Shown here: positions 1 to 64,000 of the stretch, piece by piece
Layout of the letters: the number at the start of each line of letters is the position of its first letter
How positions within the stretch are numbered: position 1 is the first letter of the stretch
Assembly: GCF_902459465.1 (NCBI RefSeq)
Contig: NC_047063.1
Span: 2,170,001 to 2,234,000 of the forward strand
Direction of reading: 5' to 3'
Length of the DNA stretch: 64,000 nt
Source: Asterias rubens
Taxonomy: Eukaryota
Program-made: the position numbers and the translations under genes
The notes under the pieces: generated by a model
What the model was told of the DNA's origin: nothing
The model's database searches: none
What the model saw: only the letters and a program-made list of their open reading frames with translations

Positions 1-429
1 TGGAAAAATATGTTGAGGGAGAAACAACAGCTTTATTTTCAGCTGACTTATTTAATATTAGTGTACATACAGACGAATGATAAACAAAGTCTGTGTATTT
101 TGTATTAAAGTGTCTCTGGTCCTGTGTATCAAAAATGTATGAAAGCACTTACCTTTAGACTCAGTATGAGAATTGGAGATCAAACAACTTCAGGAAGGTG
201 CAGTTCAGTTCGATGAAGAACGGAGCATTTCCATCAGGTTTTATACCACTCCAAAAATATAGGGGCGGGACAAATGGTCCATGGTTATGAAGCAGTCGGC
301 GCTTGTCATTGATGATTGGTGGATTAAAAGTCACCAGTTTTTGCCAGAGACACTGGCATCATAATGTCAAATGGAACTAAGGTACAGTAGTGTTATACCA
401 TAAAGCCCTGAGGGCAAAGTGGTGGGGGG

Positions 430-1865
430 GGGGGTAATACTGAAATTGGACCATAAACTAAGTCTGACTGTCAATACAAATGATGGAGAGGCACACCAAA
501 AGATTTATTACCTATACCCATAATGCACACATTGGTGCCGAGTGAAGACTCTTCACTTAAAGGAACTTCCCCTTTTAACAACAAAGATTGAGTGGACTCC
601 TTATCCCTCAAAATAGTCACTGGGTAAGTAGGTGAATCAGAACGCTCATCAAGCAATACAAATCCTTTAGAAACAAAGAGCATAAATTCCTCTCTAATGT
701 CAGACAAAGATGTACCCTTTTGTGGTCAAACTTATTTAAGCTTGAAAGAGATGTACTATTGGTAAAAGCAACAGCTTTTGACTCGGCAAGGGCCGCATTT
801 TTCCTTTTCAATGCATAACAAACTGATAAAGTATGCACAAATTTCTTGAAGTTTTGCATTGTACTTGTTTGGAAGTGACAAAAAAGCTATCGGAAGTTGA
901 CTCTTTAGAACTTGCATCAGAGGTAGACTGTGGTTTTGTCTCAGTCTTTGGCCTATTATCAAAAACATATTTTAGATTGAACAAAAGTCTTGTGGCCTTT
1001 CTTGTGATCCTGAACATTAGCATGCAAAAAAATAACTTTGTGTGTCAAAGCAAAATCGTCAGCTATCACGGCTGCTAATTCTAAATCTGTAACTTTCTGC
1101 TCTTCTACAGATAGGTGCGCTTTGACAGCATAAGGCATGTTAGCCTTAGCTGTTGTAACAAGCACAAATATTCGTTAATTTAACAGGATCTACACCAACT
1201 ATTGAACAAGGTTTTCTTCTCATATAAGCAAACTCAACATATGTTTCGTTTTCTCGTTTTCGTTTTTCACGAAACTTCTGCCTATATGCCTCTGGATACA
1301 AGTTCGTAGGCTTTCAAAATTGCAGCCTTGACTAAATCATAATCAGTGCTTTTGTCAACAGGAAAAGTGGAATAAACCTCTTGTGCTTTACCAACTAGTA
1401 CACTCTGTAGAAGCAAAGTACGCATATCTTTAGGCCACTCAAGTCTATCGGCAACTTTTTCAAAGTGAGCGAAGTATTTGTCAACGTCTTTCTCCTTAAA
1501 AGGAGGTACCAATCTAATGAACTTGGTAGGATCAAATTTCTTTGCAGAGATTGATGTTCATTGGATTTGGAATGCTGTTTCAGCTGAAACAATTCCAACT
1601 CTTTGTCTAATTTCTTTGACGCTACTAACTGAATTTCTAGCTCAAGTTGTTTAAGTTTAATAGCCGCTTCAACTGAGAATGACCATTAACATCTCTTCCT
1701 TTTCTTCAACCATTGATTCTTTCAAAATTTCTACATCAACCAAATGTTCCAAAATCACTGCTCGCAGGTCAGCCTTTTTCGTACTAGCAGCTACAGAAAT
1801 TTTGTAATGTTTGGCAACCTCGAATAACTCGGTCCTTTTTAAACCAAATACTTTGTCCTCTAAAG
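430..1865 (-). mobile_element. Decayed Ty3/Gypsy (Gmr1-like) LTR retrotransposon gag-protease remnant
   Basis: Broken minus-strand frames give VPPFKEKDVDKYFAHFEKVADRLEWPKDMRTLLLQSVLVGKAQEVYS (Gmr1-like gag core, 1282-1512), AAVIADDFALTHK (959-1165), a degenerate zinc knuckle near 800-860, and PVTILRDKESTQSLLL...VPLHHLY (retropepsin, DTG decayed to DKE, 471-707). Multiple stops and frameshifts; no LTR seen. Confidence 0.8.
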
Positions 1866-1909
1866 GACTCTCTTCAAAGGACTCTCTTTGGTTGTCCCAA
1901 ATTAATTTG

Positions 1910-2862
1910 TTTTGCTTCTAGCGTGCTTCCTACAGTACATGCATCTGCCCGCGGCCAGGCCAGGTTTCTCAGTACTTTCCTTATAGTGTTTCTACATATT
2001 TGTATTGCTTGTTCTTGTAAATCCACTACAAATCTATCATGAACTTTTGGGAACAAATAAGGGTTGACTGGGTGGTGTCCCCCCCCCCCCCCCATTGTGA
2101 TTTCATCTGATTTCCTTTCCATAGAGACAGACTTGCCTTGTAAGAAAAATTTTCACAGACCATAATTTTAACATCATTCACAGGGCGCTCGTCCAAAACC
2201 GCTTGTGGCGAACCCTGCATCAGGAGGATGGAGGGTAACGATTATTGCACTACAATATTTAAGTACTAGCAGCTCTTGATCACTGTAAGCAACTAATGTG
2301 TTATGACTGATGGGATGATCAAGCACACATAAGCTTATCATCTACAGTTACTACATGTACTCGTACCTAGTAAAAATTTTTAGGGCACGTCCACTTTAGC
2401 CTTGGAGCAGTCCCAAATTTTTCTGACCAGAATTATTGAATCCAATTCACAAAAACAAAGTTTGATTATATGTTTTATACATGTAGTACTTGTGAAATGT
2501 TTAAATATTGATGTTCTGGCCCAAATATACTGCCTAAAATTATGGAACAGAGAGAGGTGTAATGTAGTAGAAGTGTTTGATTGACAGTTGAATGGCACTC
2601 ATATCCAGGTTAGCACAGTGGGGGAGAGCAACAAGCAAGCAGAATAATATGAACTTTGCCTGTTATTTCTGCAAAGAGGAAACTGTTATTTCTGTTTCTC
2701 TGTAAATTTGATCCTTGTTGAAGAAAACAACTCGCTTTCGATTTGTAATAATATTAAAGGGATCACTGATGGTCCCATTATTGACTCATTTTTCTACTAT
2801 GCATAGTGCCCTTTTTAGTCTTAATCGGAAATTTGGCAGTTCCATGGTTAAAAAAGTAGCAT
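1910..2862 (+). repeat. Segmental duplicate, copy 1 (copy 2 at 23330-25258)
   Basis: Colinear high identity with 23330-25258 (e.g. ttcctacagtacatgcatctgcccgcggccagg; catagagacagacttgccttgtaagaaaaat; ends at aaaaagtagcat in both). Confidence 0.95.
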
Positions 2863-3129
2863 ATATTCAACCTTAACCCAAATCTGATATAAAATATTTC
2901 AAATGTATATAAAGAAATTGTTTAATTGATAAGTTTTCAATCATAATCTCATAAAATCTAATGCTCTGGTACAAAAGTGGCAACAGAACTCATAATTATT
3001 ACAGCCTCTCCCAATGCATGAGGTTTGCCTTCCTTATCTCTGCAGTTTACTTCTGCATCTCTGGATTTTCTTCAACTGATCCAAGATGTATCCATATCAC
3101 ATGATCGTTGACCTACCACTCTGTCTGCA

Positions 3130-6100
3130 TCAGTTTCCTTGAAGTATAGTCTTTAGGATCTGTGTGCACATGAGGAGGCAGCGGGGAACGTGATAACACC
3201 CTTCAAAAGGAGGAGAATTAAACAAAACATAAATAACAATAAGTATTAAAAATACCCAATACATGTGTACTTATATAGCGCTTGTTATTACGTTTGTAAG
3301 ATAGGTTTGATAAACTTCTGAATTATGAGATTCATTTAAACAGCTTCTTGTAGAGGTTTATAAGGTGCTGCAGCACAATCTGTTGTCAACTATGTCATAC
3401 ACACCAGGGCAAACCCCCTCTTAACAATAAGTGTGCTTGGTTAGTTTACATGAATTACACAACACATGGGACCTACCACTTTATGTCCTACAGAAGGACT
3501 AAGCAATTGTTAAGTGTCTTGCTTGAGAGCACAAATGTGAAGACCAGGACTCAAACCCACACTGTGCCAATTAGAAACACAAGAGCTTGAGTCCAGTGCA
3601 CTTGACTGTTCAGCAACGGGTTGAACCTCAAAGCTGGCCATGAGACTCTCTATAAAAAGTTGCACCCATGGTTGTTCCCTAGGACTCAAAAGACCCACTT
3701 TATCCCATACAGTGCCAAATCCTTCTACCTCCAATTGTCAAAGTGAAGGATTCACGGTGTAGGCCAAAATAACAACTGCTGATCACAGGACAAGCATTCC
3801 AATCTTATCTTAGTTCTAACTACTTAAGACTGAGGGACATAGTAGAGGAGGGTATGGGAGGAATGAGGCCACTTCCTATATTGCAAGTCAACATAGACTA
3901 CTACGCAAGCCCATAATGTGTATGTCTGTCGGTATTAAGTGGAGTTTGACTGTAGTTAACATATATTGCCCTTAAAGCCATTATACACTTTCAGAACAGA
4001 AAACAAAAAAGTCCACAGATTTACAAATAACTTTACAGAAGGTAATGGTGAAAGACTTATGGTGAAATATTATTCCATGAAATGCTTTACTTTTCGAGAA
4101 AACATTAAAACAATTATCAATTCTTGTTGTCGAGAATTACGGATTTATTTTAAACACATGTCATGACACGGCGAAACATGCGGAAACAAGGGTGGGTTTT
4201 CCCCGTTATTTTCTCCGGACTCCGATGACCGATTGAACCTAAATTTTCACAGGTTTGTTATTTTTTATATTAGTTGTGATACACGAGGTGTGGGCCTTTG
4301 GACAATACTGTTTACCGAAAGTGTCCAATGGCTTTAAGGTCCGTACACATCTTATAGGAAAAGTCTGCCGTACCTTTGTAGGGTCCACCTTTGAAGTCAA
4401 GGGTGACGTTTCCTTCTTGACTAAGATATCCAAACCACTTGCCATTATCAGGGTCAATAAACTGCAATCAAACACAGCAACAATTAAGAAGAATAGCCAT
4501 CAATACAAACTTGGGGCATGCAGGTTGGCTAAGTGGTTTCTATCCCTCATGTCATGTCTGTGGATCCCGGCTTCAATGCAAAACAAAGGATTGCCTGTGG
4601 ACTGGTTTGGGTTGGTAATCCCCATTTGGGTTTTTTATACCTTAACCTATGAGCAGAACAAAATTTGAAACAACAATTGACCATTTTGTAAGCATCTAAT
4701 GATAACAGATTGCAGGTTTTTTTCCAACGAGACACTGTGATCAACATTCAATTAAGGTCTTTGATGTTTGCCGTAGCACTGTGAGTAGATGTTTTGACTA
4801 TCATCAGCCACAATGAATAATGCACATTTTGTGAAAACTGTGCCTTAATTTCACTTCCCAATCTGAGTTGTTGTCATTGAACTCAAATATTAACAACTGA
4901 GATTTTTCAAATTTTAACTTGATGTCAGTACAAGATTTAGGATGTACTTCTTTAAGATTCTTCAAGTATTCATCAACTTCATTATAACGATGAGACATAC
5001 CGTAATCACTTACCTTTGAAAACGTATAATCGAAGACTTTTTCAAACATGTCAAGAAATCTGTCCTCCTTTGTTTCCTGGTATGCCATAATAAACGCAAT
5101 CAGTGCTTCACAGTGTGGCCACCACAGCTTCATACTCCACTCTAGTTGAGTTGGCGACAAACCATCTACGTCTAAGAACGAGCACAGACCCCCATTATCC
5201 AGATCCCAGCCGGACTGGAAGGGTTTAGTGATGAACTTGTCAAGGGCCAGCTTTGTCAAGCCAATGTTGCTGTATTTCCTTGCACACCTTAGAAGGAACC
5301 AGCCAGTTTCTATGGCGTGACCTGTAACAAAAATAACCTTTTGGTGATGAAATCTGTGTTGGGGTTAAATTCCAGATCATACTAGCAGGGTAAAATTAAG
5401 TTGGCACCAGGCAACAGGTTTGTGTGGGGCCAAGTGCTCCATAAGCCCCAGGCACCAGGGTTCCATAGGCCCAAGACACCAGGGTTCTGTACGCCATAAG
5501 TGCCAATGTTATGTAGGCCCTACGCACCAATGTTCTGTAGGCCCTAGGCACAAGGGTCCTGTAGGCACAAGGCACTAAGATTAGTCTTAAGAGTGTGTGA
5601 AATCGACGGTAGGGTTCTGTAAGCCTTAAGCACCAATGTTATGTAGGCCATAGGCACCAATGTTTGTTTACAAGTAGCACTGATTTCAATAAAAAGATTG
5701 AATTTTTTTTAGCATTGACTATTCTGACTGGCCCTTTAAAACAAAAACTTGATTATTGAGCAAACACTGTCGTCAAAGACTGACCTGGATTTGTCAATCT
5801 CCCTGCAGATCCTGGAAGCTCTTTGCCATCAACACTAACTGTCTCTAAGATAGCAGATCCATCTCTCTGAATGCAAAGAAACATACCTCGGTTGAACTAA
5901 AATAATTTAACTAATAATGTACATAACTAGAACTGGGAAAGCTGCCATGGTGAGCTGATGATCACCTGATAGAAAAACACTGACTTATAGAAAAAGCAAT
6001 CATTTTGATTAGCTGATGGTCCAAGGGGTCGGTACATTAACAAGTATAAACTTGACCATTTCTACTTGGATTGAATTGGGAGTGACAGAGGGTATACACG

Positions 6101-7370
6101 GTTAGGCTGTGCACCTTGCTGCCAGACCAGACCCCTTCCTTCAAGATAAGCGTACTGCATTCTTTTTTTGTGCATTAACACAACCCGAGTACTTCAAATT
6201 GAGTCAGAGTACCAAGTACATGACTTTGTGTACAGGTTATTTTCAGTTGAGTATCAAGTACGGACTTTAATTACAAGTACTTTGCTGGCAGAGTATGGGT
6301 GTAAGTACAAAAATCAGCAAAAAGGTACTCTAGTAGAACTCTAGTACAAGTACAATTGCTACAACACTGCTGATCAGAAACTGAAGAGTTTGAGTCAGAT
6401 GCAATAGGCTGCTAGAGGCACTGACACATAACTCCATTGCATTCAACAAGCTGGTTAAACTACCTGAATGTGTTGAAGAGACTGTTTAATGCTCCACTCC
6501 TCCAGCTGGGCATACTTTTCCTGCAGCGTGGCGTCGTCAGCCGTCAACTGCTCCACTAAATCAAGGAAAATCATGCCCTCAGACAGCATGTTTGTGCGTG
6601 CCTGGGGGCGCCCTATTCCTGTGTCATCCACGCAGACCAAATACTGGAGCTGGTCCATCATTTTGATGGCTTCTTGCTGAAACAACCAAAATTTGAAACA
6701 AGTTAACATTCTGTTTGCCCATGTAAGCCAAGACGCCCCATGGTTATCCATTGGGTACAAAATACTGTAGAATCCGTGTCTCCTTCAAAGCCGTCATAAT
6801 TGGAAAACAAATATTATACATGTAATGGTTGTAACTCTTGCTTTATAGGCTTTATATCTTTGTCTTTTATTCTCTATCATACAGACTCTGCATGTGTCAT
6901 TGTGGACAGCAGGGGAAAATAGTCAGGGCCCTTTGTATAAGTTGAGAGTTCAAATTATCAATGTCATTGTGCATACATGGAATTTACTGATTGTAGTAAG
7001 CTCATTCTGACTAGGCTAAAAATTTGGCATTTACTACCACCCTGGGATTGCTATCACATCAATTTATCATCCTTGAACATGGACCTTTCAAAAAAATGTA
7101 TTTAAATTTGTCCACCTTGGATGGTACCAATAAGTCAAATTTTGGCCTCTGGCCCATGAACTAATAGCTGGCGGCAGTATGATAAAGGTACATGCCAAAC
7201 CTTGTACTTGTCATCCTTTGTGGCCCTTGCTAGTTCACACATCGCCATCATGTAGAAACACTCGCTGAAAATCTTTCTCGGAATCTTGACGACTCTTCCG
7301 TCAGCTGTCACAAGAAAATTACATTTTCCTGTTGCTGGGTTTTTGACGTGCCTCATAAGAAAATCACCAC
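3130..7370 (-). CDS. RENBP: N-acylglucosamine 2-epimerase (renin-binding protein)-like, 3' six exons only
   Basis: GT-AG exons 7201-7370 (GDFLMRHVK...[14 protein letters not shown]), 6464-6676 ([23 protein letters not shown]), 5785-5866 ([22 protein letters not shown]), 5014-5321 ([24 protein letters not shown]), 4374-4461 ([18 protein letters not shown]), 3130-3200 ([10 protein letters not shown]). Phases join in frame. 5' exons not found. Confidence 0.9.
3345..3617 (-). mobile_element. tRNA-derived SINE (same family as 25366-25520)
   Basis: Reverse complement contains gtgggtttgagtcctggtc and ctcaagcaagacacttaac, matching the plus-strand SINE at 25366. Confidence 0.7.
3976..4333. mobile_element. 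Non-autonomous TIR element with TTAA target duplication (Kolobok-type), RENBP intron
   Basis: TTAA|AGCCATTATACACTTTC ... GAAAGTGTCCAATGGCT|TTAA; second copy at 23598-23958. Confidence 0.8.
5440..5665. repeat. Degenerate ~21-22 bp minisatellite in RENBP intron
   Basis: Recurring units like aggcaccagggttccataggccc / gcaccaatgttctgtaggccct. Confidence 0.7.
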
Positions 7371-7372
7371 CT

Positions 7373-7757
7373 ATAATAATATAATAATAATAAAACCATT
7401 CTTATATAGCGCATATCACCGTGAGGTCCCTATGCGCTGTAAAAGGAAATCAACAATTATTGTACAAAGTAAACAGATATGTTTTCAACCGGGTTTTGAA
7501 TTGTTCTGATGTCTCAGCCTGTTTAACAACCTCTGGAAGACTGTTCCATAACTGAACCGTACGACTTGGTTTTGATAACTGGGGGGGTCAGAAGGGATTT
7601 ATTTGAAGATCGCAGATTCCTGGTTGTTTTGTACTCCTGAACTAAGCTTTGAAGATAAACAGGGGCAATACCATGGATACATTGATAAGTCAGAACCAAA
7701 ACTTTAAAATCAATTCTAGCCCGTATTGGTAGCCAATGTAGATCCTTAAGAATCATA
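7373..7757 (-). mobile_element. 5'-truncated L2-clade LINE 3' end
   Basis: LHWLPIRARIDFKVLVLTYQCIHGIAPVYLQSLV..RNLRSS (L2 ORF2 C-terminus), 3' stem-loop gcgcata..tatgcgc and an (ATT)n tail ending at the RENBP acceptor. Confidence 0.85.
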
Positions 7758-9189
7758 TTTAAAAAAACAAATAATTGAGCCATTTACAGCTCAACAAGGT
7801 GGGCTAGTATTTATACATATTAATACTGACTGCAGACAATTCATGTTTGTTTAAAAAGACAGTGATAACTGATATCATACCTGTGTGCTGAGTGTGAGAC
7901 CCGATGGAGGTAGAAATGGACACTTGTTGACACAGTCACCTGGCTGGTCAGTCACTGAGTCAGTGAGTGTCACCGTGTAGACGTGTCTTTGCTTTCCAAA
8001 ATTGCCGATCAAAATCAGGAATTCCTCCGCTCTTGCACACTTGTTATTGCTGTAATATCTTACGCTCTGGTGTGTCACTCATCAGTCATGAGACAGGAAA
8101 TTAATTTCACCGAGCGTAAATGTAAACAATAATTAATTGACAATCTCCCTAGACTTCTCACGTGAAAGCACAACTTAATAAGAGACGGTTCAAAAGTTTA
8201 ATTAAAATAACACAAAGTGACGTGTAATTATTGTTTTTTATGTTTTTTATTGACGGAATAGTCACTAATAATTATAAATGGTAGGAAAACATTTAACCTC
8301 TCTCGATCTATCACAAAAATCTGAAGTTCGAAAAATTATTTCCTCTGTTTATAAAAAGAAATCCATAAATTAAAAAAGATTGTCATCATACCAAATTTAC
8401 TAGTACACCGATTTTTTGCAGGAGGAAAAAATGCAAACGACTTCACAAGTATCATCCTCCAAAACTGTTTGTATAGGCTAAGTGGAGATTTTCTCTTCTG
8501 AGAATGATTTACGTTCATATAACGTCAAGAGAATGAAAGCGCCACATTTTCAAACCACACATGTTGACCTGTCTCTGTGGCAAAACAATGCCCAGAGGCC
8601 GTACTGGAATTTGTGAGGTCAGCTTATACCAAAGCTTGTTTTCTAATTTTTCTGAGAATATTAACAAATTAATAAAAATAGAAATGATTTCCGTTAACAC
8701 TCTATCTTGCGAGTGCATGTTTGAGTGTTCTTTTGAGCAGTTAAAAAATAACTGTGCATATAAAGTGTGAATTGTCCCGAAAACTCTGGTACATATACAA
8801 CCAAAACATAATGATAAGTACAGAAACAACTGACATTGTCTTGCACGTACAGCATTATCGTCTGCTAGCCCTGGGATGGGGCGTCAGTGGCTTGCCCTCA
8901 CATGTCAGCTAAATGTGATGATTTGTCTTGAGTCCCCGATGATTTTCTCCCATGAAATTAATTTTTCAGAATTTATGTTCACTGACCAGATAATGTAAAA
9001 GAAATGAATAAATGATCCTGCATACATTGACTCTTAACATAAGGGCTCCGAGTGCACCTTCAAAAGTCCACCTTTGATTTTCTTCAAAAAAGGGCAGAAA
9101 CAAGTCAGGATAATCACAACATGTGTGACTTATTAAAAAGGTACACGTTAGGTAATTACTCATAACAAATATTAACATAAAAACTGACT

Positions 9190-9428
9190 TGGTAACGAGT
9201 TGGAGAGCTGTTGATAGTAGTTTTTGAGAAAGAGGTAATTTCTCACTAAAATAATAAAATACTTCTAGCTAGAAGTCTTTTATTCTTATCTGAAAGCACA
9301 CAAACTCGTCCAACAAGGGTGTTTTTTCTTTCATCAACTTAGATGACCAATTGAGCCCAAATTTTCACAGGCTTGTCATTTTATGGTTATGATGGGGGTA
9401 CTCCAATTACCAAACGTGTACCTTCCCT
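9190..9428. mobile_element. Kolobok-type MITE fragment (family of 17809-18196)
   Basis: Shares ctagaagtcttttatt..tctgaaagcacacaa..gatgaccaattgagcccaaattttcacagg with the 22446-22639 copy; ends cct|ttaa. Confidence 0.7.
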
Positions 9429-10675
9429 TTAAAACACAAATAAAAACTTAGAATATTGCATTATAAAAAGTAACATTTGATGATAAACTGAGATTGAATG
9501 AATTTGAATGATAACTTAAAAGCTTCTGCCCTTTTGAACTAACTTCGGCTCAGGCTCCAACTTCAGCAGGTTCAAAACCGGTGGACTGGACCTAAGCCAG
9601 ATCCCAAGCCCATGCAAGCAGTCAAAGAGCGTATCAAAAAATATATCAACAATAGCAAGTTTTGTTGAATCTCGCTATCTTAATGCATTCAGGCCTAATA
9701 AACATGGCACCACTGTAACTTTCTATTCCCGACCCTTCAAAATCCATTGTTTGATCATCTGTTGCACTGCACTGTAAGTCAATATTGTGAGGTATTGGGT
9801 ATAATCAACGTGGTCGGGTTTTTATTAGGGTTAGGAAACATTCCAGTAAGATTCAAGGGAGTACGGGTTAAAACATAAGGCAGTGTTTCCCATCTGATAT
9901 GCCTAAACACTAATAGCCTTAAAATCACCAGATAAAATGATTGAACCTTAGTTATTGAACCTCAATATATAACCATCGCAGTGTCTTTCGCTTTAGGCTT
10001 TGGGTTGGGTAAAAACGAATTGGTAAAACAAGTAAACAAAAATCAAGTAAAATTAAAAACCATCCATCACCATACTGAAGTAAAGTAAAGTAACATAATT
10101 TTGTCAACAAATATAAGTTAGGGTTTGAAATTTAATTGAACAGATTATTATAGTACACAAACGAATATAAACACGTAGCGTGCATGTACCCGGGCTCCCA
10201 AACCAAGCAATAGCTTGATTACACTTCAATGGTTTAATACAGGCCAACAAAATATCCAGTAAATAACCGATCTATCACTATAGCTTGAAATTAAAGGCAA
10301 ATTAATTAAAGGCAAATATTTCACAACCGAATATTACAAACTATACACAAATTGTCTGCAAAATTTCAACCCGTCTGTTGGGGCGAATGGCTGTTTCGTC
10401 TCCCTTTAATTTTATGGTAAGAGCGGATTTAGCCTAGTGTTTGGGGCGAACTTGCCTACAATTTTAAAAATAAACTTGAAAGATATGCGGGATAACAGAA
10501 CATTTTAATTATCATTATAATGGACAAGAATATTAAAATGGCCATGCATGCTATAGTAATAAACCTATATAAAGTTTCCTTAACCCTTGATATCACGTTG
10601 CTGGTGTTTTTTCATGTAGGCCTAACCAAAAACAAATCATGAATATTGAATCTCATTTTTAATAAAGAGACCCGA

Positions 10676-13600
10676 CTATTTCTCCCTTCCAACTTCGGTT
10701 CTAAATTGAATACGTCCGGAGAAACACGTGCACATTAATTTCCTCGGTTCTGCTTGCAGTCGGTACTCGGGCGGAGACACCCACAACCATTGGGATTCCA
10801 ACTTGGGTATTGGATCCCCATCTGGGAGTTTGAGAATGTAATTCTGAAGAAGCGTGACGTAGAAGATGAAGAACTGCTTCTGTGCCATCTGCTCACCAAT
10901 ACATGTTCTGCGTCCTTCAGAAAATAACACAAAACATTTACTTTCATGGAAGATGTTTTTTAGATCGAAAACAGTACAACATTAAAAAAATACCGAAACC
11001 GAACCGAGTATTGACCCTGACGTCATTACACGGAAACTGGTTGCGTCCTTTCGGTAGTCAAATGCCCCCATTTATTTAGTGTTAAATGCGCATGCAACGC
11101 GCAGCGCACTTGCGTCCCTTTGCTTTGGTCTGCCTTTGGAAATGGTTGACACGCGTTGTGTAGTGGTGACGGGCATCAAACCTAATTAATACCCCTCTGA
11201 AAGGAACTCTGGGGAAAAGTGGCTCGGCAATGTCGCACACTTCTGAGAATTTGAATTAGCAATATCGACTTTTTTGTTTACATGCATTCGGACTTGAAAA
11301 CGGTAGACCATGTGCAGACACTTGCCTCCTAAGGGAAGGGACCAGATAAATAAATTTGCGACTTGTGAAATACAAGAAAACTGAACCCATGTTACGGTGC
11401 AGTGGCCATGGTTTCACTGGCAATTATGATGCACAATGCATGTGAATCCCCAAGTTCAGTTGCATTTGAAACTAAGGCTTTCTTAATTTGTTTGAAAGAC
11501 CTTTTCAGAATGATTGCATGCTATACAGACCTGTTGAAAACGGCATGTAATACTCCGGCCTAAAGGTCTTCCCAGCGTCATCGATGAACCTCTCGGGCCT
11601 GAAGGTTTATGGATCTCCCCAAAGCTCTGGGTCAAAGTGGACGGCAAAGATGTTGGGAATGACGGTGGTATCCTTGGGGATGTTATACCCAAAGATGCTC
11701 ACATCACCTGCCGCAGAATGTGGTATCAACAGCCAGAATGTGGTATCCATGCGTAATGTCTCCATGATAACAGCTTTCGTGTAAGGCATTCTGTCTTTGT
11801 CGTCTAGGGAGGGTGGCCGGTCACCGATGATCTCTTGAATCTCCTCATAAACTCGCTGCTGCACATCAAGATGGATAGCATTGGCGAGCACCAAGAACTG
11901 AAACAAACCCACCGCCGTGTCCCCCTGATCGGGGATAAAGAAAAACATCATCCACATAAACTTATCGTCAGTGAAGTCACGCAGCTCGCCGTTTGGGTCA
12001 TTCTTGGCCAATTCAATCAGGCACTGATCCACCATATCGCAGGAATTATTGGGATCTAGGGTTGCTCTGTGATGGTCGATGTGGTCCTGTACAAAAGCAC
12101 AGATTTCCTTAGTCATTTTCTGACCCCGCTTCAGTCTGGGGCTGAGACCAAACTTGTCAAAGAACGGCAGAAGTGGCTCAACGTGATAAAGCTTAAAGAT
12201 CTCCACATACCAGGCCATAATAGCCTTCTGTATCATGGAAAACTTCTCATCTTCTTCCTCGTAGGTGGCGCCAAAGATGAGAGAAAATGTGACATTCAAC
12301 ATGCACAAGCTAGTTGGGGGACCGAGGTCAAATGGTTGACCGTTCCTTTTCTTGATGAGGTCAACCAGATAGTTGGCCTGCTCCACGCTTTTCTCTTCTG
12401 ACTTTGGGGTACCGTAACCAAACTGACGAACGGTTCTTCTCCTTTTTCCATGACTCGGTGAAGGGCTCCAGAAAGACACCTGTCATCAAACGACAATTTA
12501 TAGATGAGGCTATATAGACACCTCTGCAAAAATATCCTCAAAGATCAGTAGCTATACGCTCAATTTCTATATCCATTATTTCCTTTCATTTCTAATAAAT
12601 TGGTACTGTATAACAGCAACTCTATTTTAAGTTTTCAAAACCAAGGTTTGACTCCACACACTGAATCTCCGTTGGTTCCCTAATCCCTGTCTTACACATC
12701 AGATCAGCTCACTCTAATCACATCTAGGTCAGAATTGAACCATCTGCGTCCCGTTTCGCCTGACCCATTTATGGGTCAGTTTGACCCATTTATGGGTCAG
12801 TTTGACCCAGAATCTAAGTCAAAACACAAACATATGTGTCAAACTGGAGCGAACAGTCAAAGTTAAAATCCAGTTTTAAAACACTTTTCCGGGTCAGCCT
12901 GACCCAGGAATGGATCAGCACCCTTGACCCTAAACTTTTTATAATTCATATACTTTATTCGATACCTTATTAGCTTTGTATTAAACTTTAGATCCTAAAA
13001 TGAACAGGAACGCAATTTGAGGGCGCACGTGGCATTTAACACTCACCAACATTCTTTTTATTCTTGTTGACGTACGTAAAGGGCCACACACTGGGGCGAT
13101 CAGAAAACAGAGTCGACTGTCTGACAAATGCTTCCTTGATTGCTTTGAAGCTGTTAAGAATCAACATACGCCTGAAACAACAAGACAACAAACCATAATA
13201 TGGGTCCTGTACCATCAGCATGAATCAATATGAAAATGACCCTAAATATTCAAGGAGCATTGCAGAATTGGTAATTTAAAAAAAAACTTGTGCAAGATCA
13301 CAGATTTACCTAAAACTTACACGGTCTAATGATGATGATAGTAGAAAACATCCCTTGAAATATTTTTGTCTGAAATATCACATTTGATGAGAAATAAAAA
13401 AGGCTCCATAAAGTGCTTACACTACCTGCAACTGTTCCTTTAAAGCACACGAACAACGGAGTACAAAATAAGGGCTATAAGGTCAAGTTTAGTTTAATTT
13501 TTGTGACGCCCTAGTTTTTCAATAGATCGACTGCTTGTTGAAGTGGAAAACATTTTCCATTTCTGCAAGAATCTAACCCCACAGTTAAATGGTATATCTT

Positions 13601-15395
13601 TCAGGGCACAATTCGAATGTTGCCATTGAATATCAATTATCAATTATACACCTGCTACTTCCAATGTATTTTATCGAATGAAAAACTGTCCTTACAACAA
13701 GTATCAGACCTGAAAATAAGTTAAATGGAATTGCAAGCGATGCTAACAATCCCATGCATAGCCAACGAAATATAATTTACTCCCCCCCCCCCCAAAAAAA
13801 AAACCCCAAAACAAAACAATTAAGACAAAGAAAATGGAACAAATAAACTGAACATACCCTGTTACACTTTAATAAATAAATTAAAAAGACCACCCCCCCC
13901 CCCCAGCATCAAACATAAAAAATTAAAAAATTAAAAAATTAATCATGGTTTTGTAATATTGGTACCTGTACCAACGTTAAAACATAATTAATGTTTAAGC
14001 CTATAAGTATGATCACCCTTGGTGGCCTTGCTCTACTACCGATCGATCATTCATGGTGAATTAACATCACAAATGCATGTTGGTCAGGTCATTGCAGTCA
14101 CGTCTCACCTTGAATTCACCCATATATACATGTAGACTGGAAGCCAGATAGACGAGGCAATTACGGGTAAACAGTTTACATGAAAATAGAATTTCAACTA
14201 ATGCCTAACATTGCTGGCCCACCGTCAACTTCTTTAACGGGGTCTGTCCACACATACAGGGGTCATATAAAAACAATATTATGTGAATTGTTTTTAGATG
14301 GGTGGTAAAAATAAAAAATAAAATAAACAAGTGAGAGTTTTGTCAAGCTTGTTTCCCGTGCATTCCAAATCACTTCAGGATTTTTCTTTGGAAAGAGCAA
14401 GACAAATGTTCCTTTTTTTTGTGTAATAACTGGGGATCATCTTCAAGATGATTATGTTTTACTACCATTGGCAAGTTGGATAGACATTTCATACATAAAT
14501 TGGGAGAAAGGGGTAATAATATGAACCTATTACCAACAAATGTTGTCCCTTACAATGCTGTCCCTGTGAGGAACCAGGCAAAACCAAGACAATTGTATGT
14601 TACTGAAACTATCAGATGTCACAGTAGGTATGTCCATTTTACTTATAAACAAACACTAATATTGTACTGTCTTAAAAACCTTTTGTGGTTTTTCTTTTAC
14701 AGATAACATTGAAAGGGGGCAATAGGTCTGGCTTAATTAACTTTTGGTTGAAACGATTCATTGACTATTTGAGTTCAAACAGCGTGTTACTGTTACACTA
14801 GAAAAATATGTGAGCATTCAAAGGCGAAACTGATTTCTGTGTGTAAGACCATTATTTTCTCAAAGATGTGTCAAGTGTTCTAGATGGTCAAATCTGTGTT
14901 CGTAGATTGTGTGCCATGATTTTTAAACTTGTAACAACGGGCAAATCTCACTGATGTCTGACAAAAAATGGTCCAAAATGCACACAGGCAGAGGACCAGG
15001 AGGATGTCGGGTTACGATTATCGCAACTACTTAAATGGTGGCCTAGTATAGGACTTGAACTATATGTGTCAATAGAGCTTTACATATTGAATCCGCAGAT
15101 ATTATACTTTGTCTACCTACATTATTTACTTACTTTCCAGCGTACAAGTTCAGAGTAAATACGTCCGGATCGAACTGCTTTCCCAGACGGGTAATGTTCG
15201 TATTTGTTTGTCCCGAGTCAGGGCCAATTAGCGGGCTGACACCAATGAGGGGCCATCCCTTTGGACCTGGGGGCCAGTTGTATTTCCTATTGTACGAGAT
15301 TCGTCGATAGACCATTGCGTCAAGATGAAAGTCAGTACGGTACAGAGAGTGAGAAATACTGACAATGACTGATGGAAGTCTGCCAAAACACCCAT
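10676..15395 (-). pseudogene. Cytochrome P450 clan 2 pseudogene (paralog of 18469-21603)
   Basis: Exons 15134-15395, 13047-13171, 11531-12479, 10676-10914. Motifs PPGPKGWP, ETLR, PERF and FSTG/RRTCIG present. Relative to the intact paralog: 1-nt deletion near 15318, 14-nt deletion at 12433/12434 (exon 949 vs 963 nt) and in-frame TAA at 11607-11609. Confidence 0.92.
12750..12935. repeat. Palindromic subterminal-type repeats (tgacccatttatgggtca x2 plus dispersed gggtca/tgaccc), probable DNA-transposon remnant
   Basis: 21-bp tandem tgacccatttatgggtcagtt repeated at ~12760-12805; further gggtcagcctgaccc at ~12892-12906. Confidence 0.5.
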
Positions 15396-15881
15396 TAAAC
15401 CGTCGCGACGGCGCGTCGGTCCCCAGGATACAGACTGTGCTTGCTCAACTGTGGAAACACTATTTAATATTATAAGCCTACTGGCCCCGGCGGCCTTGGT
15501 CGACCCAGGTCTGCCCCGGTACGTTCGAGTAGCTTTGACGTCATTCCAGGGGCTCACCCAGGTCAGCCCCCAGTGCTCTGCTTGTGGAGTGCCCGATGTG
15601 CATGACAACAACGAGAGGGCAAATATCCGAGTGACCACCGCGGGGTCGACCCAAGGTTCAAAGTTCAAAATGGTAGAGAATGCATTTAACATAAATATTT
15701 GCCATCATCGGAGGCTCACCATCGAATTTCTGCTTGCAAATCTACATCAAGAGTGTTGCACTAATCAAACGACCAACATTTCGAGCCTTGGGCACTAAAA
15801 TGCCCAATTTCAGTAACAATGGTGTACCTAGGATTTGAGGCATTGCATGGTGAGGTATCAATATACATTTGGTTTGCAGCA

Positions 15882-16400
15882 TTATTTCATCAGCAGCATT
15901 TGGCATACTATCCTACCACCCTCCTCCTCTAACAACCCCCAACCTACTGACACGCCTCACTACACCCGAGAGGTTTCTCACACAATGGCCAACCCTAACA
16001 ATAGCCATGAGCCCCCCAACCACACAACCAATCAGAGCATTGATTGACCTGCAGTGGATCCACTGAACCCCTATAAATAAGCCCACTCTTACCTCTTCAG
16101 TCTCCTGACGATGACTAGAGCAAGCTAGTCGAAACATTGAGACCAATTTCAGAACTGACTCCGCGGCAGTACATTTAATTACGATCCTATAAGCTAAAGT
16201 AGTAGTCCAGTCTAATTTCTATACCATCCGCCCTGGTAATAGTTAAAAAACAGGACAGTTCTTTTCAGAACTGAGAAGTCTCCCGACCCTCCGATTATCT
16301 ACTCCACGGCAGTAGAATAAAGCAAGACAGTTCCCTAAGAACAACTCTACCTGGCAAGTAGATACACACATGGTGTTACCGCAAACCAAATATATAATGG
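15882..16400 (+). mobile_element. Penelope-like element 3' end / pseudo-LTR fragment
   Basis: 15882-~16055 is nearly identical to the reverse complement of 42384-~42560 (end of the GIY-YIG ORF and its 3' flank). It continues through ctataaata and a hammerhead motif. Right boundary approximate. Confidence 0.8.
16100..16143 (+). ncRNA. Minimal type I hammerhead ribozyme (Penelope-associated), probably decayed
   Basis: Stem I gtctc(16100-04)/gagac(16139-43); core CTGACGA 16105-11; stem II gactag/ctagtc with loop agcaag; GAAA 16131-34; then CATT where the PLE-type palindromic stem III would be CGTT. Confidence 0.8.
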
Positions 16401-16964
16401 TGTACCTTTTAACATGTCTCTAATTGTCTCTAAATAATTTATAGTACAGACCCAGTCGTCAAAGCTATGCTGTGTGTTATTTCATCCTTTGAACAAGGGG
16501 ATATGATCCAATGAATTCAGTTGCAGTTTATTATTCTTTCTTTCGCACACGGTCTGCTATAGGGCGGACCCATCTCTGAGCTTCAACGACCAGCTAGTGT
16601 CCCCCGCCCCGTCTGTGATTTGAGCATTTCCTTCCTCCAAGATTTGAGTAATTGTGTGCAACTGTCCAACGGATGATGTCAAAAATAAATCATGTAATAA
16701 TACCGGTAATTATTTGGTAATTCGACACAACTATTTTATAATGAGCTGTCTAATTTATTGTGTAAATCAAATAATGAAACGCGATTTAGTTTTTGTAAAA
16801 ATAAAAAATAAAAAATGACTCACGTACCTATGATTCAAGACACTGATGTGACTCTAAAGCGTAACTCTAAGCTACCATCTAACAATAGATATACTAGAAA
16901 GGAAGTTACTATAGCCCATTTGGTCAATCTCTTCACACTACCTAAACAACCTTTTTACCATGAA

Positions 16965-17085
16965 GTAATTAACCCTGCTCAGGGGTAGGGTTGAGGGAAA
17001 TAACCTCGGGGTAAAACTCCGCGAGACGACCGTGCATATTCCCTGGGAAATCTAATAATCTAATCTAATCTAATCTAATCTAATA
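16965..17085 (+). mobile_element. Non-LTR retroelement/SINE 3' end with (TCTAA)n tail
   Basis: GC-rich segment ending ccctgggaaa followed by five to six tctaa units. Confidence 0.45.
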
Positions 17086-17808
17086 ATGATTATTATGGCA
17101 AATTTGTATTATGTAATAAAACGGCCGTATAAGCATGCAGATTGTTAATGACCCCCTGGTAGAAAATGTGGTATTTCTAATATAGTATTTCATGTTTTTT
17201 TCTAGAAATACCCCAACTAGATTTTCGTTTACAGATGTAAAGAATGATGGCAAAGACATTTGGTGAGGGGACTATTCAAAATCCAATCAATCATTGTACA
17301 TTTGCCGAGCTCAGTTGGAATGGAAGCAAGGTTTCTGACTGGGGGCCAAGTCCCCCCCCCCCCCCCTTATCTGGTCACGCCACTTCCTTCCTATTAATAC
17401 ATTTGAAAGACAGAAACCTTCACTAAGTTTTCTTGAAATAACAAAATTTTGCACAATAATAACTTAGGCCATTTGCCCGTCACAGTCGGTAACTCATCGT
17501 TACGTCTTTCATCCGGGACACAGCACTAAAGGCTCTGTTTTTTAAACACAGAAGGATATAATGTTCTGAAACAATCAAAAAATGTCAATAACAACTTAAA
17601 AACAATTCGGCTTCCACTGCATGAATCGCAAATCGTGCATATAGTTTTTATAAACTTAGAATATCGATGTGTACTTTAATATAATCTGTTATAGAGAAAT
17701 ACACCTTTAAAAATTAATGTACAAATGTTAGTAAAAATTACTTGATGTATTGGTTAAACTTAAAATAACATTCAATAATAGAGGGGGAAGGGTGACGAGC
17801 TCGTTTAA

Positions 17809-18196
17809 AGGCAGTGGACATTATTATTTTGTAATAAATTGTCAAAAACTAGCCTTCACAGTTGGTGTATCTCAACATATGCATAAAATAACAAACCTGT
17901 GAAAATTTGAGCTCAATCGGTCATCGAACTTGCGAGATAACAATGAAAGAAAAAAACTCCCTTGTCACACGAAGTTGTGTGCGTTTAGATGGTTGATTTA
18001 GAGACCTCAAGTTCTAAATCTGAGGTCTCGAAATCAAATTCATGGAAAATTACTTCTTTCTCGAAAACTATGGCACTTCAGAGGGAGCTGTTTCTCACAA
18101 TGTTTTATACCATCAACCTCTCCCCATTATCCCATCACCAAGACAGGTTTTATGCTAATAATTATTTTGAGTAATTACCAATAGTGTCCACTGCCT
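17809..18196. mobile_element. Full-length Kolobok-type MITE with TTAA TSD
   Basis: TTAA|AGGCAGTGGACA ... TGTCCACTGCCT|TTAA (perfect 12-bp TIR); related copies at 20229, 22446, 24068, 27029, 9190. Confidence 0.85.
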
Positions 18197-18468
18197 TTAA
18201 GACCAGGAAAACACAACCGCCTCCGAACCAACACTATCTTCTTAAATCATTTTTAAAACAAACAAACAAATCATTATTAGTTTTTAAGAATTTAGTAGCA
18301 CTTGGCGGAACCAGGAGTATAAAGAGCCAAACACAAACAAAGATCAGCATACAACGAAGCCATTTGTGGCATCGTTTTCATTCCCAGGATGATGTTACGT
18401 TTTTATGCTAAATCGCATCTTGCCTCAGTGAATTGAAACTGTTAATAGAGCTGCGTCACCGTCGACGT

Positions 18469-21400
18469 CTATTCTCTGAGCTCTGCTTGCAAACGATACT
18501 CAGGTGGAGACACCCACAGCCATTGAGCTTCCACTTTGGGTACTGGATCACCGTCTGGGAGCTTCAACTTGAACTTTTGCACCAGGGAGATGTAGAAGAT
18601 GAAGAACTCTTTCTGCGCCATCTGCGCGCCAAAGCACTGTCTTTGCCCTGTGTAGAAGCAAATACAATACAAGAACCATTGTTGAAATTCTCAGTAATCG
18701 TTTAGCAAACAATTTAAAACCGTTTTGCCAGCAAACTGCAATTGATATCTGGTCAAAAATCGTCCTCCAAGAACTAAATCGAAAATGCGATACTCACCAA
18801 TTGAGAATGGTATCAGGTACTCTGGCCTAGAGAGTTTTCCTTCCTTATCAATGAACCTCTCAGGCCTGAAGTTCTCAGGATCACCCCAAAGATCTTGGTC
18901 GTAGTGGACGGCATAGATGTTAGGAATGATTGTGGTATCGTTGGGAATCTTGAATCCAAGAATGTCTACGTCTTGTTGAGTGTGATGCGGAATTAAGAGC
19001 CAGAAGGGTGTGTCCATGCGAAGGACTTCTAAGATCACAGCTTCAGTGTAAGGCAGCTTGCCCCTGTCATCCAACGTGGGATCCCGGTCACAAATCACAT
19101 GTTGTATCTCCTCAAAGACTCGCTGCTGAATCTCTGGGTAGACAGCGGTGGCGAGCATCAAGAAGTTAAAGATCGATGGAGCCGTGTCTCCTTGCTCGGG
19201 GATCAGGTTAAAGAACATCCACATGAACTTCTCATCATTAAACTCACGAAGGTCACTGTTTGGGTCATTCTTGGCTAACTCGATCAGGCATTCGTCTATC
19301 ATATCCCGAGGGTGGTTGAAATCGACCGTCGCTTTATGATGGTTGATGTGGTCCATGATGAATTTTGATATTCTAACGGTCATTTCCTTGCCTCTGGTCA
19401 AAGTGGTGTTTAGGCCGAACTTGTCCAACACAGGCAAGATTGGCTCCAGGTCGTAGAGCTTAAAGATCTCAACAAACCACATCATGAAATCTAAGAGAAA
19501 CTGTCCAAACTCGTCATCATCTTCCTCATAAGTGGTATTGAAGACCATTGAGAAGGTCACATTCAACATGCAGAGAGTAAGAGGGGAGATTAAATGAAAC
19601 GGTTGACCCTTCCTCTTCTTGACCAATTCCACGAGATGATTTGCCTCACGGTGGACGATGTCTTGGGACTTGGTGATACCGTAGCCAAAATGGCGACTTG
19701 TGCGGACCATGTATTTCTTCTCTCTTCTCCACGAGGCAGAATACGTCTCAAAGAACAAACCTGGTATATTACAAAGAATAGTACAATGAATATGGCTTCA
19801 TATAAAATTTGAAAAGGGTACACGAAACAAGCAAAATCACCCCCCCCCCCCTTTTCGTGTTGTGTGTACAAATAAAGCAACCAAAATGGAAGGTAAACAT
19901 ATTAGCCCAGCCCTATACCTTCAACTTGACTTACCGAGATTTTTGTGTTTTTCGTTGACATACGTGAACGGCCAGCTGTCTGGACGTCCTGACGTGTGAG
20001 CAGCTTGTCTTAAAAAGGCATCTTTAATGGCCTTTAAGCTGTTTAGAACAACAATGCGTCTGAACAAAAAGGGGAAAATAATTAGGAAAATAAATACAAT
20101 AGTAGAGTAATATTTTTATGCCTGTGATTTTTTTTCTTCCACAGAACTCGGGAAGTATATACAGTGCTAACACACATGGGTAATAAAACCAAAATGCATC
20201 CCCGTGTATATCTGATCCATCTCTTTAAAGGCACTTTAACGTCTGGGAATTATTTTATTGTCAAGACCAGTATTCTCACTTGGTGTATCTCAACATTAAA
20301 TGCATAAAATGACAAACAAATTGCCCATCGAAGTTGCGAGAGAATAATGAAAGAAAAAACTCTTTTGTTGCACCCTGAAGTTTTTTTGAATGAGAAATTA
20401 CCTCCTTCTCAAAACTACGTAACTTCAGAGGGAGCCGTTTCATACAATGTTTGGTACTATCAACAGCAGCTCCATTGTTCGTTACCAAGTAAGTTTTATG
20501 CTAACAATTATTTTGAGTAATAGTGTCCAGTGCATTTAAGTTCTTCTTTTTGCCCCAATTCGCTTTGATGAAAATAACTCAGATGAGCTGAATGTAGAAG
20601 TGGACTCTAGCCCTCTTAAAAATAGACTAGTGAGGGAACCATGCATCGGGTTTACTTTGCTTATTAGGGGGAGTGACACTGTGACACCACACAGACAAAT
20701 ACCAAAACTGAATGCCTACACTTATAACGTGTTCATATTTAACTGTGATTTTTGATATTTCACTTTATTTAGTAATCTATGGCAGTTGTTTTCAGTGTTA
20801 AAATTATGCTGTTAGTGTTTTCTCAATAAAATACTCTTGGGAGAACAAAGTAAGAATTGCGTGCTAAAACCCAGCCGAAAACAGGAGGGACTGGTCTTGT
20901 TATCCCTTTGCTGCTCAAATCAAGCAAAAGGGGAGGGTTAAATTTGCTTTTCAATACTTGAAACTTTAACATGACAAAATGTGCGATATAATGTAATACA
21001 TAAATCGAGTTTATCCTTTTTTCGAAATGTTAGCATAGAAATTTAGATTGATTCGTAATGTCTATAACATATTTTTCACGTTAGGAGGAAATGTGAAAAC
21101 AAAAAATGTGCTGCTGTAAAATCCTGTTTCGGATAGCAATTTTTGGACTATAGGCCTAATGACAATTATTTAAACTGTAAATTTTTTTTTTTTTTAAATC
21201 CATTTAAAATGTGAACCTGTTCCTAACTTATTTATTTAACCTCAAAGTTCTAGAGGCAGGCCATTCCTAGCTAATAACGATGCCCTGCGTGTACAAAAAT
21301 TTTACATTTTCCGGAATTAAATTGCACTTACTTGCCAGCAAACGTCGGGAGGGTGAACAAGTCAGGATGGTATTGTTTTCCAATCTTGGTGATATTGGCG

Positions 21401-21603
21401 GTTGTTTGTCCCGAGTTGATTGCTATCATCTGACTACAACCAATGAGGGGCCATCCTTTCGGTCCAGGTGGCCAGCTGTATTTCCTATTGTATGAGATTC
21501 GTCGGTAAATCAGTGCCGTCAAGAGGAATGTAATAACGGTACACAGGACTAGAAAAGTGTCCAATTCCGACAAGAAATACACGACTTTCTCTACGATCGC
21601 CAT
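18469..21603 (-). CDS. Cytochrome P450, clan 2 (CYP2/CYP1-like), apparently intact, 512 aa
   Basis: Exons 21332-21603 (membrane anchor + PPGPKGWP), 19935-20059, 18798-19760 (EVLR, PERF, PFSIG), 18469-18647 (QRQCFG heme Cys). 272+125+963+179=1539 nt, open frame, all GT-AG. Confidence 0.95.
20229..20535. mobile_element. Kolobok-type MITE in CYP intron 1
   Basis: ttaa|aggcact...tagtgtccagtgcat|ttaa; internal match to 17809 family. Confidence 0.75.
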
Positions 21604-22445
21604 TGGGACTACTTACTGCACACATCGACAAAAATGCTTGACGCTACCTAGCCGTCTGTATTAATATTTTAGTTAGTTCCCTTGGCCCAGCGATACCGCC
21701 ATGCACTTTGGACCGCCTTGATTTTGTTCGATTATGAGTCAATCATGAATACCCTCTTCATCACGCGTATAGCCTTGTCCCGCTGTTATACTAGCCTTCA
21801 CCCCTGCAGGCTCTTTACACTCTACACCACGTACATAACCTAGATGCAACAAGACAATGTTTGTGTACAAAGTCTTCATGGAGAGGTTTTAAAGTCACCT
21901 GGAAGTGGTATTTTTTTTAAATAAAGCTTTTGTCACTAAAATATGTGTTTTTATGAGAGGAATGTGAATAAAAAGTTAACTAAGCATGGACAAGAGAAAG
22001 AACACAGAACACTCAATCCGGTTCAGTTTTGAGAGTGTTTAAAGCCCGTTTTAGGATTTATATAAAAATATGTAAGATGTTAACACGAGGCCCTTATCAC
22101 AGTTCATATACAGTTCATTAATGATACCACAAATGTGGATTTAAAATTGTGTTCCGCATAATATGGCCTGTGTGTTTGTATGTGTTTAATGTTCCAGGGT
22201 TCTTGAATTTCCCCAGGGAAGCTGTATCGATCAGGTGATTCAAAACAACCAATCAGATTAAATAGCTTGGGGCAGAATTTTCCTTTAATTGAGTTTTTTT
22301 TTGTCATTCACACCTAGGTACCTTGCAAAGATATTTGAATGACTGTGAAAAAGTTTGTATTTGAACTTTGATTATTGGACATAGATGTACATGCCAAGGT
22401 GCTGTCATGCAAGGAATACACTAATGCTTGTATAAGACTCCTACT

Positions 22446-22639
22446 AGTTAGAAGTCTTTTATTTCTATCTGAAAGCACACAAATTCGTACAACAAAGTTT
22501 TTTTTTCTTTCATCATTTTCTCGCAACTTCGATGACCAACTGAGCCCAAATGTTCACAGGCTTGTTATTTTATGCTTATGATGGGATACACCAAGTGAGA
22601 ACACTGGTCTTTGACAATTACCAAACGTGTACAGTGCCT
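22446..22639. mobile_element. Kolobok-type MITE, partial, inverted relative to 17809 copy
   Basis: Ends gtgtacagtgcct|ttaa; reverse complement matches ttggtgtatc..cataaaataacaa..ctgtgaa of the family. Confidence 0.7.
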
Positions 22640-23597
22640 TTAAACAGCTTCCTTACAACAGACCCATTCACAAAACACAGGATTTTGTATTTCATCTCTT
22701 TCATTTTGTTTGTTTGTGTGAAAATTACTATAAGAACTCGAAACTAAATGTTCAACTTGAGAAATATTTGTTGTTTCAAATTGGACAATATCGATATTGT
22801 ATTAAGACAATTTAAATTCAAGTCTACCCCAGATACAGTATGAAATAAACCAAAGTCAGTCTTTAATTGGTGTAATTGGTCTCATTTCAACCTAGTCCTA
22901 GATGTTCACTTTCTCTTTCTCTCTCTAGAAGGAAATGATGACCCATGTGAGTCTCTTGGTACCAGTTACCACTGAAAATCTACACCGTTTCCCTTTTCAA
23001 ATGACCCAGTTTTGTTGTAATTTACACCAACATACAAGAACTTGACTTTTAAAGGGGGTGGTTGGCTTGTACTGGTATGTGGGGGGTGGAGCGCAGTAAA
23101 TCATATACACTAACTTATCTTTCCTGTCAATATTCGCACGCAATCACAAAATAAATCAGATGTGTTTTAAATTATAGCAACATTACATGAACTTGCATGT
23201 GGTAATAAGAGTGGTGTATCTTTCAGGTGGAGGGTGTGTTTGGTCCTGTTATTGTCTGCACCCAAAAGGTCAGCCACTTTGAACGTGACTTTCACTATTG
23301 GCTTTCCCTGCCAGGGTTCTTGTCTTTTATTTTGCTTCTAGCATTTTGTGTACCACCCCACTGGAGGTTGTTTCCTACAGTACATGCATCTGCCCGCGGC
23401 CAGGCTAGGTCAGGTTTCTCAGTACTTTCCTTAGTGTTTCTACATATTTGAATTGCTTGTTCTTGTAAATCTTTGATGTGCAATCTTTTGAAAGTGATTT
23501 TTCATGTTTGCTGGCAAATTAACTTTTGGGAACAAATGAGGGTTGACTGGTTGCCCCCCCCCCCCATTGTGATTTCAGTTGATTTCCTCTCCCTTAA

Positions 23598-23958
23598 AGC
23601 CATTATACACTTTCGGTACAGACAAAAAAAAGTTCACAGATTTACAAATAATTTACAGGGTTTACAGAAGGTAATGGTGAAAGATTCTTTTGAAATATTG
23701 TTCCATGAAATGCTTTACTTTTTGAGAAAACATTAAAAGAATATCAATTCTCGATAGCGAGAATTACAGATTTTTTTAAAACACATGTCATGACACGGCG
23801 AAATGCGCGGAAACAAGAATGGGTTTTCCCGTTATTTTCTCCCGACTCCGATGACCAATTGAGCCTAAGTTTTCACAGGTTTGTTATTTTATATATAAGT
23901 TGTGATACACGAAGTGTGGGGCTTGAACAATACTGTTTACCGAAAGTGTATAATGGCT
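23598..23958. mobile_element. Kolobok-type MITE (family of 3976-4333)
   Basis: TTAA|AGCCATTATACACTTTCGG ... CCGAAAGTGTATAATGGCT|TTAA, perfect 19-bp TIR. Confidence 0.85.
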
Positions 23959-24067
23959 TTAAAGACACTAGACACTTGTTATTCCCAGTATGGAGAAGTC
24001 TCCTCACTTGCCCTGTATAAAAATGCAACTGATTTGTTTCCAATTTTCAAAAATAAAACCAAATTAA

Positions 24068-24451
24068 AGACAGTGGACACTAATGGTAATTGTCAAAGAC
24101 CAGTCTTCTCACTTGGTGTATCTAAACATATGCATAAAATAACAAACCTGTAAAAATTTGAGCTTGATTGGTCGTGGGAGTTGCGAGATAACTATGAAAG
24201 AAAAAAAACCTCTTGTCACCCTGAAATTGTGTGCTTTCAGATGCTTGATTTCGAGACTTCAAATTCTAAACTTGAGGTCTTGAAATCAAATTCGTGGACA
24301 AGTACTTCTTTTTCGAAAACTAGGTCACCTCAGAGGGAGCCGTTTCTCACAATGCCTATACCAGCAACCTCTGATCTCCCCATTACTCATTGCCGAGTGA
24401 GGTTTTATGCTAATAATTGTTTTGAGTAATTACCAATAGTGTCCACTGCGT
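24068..24451. mobile_element. Kolobok-type MITE (family of 17809-18196)
   Basis: TTAA|AGACAGTGGACAC ... GTGTCCACTGCGT|TTAA. Confidence 0.85.
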
Positions 24452-25365
24452 TTAAATGTCTCCACAATCTGATTTGTTTATTATCAGCTGATTTGCTTTC
24501 CTTTCCATAGAGACAGACTTGCCTTGTAAGAAAAATTGTCACAGACCATAATTTTAACATCATTCACAGGGCGCTCGTCCAAAACCGCTTGTGGCGAACC
24601 CTGCATCAGGAGGATGGAGGGTAACGATTATTGCACTACAATACTTAAGTACTAGCAGCTCTTGATCACAGTATTAGCAACTAATGTGTTATGACTGATG
24701 GAATGATCAAGCACACATAGGCTAATCATCTATATTAACTACATGTACTTGTACCTAGTTAAATTTTTAGGGTCTGCCACTTTAGCCTTGGGGCAGGCCC
24801 AAATTTTTCCGCCCAGATTTCTTAAATCCAATTCACAAAAACAAAGGTTGATTATATGTTGTATAGTACTTGTAAAATGTTCGAATATTGATGTACGGGC
24901 CCAAATATACTACCTGAAATTTTGGAACAGAGAGAGGTGTAATGTAGTAGAAGTGTTTGATTGACAGTTGAACGCTGGCACTCGTATCCAGGTTAGCGCA
25001 GGGGGGGGGGGGGGGGGGGGAGAGCAACAAGCAAGCAGAATAATATGAACTTTGCCTGTTATTTCTGCAAAGAGGAAACTGTTATTTCTGTTTCTCTGTA
25101 AATTTGATCCTTGTTGAAGAAAACAACTCGCTTTCGATTCGTAATAATATTAAAGGGATCACTGATGGTCCCATTATTGACTCATTTTTCTACTATGCAT
25201 AGTGCCCTTTTAAGTCTTAATCGGAAATTTGGCAGTTCCATGGTTAAAAAAGTAGCATTTATTCATAAGAAAATACTCAAAATCATACATGGTTGGATCG
25301 GTTGATAAACTTTTGAGATATTTTAACAGGGTTTTTCAAAGGTACAATACATGTAGGGTGATATA

Positions 25366-25520
25366 GGAAGTGTCGTGGCCAAGCGGTTAAGAGCACCAAA
25401 TTCAAACTCTAGTGTTTCTGATCAGCAGAGTGTGGGTTTCAATCCCCAGCCGTGACACTTGTGTCCTTAAGCAAGACACTTAACCATTGCTTCGTCCTTC
25501 GTATGGGTTGTAAAGCCGTT
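25366..25520 (+). mobile_element. tRNA-derived SINE
   Basis: Pol III A box TGGCCAAGCGG (25376-86), B box GGTTTCAATCC (25435-45), then core gtgtccttaagcaagacacttaacc. Confidence 0.8.
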
Positions 25521-27028
25521 GCACAGTGGGCCAGAATTGAATCAAAGTGCGCCCAAATTATATCTCAACATATTTTTGATGAAAATTATATTTTAACATA
25601 TTTATGATGGAAAGTTGGTTGTAAGGGGTTTTCTGATACGTAGGTTTTAAAGGTCTATGACGTCATCATAGTCCTAGAACGTGATTGGTCTGCAAGAGTT
25701 TAATAACTACTATAATATGCGTTTTGTTCATTTTTTTCTTCAATTAAACCTAGGCATATCAAAGAAACAGTGAACAAATTTTTGCGATGTAATTTGTGTT
25801 TTCATAAGGGTTTCTAAAAGCGGTACTCATAAATGGTGGTCTTTCTTTGATGCTGAACAGAGTAATATGTCCGCTGACACACGCACGAGTCGTTACAGGT
25901 GGTTGAGTCAAAACAGGCGTTTCTCATAGGGGTATACAACTTCCAACTTCCAATAATTTCCAAAGTCGCAAAAAGGCGCAACCAAATTTGATTTTAGACT
26001 GTTCCTGAAGGTTCAGGCTACTGAAAAAAAGTTAGAATTAAAGGGATAATCATAGTGGGGGTCAGTAACATGGGTCTACCTCAGTGCCCCCCCCCCCCCC
26101 CCCCACCCCCCCCCCCCCCACACCAAACACTGGTTGCTTATCTAAGGGGTATTTTGAATATAGAAAAACTGATCAAAAATTTATTGGAGTTTTTAATTAG
26201 CAGTTTTTATTGCGGACATTGTTTTGGTGGGGTCTTCAAAAGTTTGTTCCTGTCCTTTTATTGCTAGCTCTGTAGGACTTTGTGTCTTTTTTTGTATCAC
26301 TGGAAAAAACATAATTTGACAGTGATATCGCTTTATACATGAAATATAATTTGATGTCTACCAAGCGGGGGTGTCCTTTCTTTCTCAAAGGTCATGGCCG
26401 TGAGTTTGGCCAACCAGTGGTTGGTAAAAAGCACAGTAATTAATTCCCCTTATCACGTGTGATATCTAAGCAAAAAGGACACCCTCTTTTCAGTGGTTCC
26501 AGCCTTCCAGTAGGCATGCCTTTAGTTTTAACGGCAGTTGATAATAATTGGGTACAATCAATAATAGCGCATTGGGGCATCAGTTGACATCACTGATGCT
26601 GGGGTAGTCTGTCTTGCATGAAAACCAACGTCTTGAATTAAGACTACTTGTGTAGAGGAGGCAAAGTCTCCAGCTTATTATGGTCAACAAGTGGGCGTGG
26701 TCCACATGAATGGGTGTGACTTTCCTTTTCTGACAAAGGAGTTTTTAAAAGAAAAAACCAAAGTATACATTTTGTGGAAATTATTAGACAGCGTCCACGG
26801 TAAATGTAAATGTTTGGTTATATTTATCTCTTGAGGCTAGTTCCAAATACCCTTAGAAATATAAAATGTTACATTGATTGAAAAGAAATCTTCAAATGCA
26901 CAAGCCAAATATATGTTATTTTGTACTCATTTATTTGTTTCTTTCCAAAACTTGATTGACCAAAAGGGTTGTTTAAATTAGATTACTGTTTAACTAGTTT
27001 ACTGATGAAGTTATACATTTCAACTTAA

Positions 27029-27320
27029 GGCACTGGACACTATTGGTAATTGTCAAAGACCAGTCTTCTCACTTGGTGTATCTCAACATATGCATAAAAT
27101 AACAAACCTGTGAAAATTTGAGCTTGATTGGTCGTCGGGGTTGCGAGACAACTGTGAAAGAAAAAACACTCTTGTCACACGAAGTTGTGTGCTTTTGGAT
27201 GCTTGATTTCAAGACCTCAAATTCTAAACTTGAGGTCTCGAAATCAAATTCGTGGAAAATTACTTCATGAAGACGAAAAATATGTCACTTCAGAGGGAGC
27301 CATTTCTCACAATGTTTATA
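27029..27320. mobile_element. Kolobok-type MITE, 3'-truncated
   Basis: ttaa|ggcactggacactattggtaattgtcaaagaccagtc... near-identical to 24068 copy until ~27320. Confidence 0.75.
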
Positions 27321-29832
27321 CAACACACAAGTGAAAATACTAATTAATTCATGTAAATATTCATTCCATTTACATAATGTGTAATATACCTTAAAAGAAT
27401 GAAGGAATATTTGGCTATTAAAACAGCCAATGTCTCATTGTTTACAAAAACAGTGCCCTTTTGCATTCCAGAGCATCTCCTGGCAAGCAAGATGTAGCTT
27501 CACTGTTCATACAAAGATATATGACATGTTTGATCATAATTGTATTGTATTGGTCTTAAATATTCAGGGACTCCATCAGTGATTCCAATGTTCTCCCTGA
27601 TGGGACCCCGAGACATACAATTAATGAAAACTATACAAGAGAAACTAGACGGTGAATGTCCACTGGTTAAAATTAAACACAACAATATTTAGTTATAAAG
27701 GAAAATAATGCACTGTATGTAATATTAATTATCATAAATAAAAAGACCACAATTTGAAATGTACAGCCTTTTCTCAAGAGAAAAAGTTGATAACAATTGT
27801 TACTTTCCAGTCTTCATCAATGCAATACTTGAAATGTCCTTCCATGCTGAGCTTAGTACACTTTGTGCCTGCAGGAAGTCCATGCTTTGTGGCACTCTTT
27901 TTAACTTGTGAAGTCATTGAGTAATACATTACACCAACATTTGTTATATTATTTGTATTGAAATGATCCATATCCCATTGTGTCATGATGCTTGTCCATA
28001 CTTTGCTGCTATTTGGGATTTGGATCAGCTCTTTATAAATACAAAAATATACTATTCCGATGTTTCAGTGGTGTATGATACAAAAATACATAAAATGAAG
28101 CATTAATGTGCCCCTCATTCATGGTTTGATAAACAATCTAAAGGAACTGTAAATTGCCTGATGTTAAGGTGGAACAGTGGACATTACATGATGGCATTAT
28201 TAAAATAAGCAATATGAAAATAACATTACGGTAGCTCAATTAGACACATTTCTGTCACAGTGTCTTACTTCTCAGAGAAAATTAGACTTTGTTGTGTTCT
28301 TTGGAGATTGCATAGAGTTGGTTGACTGTAAGTTTATCTCAAGTGACTTGGCCCTTGCAATGATGTCATACTTGACTTCTTCCTCCCCATTGTCTTCATC
28401 ACTTGGGTCAATTAATAAGGTACTACTACTGATACATACTGAAAGACACTGCGCTGCTATGTACTGGAATTAACACTGATTTGGCTAAGTCAACTTCTCA
28501 TAATGATTACAGACAATGAATACAATACAAAGCAGGCTTTGTATTCTGTTTGAACTAATGAGATGATCTTTAGTGCACTTTGAAGAGTATACTTCCTGTA
28601 TTAAACCAGAAGTAATAAATTTGATGTCAGCTGTGTTGTGTAAGGTACAATCACTGATGCCTTGAATCACCCAATTACATTATGCTATGATGTACTGACG
28701 TTAGCATTGATTTGAATAAAGTCAACATCTTGGAATGGTTAACATTTAGACACAACTTGAAAACCCAAAGCAAACTGTGACTGCGATTCTGTAAAGACTT
28801 GTTGCATTGTTGTCACTGAACTGTTCCTTTAGAACTAGAGGATGGGATAAAGTCTACTCTTCCATAATCCAATGATGTCATTTCCTTTTAAGCTTCAATT
28901 GCATTTAAGATGCTAGGGTCTGAATTGTGGCTGATTTGACCTGAATTAAAATGTAAACGGTGCACTGTAACTAAGCGAGTCATTATACCAGACGTTATTG
29001 AAATCTAACTTGCCAATGGCTTATTGTGTTTTTGGGCTTTATTGATAGTTGATACGTCAATCGTGTCAATTACTTAGTTTTGTTGGACATAGATGCTGAA
29101 AGATGGAAATTCCACTTAAAACTGAAACTCAATGAAGACTGTCTATATTTGATGATTAAGTGAAGAAAGTAAGAAATTGCATCATTTCAACACTTTTTCA
29201 GCTACAAAGGGGGCAACAGTGTACTGTCCAAAACGCTCCAAATGTAACGCCATGTTTTGTGCTCTAGAGACCAAAATTACGACAAATTCTGTCAAATGTA
29301 CCTGTACATCTTTTACACCATCTCTAATTGATTGGTACCAAAAATACATTGATGAGAACCCAAAACTCACAGACTTTTGTACAAATTATAGGGGTAGTCA
29401 AATGTCATGTCCAAAAAATGTAATGTCCGTAACAGCAGCATTAATGAGTGATATTTAATAAATGAATAAGACATACTGAAATTCACAGTGTTAGTCTCTA
29501 TACGGACTACTATGTTGTGGTAAGGGAAGATTTTATATAAACATTAAGCAGATGTGTTTGCTGAGCTCTTGAACTTCTGAAAACTGTCTGAAATGTAATG
29601 TCCGTAACAATGGAATTGCCCAAGAGACAACCAAAGACTTCAAGGAATAATACATCATTGGTTTGGGAGTAATTTCATTTCCATCCAACAGTCTCCAATA
29701 AACATGATCAGCTTCATTTGCCTCAAATAAAGGAAGAACACAGTTGAGCAGGGAAATCACAGACTCAATGACATGACAGATTCAGCGTGAGTAACTTGGA
29801 ATGAGTTGCATTTACGACAAATGGGGCTTTGT

Positions 29833-32582
29833 CTAAAATGGTGGAAATTGTCCAAATCGTATTCTTTTCAACCATGATGGGTCTGTGAAATCCAATATGG
29901 CAAAATTCAAATCACTTAATGCATTAATGTACTCCTTATCCTCATCTCTCAACCCATATAGTGAGAGCTTCTGGAGGTGTTTGGTCATCAGCTTCAAATG
30001 CTGAGCCCAGGATGATGCACAGCCAATCAATGAATAATTAAGTGAGAGATCTAGATGAATCCGGTTGGGCATGTCACTTACTGACTCAGCAATAGGCTCT
30101 ATATCAACATCTCTCAATGTGCACCCTGCCAATGACAGTTCCTTCAGGTGGTTCATTTTCTTCAAATGCTGAGCCCACAATGTTGCACAGCCACCCAATG
30201 CTCCATTAGCCTGGAGGTTCAGATGATTCAGGTCGGGCATGTCACTCACTGCCTCAGAAATGGGCCCCATATCAACATCTGTCAGAAAGCACCTTGCCAA
30301 TGACAGTTCCTTCAGATGTTTCATTAACTTCAAATGCTGAGCCCAGGATGATGCATGGCGACCCAATGCTTCATTATTTGAGAGATCTAGACGAATCAGG
30401 TTGGGCATGTCACTCACTGACTCAGCAATGGGCTCTATATCATCACCTGTCAGATTGCACCCTGCTAATGTCAGGTCCTTTAGGTGGTTCATTTTCTTCA
30501 AAGCCCCCAATGGTGCACTGCCACCCAATGCATGATTATGTGAGAGATCTAGACTAACCAGAGTAGACACACCACTCAATGCCACAGCAATGTGCTCTAT
30601 ATCTGTACCTTGCAGTGAACAGTCTCTCAAGTGAATATCTTGAAGGCATTCCAGTTTCCCCAGTTCAGGACCCCAATTGGATGCACAGCCACACAATCCT
30701 TTGTTCTGTGATACATCTAGATCAACCAGAATGTCACCCATTGACTTTGCAATGAGTAACACATCTTTAGCTACCAGTAAGCAACCCAGCAAGTGCAGCC
30801 TCTTGAGGCGCCTCAGTTCCATCAATTGAGGAGCCAACAATGACACAGAGCCACCCAAGGCTTCATTCCCTGAGAGGTTTAGCTCAGTCAATGTTGATGG
30901 AGTTGCCAATGATGATAGGATTTGATTAGTATGTGCAGCAGTTAATGAGCTGCTTTGCAGAGAAAGAGATTGTAAATTAGTCATTTGCTTTATCGACTCT
31001 ACCAAATCTCTACCAAACCTCTGGAAGTTTAAACTTGTTGCAAACAGTTTCTTAACCTTTGTGAAGTGATCATTTCTTGCCACTTGCTTCAGAAAATGAA
31101 AGTATGCGTTTGTACTATCATTATTCCAATCTGAAATGTCAATATCATCAGTCAGAATTGAACTGATAACTGATTTTGGTGGAAGTTCCTTTGACTGACT
31201 CTCGAAATAGCAAATAGTGACAAGTCGCGAATCTCTGCCTTGAGGAATTTTCTGTAAAATACGATTTGTACATGCCTCATTGTTTCCGCAACAAAATCGG
31301 AGCAGATACTCATAACGAGACAGGAGGTGAGAAGGAAAAGTCAATGGTGTACTCAAAACAATCTTCAGGATTTCGTTAAACTTTGCCTTTCTCGATTTAA
31401 GGAACAAGCTTTGCCAGTACATTGCTGCGCAATACTCCAGAAATGTTTGGTGTATAAAAGACACTCTTTGATAGGTTTCAAGCCCATCGATGACCCTCTC
31501 ACTAGTGAGGATACCTGCATTCATTGCTGCATCTAATGCAGTCTTTTCAAAGTCCCCTTCGCTAAAGGCAAATGACTGATCTTTAGAAAGGAGACTACCT
31601 AGAGCAACCTTCCCAATAGAAATCAAAATATTTGATATTTCAGCGTCTTTGATGTCTCTTGTTTTTCTTTTGAATATGTATTTCAGTGCTTTGTTATACA
31701 GTCGTGTCATTGTGTCTGGGAGGGTGTTCTCTGCGTCACATAGCAAACACATCAGCAGCAGTAGCATGGGACTCTTTGCCAAATCAGACAAGGTATCTGA
31801 GAGTTTAATCTGCTCTATAAGCTTGCTAGCCTTGTCATGATCCCCAGGGAAGAATTTGTTCACATATTCCTTTATATCTGTACCTGAAAACCCCTCAATT
31901 CTCACATGAGTATAGGGATTTTCAACCAATGCTGAGTTGACTAATTTGTCAATGGGAGGACGGGATGTAATAACTACCCAACATTCTGGGCCCAGCTTTC
32001 GATTAATAACTTTGAGAATCGTACCATATGAGGATGTGTCAGTTGAAGTGATTTTACATTCATCAAATCCATCCAAGAGAATCAATACTTTTTCTTGGTT
32101 CTTGTCAATAAACTCTTTCAAAGCAGATTTATCTACAGAGTCTTTTGAAATAAGCTTTTCAAAAATGGCATCTTCTAAGTTGCTACTTTGTTGCAATGAA
32201 CCCATTTTCAATGCAAAAACAAGTTCGAACTTCTTGAGTGTCTCACTCTTACCCATTGCCCAATCATAAGCAATTTTGTCAATTAGGGTTGTCTTGCCAA
32301 TTCCTGCTGATCCGCTGATAACGATACGTTTGATTGGATTTTTCTCTCTTGTTTCAGAGTGGAACATTTCTTCATATAGCTGCAGGGTATTTTTCTTTGT
32401 TTGAATCATCCCACTCATGTCAACTTGTTTAACTAAACATAGCTTAGTGTAGATGTCCATTATGTGTCTCTGATGATCATCCACCCATGGGAGAATCTGC
32501 ACATAGCTACCTGTAGATTTGTACACTTTCTCCACCGCCTTTGATGCAACAGCTTGAATTTGCTTTTGGTCTGGTGTTCCTG
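29833..32582 (-). CDS. NLR (NACHT-LRR) main exon: NACHT, helical domains and ribonuclease-inhibitor-type LRRs
   Basis: Acceptor ttttttccag at 32583; 916 codons to stop. Walker A GSAGIGKTT, Walker B LILLDGFDE, ITSRP sensor, GFS, PMLL, FIHQTFLEYCAA, then LxxLxLxxN/C repeats. Confidence 0.95.
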
Positions 32583-35500
32583 CTGGAAAAAAGAAACAAA
32601 ATCAAATTTAATCAAAAACACTCATGCACTCACACAACACTGAAGAGTGCTCTGAATATTTGCTAATCACAAACTTTTCAAAGTTTTATTCACGAGCCTT
32701 GCATTGGTCGTTATTCTGTAAAATCAACAACCCATTTCGAACGCATCTACAGCCAGCTTGTGGTTTTCATGGTTTTTCAAGCAAAATGTTAGAGAATAAT
32801 TATTCAACAACAAACCTAGCGCTTGTTTGTTTGTTTGTTTGTTTGTTTGTTTGAAGAAATGCCCATTTGATCTTTTTACTGGGCTGAACTTTGTTAAAAA
32901 CATGCACTGTGGGATGTGTGAGCAACATTGTCCAATATTATTGTTTTTAAATCTGATTTGACATTAATGGTTATTATCACAGTAAGACACCACATTTAAA
33001 CACTGTAGTTTTCATACTTGAAAACCTTATTCCCAATGGACCAACAAGTAGTACCTAATATTTTAAAAGCAAACAAAATTGTAACCAAGATAGAGCCTTG
33101 GATTAAGGGTTTCATTTTTTACCCAATTCAATTCAATTCAATTCACTTTACATTTATTTATACAAAACATTTCCACAAAATTATAGAGCTACATAGGGCC
33201 TACTGTTAAGTAACTTCCATGATTGGAATTTGTATCCCTGTTATACATTCTGATTGCCTTTTTTGAATCACGACGATTCCAAAATTATTGTTCTTAAATT
33301 TACAAATTTTGAAAACCAATCTGTGAATGGTTTGGTTGCAAAGTCGCATGAACACAAGGAAGAATGGTATAAAATACCTGTAACATTCTGAATGGTATTT
33401 AGGTTCACAGTAACTCCAGAAGTATTGCCCAAGAAGCCAACACTATGATGCTCAAAAGACACATTTTGTCCTTCAGCAGGTGGTTGGTTAGGACGAACTG
33501 TATGAACACTAGATGGTTGCTGGCTGACTCTGTCTTGCCGATGATCTTGTTCTAAAATTATGTTAGCGCCCTCTAGGCAGCTGGACGGCTTTTTTGTCTC
33601 TGTCAAATTTTATTCTTGCCAAATCTCTCCATTCTCCATAATAATTGATATTCCTGACTGCAAGATCAACTTGGTGAGTCTTCTCAATAACTATGAACTC
33701 TCCCACGAGTAAGTGACTATATTTTTGAACTGCTTTCGTAATTTTGTGGAACTGCAGGCATCTCTCTACCGTTAACCAGTTGTGATATAATCTAAGCAAT
33801 GATGACGTCAGTCCTGAAATACTCTGCCAAAAGTCTTACTGACATAGGAAGGAAATTGCAAAAAACCAACCTACCGCAACGAACGTGGGATATTCTGAGA
33901 GCTAATAACATAGCAAAAATTAATAAGCGAGGTTGCAGAGGAGGATCTACAACACTTCGTCATATTCCAGTAGTAATGTCGCAAAGGTCCACCATTTTGA
34001 AATCTACACAAAGGAGAGGAATTGGGAACCTCATTAACATAACAACTGAGCAACCGAGGTACCATTATCAGCTACCAACTACCTTGTTATGTAATCCTCG
34101 TTCCCTCAATAACAAAGTTGATGAACTGAGCCTGATTTTGAACAATAACAAAGTGGACATTGGAGCTATCACGGAGACGTGGTTTTCACCAGACCAACCT
34201 GTGGATCAATTTAGTATCCATGGCTACAACATTTTTTCGCGTCCAAGAAAAGAGCGACGAGGAGGGGATGTAGCTCTTTACACCAAACAATGCTTGAATG
34301 CCACCTTACTTGATAACATAGAGGTTCCTGATGACATCGAAGCAATCTGGGTTAATGTTCGGCCTCCACGCTTACCACGTTCAATTTCAAACATTGTGAT
34401 TGGAACTGTTTACTACCCTCCCAAAAGCATTATTGCTCAACCTCTGCTTGATCACATCAGTTCCACTGTTGATCAAATTCTCACTCGGCAGCCTGATTCC
34501 GGCATTATTGTCATGGGTGATTTTAACCGGCTAGAACTGGATCCTCTTTTGCCAACTCATGAAGATGCCATTTTAGACAAGATCATCACCAACCTATCAT
34601 CATTCTACAATCCTGTAGAAATCAGCTCCCCTCTTGGTCTTAGTGATCACCGCTGTGTCATTGTCAGACCTAAAAGCCCCATCCGCAATACCAACACCAG
34701 CAAGACTCGAGTGGTACGGCCCATGAAGGACAGCGACGTGCGAGAATGTGGTTCATGGTTGAGTGACCATGATTGGTTGGAAGTAATCAGCACGCATGAC
34801 GTCACTGCAAAATGCACGGAGTTCTACGAAACCCTCAACTGTGTGCTAGACACTTACTTTCCGAAGAAATCAGTCAAAAAACACCCCACTGACAAACCAT
34901 GGCTGACACCCTACATCAAATCACTCGTTGTCAAGCGTCAGCGTGCTTTCCATGGCAACCAACAATCGCTGTGGAGGTATTTCAGGAACAAGATCAATCG
35001 TGAAATCAAACTGGCCAAGAAAACACACTACACAACCAAGGTCGAGCGACTCAAGAAATCTAATCCGAGTTCATGGTTTCGTGAAGTTCGACTTATTACA
35101 ACAGGCACGAGCACAAATCGCAACATCCATGTGCGGAATATTGACCCCACAGCTCACAAGGACATAGCGTCTGCTATTTGTGAAAAGTTCGCTGCAGTCG
35201 GTAACGACCTTGACCCCTTGGATACATCCTTACTGCCAGCCTACCTTCCAGCCAAACCAATCCCTCCTGTCCAACCTTGGGAGGTGCTCAAACAACTTCA
35301 GAGAATAAGCAGCATAAAGGCGAGTGGCCCCGATAATATTTCGGCTAGATTTATACGACAGTATTCTTATGAACTTTCTAAGCCATTGACTCACATTATC
35401 AACGCCTCGTTTGCACAGCTTATCGTCCCAGCACAATGGAAGAGGGCAATTGTCGTCCCTGTGCCCAAAACTTCACCAGCCAACATAGACAATTTGCGAC

Positions 35501-38500
35501 CCATTGCCCTCACAGATCACTTTGCCAAAGTGACAAATCACTTCATTGCTCAACAAACAATGGCGTCGATTAAACCCAACCTCGACCCCGCCCAGTTCGG
35601 AAACATCAAGAACGTATCCACTACGCACTGTTTGATTGATGTTCTTCACACACTCCATGCTAATGCTGAACTACCCAAATCTATATCGTCCATTCTTCTC
35701 ACTGACTTTTCTAAGGCTTTTGATCACATCGACCACACAATTGCAGTTTCCAAGCTCCTCAAGTTGGGAGTTCCACCACATTTAGCCGCATGGATCGGTG
35801 ATTTCATCTCTAATCGTGAACAGTGCTTGAGATACCTCGATTGCTTTTCGGAATGGACCCCTACTAATGCAGGTGTTCCACAAGGCACTAAGCTCGGTGC
35901 CATTATCTTCCTGGCAGTTATCAATGACGCCGGTTTCAAAGAGAACAATACAAGTATAAAACACTTCAAATATGTTGATGACATGACTGTCATTGAAACC
36001 CGTGATGCCAGTGTTGGATCCAACCTCCCATCTGCCATAACTGATCTGGATGTTTGGTCGTCAGACAACAAAATGCAACTCAACGTGAAAAAGTGTTTCA
36101 CCATGGACATTTGTTTCTCGCGGAACCAACCAGTTCCCCTCTCATTGACTCTAAATGACAAAACTATAACACAATGTGCAGTTATTAAGCTTTTAGGTGT
36201 TTTTATTCAAGCCGACTTAAGATGGGACACGCATGTAGGCTCAATGATTAAGCGTGCAAATTCCCGCCTTTTCATGCTTCGTAAATTGAAGTATCATTAC
36301 CTAAGCATATCTGATCTTGTTGCTATATATACCTCCTTTGTGCGGCCAATTTTGGAGTACGCTGCACCCGCCTGGTCAGGTGCTTTGTCAAGTAAGCAGT
36401 GCAATGATCTGGAAAGGGTGCAAAAGCGCGCATGCAGAATTATTCTTGGCAATGACTACGTGCGCTACTCAGACGCTCTACAATTGTGCAGTATTGAAAC
36501 ACTGGTATGCCGTCGTAACCACTTGTGCCAATCTTTTGCCAAAACTCTCCCTTCATCAGTCCTAAAGCGCCTCTTGCCACAGAGGCATGATAGTGGGTAC
36601 CAACTCAGGAACTCCGGACTTCTGGGTCAGTTTAAATGCCGAACAGAGCGCTATAGAAAGAGCCCTCTCCCTCACCTCACACGCCTTTTTAACAACTGAA
36701 TTGCAATAGAATGCAGCTTTTTATGCGCCCTTTGACTGTGCCAGCAATATTTTTTTATCCAGGTTTTTTTTTTTCCCGCAACTTTCAGAACAATTTATTT
36801 TATACATTGTAAATATTTGTCTCTCCTTAATCAATTATTTCTTAAATAATGTGAAATAGTGTGTTTTTTTCTTATTTTTTAATCTCTGTATATTTTCCTG
36901 TAATTCGACCTCCGGTCGCCATGGGAATTTGTTTTTAAAATAATAAACCAATTATGAATGAATGAATGAATGAATATCTGATGGAAAACAACATTGATTG
37001 AGGTTCACATTCCAGAAGATAACACTTCATCTTGCTTAATTCAAGACAGCAACTTCCCATAATTCATTGAGTACAATCCAAATGGTTGTCCTGTGCAGCA
37101 TTCTTAACTTCAATATTGATGTCAAATTTCAAACCCAACTTTGCCCCGAATGTTGGTTGATGTAGTTTGACGGCAATAATCTCTCCCGATTTGAGAGTTT
37201 TGTGTAATGTGTAAAAAGACAGTCAAGATAAGTGGTTGACTTCTCAATGTGTTAAGTTTTTAGGCCTACTTTCCCTCTTGTGACCAACTTGGCGACTTAG
37301 TTTGTCTAATTCGAAAATCAAAATCTTAGACATTGCATTGTCTTTGATGTCTCTTCTTGTTTTTCTTTTGACTATGTATTTCAGTGCTTTATTATGCAGC
37401 AACAGCTTGGGATTCTTTGCCAAATCAGACAAGTGTGACCGGCCATTTGCATACAGCCCCTTGCTTGCAAACAGAGCGCCCTCATTTGCCCATCAGTAAG
37501 ATAAACAAAGCCACTCTTGCAATCCACATTCCTTAAGACCCCACACTGGACCTCATTCACAACATAAAGATTGTACAGTTAACATCTCTGTGTCTATTGC
37601 AATTCTACTATTAAAGTTTCATCAAAGTCAGTTGAGTTTCATCCATAATAGTCATCTTACCTCCACTGGTTAGACAACCATCTAGGCTAGGGTGAGTGTT
37701 TACTTGTTTTGTATTCTTAAAGATTTCTATTAAGTGCTATTCATAAATTCATATTTGTTAATCAGTTATTTTACTTTCATTGATACTTTCATCAGAAGTT
37801 CAATGAAGTCCCTTTAATCACCCATAGCTCTTTACTTTATTATAGAATTGCTATATTCTTATAGTCAGTAGTTTTAATTGATAGTTTGCCGAGACAAAAG
37901 TGTATAATGTGTCTTTAGTTTTATTAAGTTTTCTTGAGTTTTGTATATTAACTTTGATTTAGTTTGGGAGTACACTTCAGTGCTTTGGCCAAACAGTTCT
38001 CACTATTGTTTCACACAGTGAGACTACTGTGGATTATACAACCACTGTGGAATGTTGATCACCTCTCTGGCCAGATTAGGAACTCCCTAAGGCTATGTGC
38101 TGAGTGTGATGCTAGTGGCTAGGAAGTTAATATATCGATGGTCCCTATGCTGCACAGCATTGTTTATCGATATGTGCCTTTGTTAACTGTGTTGTGTGAT
38201 GAGTTAAGTTGAGCAATCGATATGCGATCACTGCAACATTGCCATTCTTACTATAGCTGGGCCATTGTTTATAAACTGTTCTGATAAGAGGTTGTTCCCA
38301 GTAGGGTTTCCTTATGTCTTTCTTGAGAAAGCTAATTATGTATTCAACCTGTCCTACAGAACACCAGGCTGGCAAAGCTTTTGTTTTCTTTAGGCTAAGT
38401 ACTTGTAGTGGCAAGCTACAGTATTATAGACTGTTGGTGTTTTATTACTTTCTTTGGTTTATTGTAAGATTATTTCTTTGCACTTAAACTGAGTTTTGTT

Positions 38501-41500
38501 GAATGTTTAAAGAGTCTCAAGTCAAAGCAGTCATTTGCCTTGTACATCCTTTTGATTAACATTAACTAAACATATCGCTTATTCTTAGATATTGGCCTAT
38601 TAATATTCTGTTTAAAGTTCTTTATTAGCTGGTTGGTCATTAAGATAATTGGACTAGTTTGAGTCCATGGTTTACAAAGTCCATAGTGATAGAGGTCATT
38701 GCACTTTTAATTAGTTATTTGTTCTTCTACAAGTTAAAGCATATACATGCCTTGTATTTCCAAACAGGACCTTGACTTGACTTTAAAGTAAATTGTGTAG
38801 TTGAGCTTTTGTTTATGCTTTTATATTTTCTTTGTTTATGTTCTGACATTACTACATTTTCCTCTAATGAATTTCTTTGCTCAGTTGGTATTTTCCAAAG
38901 CTTAGTATTTATAAAAGACCACATCTGTTTGAACTCTTAACAGACGACCCATTTTGTTATTCAATGCACACGCCTGGAACTCAGAGTGCTTGAGTGGTAT
39001 ACATACGGTCACTGTGGTCTCTAGGTATTGTCGAAGCAGTACAAATGTTCTTGCCGCTTAACGAGTTGGCGAAGCACCTCTTTATCGGTGTATGCAGTTT
39101 AACAACGGCCCACGCCCAAGATTTATTATTAAATTCTGAAACAAAATTATATTTTCCAAGCGTTTTTTGTTGTGTATTCTTCAATAAATTGAAACTGTTT
39201 TCCATGCGTATGAGCGCAGCGCAGGAGCATGAATTAGTTTTAATGACGTCGGCCCAATGCATCTCACAGCCCTGCCATCCCGTAGTTATCCATCACCGAT
39301 CCCGAAGATGTGCTTATTGCTGTTACCGTTACTAGAATGAACTGCGTGTTACCTGAGATATCAACTGAGATACAAATTATGAATTAATTAAATCAGAACC
39401 GGTGGTTTAAAACACAAAAATGTTTTGATGGAATAATATAGATGCTAGTTCAGAGATTTTATTCGGCGGTTTGTATTAATTTTATTTACTCTTTACAGTC
39501 ATGTTTTGTTTGTTTAATTCGTTTTTTAACAGTCATGTTCTTGTCTGTTTTAAGTGCTCATATCCTTGCTGCGGTTAAACTGTTTTCCACGTTCGATTGA
39601 GAGCCATTGTATCCAATATACAACATGTTCTATATGGTCCAGCAGGGCTCTCGGCAGCAGTAACTTGGCACGTATCGGAACTCAGTACAGTGCTGTCTGA
39701 ACGCAAGGGGAAATTTGTTTACGATCAACCCCCGCTGCTCGAAAAAGTTAAACCTGTTAAACCGGTTCGCTGTCTGAACATACCCATTATGATTATGGTT
39801 GTTTATAGTGTTTGCTGAATAGACAAATTTTTACAAACTGTTGCTCTTCACAAAATTGCAACGTAACCAGGGTAAATAATCATCAGTGATTTGCTATGCC
39901 CCATTCACACAGCTCTACAACCTTATGAAGACCATGCTGATCATCGTGATCTTAAGCTTTACCCAGACGAGACGCAATCGCTGTCAAAATTAAGCAAACT
40001 TGCAAATTAAAGACTCCAAACAATTGTTCTGCCTCCAAGTCAAAAGGGTTGCTGACTCGCTGCCACTACCATTACTCCTAGACCAGCCAACCAAGCGGTT
40101 GTTTCTACTTCGAAATGGTTGCTGCGTTTTTTAATACGACCACAGAGATTTCACCACGATGCTACCATGCTGCTTGTTTGATAATGGCGTTCCGCTACGA
40201 CTTTGCCCCGATTATTGTTGGCTATGACCCGGCTACGTTTTCTATTTTGAACATGTTCAAAATAAGCCTGTGGAGAGAACACAGCTTCTCGACCTAGGAG
40301 ATCCCAGCCCGAACAAACTATGCCCATCGAGACCCTCCCACATTTGGCCCGCGATTTGCCACGCTCTCCTCGGCCATTTTTCCAGTGTAGCAGAAGCGGC
40401 GTCTATGTGTGAACAGGATTTCTGCATTAATTCAAACAGACTCATATGAAATAAGGGCCTGGTTTCTTTGATCATTTAGTCTAGAATTGTATAATGTAAT
40501 CTGTTATTATTAAACTTCGTCATATCTTAATTACCTTCTGTTGGTTGTTGTATGGTGGTTGGCATCATCGGTTGACCCTCTTCCTGAGGTTGTGTTGATT
40601 CCTCTTTGAAAATTAAAAGGAACAATATAAGGTTGTGTTACTTTGTTAACTACTTGATATGTTTAAACCCCTAGACTTGCATGGATGAAGACTCTAGTAT
40701 GTATGTCAATGGCTCGGGTTCTAACTTTGTCAAAATCAGACCATAGATGGAAGTTGTTTTAAAGAAAATAAAAAATGTAAGTTAAAAGGGGGATTTGTTT
40801 TCCTTTAATAATCGGTTCTATCAAAGAATACTTAACAGGATGAACTTCAAAGGCTCGAGAGAGGGCGTGGTGTACTCTGGAATGGAGTTACCTCTACCTC
40901 TAGCCCTACCCCTCTTGGTCGCCGCCCAGCACTAGTTTTCTTGGACTTGCCGGGGCGCTTGACCTTAGATTGGGTGGACCCATGTACGGTGACCGAAGAG
41001 GGGGAAGGCTCCCTCCTTGGTCAGTTGGTCCCCCAGCCGACGCAGCCGACTGAGGCTGCGGAGGCCGGTTGAAGGGTGAGCCCGTGATGGAGTGTCACCG
41101 GCGCAGCCCTCCGAGGGCTCCGACTGTCCCAGGAAAATGGACGTACCCCCAGTTCCGACAGTCAGAGCCCTCCCAAACTACTCATTTAATCAACGATCCT
41201 TATCAAAAACACTGTAACTAAACAACAACTCTACTATCTTCAATCTCAGTCTTTATTTAATTTTTTAGCAATAAAGGCAAGTTGTTTTTAAAAACGGTAA
41301 ACCTTTGGACACAGAATTATTTTCTTCCTCACCCAACTGTGGCTAAGAGAAAAGAGGGCGACTTCGTGGCAAGCATGTCATGGGGCATTGTGGGTAGAAT
41401 GGTGGATGGCGCTATTGTGTGTAAAGTCTTAGTAATATGGCCTGGCGGCATAGGGAATATGCAAATTTATATTCGAGTCTACCGGTAAGCATTCCTTTAG

Positions 41501-42295
41501 TAGACCCCATCACACTTCTGTGGGGGGGGGGGGGGGGGGGGGGTATTACCTGTGTTTGATCTCCTCCTACAGCACAGGAAAGTCCCTGTAGAGAGTACAG
41601 ATAATAGTTAGTTCAATTTGTTGACAGAACACAGAACAGTAGTTTGAAGGACCAATATTTTTGTGTTTACATAAAACGGCAATATTGTATAATTTGATTT
41701 TTTAAAGCAATTTTGTGGAGTCACAATTTTGTTTTTCACAAAGTGGCAGGTGCTGTTAGTTCACAAAGTAAAATAAAAACCACACATTTTTAAGCATATT
41801 TTGTCACCGTTTTCACAAAAAGCCACATATGTTAAAATGACAACTAATTAATAACTACAGGAAGGGGCCGACAAGACTTAATTGAAGTCATGGTATTGCA
41901 GGACTCGAGAGGGCCATCCAGTAAGGAGACTTCTCCACAGTGGGAGTAACAATAGAAAATTTTTGTAAAGAACTAAAATCTTGTGCCTTTAAGAACAATC
42001 AGGGCATGTTTGCGCATGTTCAAAATTTATTCATACATCATTTATAAAATAGAGTCCGTTTTGGACTGAGTTATATATGAACTGGATTTTGTTGAGAGGT
42101 CTGTTCCACTTGTAGAGAATGTCTGCTATACATTTTAGCAAAATTTAATAATGTGTCTGCCTGACTTCTAAACTCGGATTAATAATACATCTTCTAGAAT
42201 GGAGCATCTCATAAGAACCTCCATCCACTGTTGTCAAACGACAGTACTTTAATAATTACCTGTTCCTGGTTGCCTCTGACACCCCATGAAAGTCA
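29833..42295 (-). CDS. Predicted spliced NLR gene (5' end not established), interrupted by a LINE
   Basis: All phase-1 GT-AG exons: 42260-42295 and 41550-41585 (36-nt microexons, tentative), 40535-40603 (EESTQPQEEGQPMMPTTIQQPTE), 36976-36977 + 33378-33603 (split linker exon DTETKKP...QNVT), 29833-32582. Confidence 0.6.
33604..36975 (+). mobile_element. Near full-length L2-group (Crack/Daphne-like) LINE inserted in NLR exon
   Basis: Single EN-RT ORF, ~250-nt 3' UTR with aataaa, (ATGA)n tail ending at 36975; flanks rejoin as NLR coding sequence; no TSD evident. Confidence 0.9.
33799..36699 (+). CDS. LINE ORF2: apurinic-type endonuclease + reverse transcriptase (966 aa)
   Basis: RGCRGG leader; EN motifs NPRSL, ITETW, GDFN, SDH; RT motifs DFSKAFD, GVPQGTKLG, YVDD; C-terminal LERVQKRACR. 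Confidence 0.95.
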   Translation: MMTSVLKYSAKSLTDIGRKLQKTNLPQRTWDILRANNIAKINKRGCRGGSTTLRHIPVVMSQRSTILKSTQRRGIGNLINITTEQPRYHYQLPTTLLCNPRSLNNKVDELSLILNNNKVDIGAITETWFSPDQPVDQFSIHGYNIFSRPRKERRGGDVALYTKQCLNATLLDNIEVPDDIEAIWVNVRPPRLPRSISNIVIGTVYYPPKSIIAQPLLDHISSTVDQILTRQPDSGIIVMGDFNRLELDPLLPTHEDAILDKIITNLSSFYNPVEISSPLGLSDHRCVIVRPKSPIRNTNTSKTRVVRPMKDSDVRECGSWLSDHDWLEVISTHDVTAKCTEFYETLNCVLDTYFPKKSVKKHPTDKPWLTPYIKSLVVKRQRAFHGNQQSLWRYFRNKINREIKLAKKTHYTTKVERLKKSNPSSWFREVRLITTGTSTNRNIHVRNIDPTAHKDIASAICEKFAAVGNDLDPLDTSLLPAYLPAKPIPPVQPWEVLKQLQRISSIKASGPDNISARFIRQYSYELSKPLTHIINASFAQLIVPAQWKRAIVVPVPKTSPANIDNLRPIALTDHFAKVTNHFIAQQTMASIKPNLDPAQFGNIKNVSTTHCLIDVLHTLHANAELPKSISSILLTDFSKAFDHIDHTIAVSKLLKLGVPPHLAAWIGDFISNREQCLRYLDCFSEWTPTNAGVPQGTKLGAIIFLAVINDAGFKENNTSIKHFKYVDDMTVIETRDASVGSNLPSAITDLDVWSSDNKMQLNVKKCFTMDICFSRNQPVPLSLTLNDKTITQCAVIKLLGVFIQADLRWDTHVGSMIKRANSRLFMLRKLKYHYLSISDLVAIYTSFVRPILEYAAPAWSGALSSKQCNDLERVQKRACRIILGNDYVRYSDALQLCSIETLVCRRNHLCQSFAKTLPSSVLKRLLPQRHDSGYQLRNSGLLGQFKCRTERYRKSPLPHLTRLFNN
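37316..37433 (-). pseudogene. Short internally deleted copy of NLR NACHT-region sequence (source ~31622-31792)
   Basis: tctttgatgtctctt..gtttttcttttga.tatgtatttcagtgcttt and ..tctttgccaaatcagacaag match the main exon, with ~50 nt missing between them; reads LSDLAKNPKLL..NKALKYIVKRK. Confidence 0.8.
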
Positions 42296-42383
42296 CTGTA
42301 AGTAACACAGATAAGAGTTACAAATCGTTAATAACAAACCGCATTCCAGTTCAATTCAATATTTAAGATTGTTGACACACAAA

Positions 42384-42917
42384 CACTGCAGGTCAATCAA
42401 TGCTCTGATTGGTTGTGTGGTTGGCGGGCTCAGGGCTATTGTTAGGGTTGGCCATTGTGTGAGAAACCCCTCGGGTGTAGTGAGGCGTGTCAGTAGGTTG
42501 GGGGTTGTTAGAGGAGGAGGGTGGTAGGATAGTATGCCAAATGCTGCTGATGAAATAACCGATATCTTGTGGCACAGTGTCGTGTCTGTATATTTCGATA
42601 GCTTCCCTTATACGCCTTGTATACCAATGTCTCTCAGGTGCTATGATTCGAGCCTGATCCCAATCTATGACATGGTCTAAATCGGTGGAGTGTTTGACAA
42701 TGGCAGATTTGTCATTTTCCCCTCTGCGGCCGTGTGCTTTATGTTCTTTTAGCCTGGTAGTTAGGTCTCTACTGGTCTCGCCAATGTACACTTTACCACA
42801 AGTACAAGGAATTCGATAGACCCCTGCCTGACTGCTAGAGTCATGCTTGTCTTTGTTTTTCACCGTTCCGAACTGCCTCATTATGCCTTTAAAAAAGGTA
42901 GATTTGAGCATGGTCAC
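42384..42917 (-). mobile_element. Penelope-like element fragment with GIY-YIG endonuclease C-terminus
   Basis: AGVYRIPCTCGKVYIGETSRDLTTRLKEH..KSAIVKH..HVIDW..RRIREAIEI; RT missing; truncated just before the hammerhead seen at 16100. Confidence 0.9.
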
Positions 42918-43017
42918 GGTAACAAGAAAACGGATAATACAAGGTATTTTTTAATGCATTTATGGTTCTTTTGGGCACTGTATCAATTTTCACTGTGTGC
43001 ATAAACTTTGGCAGAAA

Positions 43018-43985
43018 CCCAGCTAGCCAAATAGATCTGGGCCAGATCTGGCTTGTGTCTGGCATGAACTGCAACCAGATCTGGCGTGCCACATCCGGAC
43101 CAGGTCTGGCCTAAATCTGGCGTGCTCATTTTTCGCCAGATCTGGCTTGCTTATCTGGGCCAGATCTGGTGTGTTGCGTCTGGGCCAGACAAACATTCCA
43201 GATCTGGACCAGACAAACGTAACAGATCTGGACCAGACAACCATGCCAGATCTGGACAATACAAACAGGCCAGATCTGGACCAGACAAACATGCCAGATC
43301 TGGACCAGACAAACATGCCAGATCTGGACCAGACAAACATGCCAGATCTGGACCAGACAAACATGCCAGATCTGGACCAGACAAACATGCCAGATCTGGA
43401 CCAGACAACCATGCCAGATCTGGACAATACAAACAGGCCAGATCTGGACCAGACAAACAGGCCAGATCTGGACCAGACAAACATGCCAGATCTGGACCAG
43501 ACAAACATGCCAGATCTGGACCAGACAAACTTGCCAGATCTGGACTAGACAAATATTCCAGATCTGGCCCAGATAAACATGCCATGTCTGGGCCAGCTGC
43601 ACATACCAGATCTGGGCAGATAAATATACTATGTCTGGGCCAGATTAACATTCCAGATCTGGGCCAGTTGAACAGGCAACGTCTGGGCCAGATAAACATA
43701 CCAGATCTGGGTCAGTTAAACACGCTATGTCTGGGCCAGATGAACATAACAGATCTGGACCAGTTGAACATACCACGTCTGGGCCAGATTGTCTCGTCAG
43801 ATCTGGGCCAGACAAACATGCTAAGTCTATGCCAGATGACCATGCCACGTCTGGGCCAGATAAGCATGCCATGTCTCGGCAAGATGAGCATGCCAGATCT
43901 GAGCCAGATGAACATGCCAGATCAGGGCCAGATTGACATTTCAGATCTGGGCCAAATCAACATGTCATGTCTAGGCCAGAACATT
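43018..43985. repeat. 24-bp tandem array (consensus CCAGATCTGGACCAGACAAACATG), left subterminal array
   Basis: About 40 units; perfect palindrome CCAGATCTGG overlapping TCTGG-N-CCAGA; most homogeneous at ~43270-43540. Explains the overlapping repetitive ORFs. Confidence 0.95.
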
Positions 43986-44157
43986 CCAATTCAGGTAAAA
44001 AGAACCACACAAACACACCTTTTAGAATCAAGACATATTGCAGAAAGCAAAAAGTATTCTGTTACTCATTCTCTTTTTATTAACAAAAACATTGACATTT
44101 TAAGTTACGCTTAATCACAGAGCGGAAATTTCCCTATGTTCTTGTGCCCTTTTTTTT

Positions 44158-46255
44158 AGGTGTTCGGCTACCAGCCGAAAACCTATTGTTATTGTTCAGA
44201 TTTGTTTATACTTTTTCTTCTCCCTCTTCTTCTTCTTCTTCTTCCCGGGAACTTATATCCAAAGATAACTCAAGATTGAAATTGAACTGAACCTTCAAAC
44301 TTGGCACATACTTGAACCTCAACTTGAGGACGGCACTTGAACAATGACTTCATCATCAGGTGTCGAATTACATTAAATCAAAGTTTAATAATTAAAAAAA
44401 TCATAACTCCTAAAGTACACAATGGATTTTCACAAACTATACATCATCGGAAAGGTCTTATAGAGATGACCCCAATTTGATCTTGTCTTCCTGTTTATAC
44501 CGGAAGTTGAAGCCAAAAATGCTTAAAAACTCACAATTTAAGCTGTGGAGTCAATATGAAACAGAATTTGGACATGGTTTCATGTAGTCCATGACCTCTG
44601 AAAATATTATATTGATGACGTCATCAAATGTTATACTAATTGTTACGATGACAAGTTTGAAAATAAGAAATTTTTCTATTTCAAATTCCTTTTGAGCAAT
44701 CTTCATGTTGAATTTTTTGGTTAAAGATATTGACTAGAAAAGCCTAATTTTGAAATTTGAACAAAATCAGCCGTTGCATTACAAAGTTATATTAAGGTCG
44801 AAATTTTAGTGCGATCTGGTATAAAGTGTGCAATACACTCACCTCACGTGTGTTATGCACTGGAAGTTTTTACTGTATGTACATGTACATGTAATATATG
44901 TACATGTACACACATACATGCGTTGTTATGTGTACACCTACATGTGACAAGTCAGGTCTCGTCAACTTGTGTGTAATGGCGTCGCAAAGTAAACTGTCTT
45001 AAATCATGCAAAGTTCAGTGGGGAAAATGTTTCCCTTTATTTCATTCTGGTGACTTAATGTTGATAGTTGTAGAAAGAGGACACTTTACTGAGACGATCA
45101 CATGCTCGTGTGAGTTGTTTGTTGTATAATAGCGGAGAAAATGCAATCGACAAAATGATTGTCTTTCGTTCTAAATATACCATACCAATCACATACATGA
45201 CTATTCTGACAGGCGAAATATTTATTTGTACTTTTATGATCTTTATGCAAGAAGGTTTGTCATATGAACTTTCAACTTCCGGTTTAACAGGAACTAAAGG
45301 TCAAAGGGTCACACTTTGTGCATGATATTTAGAAATGCCAGAGAGCTTTAAATTGACGTCATGATTACTAATGTATCATATTTCATTAATAAGATACATG
45401 TTTTTGTTGTAGAAACTTATACTTCTGGTTTCGATCGGAAGCAGGGTCAAATGAGGCCACACATTTTGTTATCTAGGTTTGCCCGATAGCTTTAAATTGA
45501 TGTAAAAATTATCTATTTACCACGCTTCATTCATAACAAACTTTTTATATGTACAAACCTATACTTCTGGTTTCGACCGGAAGTGAAGTTCAAATTGGGT
45601 CACACATTATTCGAATTTGTTTAATTGTCCACCGGCCTTTATTAATATACACATTTACGTTCTTGAAATATGATTTTTTTTACAAAAAATTATGGAAGTA
45701 AAGGTCAAATTGGGTCACACCCTGTGTACGATTTGTTTAACACGCATGACCTTTCATATGTTTTTTTCATGTACACATTGTGGTCAAGGTTAATATAGTA
45801 AGTTTGAAGTCCATATTATGCATTGAAAGTTTTTTCATATTTCTATTCACTTAGGCTACAGCCCCAAATAACATGATTTGTTTCTTCAGTAAAGGTCAAA
45901 TGAGGTTTCATGTATTAAAAGAATCTTGAACGTAGCTCTTTTGGTTCTGAAGATATGATTTTTCAAATTATTTAAAGTGTATTTGACGTAATGACGTCAT
46001 CAATGACGTCATCAATCCCAAAAAGTTGCGGTGTTGTCTACTCACCAAGGTTGATGTTCATGAGAAGTTTTAAGTTCATACAAGTTTCAGTTTTCCTCAA
46101 ACTTTGCGGAGAAGGTTCAGGCATAAGAAAAAACGAGGAAAACAAAAAAACAACCCAGAACAACAACAATAGGTTTTCGGCTGGTAGCCGAATACCTAAA
46201 AAAACAAAACAAAATTAACAATAACAATAGTTGTTCGGCTGTTGGCCGAACACCT
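44158..46255. mobile_element. Nested non-autonomous element with inverted hairpin termini in T/A tracts (class uncertain)
   Basis: Left AGGTgTTCGGCTaccAGCCGAAaACCTattgtt at 44158; inverted copy ending 46197; a second tandem hairpin copy ending 46255; internal repeats such as tatacttctggtttcga.cggaag. Confidence 0.75.
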
Positions 46256-46364
46256 AAAAAGAAAGAAAAAACAACTTAACAATAACAATTAATAGGTATT
46301 AACACAAAAAATACAAAAATTAAGGGTCGCAGCCTAAAGGGGCTGACTAACGGGGCTGAACAAA

Positions 46365-49300
46365 TTAACGGTCATCATCGTCGGAACTACCCGCATCTAG
46401 CTCTACAGGGTTGTCCTCTGCTGGCACCTGAGGCTCTCGATCATCCCTGGAACGCCTTTTTCTTCCTCCTTGACGACCCGCATCTAGCTCTACAGGGTTG
46501 TCCTCTGCTGGCACCTGAGGCTCTAGATCATCCCTGGAACGCCTTTTTCTTCCTCCTTGACGATCCTTGGCCCCATCAAACCAGTTCACAAGGACTGACC
46601 GATACTCCCGGTCAGAAACATGTTCAAACTTCTTCCGGATAGCATCTGAAAGCAACAAATTGAAAAAAGAGTAATGTTTGCCAAGCATTTTAGTGACAGA
46701 AAAAATCTATATTAAGTCAACATGATCGTTCTTAACTTAAAATTTTTGTGCAAATTGTTTTTGCAAAAATGTGGTTTTCAAGTACCGCTTACTCTTTCTG
46801 TTTTATTTGATAAGGTTATGCGCGGTACCTTGTCTCTTCATATGCATTGTTAATACCACACCAGCTTTGCCCAGGCTGCACTGGACAACGTCATCAGGGC
46901 ATCATTACCACTGATGTCCATACGCGCAACCACAGACACAACAATCATGTTGTGTACGTGTGCGTTAGTCTTTTTTGGGAAGTGCTTGAGCGCATGTGTA
47001 CTGTACTGTTGTACTAGCCAATCATTGACCTACAAAGTGCCGGATCAATGCAGGTTTAAGAGCCATCTACACCTACGGCACTCTCGGAACCGGAGAATTT
47101 ATGACGACTTACATTGTATGCGAATGCCAACCTCTACTCTAAGTCGTCATTTTGCCGACTTACATGAATTGGATGGCCTATGCACATCTGGATCTGGATC
47201 AATACTGAAAACGATCTCCCATTATGTATTCACAAAGATTTCATTGCACTAATTCAAAGGCTCCTTTTACCCTTGTTTACTTTTACACTAGTGGTTGATT
47301 CCAGCAAATATATTGTTCACAAAAAGTCTGAGTGTTGTACATGTACATATATAAAGCAAGAATGGCGGGCCGCCGCAGTATGCATACATTGCATGCAAAA
47401 TGCTCGCATGTGTACAATGAATCAAGGGTGGTACTACGGGGATAGTTCAATAAGGGGACCCTCGATAAGGGGACCTGAATGCCATGCGCGCAGTCCTAGA
47501 CAGGGTACTGGTACATGTATTGCTCATCGTAGTGGAAGCCCCTTTTTGATTGCACACACGCATGGTCTATGTCCAGATCTGTATCGCAGGGCCGGAAGTT
47601 GATCACAATTAACATAAAATCACGTCATGACGCCATCAACATGTTATTTCAATTTTTGTCTATAACACTTCCTAAAATACCTGCATGTTGAAAGTTTAAG
47701 CCAAGTTCGGGCAAATACTTGCAAAGATATTGGGTCTTGACAATTGCATCTTTAAGATGATGTCACATGACCTGTGATGACGTCACGAAGACAAAAAGAT
47801 GTGACAGTAGACGTGGGATAGTAATCTAACTGTGTGCCAAGTATGAAGTTGATTGGCAGTGCCACATTGAGTATTGTTTCCAGACGCCTCAGCTGGCTGA
47901 ACATAGTATAGGTTATGGTGTTGCCCGACTAAATGAATGCACCAGACCGCACGCGTAGCTCAAGGAATCAACAAGGTGCATGTGTCATCTAAAAACATGA
48001 CAATTTGTCAAGCCTTTGGCTGTTCAAACAAACCTAGCTTACGGAAACGCTTTAGTGTTTTTACCAAATACTTGCCGAGGTTATACCCCAGGGCAACACT
48101 GTTGTTTAATGTTTCCTCCAACATCTTTCGGACACCCTCAGTTATACTCCGGCCGTTAAAGGCACCAAGATGCCATACCTGCAAAGAATGGATCAAAGAA
48201 TGACACAAATTGTGTTAAATTATCTCCCACTTCACGTGGCTCATATTTTTCACCATTATAACACAAACATGGGGAGTGGGGGTTGTCACTTATATTAATC
48301 ACTTGTATGAAGAGGAAGATCTATACCAAACATATTTATAACTGAGATTACAACAACATTACTAATGAAAGACGAAATTACATCTTGTTACTCTGTGGAT
48401 GTTTTTCCCGAACAGCCTTTATATATTCTTCCACTTCCTTTTTTTTTAATTCACCAATTTCTTCAGTGACATCACAAATGATGACATGAGTCCTTGCACG
48501 CTGATTCTTTTGAACTTAAACTATTTTGTGGTTTAACTGCCATTCCAAAATGGTGGCTTGTCATTTCCAAACCAGAAGCCCATTTCACAAGAGCGCTAAA
48601 AACACAGGTCCTGTGTGATGTAATCACATCGATGTCACAAACGCAGAGATATGATGCCGTGCGAAAGTGCAACCCTGTCAAGAAATTGCACGGGTCACAT
48701 GCATCGGATGGAGACCCCCTCCAAAATTTTGCATCAAAATCCATGGGATAATCACCAGGATTGAACGTAGGAATGCACGACATACGTTTAATTGCAACGG
48801 TACCATGCATTGGTGTTCATCACGGCCGCGACGGCCGTGTGCAAAATGCAAAATGACGGTTCACGAAAACAAGCCATCAAATTTTCCCACATGCATTGTC
48901 GATGCCCTAAGAACAAACCAATCTCTTTTATAAAAAAAAACTAAAAGTAAAAAAAATCCAACTTAGAGATTGAGACTTTCTCCGGACTAAAAATCATCAA
49001 GTCGCCGCGACTGATTTGTCAGATCATCCATTGATACTATAGAGGGTAGTGTACCCCCTTTTCGAAGTTTTACATCATTTCTCTGATATGTTCTTTGAAA
49101 AAAAAAATATTCTGACAATGAAGGACTTAGATTTAAACAAGGACATGGTTTGGACTTCACAAAGAGTATTTATTTTTATTCTGAAATGTGGAAATGCTGG
49201 TAAATTGGTTTTTTTTAACAGTGGTACACCTCTAGACCATAATGGTGTGATGCACTTCTACACACACGTGCTAGGATATGTTGGGCGGGACGGGTTGGTC

Positions 49301-52300
49301 AAAGAATGTCCACGAAATTTTGGATAGCAAATAATTCTCTGTTTTAGAGAATAAATTGGGATATATTTTTTAGGCAAAAACGTATGCGAATTTTGGCTGT
49401 GTATTCTTCAAATGTCGCTGCATATATTCCAAAAATTACAGTACAAAAGCAAACGCGTAAAAATTCTACCACGGGAAAAGCGCTGGTTCCCTACACTTCC
49501 ACCGTTTACAGAATGTCGCAGTACCAGCAATTCAAATATGACCTTTCAACTCCCATTCAAAAGTAGGAAAATAAGGGATGTTCGCGACCACGCGGCGTTG
49601 TACCATTCTAAATCGTGCGATTTGATCGCAGACATCGTGTCCAGCGTCAGACATCGGGCGCCGATCATGGCAGACGCGTGTTTCCAGCGCTCATGCGAAA
49701 TGGGCTAAATGTTCCATGATACTTTTGCCTCATCAAAAACTCAAGGTGTAATAGTGATAAGCACTGTGTGAATCCTGTCAAAGGCCTTCATAATATAACT
49801 TGATGTCAGTAATACACTTAAATACTCACCACTCTGCTTTGGAAAGCTGCATCTTGCAGCTTTCTCTCTACATCATTGACTTCCTCCTGAGTCTTCAGGG
49901 GGAACGTATCCCCCATACTCAAACTGTCTGATGAGGAAGGTCCACCTTGCCTGTCGGCATCACTCAGCTTTTCCACTTTGCGCCGAATGGCCCTCTGTTC
50001 AGCTTTTATCTCCTCAAGGGTCTTGAAGATGCGGTCTGAAATAATCAAATAAACAATCTTGAAGTAAACACCAGTACCATGAAGGAATCATGCATTAACA
50101 TGCTTCAAGTGGATATCTTGTACAGTCTAGAACTCAAATGGTACTGTTCACAAAAAAAAACCTCCTATAGAAAGTTCCCTAAATAACAAGTCAATATCTA
50201 CAATGTTTTCTGATTAAAGGGTTTTAAATTTGCTAGGCCTGATGTTTTGAAATTTTAACCCCAACATTTTGATTTCAACTTGAATGGCCATTTGACGCTA
50301 TCGGACAACTTACAAGCTTTTGTCGAGTCATTGCACCCAAAGAAAAATCGTCAACAAAAAGTTGTTTTGAAACAAACTGCCAAAACAAATTATTGTCAGT
50401 ATCAGAACAAAAGTCACACGACCATATCCTTATGTTTCATAATGATTGAAAGTACATGTACAAGGATTGTTCAAAGGAGACGCTGATAATCTCTCAAAAT
50501 TGTTCACTTGTAAAAATATATTTAGTTTTTTTTACTCTGGGGCCAAAAAGTGAGCCAAAGAGATTTAAAAAGTGAACATGAATTTAGATTACTTTTTTAA
50601 AGGAGCACCTGAGGGTACACCAAGCACTGAATTTTCAAACACTGTCTTTCAACTAAAACAGGGTGAATCAGAAAGAATTGTGTTCACCGAAAATTATTTC
50701 TTTTACACTTTTATCCTCAACTTGTTTGATAAGGTATATTTTGTGTTAAAACAGCTTTAATATACTTTTTTAATACTACAAATTAACCAAACCAATCTTT
50801 AATCATCTTTAATTAAATAAAAGTGAAATTTTCATTCCTTTCCAAGAGCCAACACTAAATTGAATGGGAATGGGAACAGGTACATTGATAAGTATGGTTA
50901 TTTGAGTCCACAACATGATCTTGTGGAAAGGAATGAAAATGTAACGATTTATTTGAATGAGGATAATTCTCAGGATTGGTTTGGTCGATTTTTGTAATTT
51001 AAAAAAGTATATTGAAGCTATTTTATTATAGATTATACCTTATCAAACCAATGTCTACAAATTGAGGATAAAACTGTCAAAAAAAAATATTTTCGGTAAA
51101 CACAGTTCTTTTAGATACACACTGTATTTCAACCCAGTCAGATGATATGACTGTATGCTTCTATGATTTGAACATCACACACTTGGAGTAAAACAACCTA
51201 ACACCTTTGCATTGTGATTGAAACACTACCCTATTTGCTTTACAATGTTTTTTATTTCTCATTACAATTCGTGAAATATCAAACTATAACAAAAACTTAC
51301 GCAAAATAGTCTCAATTGTTGAGGTACGGACCATGTCCTGTCCTTTAGGTGAGCTCCCCGAGGTGCTAGCTCTTGGAGTTGACACTGGAACAAATATCAG
51401 ATAGCAAATTTCAGTGCAATATTGAGAAACTTCTGTTTCAATTAAATTTCCCAAAAATTTCTCATTGTCATGATTGTGAAGCACGATTTGAGATTCACGC
51501 AAGACTAATGAGAAGGAGAGGTGAGCCATCATGTCGACACACACTCCTAGATATCTCCTAAAAGGTGCAAGCTTTCTTAGTCTTATTGCATAAAATCAAA
51601 ACTATACCAGTCTTGGATTACAAACAAAAATAGTACAGCTGACCCACTGATTGGAAAGCATAATTTTGTTTTTACCACATTGGCTGTATACCAATTCAAA
51701 CGTGAACTTTCAGTTTCGCCCATTAAGCAAGGTAAACATGGGGTCTTATTGTGGCCGAAATGTCAAGTGGTTTACGACCTACATGTACAATTTGAGGTTA
51801 GAGTTATTAATTTTTGAAAGCTTTTCCTGACTGCAGTCATGCTTCTCAGATTCAAGTTTTTGGGAATGAAAATCATCTCTTTCCCTACAACCACATAAAT
51901 TTGAAGGGATTTTCTTTCTCAAAAATGTATTATTACTATCAACAGTTGCAGCGCACCTTGCCAAGTAAGTTTTCATGTCAATATTTGTTTTGAGTAATTA
52001 CTAAATGTGTGGCTTTACAACTGACCACGTCATTGTCAAGTCACTGCAATGAACACACTATTGTACTGATATTGCTTGTATATAGTCACTCCAAGTTTAA
52101 TTTCAAACTCATGTACGGAAGATTGGAAATAAATTGTGAAAACAAAACAATTCTAGCAGCTATAATTACTAGCAAATTGAGTTTTAAAAATTGCTATTCT
52201 CTCAAGAGTTTACTTACACGCTCGTTTTGGTGTCACTACTGATGGGGTATGTCGGTCAAGAACTGCAGGTGGTGTAGGAAGTACCGGTAGGCCTACAGGT

Positions 52301-55300
52301 GGCGTAGGTACAGCTGATACCGGTGTTACAGATGTGGTTGGATTATCATCCGAATCAGTATCTGAATACTGTCTTGCAGCCCTAAGAGATTTAAAATGAT
52401 AATGATTGGCAAAGGTTAGAACAGGAAAATAAAATTGACAGATAGAACTACATGTATTTTGATCTACACAAAGTCAAAATTTAGACAAAACATATTCATA
52501 ACTGTTAGAAATGTTACAAATATGGTGATCCTCAGTGCAAAAATCAAAATGACAAAGTGTGATATGGGTAATGTCATTACTATGATTTCCAGAAATGTTG
52601 ATTTGACGAAATTGAAACATGTAAGAAAATGTGGCAAGCTTGGTAACCTTGTAAGTTTATGGAGGGGGTACAATATACCGGTACCTTGTTGAACTTGTCA
52701 ATTGTTAGCGTGGCCCCCAAAGATCCAGGGATAACAGAGACTGGGGTAGGGTGTAGTTTTGTGAAGTGTTACTAACACACAGTACTGGCTAAGTCTCTGC
52801 AGGAGTGCAGGACCCAGCACTCTTTTTCATTGGTACCAGTACCCCACCCAGTACAGATTGTATTCTACTAAAGCTTGCTTTGTTATTTGTACAACCATGG
52901 CAGTATATGCCATGCAAACCAGTTGGTACAATCAATCATCAAAACTGGCAATGGAACACTTGCAAAATGATTTTGACCGTTCCATGACATCTGGATTTTT
53001 CACAGTGAATAATTTAATAGATGAGAAAATTTGTATCGAACATTTTTTTCCATGAAAAACGATCGAGAATCCATGAAAGTGCAAATTAATTATTCTTGTT
53101 TTTACATTCTGGCACCAAACACAGCTTTTCAAGGTATTTTTATCATGTTTTCTTGAGTTGTAGTGAAACACATTTGACCATGGTTCAACTCACTTCATCA
53201 GTCCATTGACCCGCCATGTCTTTGCTCTAATATAGACTTGCAAAGCTACATGTGCCTACAGTCTTCAATTTGCCCGAGTTTGTTGTTGACAAACTATGTT
53301 TTGACTCTTGCCCATGTTCTAGGAGACTACTTGACAAGTGTGATTTATTACCTTTTACGTCTTTTTGTTCGCCCCAAGTTCTCAATATCTGTAGAGTCTG
53401 CATTAGAGCTGTCCTCAAGTCGCAGCAACTTGCGATTTAATTGCTTCATCCCAGTCATCTGAATATTACAGGATATGGTATACTAAACAAACTCAAACGT
53501 ATTGTGCACATATTGCCATTAGCAATGTTCTCACTGTGTGAGATTCAACACATAAATGTAAGTGAAAAAAACCTGTAAAAATAAACAGAAGGATGGGCCA
53601 TTTGGGAGACCATACACATAAAGGAAAACAAAAAAACAAAAAACAAAAAAAAACAATTTCAAAATGTTTCCGGTCCTTTTTCCACAAGTTTTGTATTATT
53701 ACTAATTAGACCATGAGCAAATGACTGTAATCCGGTTACGACAACAATATTTTGTCTCTAAAGGTTGGCTGTTACATTAGGGCGACCTCCAAGAAACTAA
53801 GTGCACCCATTAGTACACATGCAGCAACTAAGGGGATTATAAGGAACTAAACCTGTGTCTAGTATAGATGCTCCACTGCACTATGGACATTTACATAGGA
53901 CAAAGGAACTATGAATTTACCCACTAAATGTGAATCTAATTACAGGTGTATATGTACAGAGAAAATTGGAAAATTAAAGTGAATGCATGGTAAAAAAAGA
54001 AGAAAAAAGGTATCCTTGGACTTCTTGAGGTCAAGAAGTCAATTAACTCCAGTTAAAACTCTTTTATAAAATAATTTGGAGAGAAAACAACCCAGGGCCA
54101 AGAAAGTGTACAAGAAATAATTTAAACCAAATTAAGTAACCAAAATCAGAGTCCTTCAACAACATGGAAACATAATAAAATCTCTGAACATCACCAGTAA
54201 CTACATGTACAGTGTGAAAACTAAACAAAAAGGACTACTGTGCCAGTCCAGTGCCACTTCTAGTACCATCTTGGTTCACACGCCCCAATAAACATTGAAT
54301 AAACAAATGTGGTCAGAGAAGTCTTTGCTGGGTGATAAAACATGTGGCAAACCAATTACTGCATCCTGTTCTAATTTCGAAACTATGTGCACCTCATTAC
54401 ATATGCAGCAACTTAGGGGATTAAGGAACAAAACTGTGGGTATACTACACTGCACTATGGACATTAACACAGGACAAAGGAATTTACCCACTAAATGTGA
54501 ATCTATGTAGTTTATATGTAGTTTGTACAGAGAAAAGTGGAATATTAAAGCTTTGGCAATCAGCGGCAATGCATGGTTGAAAATAAGTAAAACTAGTGAA
54601 AATAAGTCAAATTAGAGTTATGTTAGTTCAAACACAGAAATAAGCTGTTGCTATATAATATGCCTACAGGGTACGTGAGTCTGAAAAAAGCTTAACCAAA
54701 TGAACACATTTTTTATGAAAAAGCCGTTTAGGTTTTGAACAAATAATCAATTTTATTTGATGCGATGTGCATTCAAGTTACAGTCGTTTTTTGTATCCAT
54801 TTTTAATGCTTGTTGAGATCCCTATCTGAAAATAAGGTATGTACAGTACATGTACATGTACGTGCTGTACACTAATAATACTGTGGTCAAGCATTCTTTC
54901 CTCCACGAGTCAAGTAATATTTGAAAACCGCCTGTATGCTTAGTAGGTATTGCATACAAAATAGTGCTTATTCTAAACATACTGTGAAAGATTAGCATTC
55001 TCGCAGCGTTTGTGAAATTTATGCATCCCACAAATTTATGTTCTCATTAAATTCTGTTAGCCGACAAAAAAACTACTAAAAGCAAATTTTGGGTAATCGA
55101 AACAAAAAGACCTACTTCACACATACCCCCCCCCCCCCATTGCTGGAACAGAAACAGAGATGATTTACAGGGTACCCGTGTCATTAGTGTTCCAAGCCAA
55201 GACCTAGTCAGACGTACCACTCTTGAAACTGAGACATGTCTTGAGCCCAGCACTGACATGGATTCTTTAAAGTTGCAGTGTTAAAATCAGTTGTTAGGGG

Positions 55301-56131
55301 GAACTGGTCCTTCTTTCTTTGTAAGTGACTGTAGTTTGCCCAAACTCTGGTATCTGAAACTTTCGGAGTAAACTTGTAAGAATACTTGAATTCACGCAAC
55401 AGACATTTTTCGTTAATCAATTTGGAGGTATGAAAAATATGTGTATTTTGCAAGATTTTCTTAAACATTATTCTCTAAATATTTTTCCAAAGGCCTTTAT
55501 TTTTTAATTGTTAAAACTTATTTTAGTGAATGCTTTATTTGTTCATACTCCTGCACATGAACTTATACAAAGTTTCATTTTCGCTTTTTTCCTAATTTTA
55601 AATTCTTTGAAAATTAAACTTTCAAATGAGGATATTCTAGTGCAAGAGGATTCACTTTATTATATAGTTCAGTCCAATTTCCACTTGCTTTTCGGGCAGG
55701 AAAAAGTTTCATAAAGAAGCACTTCCATAGAGCATTATTAGACAGGGAAAAATCCACATGGCATATTCCTTATCAGGAAAACACCAAACTGCTTGTTTCC
55801 TAAATCCTTATTTAGAAACACAGTACACAGTTTGACTGATTAGGCATTATACCAAACTGGCCAGAGGAATGGAAATTAGTGCATGTACACAGTTAGTTTG
55901 TACTATGAAACAAACATTGTTTAACTTACTTGAAGTAAACCACTCCTTGATGGGAAATGACTCCCAGTCATCTCCTGGAATCTCCCTTCGTCTGCAAGCA
56001 TTACGACATCGTGTTGTGTCATCATAGGGAGGCCAAAGGGCACAGCTAATCCCATCAAGCCATGTAGATGGGATGACTGCCAGGGTCTTCTCATCAGTGA
56101 ACTCTACTACTCTGTAAATATGGTCTGGCAT
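46365..56131 (-). CDS. Spliced DUF4806-type transposon accessory gene, one apparent frameshift
   Basis: Exons 55930-56131 (YRVVEF..VIPSTWL..WPPY..PGDDW), 53352-53458, 52218-52381, 51301-51384, 49830-50035 (FPLKTQEEVNDVERKL), ~48072-48178 (ITEGVRKMLEETLNNSVALGYN), 46365-~46649 (WFDGAKDRQGGRKRR). Phases agree except a +1 shift near 53441; the last junction is unresolved. Confidence 0.7.
46390..46563 (-). repeat. 87-bp (29-codon) tandem duplication in last exon of accessory gene
   Basis: RQGGRKRRSRDD(L/R)EPQVPAEDNPVELDAG occurs twice with near-identical DNA. Confidence 0.9.
50659..51124. mobile_element. Long-TIR MITE, Tc1/mariner-like, intronic
   Basis: Left cagggtgaatcagaaagaattgtgttcaccgaaaat.. 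and reverse-complemented right tacagtgtgtatctaaaagaactgtgtttaccgaaaat..; ~200-bp imperfect arms. Confidence 0.7.
53795..54568 (+). repeat. Dispersed direct duplication of ~190 bp (53795-53992 and 54381-54568)
   Basis: Shared atgcagcaact.aggggatta, actgcactatggacatt, gaatttacccactaaatgtgaatcta, gtacagagaaaa. Confidence 0.8.
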
Positions 56132-56662
56132 GTTTTCTGATCTATTTGGTAAAAATTAATTATCGTTAATGATTAATTTGAAATTGGATTCCAGGACCTG
56201 CAAAAAATGCAGTGTTTTATGTCAGCACTAATCTACAGCAATATCCTGCAGTAATGAACTATAGGTTGTAGTTTTAGTTAGAAAATTTGCCAGCAATAAT
56301 TATGTACACGAACAAAAAATTTTAAAAATGAAGTTACGGCAAAGGTGACATAGCAAATGAACTGTTCCAGGTATGTTATATTTAATTTTTAAAATGACAC
56401 TTGACAAGGCATGGTTGAGAGCCCTACAAACTAATCCTACCTAAGTGTAAAAACCTGATCTTACTGCACTGTTCTCCCGCAGTTTAAGGAACAAGTCCAG
56501 CCGGAACATTATTCACAAGTGCGCTAGCAAAACAGGGAACTAACTTTCATGTACATAACCAACCATGCCTGTGTACTGTCTGCATTAATCATTCAAAGCC
56601 ACGAACATAATTTCAGTCAATTCACTTTGATCCATTCCCCCAATCAGATTGCTTATTGAGCT

Positions 56663-58978
56663 CTACACAAACTGATGCAAAAGAGGAATAAGAATGTAAG
56701 AGTTCTTGTAGGGAAGCCTGATGTATTTACAGCTAACTTCTGATAATGCAGCGCACCTAAGGGAACTTGAAAGTTCAGATACTTGAAATATTCCTAAATG
56801 AGATGAGGGAAGTGGATAATCAAAGAAGTCTGAGGCTCTTTTGAACGGTTCATATAGAATACAAACATCTGAATCATGTTTTTGAAGAATATTGCGAATC
56901 AGGCCTTTGTCATCACCTACACGGATACAGTTATCTGCCTTTTGCACAGAGAAAAACAAATTGCCACAGTGCACATTTGTAAACTGGGTATAACCTCTGT
57001 ATGTATAGGGAAGTGGTCCTGCCGTATGTTTCTTTCTAGGAATGTTATCCATTGTTTTTGAAGGTTTGCCAGCCTCTTCTTGTCTCTTTCTTTCTGAAAT
57101 TCGTCTTATAACTTGCGATAATGGATCATTGGGTTTTCTCAACATCCTTTTCAGTTTACCCAAGAAACTTTCAAAAGCAAAAGCTGAGAACTTGTCAAGG
57201 GGACCAAACTTTCTCACATCAGCAGTTATGTGTATCAAATTGTGTACATTATACACTAACATGTTTTTACCATAAAGATCACCAAACTGCTGTACAAATA
57301 GCAGTAGCAACTTCTCTGCATAATCACACATATATGTACTCAGACAATACACTGGATTACACAAACAAAATATTGCCACAAAAAACAATAAGAAATGCTT
57401 ATAGAATGTCTCAGGCAAATCTGTCTTCAGTGAAACAATGCCACTGTAAAGTATAAACTGACGGAATTCTGTTGCTTTCCACCTATCAAATTCACTAAGT
57501 GATCTGCATTTCCTTGGGAATTCACGTGGGATATAGGAGTGAAACGACAACAACAAATCAGAAATAGCTTGAACATTATTGCCACCTATCCGACATCTGG
57601 TCACCACTGGACCTCTTATCCAAAGCCCAATAAGCTTCTTCACTACACCAAGATATATAAGATGCATGGGATCAAGAACAAATTGAGACACCAAACCAAC
57701 AGATAATCTACATAAAGGAGTCTGAGTTGGTCCATGGTGATTGCGGTCTGACATTTCATTCACACTTTCATCAGTGCGTAACTGAGCATCAGTTTGTGGA
57801 AAGGTAACTTTGTCTTGCCAATCCCCGCGTTGAACACATCTTTCGCACCCATAATATGCATTGTGTGATTTAGTTCCCTTCACCATTGCCCGAGCAGGTG
57901 CATCACAGATGAAACAAGATATCTCAACCAAAATGGGATTCATTGATCTTTCCACTAATACACCATGTGATTCAATACTTTTCATCTCGTCAACAAAATC
58001 ATGAAGATATTCCTCCATACTTAAAGGCTTGTGCTCACCACAGAACAGACCTATAATAAATGGTGCAGAATCCTCAAGTTCAATAATCCTACCCAATATG
58101 GGCCAGAGTTGTGTTTTGGAACTCTTGAAGAGTGGAATCCCATCAATGTTGATTTGAATGTGAAGTAATTGCACATTCATTGAAATATTAACTATGCCAA
58201 GTTTCTCTGAAACACCTTTTGCAATTCCAAAGTGATAATACTTTCCCCCAGCAATTCCCTTCAATTCATAGGACCGCTTTGTTGAAAGGAGTGTCCGCGG
58301 ATCTTTTGGTAAACTTGGGAAGTGTGCATGCAATAACTTTAAAAGATCTCGCAAAGCAACATGAGCAACACAGTGTTTGGTAGCCCATGAAGCCAACTCA
58401 AATGCTACATCTTCTGTTTCATTTTTACATGAATTACTAATACTAGCCTCATCGCTGGACCCATCATCAGATGTGGGAAATGAGTACCAGCTCAAAACAG
58501 TTGATACATCACTGTCAATGTCATCACCTTCATCATGAAGTGGCTCTACGAAATGATCTTGATAATAAGTTTCAGACAGGTGGGGTTCAGGAGTATCAAG
58601 AGTAACGCTGAATTGTGAATCTCCTTCATGTTCAAACTCTGCCATGTTTGTCTTGTTTGTAATGTCAGATAATATACTATGAGCATCACCATGATCGCCA
58701 CTGTCGGTACTAGCACTAGCAGTAGTGCCATGGCCAGTAACCTCAATCATGTCAATGCTACCATCTTGATAGGCTCCAACCTGACCGGTATGATTGGGCT
58801 GCACTTCACACAAATTTACCCCAGGTTCTTCTGTTTGACAAGGGATTAGAGGTTCATCATTCGACTGACAAGGTGTCTCTATTGCATTCAACCAGTTGAC
58901 AACATTATGCATGTGAGCAGCTGTATTATCATTTACAGTTCTGCGCTTTGTCCAATAAGATCCCCCATTCCGTTTCAT
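56663..58978 (-). CDS. CACTA/EnSpm-like DDE transposase (771 aa), intact ORF
   Basis: LPKDPRTLL, QINIDGIPLFKSSKTQLWPILG, FICDAPARA..K.HNAYYGCERC, DPMHLIYLGVVKKL, WKATEFRQF, YNVHNLIH, FAFESFLG; putative D-D-E residues retained; intronless. Confidence 0.9.
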   Translation of the reverse strand: MKRNGGSYWTKRRTVNDNTAAHMHNVVNWLNAIETPCQSNDEPLIPCQTEEPGVNLCEVQPNHTGQVGAYQDGSIDMIEVTGHGTTASASTDSGDHGDAHSILSDITNKTNMAEFEHEGDSQFSVTLDTPEPHLSETYYQDHFVEPLHDEGDDIDSDVSTVLSWYSFPTSDDGSSDEASISNSCKNETEDVAFELASWATKHCVAHVALRDLLKLLHAHFPSLPKDPRTLLSTKRSYELKGIAGGKYYHFGIAKGVSEKLGIVNISMNVQLLHIQINIDGIPLFKSSKTQLWPILGRIIELEDSAPFIIGLFCGEHKPLSMEEYLHDFVDEMKSIESHGVLVERSMNPILVEISCFICDAPARAMVKGTKSHNAYYGCERCVQRGDWQDKVTFPQTDAQLRTDESVNEMSDRNHHGPTQTPLCRLSVGLVSQFVLDPMHLIYLGVVKKLIGLWIRGPVVTRCRIGGNNVQAISDLLLSFHSYIPREFPRKCRSLSEFDRWKATEFRQFILYSGIVSLKTDLPETFYKHFLLFFVAIFCLCNPVYCLSTYMCDYAEKLLLLFVQQFGDLYGKNMLVYNVHNLIHITADVRKFGPLDKFSAFAFESFLGKLKRMLRKPNDPLSQVIRRISERKRQEEAGKPSKTMDNIPRKKHTAGPLPYTYRGYTQFTNVHCGNLFFSVQKADNCIRVGDDKGLIRNILQKHDSDVCILYEPFKRASDFFDYPLPSSHLGIFQVSELSSSLRCAALSEVSCKYIRLPYKNSYILIPLLHQFV

Positions 58979-61900
58979 GGTGTTGTCGCGATGAAGGGTA
59001 TTAATATCAAAACGTGAATTTAATTTTCAATGATCGTATCATCTGGAACATAATTTGTTTACTATTTAATAATAAAAGTAGGTGATGAAGAGGCAAGGCA
59101 ATAAAAAGCAATGGCGCAACGTTGACAAAAATTCCCAAAACTTTAGTTTTATCTGTTAAATAAAACGTGTTAGATTTAATTAATTCTTTCGGGAAAAAAA
59201 ATCTAGCTAGGCCTAGGTCTAAATCTGACTACATTTACGGCCTAGGCTGTCCTGGCTGTATGATTTGATTAATTCATACCAAACAGAAGTAGAGAAATTC
59301 CTCAAAGTTCCTTGTCCAGGCGTTGATCGAGGATGTCAGTTGTCGATGTCACGCAGCACGGATGTGAAGATCACGGAGCGGCGAAAGCAAGTGGTAGAGC
59401 ACAGTGCGCCGGCGAGTTGTGCCACGTACGTCGGCAAGACCGGTTGTCTTGAGAGCATTCTAGGCTTGTGATTGGCTCATAGTTCATTTCTATGGTGAGC
59501 ATTAATCGTTGATCTGCGCCCTCTATATATTTATAAAAACAATTTATGTGACAAACGACTCCATGTGTTAAAATATTAGCCAGAATAACTGCAAAGATTG
59601 TAATAAAACAAAATCAAAAATTTTAAAACTGCTCTGGTGAGTCAAAAACTTTGGACCTTGTTTAGCCGACTGTTATTTTTATTATTTAACACGAACGAGC
59701 CTATTACTCCGTGTCTGGGATAGTCTGGCTCCCAGACCTAAATACTTTTGATTACATGTGTTGAATGACCGGTTCGTCAGAAAATAATTTGTCAATAAAC
59801 CAGACTAAAGCGTGGTCGCACCACAGATCATGACCACGTCCATTTTAATGTGTAGGGGCTTTTTATGGTGTTTACCAATAATAATGAGTTGAAGTCCCAG
59901 TCTTTCGTTTGTCCTTTCTTTGTAATTTTATTTATAGTTTTTAATGTTTAAAAGTGTGATTGATCTTATTTTAAGATTGAACAGTATGAAAATACTGAAA
60001 TAAAAGTATCCTGTAAAGTTGATCTGACATGACTGTTTCGATTTGGTTGATCATTTTTTGACTTTAATCAGTGTTTTTTAAAATTTAAATCATTCAGTGG
60101 TCTACTGTACTTCTTGTTAATGATATTCCTGCGCTGCACAAGGTAACTTTTGAAGTTAGCAGTAGTGTGTTCTCCGTTAGGTCGTGCTTGTCTGGCTCTG
60201 CTTCGCCGTTGGCGGCGCCATGATTAAGAGGTTTTTCGGCTAAAGGGGGCGCCATTAATTTGCCCGCCTCGTGAAAAATATGCTGCCGACATGACCGTCC
60301 CTTATTCGGACAAATTAGTAGGATGATATTAATTTTTATATCGGTAAATGTAAACCTTACCATTGTTTGTAAACATTGACGCCATTTGTATGGCCTGCCG
60401 CAAGCCCACCGATTGAAAACATGGATAGCAACCTACTTTGCCCCAAAACAGTCTCATAACACTTAAGAAATAAAAGGCTGGCTATGAATTCTGTAGCTTT
60501 GCATTATTTACTTTTGTGTAGTTTTAACAATCAACTCAGTTCTTTAATATTTCTTCTTCATTTTTGCAGCGTCGGTCGGCATGGTTTACCGAGCCCTGGT
60601 TGGCAAAAATATGTTCTTTGTTTTTTACATGGGCGCGTGCATATCCGTTATAATGCCAATACCAATGCCCGTCTGTTTGTGAAAACGACAAAATGCGATT
60701 CCTGAGATAAGCGCCCCTTTTATACGCAATTAATACTTCAGCAAAGTTTTGCTCAAGAATGTTTGTCTTTGTCCATAATGTGGGTTTAAGGCCAATACGT
60801 GTAAAAGACGACGGATTTGAGCAACAAGATTTTATCCAATTAGTCCCGGACAATTTTGGGAAAATATGCATTTTTTAGAATTAAAACGAAACAGAATTAC
60901 TTGTAATAACCCACGCGGGATTTCGGATACACATTTGGCGAAATAGATTGAGGATAATATTATATTAAAAGAAAACAGGAATGCGGAATAGGAATTTTGG
61001 AAGGAAACAAACAAATAAAACAAAACATGCGAATGGCATAAGATGAAAACAAAAATCAAACATGCTACCGGCCGAGGTATAATTATACATATTGCATCTT
61101 TTCTTCTCTCCCTTTCTGTCCCGTGTAAGTTTTCTCTCTTCCCCAAGCGACCCCCCCCCCCCCCCTGCCTCAGGGCGTGTCGTTGTTGTAGGCCTAACTT
61201 AAATTTACTGGCCAACTTCTAGCTACGGGTGAACACATTCTGGAGATCATAACAAATTATTTGAAAATGAAACTTCTTCATACGATCTCTTGACAAGAAT
61301 TTTGAAGCAATACAAAATCAAATGAAATACTTGGTAGCACGAATAATGTCGGGATCCCATTATATCAATTCATTTTTAGAAAGCTTACACAAAGCTTGTA
61401 TTATGACATCAATACAGTTTAATCTCATAATTTTTCTTTTTTTATTAAATTACAAAAAATAGGCCCAAATGTATTGAAATTGGGCATGATAATAAAATGT
61501 GATAATTTGCCAGAGCGCATGGATAACACCTTTTAAGTGGACTCGGGGTATGACAAAGAGTACCGTCATTTTGAGACAATTTGCTATTTCCTTTTATTGT
61601 TCTTTACTTTTTAAGACTTATTCAAATAATAAACACATTTTTCCATCACTTAACAACATCTTGGTAAGATACGGTCACCCCAACTCTGAAGTGGGGATTA
61701 TACCCAGCCAACCGGATTTTGTTAGTTCCGTGGAAGATCGTCAAAGAACGGGAAGCCCCCGACAATTTTGAAATTGTCTGGGTGATTCGGGAATCCTTTT
61801 TTAGTGTATTCCAACCTAATTCTAGATTATTCTTACACATTTCATAGGGTTATTTTATGTGTTTCTGGGTGATTCTCGAGTTATTCGTGTATAAATGGTA

Positions 61901-62330
61901 TCATACAACATTGGTAATGTTGATGGCAAAGTGTTCATACTCTGTGCGATTCAACATACACGGGAAATAACAAACCTGTGAATAGTGAGCTCAATTGGTC
62001 ACCCGTCACGGGAAAATTGTGAAAAACTGTTTCAATTTTGTCACAGCAAATTGTAGTCGTTGATAGCCATGGAAAATCTATGACTATATCAACGATCATT
62101 CGGCCGGACCATCGTTTGAAAAACTACAAAATTAATGTTTTCTATAGAAAATGGAAGAATTTCAGACGCTAAAATTTCACTGGATGACTTGTACCTACTT
62201 ATAAGTAAGTAATTTCATTCTTACTCAACAATTCTGATTAAGGGTTTCTGCAAATGGTGTATCCTCCCTTTAAAGACAAAATTGCTATATCATTCTTTAC
62301 AAAAACGCTTCAATTCAAAAATAATCTGAA

Positions 62331-64000
62331 TGGTTTGGCCAGAACTGGCCCAGATCTAACACCATCTAAGATGGTGTGGCCAGACCTGGCCCAGTTATAG
62401 CTTCATTTATCCTGGTTTAATCAGACCTGGCCCAGATTAGAAATGGTCTTACCTGGTAAGGCCAGACCTGGCCCAGATACAGCATGATCGAATCTAGTTT
62501 TGCCAGACGTGGCCCAGATCTGATATGGTGTATCTTGGTTTTGCCAGACCGGGCCAAGATCTAACATCATCTAAGATGGTGAGGCCAAACCTGGCCCAAA
62601 CATAGCATGATCTAATTGGTTTAACCAGACCTGAACCAGATCGGGCATGATCTCACCTGCTTTAAGTAGATCTGGCCAAGATAAAAAATGATCTAACTTA
62701 GTTTGGCCAGACCTGGCCCAGATAAACCATCATCTTTAATGGTGTGGCCAGACCAGCCCCAGTTATAGCTTCATTTATCCTGGTTTGGCCAGAACTGGCC
62801 CAGATCAGGAATGATCTTACCTGGTAAAGCCAGACCTGGCCCAGATACAGCATGATCGAATCTAGTTTTGCCAGACGTGGCCCAGATCTGATGGTGTATC
62901 TTGGTTTTGCCAGACCGGGCCAAGATCTATTAACATCTAAGATGGTGAGGCCAAACCTGGCCCAAACATAGCATGATCTAATTTGGTTTAACCAGACCTG
63001 ACCCAGATCAGGCATGATTTCACCTGCTTTACTAGACCTGGCCCAGATCAGAAATGATCTAACTCGATTAACCGGACCTGAACCAGATCGGGCATGATCT
63101 CACCTGCTTTAAGTAGATCTGGCCAAGATAAAAAATGATCTAACTTAGTTTGGCCAGACCTGGCCCAGATAAACCATCATCTTAAATGGTGTGGCCAGAC
63201 CTGGCCCAGTTATAGCATCATTTATCCTGGTTTGGCCAGAACTGGCCCAGATCAAGAATGATTTCACCTGCTTTAACTAGACCTGGCCCAGATCAGAAAT
63301 GATCTAACTTAGTTTGGCCAGACCTGGCCCAGATATTACATCATCTTAAATGGTGTGGCCATACCTAGCCCAGATATAGCTTCATTTTTCCTGGTTTGGC
63401 CAGAACTGGCCCAGATCAAGAATGATTTCACCTGCTTTAACTAGACCTGGCCCAGATCAGAAATGATCTAACTTAGTTTGGCCAGACCTGGCCCAGATAT
63501 TACATCATCTTAAATGGTGTGGCCAGACCTAGCCCAGATATAGCTTCATTTTTCCTGGTTTGGCCAGAACTGGTCCAGATCAGGAATGATCTCACCAGGT
63601 TCGGCCAGACCTGGCCCAGGTCAAACATGACCTAACCTGGTTTGGCAACATCTGGCCCAGATATAAAATCCTCTTAAATGGTTTTGCCAGACCTGACCTA
63701 GATCAGGAATGATCTTAACTGGTTTTGCCAGACCTGGCCCAGATTAGAAATGATCTAACCTGGTTAGGCCAGATCTGGCCCAGAACAGACATGATCTTCC
63801 CTGCTTTGGCCACACCTGGCCCAGATCTGACATGATTTAACATGGTTTACCCGGACCTGGCCGAGATCTAACATAATCTACCATGGTTTCACCGGACCTG
63901 GCCCAGATTTGACATGATATAACATGGTTTAACCGGACCTGGCCCAGATCTGACATGATATAACATGGTTTAACCGGACCTGGCCCAGATCTGACATAAT
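62331..64000. repeat. 41-bp tandem array with higher-order structure (core CCAGACCTGGCCCAGATC), right subterminal array
   Basis: About 40 units to window edge, e.g. ccggacctggcccagatctgacatgatataacatggtttaa; variable ~24-nt portion; multi-unit blocks recur. Confidence 0.95.

Follow-up and report, generated by a model that had tools for sequence, protein, structure and literature searches.

A probable TRC-type CACTA/EnSpm transposon of 21 kb with palindromic subterminal arrays and a BEN-type second gene in Asterias rubens

Genes and features of the locus

The stretch of DNA analysed here (the window) comprises 64,000 nucleotides of the Asterias rubens genome. A transposon of 21,135 bp extends from position 43018 of the window to 64152, its last 152 bp lying beyond the window. 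It carries a transposase gene and, directly downstream on the same strand, a multi-exon accessory gene, and both are enclosed by subterminal tandem arrays (Table 1).

Table 1. Features of the transposon and of its insertion site, in window positions
Feature	Position	Strand	Remark
Left copy of target-site duplication (AA)	43016..43017	.	4 A in empty paralogous site against 3+3 in occupied site
Left terminus: TIR CCCAGCTAGCCA and about 160 bp of palindromic motifs at irregular spacing	43018..43178	+	Aligns inverted with right terminus
Left subterminal array, 24-bp unit, 32.4 copies, 81% matches	43179..43954	.	TRF
Nested, unrelated multi-copy TIR element, about 2.1 kb, 70-81-nt inverted ends	44135..46278	.	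3' of accessory gene
Accessory last exon E6, end of BEN-like domain and basic ...DRQGGRKRR tail	46368..46691	-	tblastn with full-length homologues; tblastx to L034 and L036
Accessory exon E5, middle of DUF4806/BEN-like domain	48023..48178	-	P0139 residues 278-329
Accessory exon E4, coiled-coil segment and start of DUF4806/BEN-like domain	49824..50033	-	P0139 residues 211-278
Local long inverted repeat, intronic, not a dispersed MITE	50690..51092	.	Elsewhere only in fragment copy on contig C8
Accessory exon E3, proline-rich and acidic linker	52270..52368	-	Weak match to P0160 residues 102-134; open frame 52213-52473
Accessory exon E2, helix after N-terminal barrel and KRRKR motif	53351..53462	-	Homology
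Accessory exon E1, conserved N-terminal beta-barrel domain	55943..56131	-	61% identity to L036
Transposase, single 771-aa ORF, DDE triad D279, D359, E504	56663..58978	-	Open, full length against homologues
Element's own 5' region upstream of transposase	58979..62330	.	Single copy except 130-bp dispersed repeat 61894-62023
Right subterminal array, 41-bp unit, 164-bp higher-order period	62331..64000	.	Runs on to 64078 (L009:1078)
Right terminus, ending ...TTAGCTGGG	64079-64152 (window-equivalent)		Follows 41-bp array
Right copy of target-site duplication (AA)	64153-64154 (window-equivalent)		Beyond window

A preliminary description of this DNA had spoken of an intact transposase, and the open, full-length reading frame agrees with this. 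Homologues with 47-53% identity over the full length are present in Patella, sea urchin, sea cucumber, crab and sturgeon. In an alignment of 25 sequences the three residues of the DDE triad are invariant, and so are a CxxC (C378, C381) and an HxxxH (H579, H583) motif. This assembly contains a single copy of the transposase. No Pfam family matched it, even at E <= 10 and with Transposase_21 (PF02992) included; among 25 close relatives PF13960 is matched by 14, PF02992 by one and Plavaka by one. Residues ~250-640 share 31-34% identity (E 1e-31 to 1e-39) with six ORFs of the A. rubens genome, and the loci of these six exceed the PF02992 cut-off. The predicted superfamily membership of the window transposase rests on such transitive homology to Tnp2-type enzymes.

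The accessory gene had been described as having seven exons, of which homology backs six coding ones. Proteins of its family have a small beta barrel at the N-terminus and, in addition, a coiled coil and a DUF4806 domain. In at least eight A. rubens loci, and also in the related loci L035 and L036, exon 1 follows closely after the transposase; its domain has 231 database relatives. The model of this N-terminal domain (pLDDT 90.7) matches Tudor structures with Z 3.9-4.9, which suggests a weak resemblance to Tudor. Exon E4 is conserved in L034, L035 and L036, and exon E6 contains an in-frame 87-bp tandem duplication (46389-46563, TRF). In exon E2 the homology changes its reading frame near 53434-53436, which is either an apparent frameshift or due to an error in the assembly. 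On account of this frame break, full autonomy of the copy may have been lost.

The DUF4806 domain is split over three exons, and exon E4 alone matches PF16064 (positions 4-33) with E 0.043 and 14.6 bits (cut-off 25), while seven of ten full-length homologues lie above the DUF4806 cut-off. The fold comparison was made with an AF2 model of P0139, a homologue that shares 52% identity with the window protein over exon 1. It was found that the modelled domain superposes on the entire BEN domain with Z 7.7-11.1, the top non-BEN match having Z 4.2. Of the BEN-DNA complexes BEND6 gives Z 11.1 (rmsd 1.9, 86/92 residues), followed by Insv (Z 9.2), BANP (Z 8.9) and Bsg25A (Z 8.5). According to this model, DUF4806 in the accessory family has the BEN DNA-binding fold. 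A passage of PMC10723407 that cites Pan et al. 2023 had earlier named DUF4806 a BEN subtype. The Pfam families of plant En/Spm TnpA were matched neither by any exon nor by the ten full-length homologues.

The introns had been thought to be filled with nested MITEs, but they consist of unique sequence; 52480-55900 is single copy in the genome and the intronic inverted repeat recurs only in the C8 fragment. The only multi-copy nested element, of which the genome has dozens of copies at 76-88% identity, lies outside the introns.

Boundaries, insertion site and state of the copy

The left end begins with CCCAG at 43018 as had been described, and its TIR is mirrored at the right end by CCCAGCTAACCA (the reverse complement of L009:1141-1152). 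When inverted, the two termini are identical at 11 of 12 positions at the tip and have a mean column identity of 77% in an alignment of ~190 columns. The inverted CCCAG terminus that had been predicted past 64000 does close the right array, and it reads ...GGTTAGCTGGG at L009:1142-1152, followed by AA(A). A paralogous empty site, of the kind that had been proposed as a check, was found 28 kb downstream (C2:2261984-2262699), where both flanks are joined directly. The empty site shows 4 A against 6 in the occupied one, and this supports a target-site duplication of 2 bp matching the AA before 43018. On a contig of organism B the last 48 bp of the right end match and divergence begins exactly after ...CTGGG (64152); a unitig of organism C terminates at the same position.

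The array periods differ and the element is unusually long, which might suggest that two unrelated arrays, or two elements, happen to flank ordinary genes. Such a chance juxtaposition is hardly credible, as precisely 43018-64152 is missing at the empty site, with a difference of 2 bp left over, the two termini repeat each other in inverted orientation, and a motif common to both ends is missing in between. The view that this is one CACTA/EnSpm-like transposon with subterminal arrays is supported together by its termini, the empty site, the point of divergence in organism B, the DDE transposase homology and the conserved second gene.

It is a separate matter whether the copy is a dead relic, immobile and non-autonomous at present. 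The genome has one full copy and one 4.2-kb fragment, none of the RNA runs searched contains the transposon, a foreign element is nested in it, and the accessory gene has its frame break in exon 2. On the other hand, this break could be an assembly indel, the transposase frame is wholly open and retains its catalytic residues, the two termini are nearly identical and the array cores are homogeneous. In addition, a near-identical transposase is present in several other organisms, in organism B at another site. A dead relic is a possibility that we take seriously but lean against.

Subterminal arrays and their palindromic motif

Both arrays were confirmed, the left one of 24-bp units, which had been put at about 1 kb, at 43179-43954, and the right one of 41-bp units, put at 1.67 kb or more, from 62331 to 64078, where it comprises ~42.6 copies. 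In size they amount to ~0.8-1 kb on the side of the accessory gene and ~1.75 kb on the side of the transposase. Occurrence of the arrays throughout the genome apart from the transposase would have spoken against a role as transposon ends; the pattern of the 24-bp unit (up to three mismatches) has 18 genome occurrences, every one within this transposon, and the unit is found nowhere else in the genome.

The two arrays have a common palindromic core, TCTGG-N-CCAGA overlapping CCAGATCTGG (also given as TCTGG-N-CCAGATCTGG). Local alignment of the consensus units gave a score of 17 in inverted and 19 in direct orientation, whereas 500 shuffles gave 6.4 +/- 1.6 with a maximum of 14. As judged from the sequences, the 24-bp and 41-bp consensuses are related far beyond chance. 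It should be noted here that the units had been described as matching in inverted orientation at 17 of 20 positions. Their relatedness stands, but a uniquely inverted relation does not, given the palindromic nature of the core; in direct orientation the alignment (22 of 26 columns) is no worse than those 17 of 20. The left end has 25 occurrences of the motif CTGGNCCAG and the right end over 40, with none in the 18-kb interior of the element or in positions 1-43017 of the window.

A palindrome related to this core, TGG[CG]CCA (TGG-S-CCA), clusters at the ends of three independent elements, and palindromes of this type are dense at both ends of relatives in a limpet and elsewhere in the A. rubens genome. 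In the relative L036 the palindrome is CAGCGG/CCGCTG, so the TGG-S-CCA core is not universal within the clade.

It could be that the arrays are neutral, satellite-like expansions, with cis function confined to the terminal 100-300 bp and with no function in their size or their two periods. The central units of the left array are identical and those at its inner edge have diverged, the right array has its 164-bp higher-order structure, and the arrays of organisms B and C are one 41-bp unit apart. Related loci have only 6.6-15.5 units, and in the Patella relative, which has CA/CA flanks, scattered motifs over ~0.1-0.5 kb suffice. Against neutrality, arrays of kilobase or near-kilobase size (~0.9-1 kb) recur in two further family members, L036 and the C15 relative, and expansion has therefore been repeatedly tolerated or favoured. 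We regard neutral arrays as quite possible, though somewhat short of even odds; as regards the motif itself, this view is compatible with the explanation that we prefer, in which the motif would be a binding site.

Relation to known elements and proposed mechanism

The termini of TRC elements begin with CCC, and their target-site duplication measures 2 bp; these elements reach a large size (5-9 kb or more) and have a region of tandem repeats in their interior (PMC1636069, PMC4298943). The start with CCC and the 2-bp duplication are common to SmTRC1 of Schistosoma mansoni, the TRCs of Aedes and Tribolium, Spongebob/EnSpm-4N1_HM of Hydra and the present transposon, whose terminus CCCAGCTAGCCA compares with CCCAGTCAAC in the Aedes TRC and CCCAGCCAACATTGAC in Hydra. 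A Tnp2-type DDE enzyme, large size and tandem repeats are shared as well. Unlike the TRCs, the A. rubens transposon reaches 21 kb, has kilobase arrays derived from one palindrome at both ends, and adds a conserved second gene with a DUF4806/BEN fold, which is undescribed in PMC1636069 and PMC4298943. Chapaev, also of the CMC superfamily, has a transposase of the same DDE megafamily and is likewise found in animals, but its termini are 5'-CAC...GTG-3' and its duplications 3-4 bp (PMC4079192); an identity with Chapaev was rejected in view of the termini CCCAG...CTGGG and the 2-bp duplication.

In maize En/Spm the non-catalytic protein TnpA binds the subterminal motifs, and TnpD acts at the termini. 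Like En/Spm and other plant CACTA elements (TnpA/TnpD), the A. rubens transposon has two genes on one strand and fields of a short motif in subterminal position at both ends. Subterminal repeats and two ORFs are described for CACTA elements in general (PMC8978399). A further trait of the group is a second protein made along with the transposase through alternative splicing of one transcript; of this, the second gene on the same strand is seen here. Plant elements differ in having CACTA termini and a 3-bp duplication, against CCCAG and 2 bp here, and subterminal regions that span a few hundred bp (PMC8978399), where the A. rubens transposon has 1-1.8 kb; moreover, TnpA is unrelated to BEN/DUF4806. 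The BEN proteins Insv, BANP, BEND6, Bsg25A/Elba, NACC1 and LIN-14 have their fold in common with the accessory family. In contrast to these proteins, the gene for the accessory BEN-type domain is part of a transposon that pairs it with a DDE transposase, and the palindromic arrays are the candidate target of the domain. The kind of element is already known; only the array size and the BEN-type partner protein are new.

Our main reading, to which we give a probability of about 0.8, is that the 21,135-bp transposon belongs to the animal 'TRC' clade within the CACTA/EnSpm (CMC) superfamily and came here through cut-and-paste insertion, with AA as the duplicated 2 bp. By analogy with maize En/Spm, the accessory protein of BEN type would bind the palindromes as dimers and bring both ends together, and the transposase would cut at the CCCAG termini. 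The labour would then be split as in En/Spm, with one protein on the motif and the DDE transposase cutting. That the DUF4806 protein is an analogue of TnpA, as had been suggested, gains support because its domain has a BEN DNA-binding fold, and it probably recognises the palindromic arrays. The kilobase size of the arrays would most likely have come from slippage or unequal exchange among repeats of the binding site, and not from a need for many sites.

Alternatively, the N-terminal region of the transposase could read the palindrome, with chromatin or regulation left to the accessory protein, e.g. via its Tudor-like barrel. Subterminal repeats are bound by the transposase in many DNA transposons, a conserved region (~residues 190-260) precedes the DDE core, and the N-terminal domain of the accessory protein is weakly Tudor-like. 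This division of roles appears unlikely to us, as BEN domains are DNA-binding modules with structures solved on DNA, the long helix ahead of the BEN-like domain in the P0139 model would suit dimers on palindromes, and the motif binder in En/Spm is the non-catalytic protein.

To our knowledge, CACTA/EnSpm elements of animals have been catalogued but little studied mechanistically. For the question of what takes the role of plant TnpA in them, the present locus supplies an entire element whose boundaries are proven, together with a defined candidate motif in cis and a candidate trans factor that has a DNA-binding fold, and it thus reduces this question to a simple binding and excision experiment. 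Should binding fail, an ordinary, well-annotated transposon insertion would remain. The locus is also a clean example of binding-site repeats expanded into kilobase tandem arrays. A wider reading, which we offer tentatively and as a whole think rather improbable, is that DUF4806/BEN-fold proteins are the TnpA-equivalent end-binding factor of a metazoan-wide EnSpm/TRC clade and that they read a conserved TGG-S-CCA palindrome, with the flanks giving family specificity. If this were true, runaway amplification of binding sites (1-1.8-kb arrays) would be one way for transposon ends to become satellite DNA, and near-identical copies in a species with otherwise unalignable flanks would point to horizontal transfer. 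On this view the host DUF4806/BEN genes of flies and fish would be transposon partners that became domesticated. For many orphan DUF4806/BEN-like genes of animals, the locus offers a likely source and a DNA target that can be tested.

Boundaries, insertion and interior of the element

The element extends from 43018 to 64152 (21,135 bp), because inverted termini were located at both limits and the left end aligns with the reverse complement of the right. The left terminus is CCCAGCTAGCCA at 43018, preceded by AAA. An inverted right terminus had been predicted in the preliminary description, and it is present in the 10 kb of the assembly (L009) that follow the window (C2:2170001-2234000), where ...GGTTAGCTGGG lies at L009:1142-1152 and is followed by AAAGG. 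About 180 bp from each end can be aligned in inverted orientation with 77% mean column identity; 11 of the 12 tip positions agree, and some 20 bp inward both ends have a TCTGG-S-CCAGATCTGG block. Tandem Repeats Finder delimited a 24-bp array on the left (43179-43954; 32.4 copies, 81% matches) and a 41-bp array with a 164-bp higher order on the right, running from 62331 through the end of the window. The 41-bp array extends to L009:1078, which is equivalent to window position 64078, and the right terminus is reached 74 bases beyond it.

The insertion is documented by an empty site in a paralogous segment 28 kb downstream. The 518 bp to the left of 43018 match C2:2261984-2262486 (95%), the 218 bp to the right of the element match C2:2262485-2262699 (88%), and the two flanks are adjacent there. 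The empty site reads GGCAG-AAAA-GGTCAGG while the occupied site reads GGCAG-AAA, element, AAA-GGTCAGG; the two extra A residues therefore represent a 2-bp target-site duplication. The paralogous segment as a whole (C2:2261984-2262699, L044) is a local segmental duplication of the insertion region. The right junction was also checked by aligning contigs of four public runs to L009:1040-3500. Contigs of the source sample span the junction between element and flank. A 1,845-bp contig of organism B aligns with the element's final 48 bp and diverges exactly after ...CTGGG into unrelated sequence, and a unitig of organism C ends at the same base. Both organisms carry one 41-bp unit more near the terminus. 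About 100 bp from the insertion point lies a 174-aa ORF with a GIY-YIG domain (42393-42917, minus strand; Pfam E 1.3e-05), which is probably a Penelope-like retroelement since its 3' part (42500-42856) has dozens of genome copies at 90-98% identity.

It had been suggested that the introns of the accessory gene have collected nested MITEs. This was rejected, as 52480-55900 is single copy in the genome and the inverted repeat at 50690-51092 has no counterpart other than one in a fragment on C8. This fragment is a second copy of 48071-52269, 4.2 kb long and 96-98% identical, divided by an 11-kb insertion (C8:17077752-17079480 and 17090675-17093125; L055, L056). Both of its limits lie inside accessory-gene exons; because it is interrupted and has neither ends nor transposase, it represents part of a sister copy. 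The region 58979-62330 is also single copy. Because the interior is largely single copy, the 21-kb size is mostly the element's own sequence and nested repeats have a minor share. Within the otherwise unique 5' region, a 130-bp piece at 61894-62023 resembles many dispersed loci (75-88% identity) and is probably a short SINE-like repeat.

Genes and nested insertion of the element
Feature	Position in window	Strand	Remark
Transposase ORF, 771 aa	56663-58978	-	open frame
Accessory exon E1	56131-55943	-	homologue-guided
Accessory exon E2	53462-53351	-	homologue-guided
Accessory exon E3	about 52368-52270	-	homologue-guided
Accessory exon E4	50033-49824	-	homologue-guided
Accessory exon E5	48178-48023	-	homologue-guided
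Accessory exon E6	46691-46368	-	homologue-guided
Nested unrelated TIR element	44135-46278		dozens of genome copies

The transposase and its BEN-type partner

A word-indexed protein search found 723 relatives of the transposase. The best of these are 47-53% identical, with coverage up to full length, and come from limpet, sea urchin, sea cucumbers, crab and sturgeon; several are named "transposase domain-containing". D279, D359 and E504 are invariant in a 25-sequence alignment, together with the residues of a CxxC and an HxxxH pair. The window protein itself matches no Pfam family down to E <= 10, and a profile search with the alignment found no matching solved structure. PF13960 is matched by 14 of the 25 relatives, while PF02992 (Transposase_21) and Plavaka are matched by one each. 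Furthermore, five ORFs of this genome (C10:11226025, C10:12238364, C60:57450, C32:183346 and C15:13127708) show 31-34% identity to the transposase, with E 1e-31 to 1e-39, and all five loci pass the PF02992 gathering cut-off. By transitive sequence homology the transposase can thus be placed in the Tnp2/CACTA superfamily, a membership which rests on the Pfam matches of its relatives. The assembly contains one copy of it; its next relatives share 42-50% identity with it and fall into several subfamilies, of which some have more than one intact copy.

Animal members of the CACTA superfamily designated "TRC" by DeMarco et al. have termini starting with CCC and a 2-bp duplication (PMC1636069); the Aedes TRC terminus is CCCAGTCAAC (PMC1636069). 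Hydra Spongebob/EnSpm-4N1_HM ends in CCCAGCCAACATTGAC and also makes a 2-bp duplication (Zhang et al., PMC4298943). The window element shares both features with the animal TRC group. Chapaev elements have CAC...GTG termini and a duplication of 3-4 bp (PMC4079192), and membership in this group was ruled out as both termini and duplication length disagree.

The conserved coding block that constitutes E1 begins the accessory gene 530 bp downstream of the transposase. Relatives of this block lie directly downstream of related transposases at seven other loci in the genome, and likewise in a limpet (Patella) locus, L035, and an ENA contig, L036. An exhaustive phmmer search with its 63 residues found 231 proteins; among 10 full-length ones, DUF4806 scores above the Pfam cut-off in 7, at residues ~200-340. 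Using full-length homologues as guides and searching the exons singly, we mapped six coding exons supported by homology. E4, E5 and E6 together cover residues 211-368 of the full-length homologue P0139 without gaps; the DUF4806 region is therefore complete and open. E4 alone falls below the DUF4806 threshold (E 0.043), and a six-frame Pfam search of the genome gave no DUF4806 match because introns split the domain. In E2 the homology changes reading frame near 53434-53436; if the best splice sites are used, the upstream frame runs into a stop after 14 codons. The break is due either to a true frameshift or to an indel in the assembly. E6 carries an in-frame 87-bp tandem duplication (46389-46563, 2 copies, 98%) that doubles a basic ...GGRKRRSRDD... 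tail.

The accessory family has a BEN fold. P0139, a natural homologue, was modelled with AlphaFold2 from a 13-sequence alignment as a stand-in for the window protein; mean pLDDT is 73.9, and both folded domains exceed 90. For its DUF4806 region the top of the Foldseek list holds BEN domains only (BANP, BEND6, Bsg25A, NACC1, Insv; probability 0.97-1.0). VIA-align scored BEND6 at Z 11.1 (86 of 92 residues, rmsd 1.9 A), Insv at 9.2, BANP at 8.9 and Bsg25A at 8.5; the top match outside the BEN group reached 4.2, and one weaker BEN entry, an NMR structure, 4.5. PMC10723407 and PMC10789644 already class DUF4806 as a BEN subtype, each with reference to Pan et al. 2023. In the P0139 model a helix of 34 residues lies ahead of the DUF4806 domain. 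The exon 1 domain of the window protein, modelled from 61 sequences (pLDDT 90.7), is a small beta barrel whose sole matches are Tudor domains at Z 3.9-4.9, too weak for a fold name. This 63-residue N-terminal barrel is matched in 28 separate stretches of the database protein P0121 (3017 aa) and 11 of P0122 (864 aa), both of which contain it in long tandem arrays.

Palindromes at the ends of the element and its relatives

The overlapping palindromes TCTGG-N-CCAGA and CCAGATCTGG are present in both the 24-bp and the 41-bp units. The two units are clearly related by sequence: their consensuses align with a score of 19 when direct and 17 when inverted (shuffles 6.4 +/- 1.6, maximum 14). The preliminary description had one unit as the inverse of the other; the kinship holds, and the strictly inverted orientation was set aside as undecidable from these scores. 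The left terminal kilobase contains CTGGNCCAG 25 times and the right end more than 40 times; both the 18.3-kb interior and the window's remaining 43 kb lack it. At up to 3 mismatches, the 24-bp pattern has 18 occurrences in the 418-Mb genome, every one within the element. Arrays of the 41-bp unit, 6.6-15.5 units long, also adjoin CCCAGCAACCATG termini at a few other loci (two on C5, one each on C16 and C22), where the genome transposase search gave no match. Three short arrays with such termini, L028 (C22:6481.8k), L029 (C5:17340.1k) and L030 (C5:20.3k), have one flanking sequence in common beyond the terminus; they lie either within one dispersed repeat or in a mobile unit larger than the CACTA-like end. 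The arrays have probably grown by slippage or unequal exchange.

Related elements carry comparable ends. The limpet element (L035:5705-17577; termini CCCAGACAGC, CA/CA duplication) has, at its ends, repeated palindromes resembling TCTGGCCCAGAT and ATGTGGCCCACAT. An 11.6-kb relative on C15 (G000:C15:6609338-6620899; L057, L016, L058), with termini CCCAGATAGCAAG and a 44% identical transposase, has TGTTGGCCCAACA-like palindromes at both ends and an 866-bp array starting 180 bp from the transposase-side terminus. TGG[CG]CCA falls at the ends in 45 of 47 cases in the window element, 20 of 21 in the limpet element and 15 of 17 in the C15 relative; the window's other 43 kb contain six. In L036 a different palindrome, CAGCGG/CCGCTG, forms a 1.0-kb array adjoining the terminus CCCAGATAGCAC, and its left terminus was not found within 10 kb of contig sequence. 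At L034 (C15:12478242) accessory exons are present, the transposase is broken and no array was found within 8 kb. Since end palindromes occur in the limpet element, the C15 relative and L036 as well as in the window element, palindromic subterminal fields are a trait of the clade, in which kilobase arrays are recurrent; the window element stands out in that each of its ends has a large array. To its right, the C15 relative is flanked by masked sequence (N). Further copies of this relative are found at C10:11834720 and C60:40115, and the three look like a younger multi-copy subfamily because the 709-aa transposase frame is open in all of them.

Activity, spread and a possible mechanism

The intact transposase ORF, well-matched termini and homogeneous array cores favour activity. 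Current autonomy is disfavoured by the frame break in exon 2, the single full copy and the absence of the element from RNA runs in a public-run 31-mer search. Of the 31-mers from the transposase region, about half recur in DNA runs from a marine metagenome and four further organisms, which corresponds to roughly 2% divergence. In organism B (runs X4-X7) the element is at a different site, and despite the close transposase sequence the 2.4-kb flank goes almost unmatched at 92% identity, a level that just 8 contigs reach or exceed. This could reflect horizontal transfer; equally, organism B could be a distant host in which the element is conserved.

The analysis establishes the insertion with its boundaries, both genes, the family's BEN fold and the restriction of the palindromes to the ends. 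A mechanism can be proposed by analogy with En/Spm. The palindromes would be bound by dimers of the BEN-type protein, and this binding may draw the two ends of the element together, whereupon the DDE transposase would cleave at CCCAG. The element is of a known kind, an animal CACTA/EnSpm transposon of the TRC clade; the literature searched does not describe its BEN/DUF4806 partner gene, nor arrays that repeat one palindrome over kilobases at each end.
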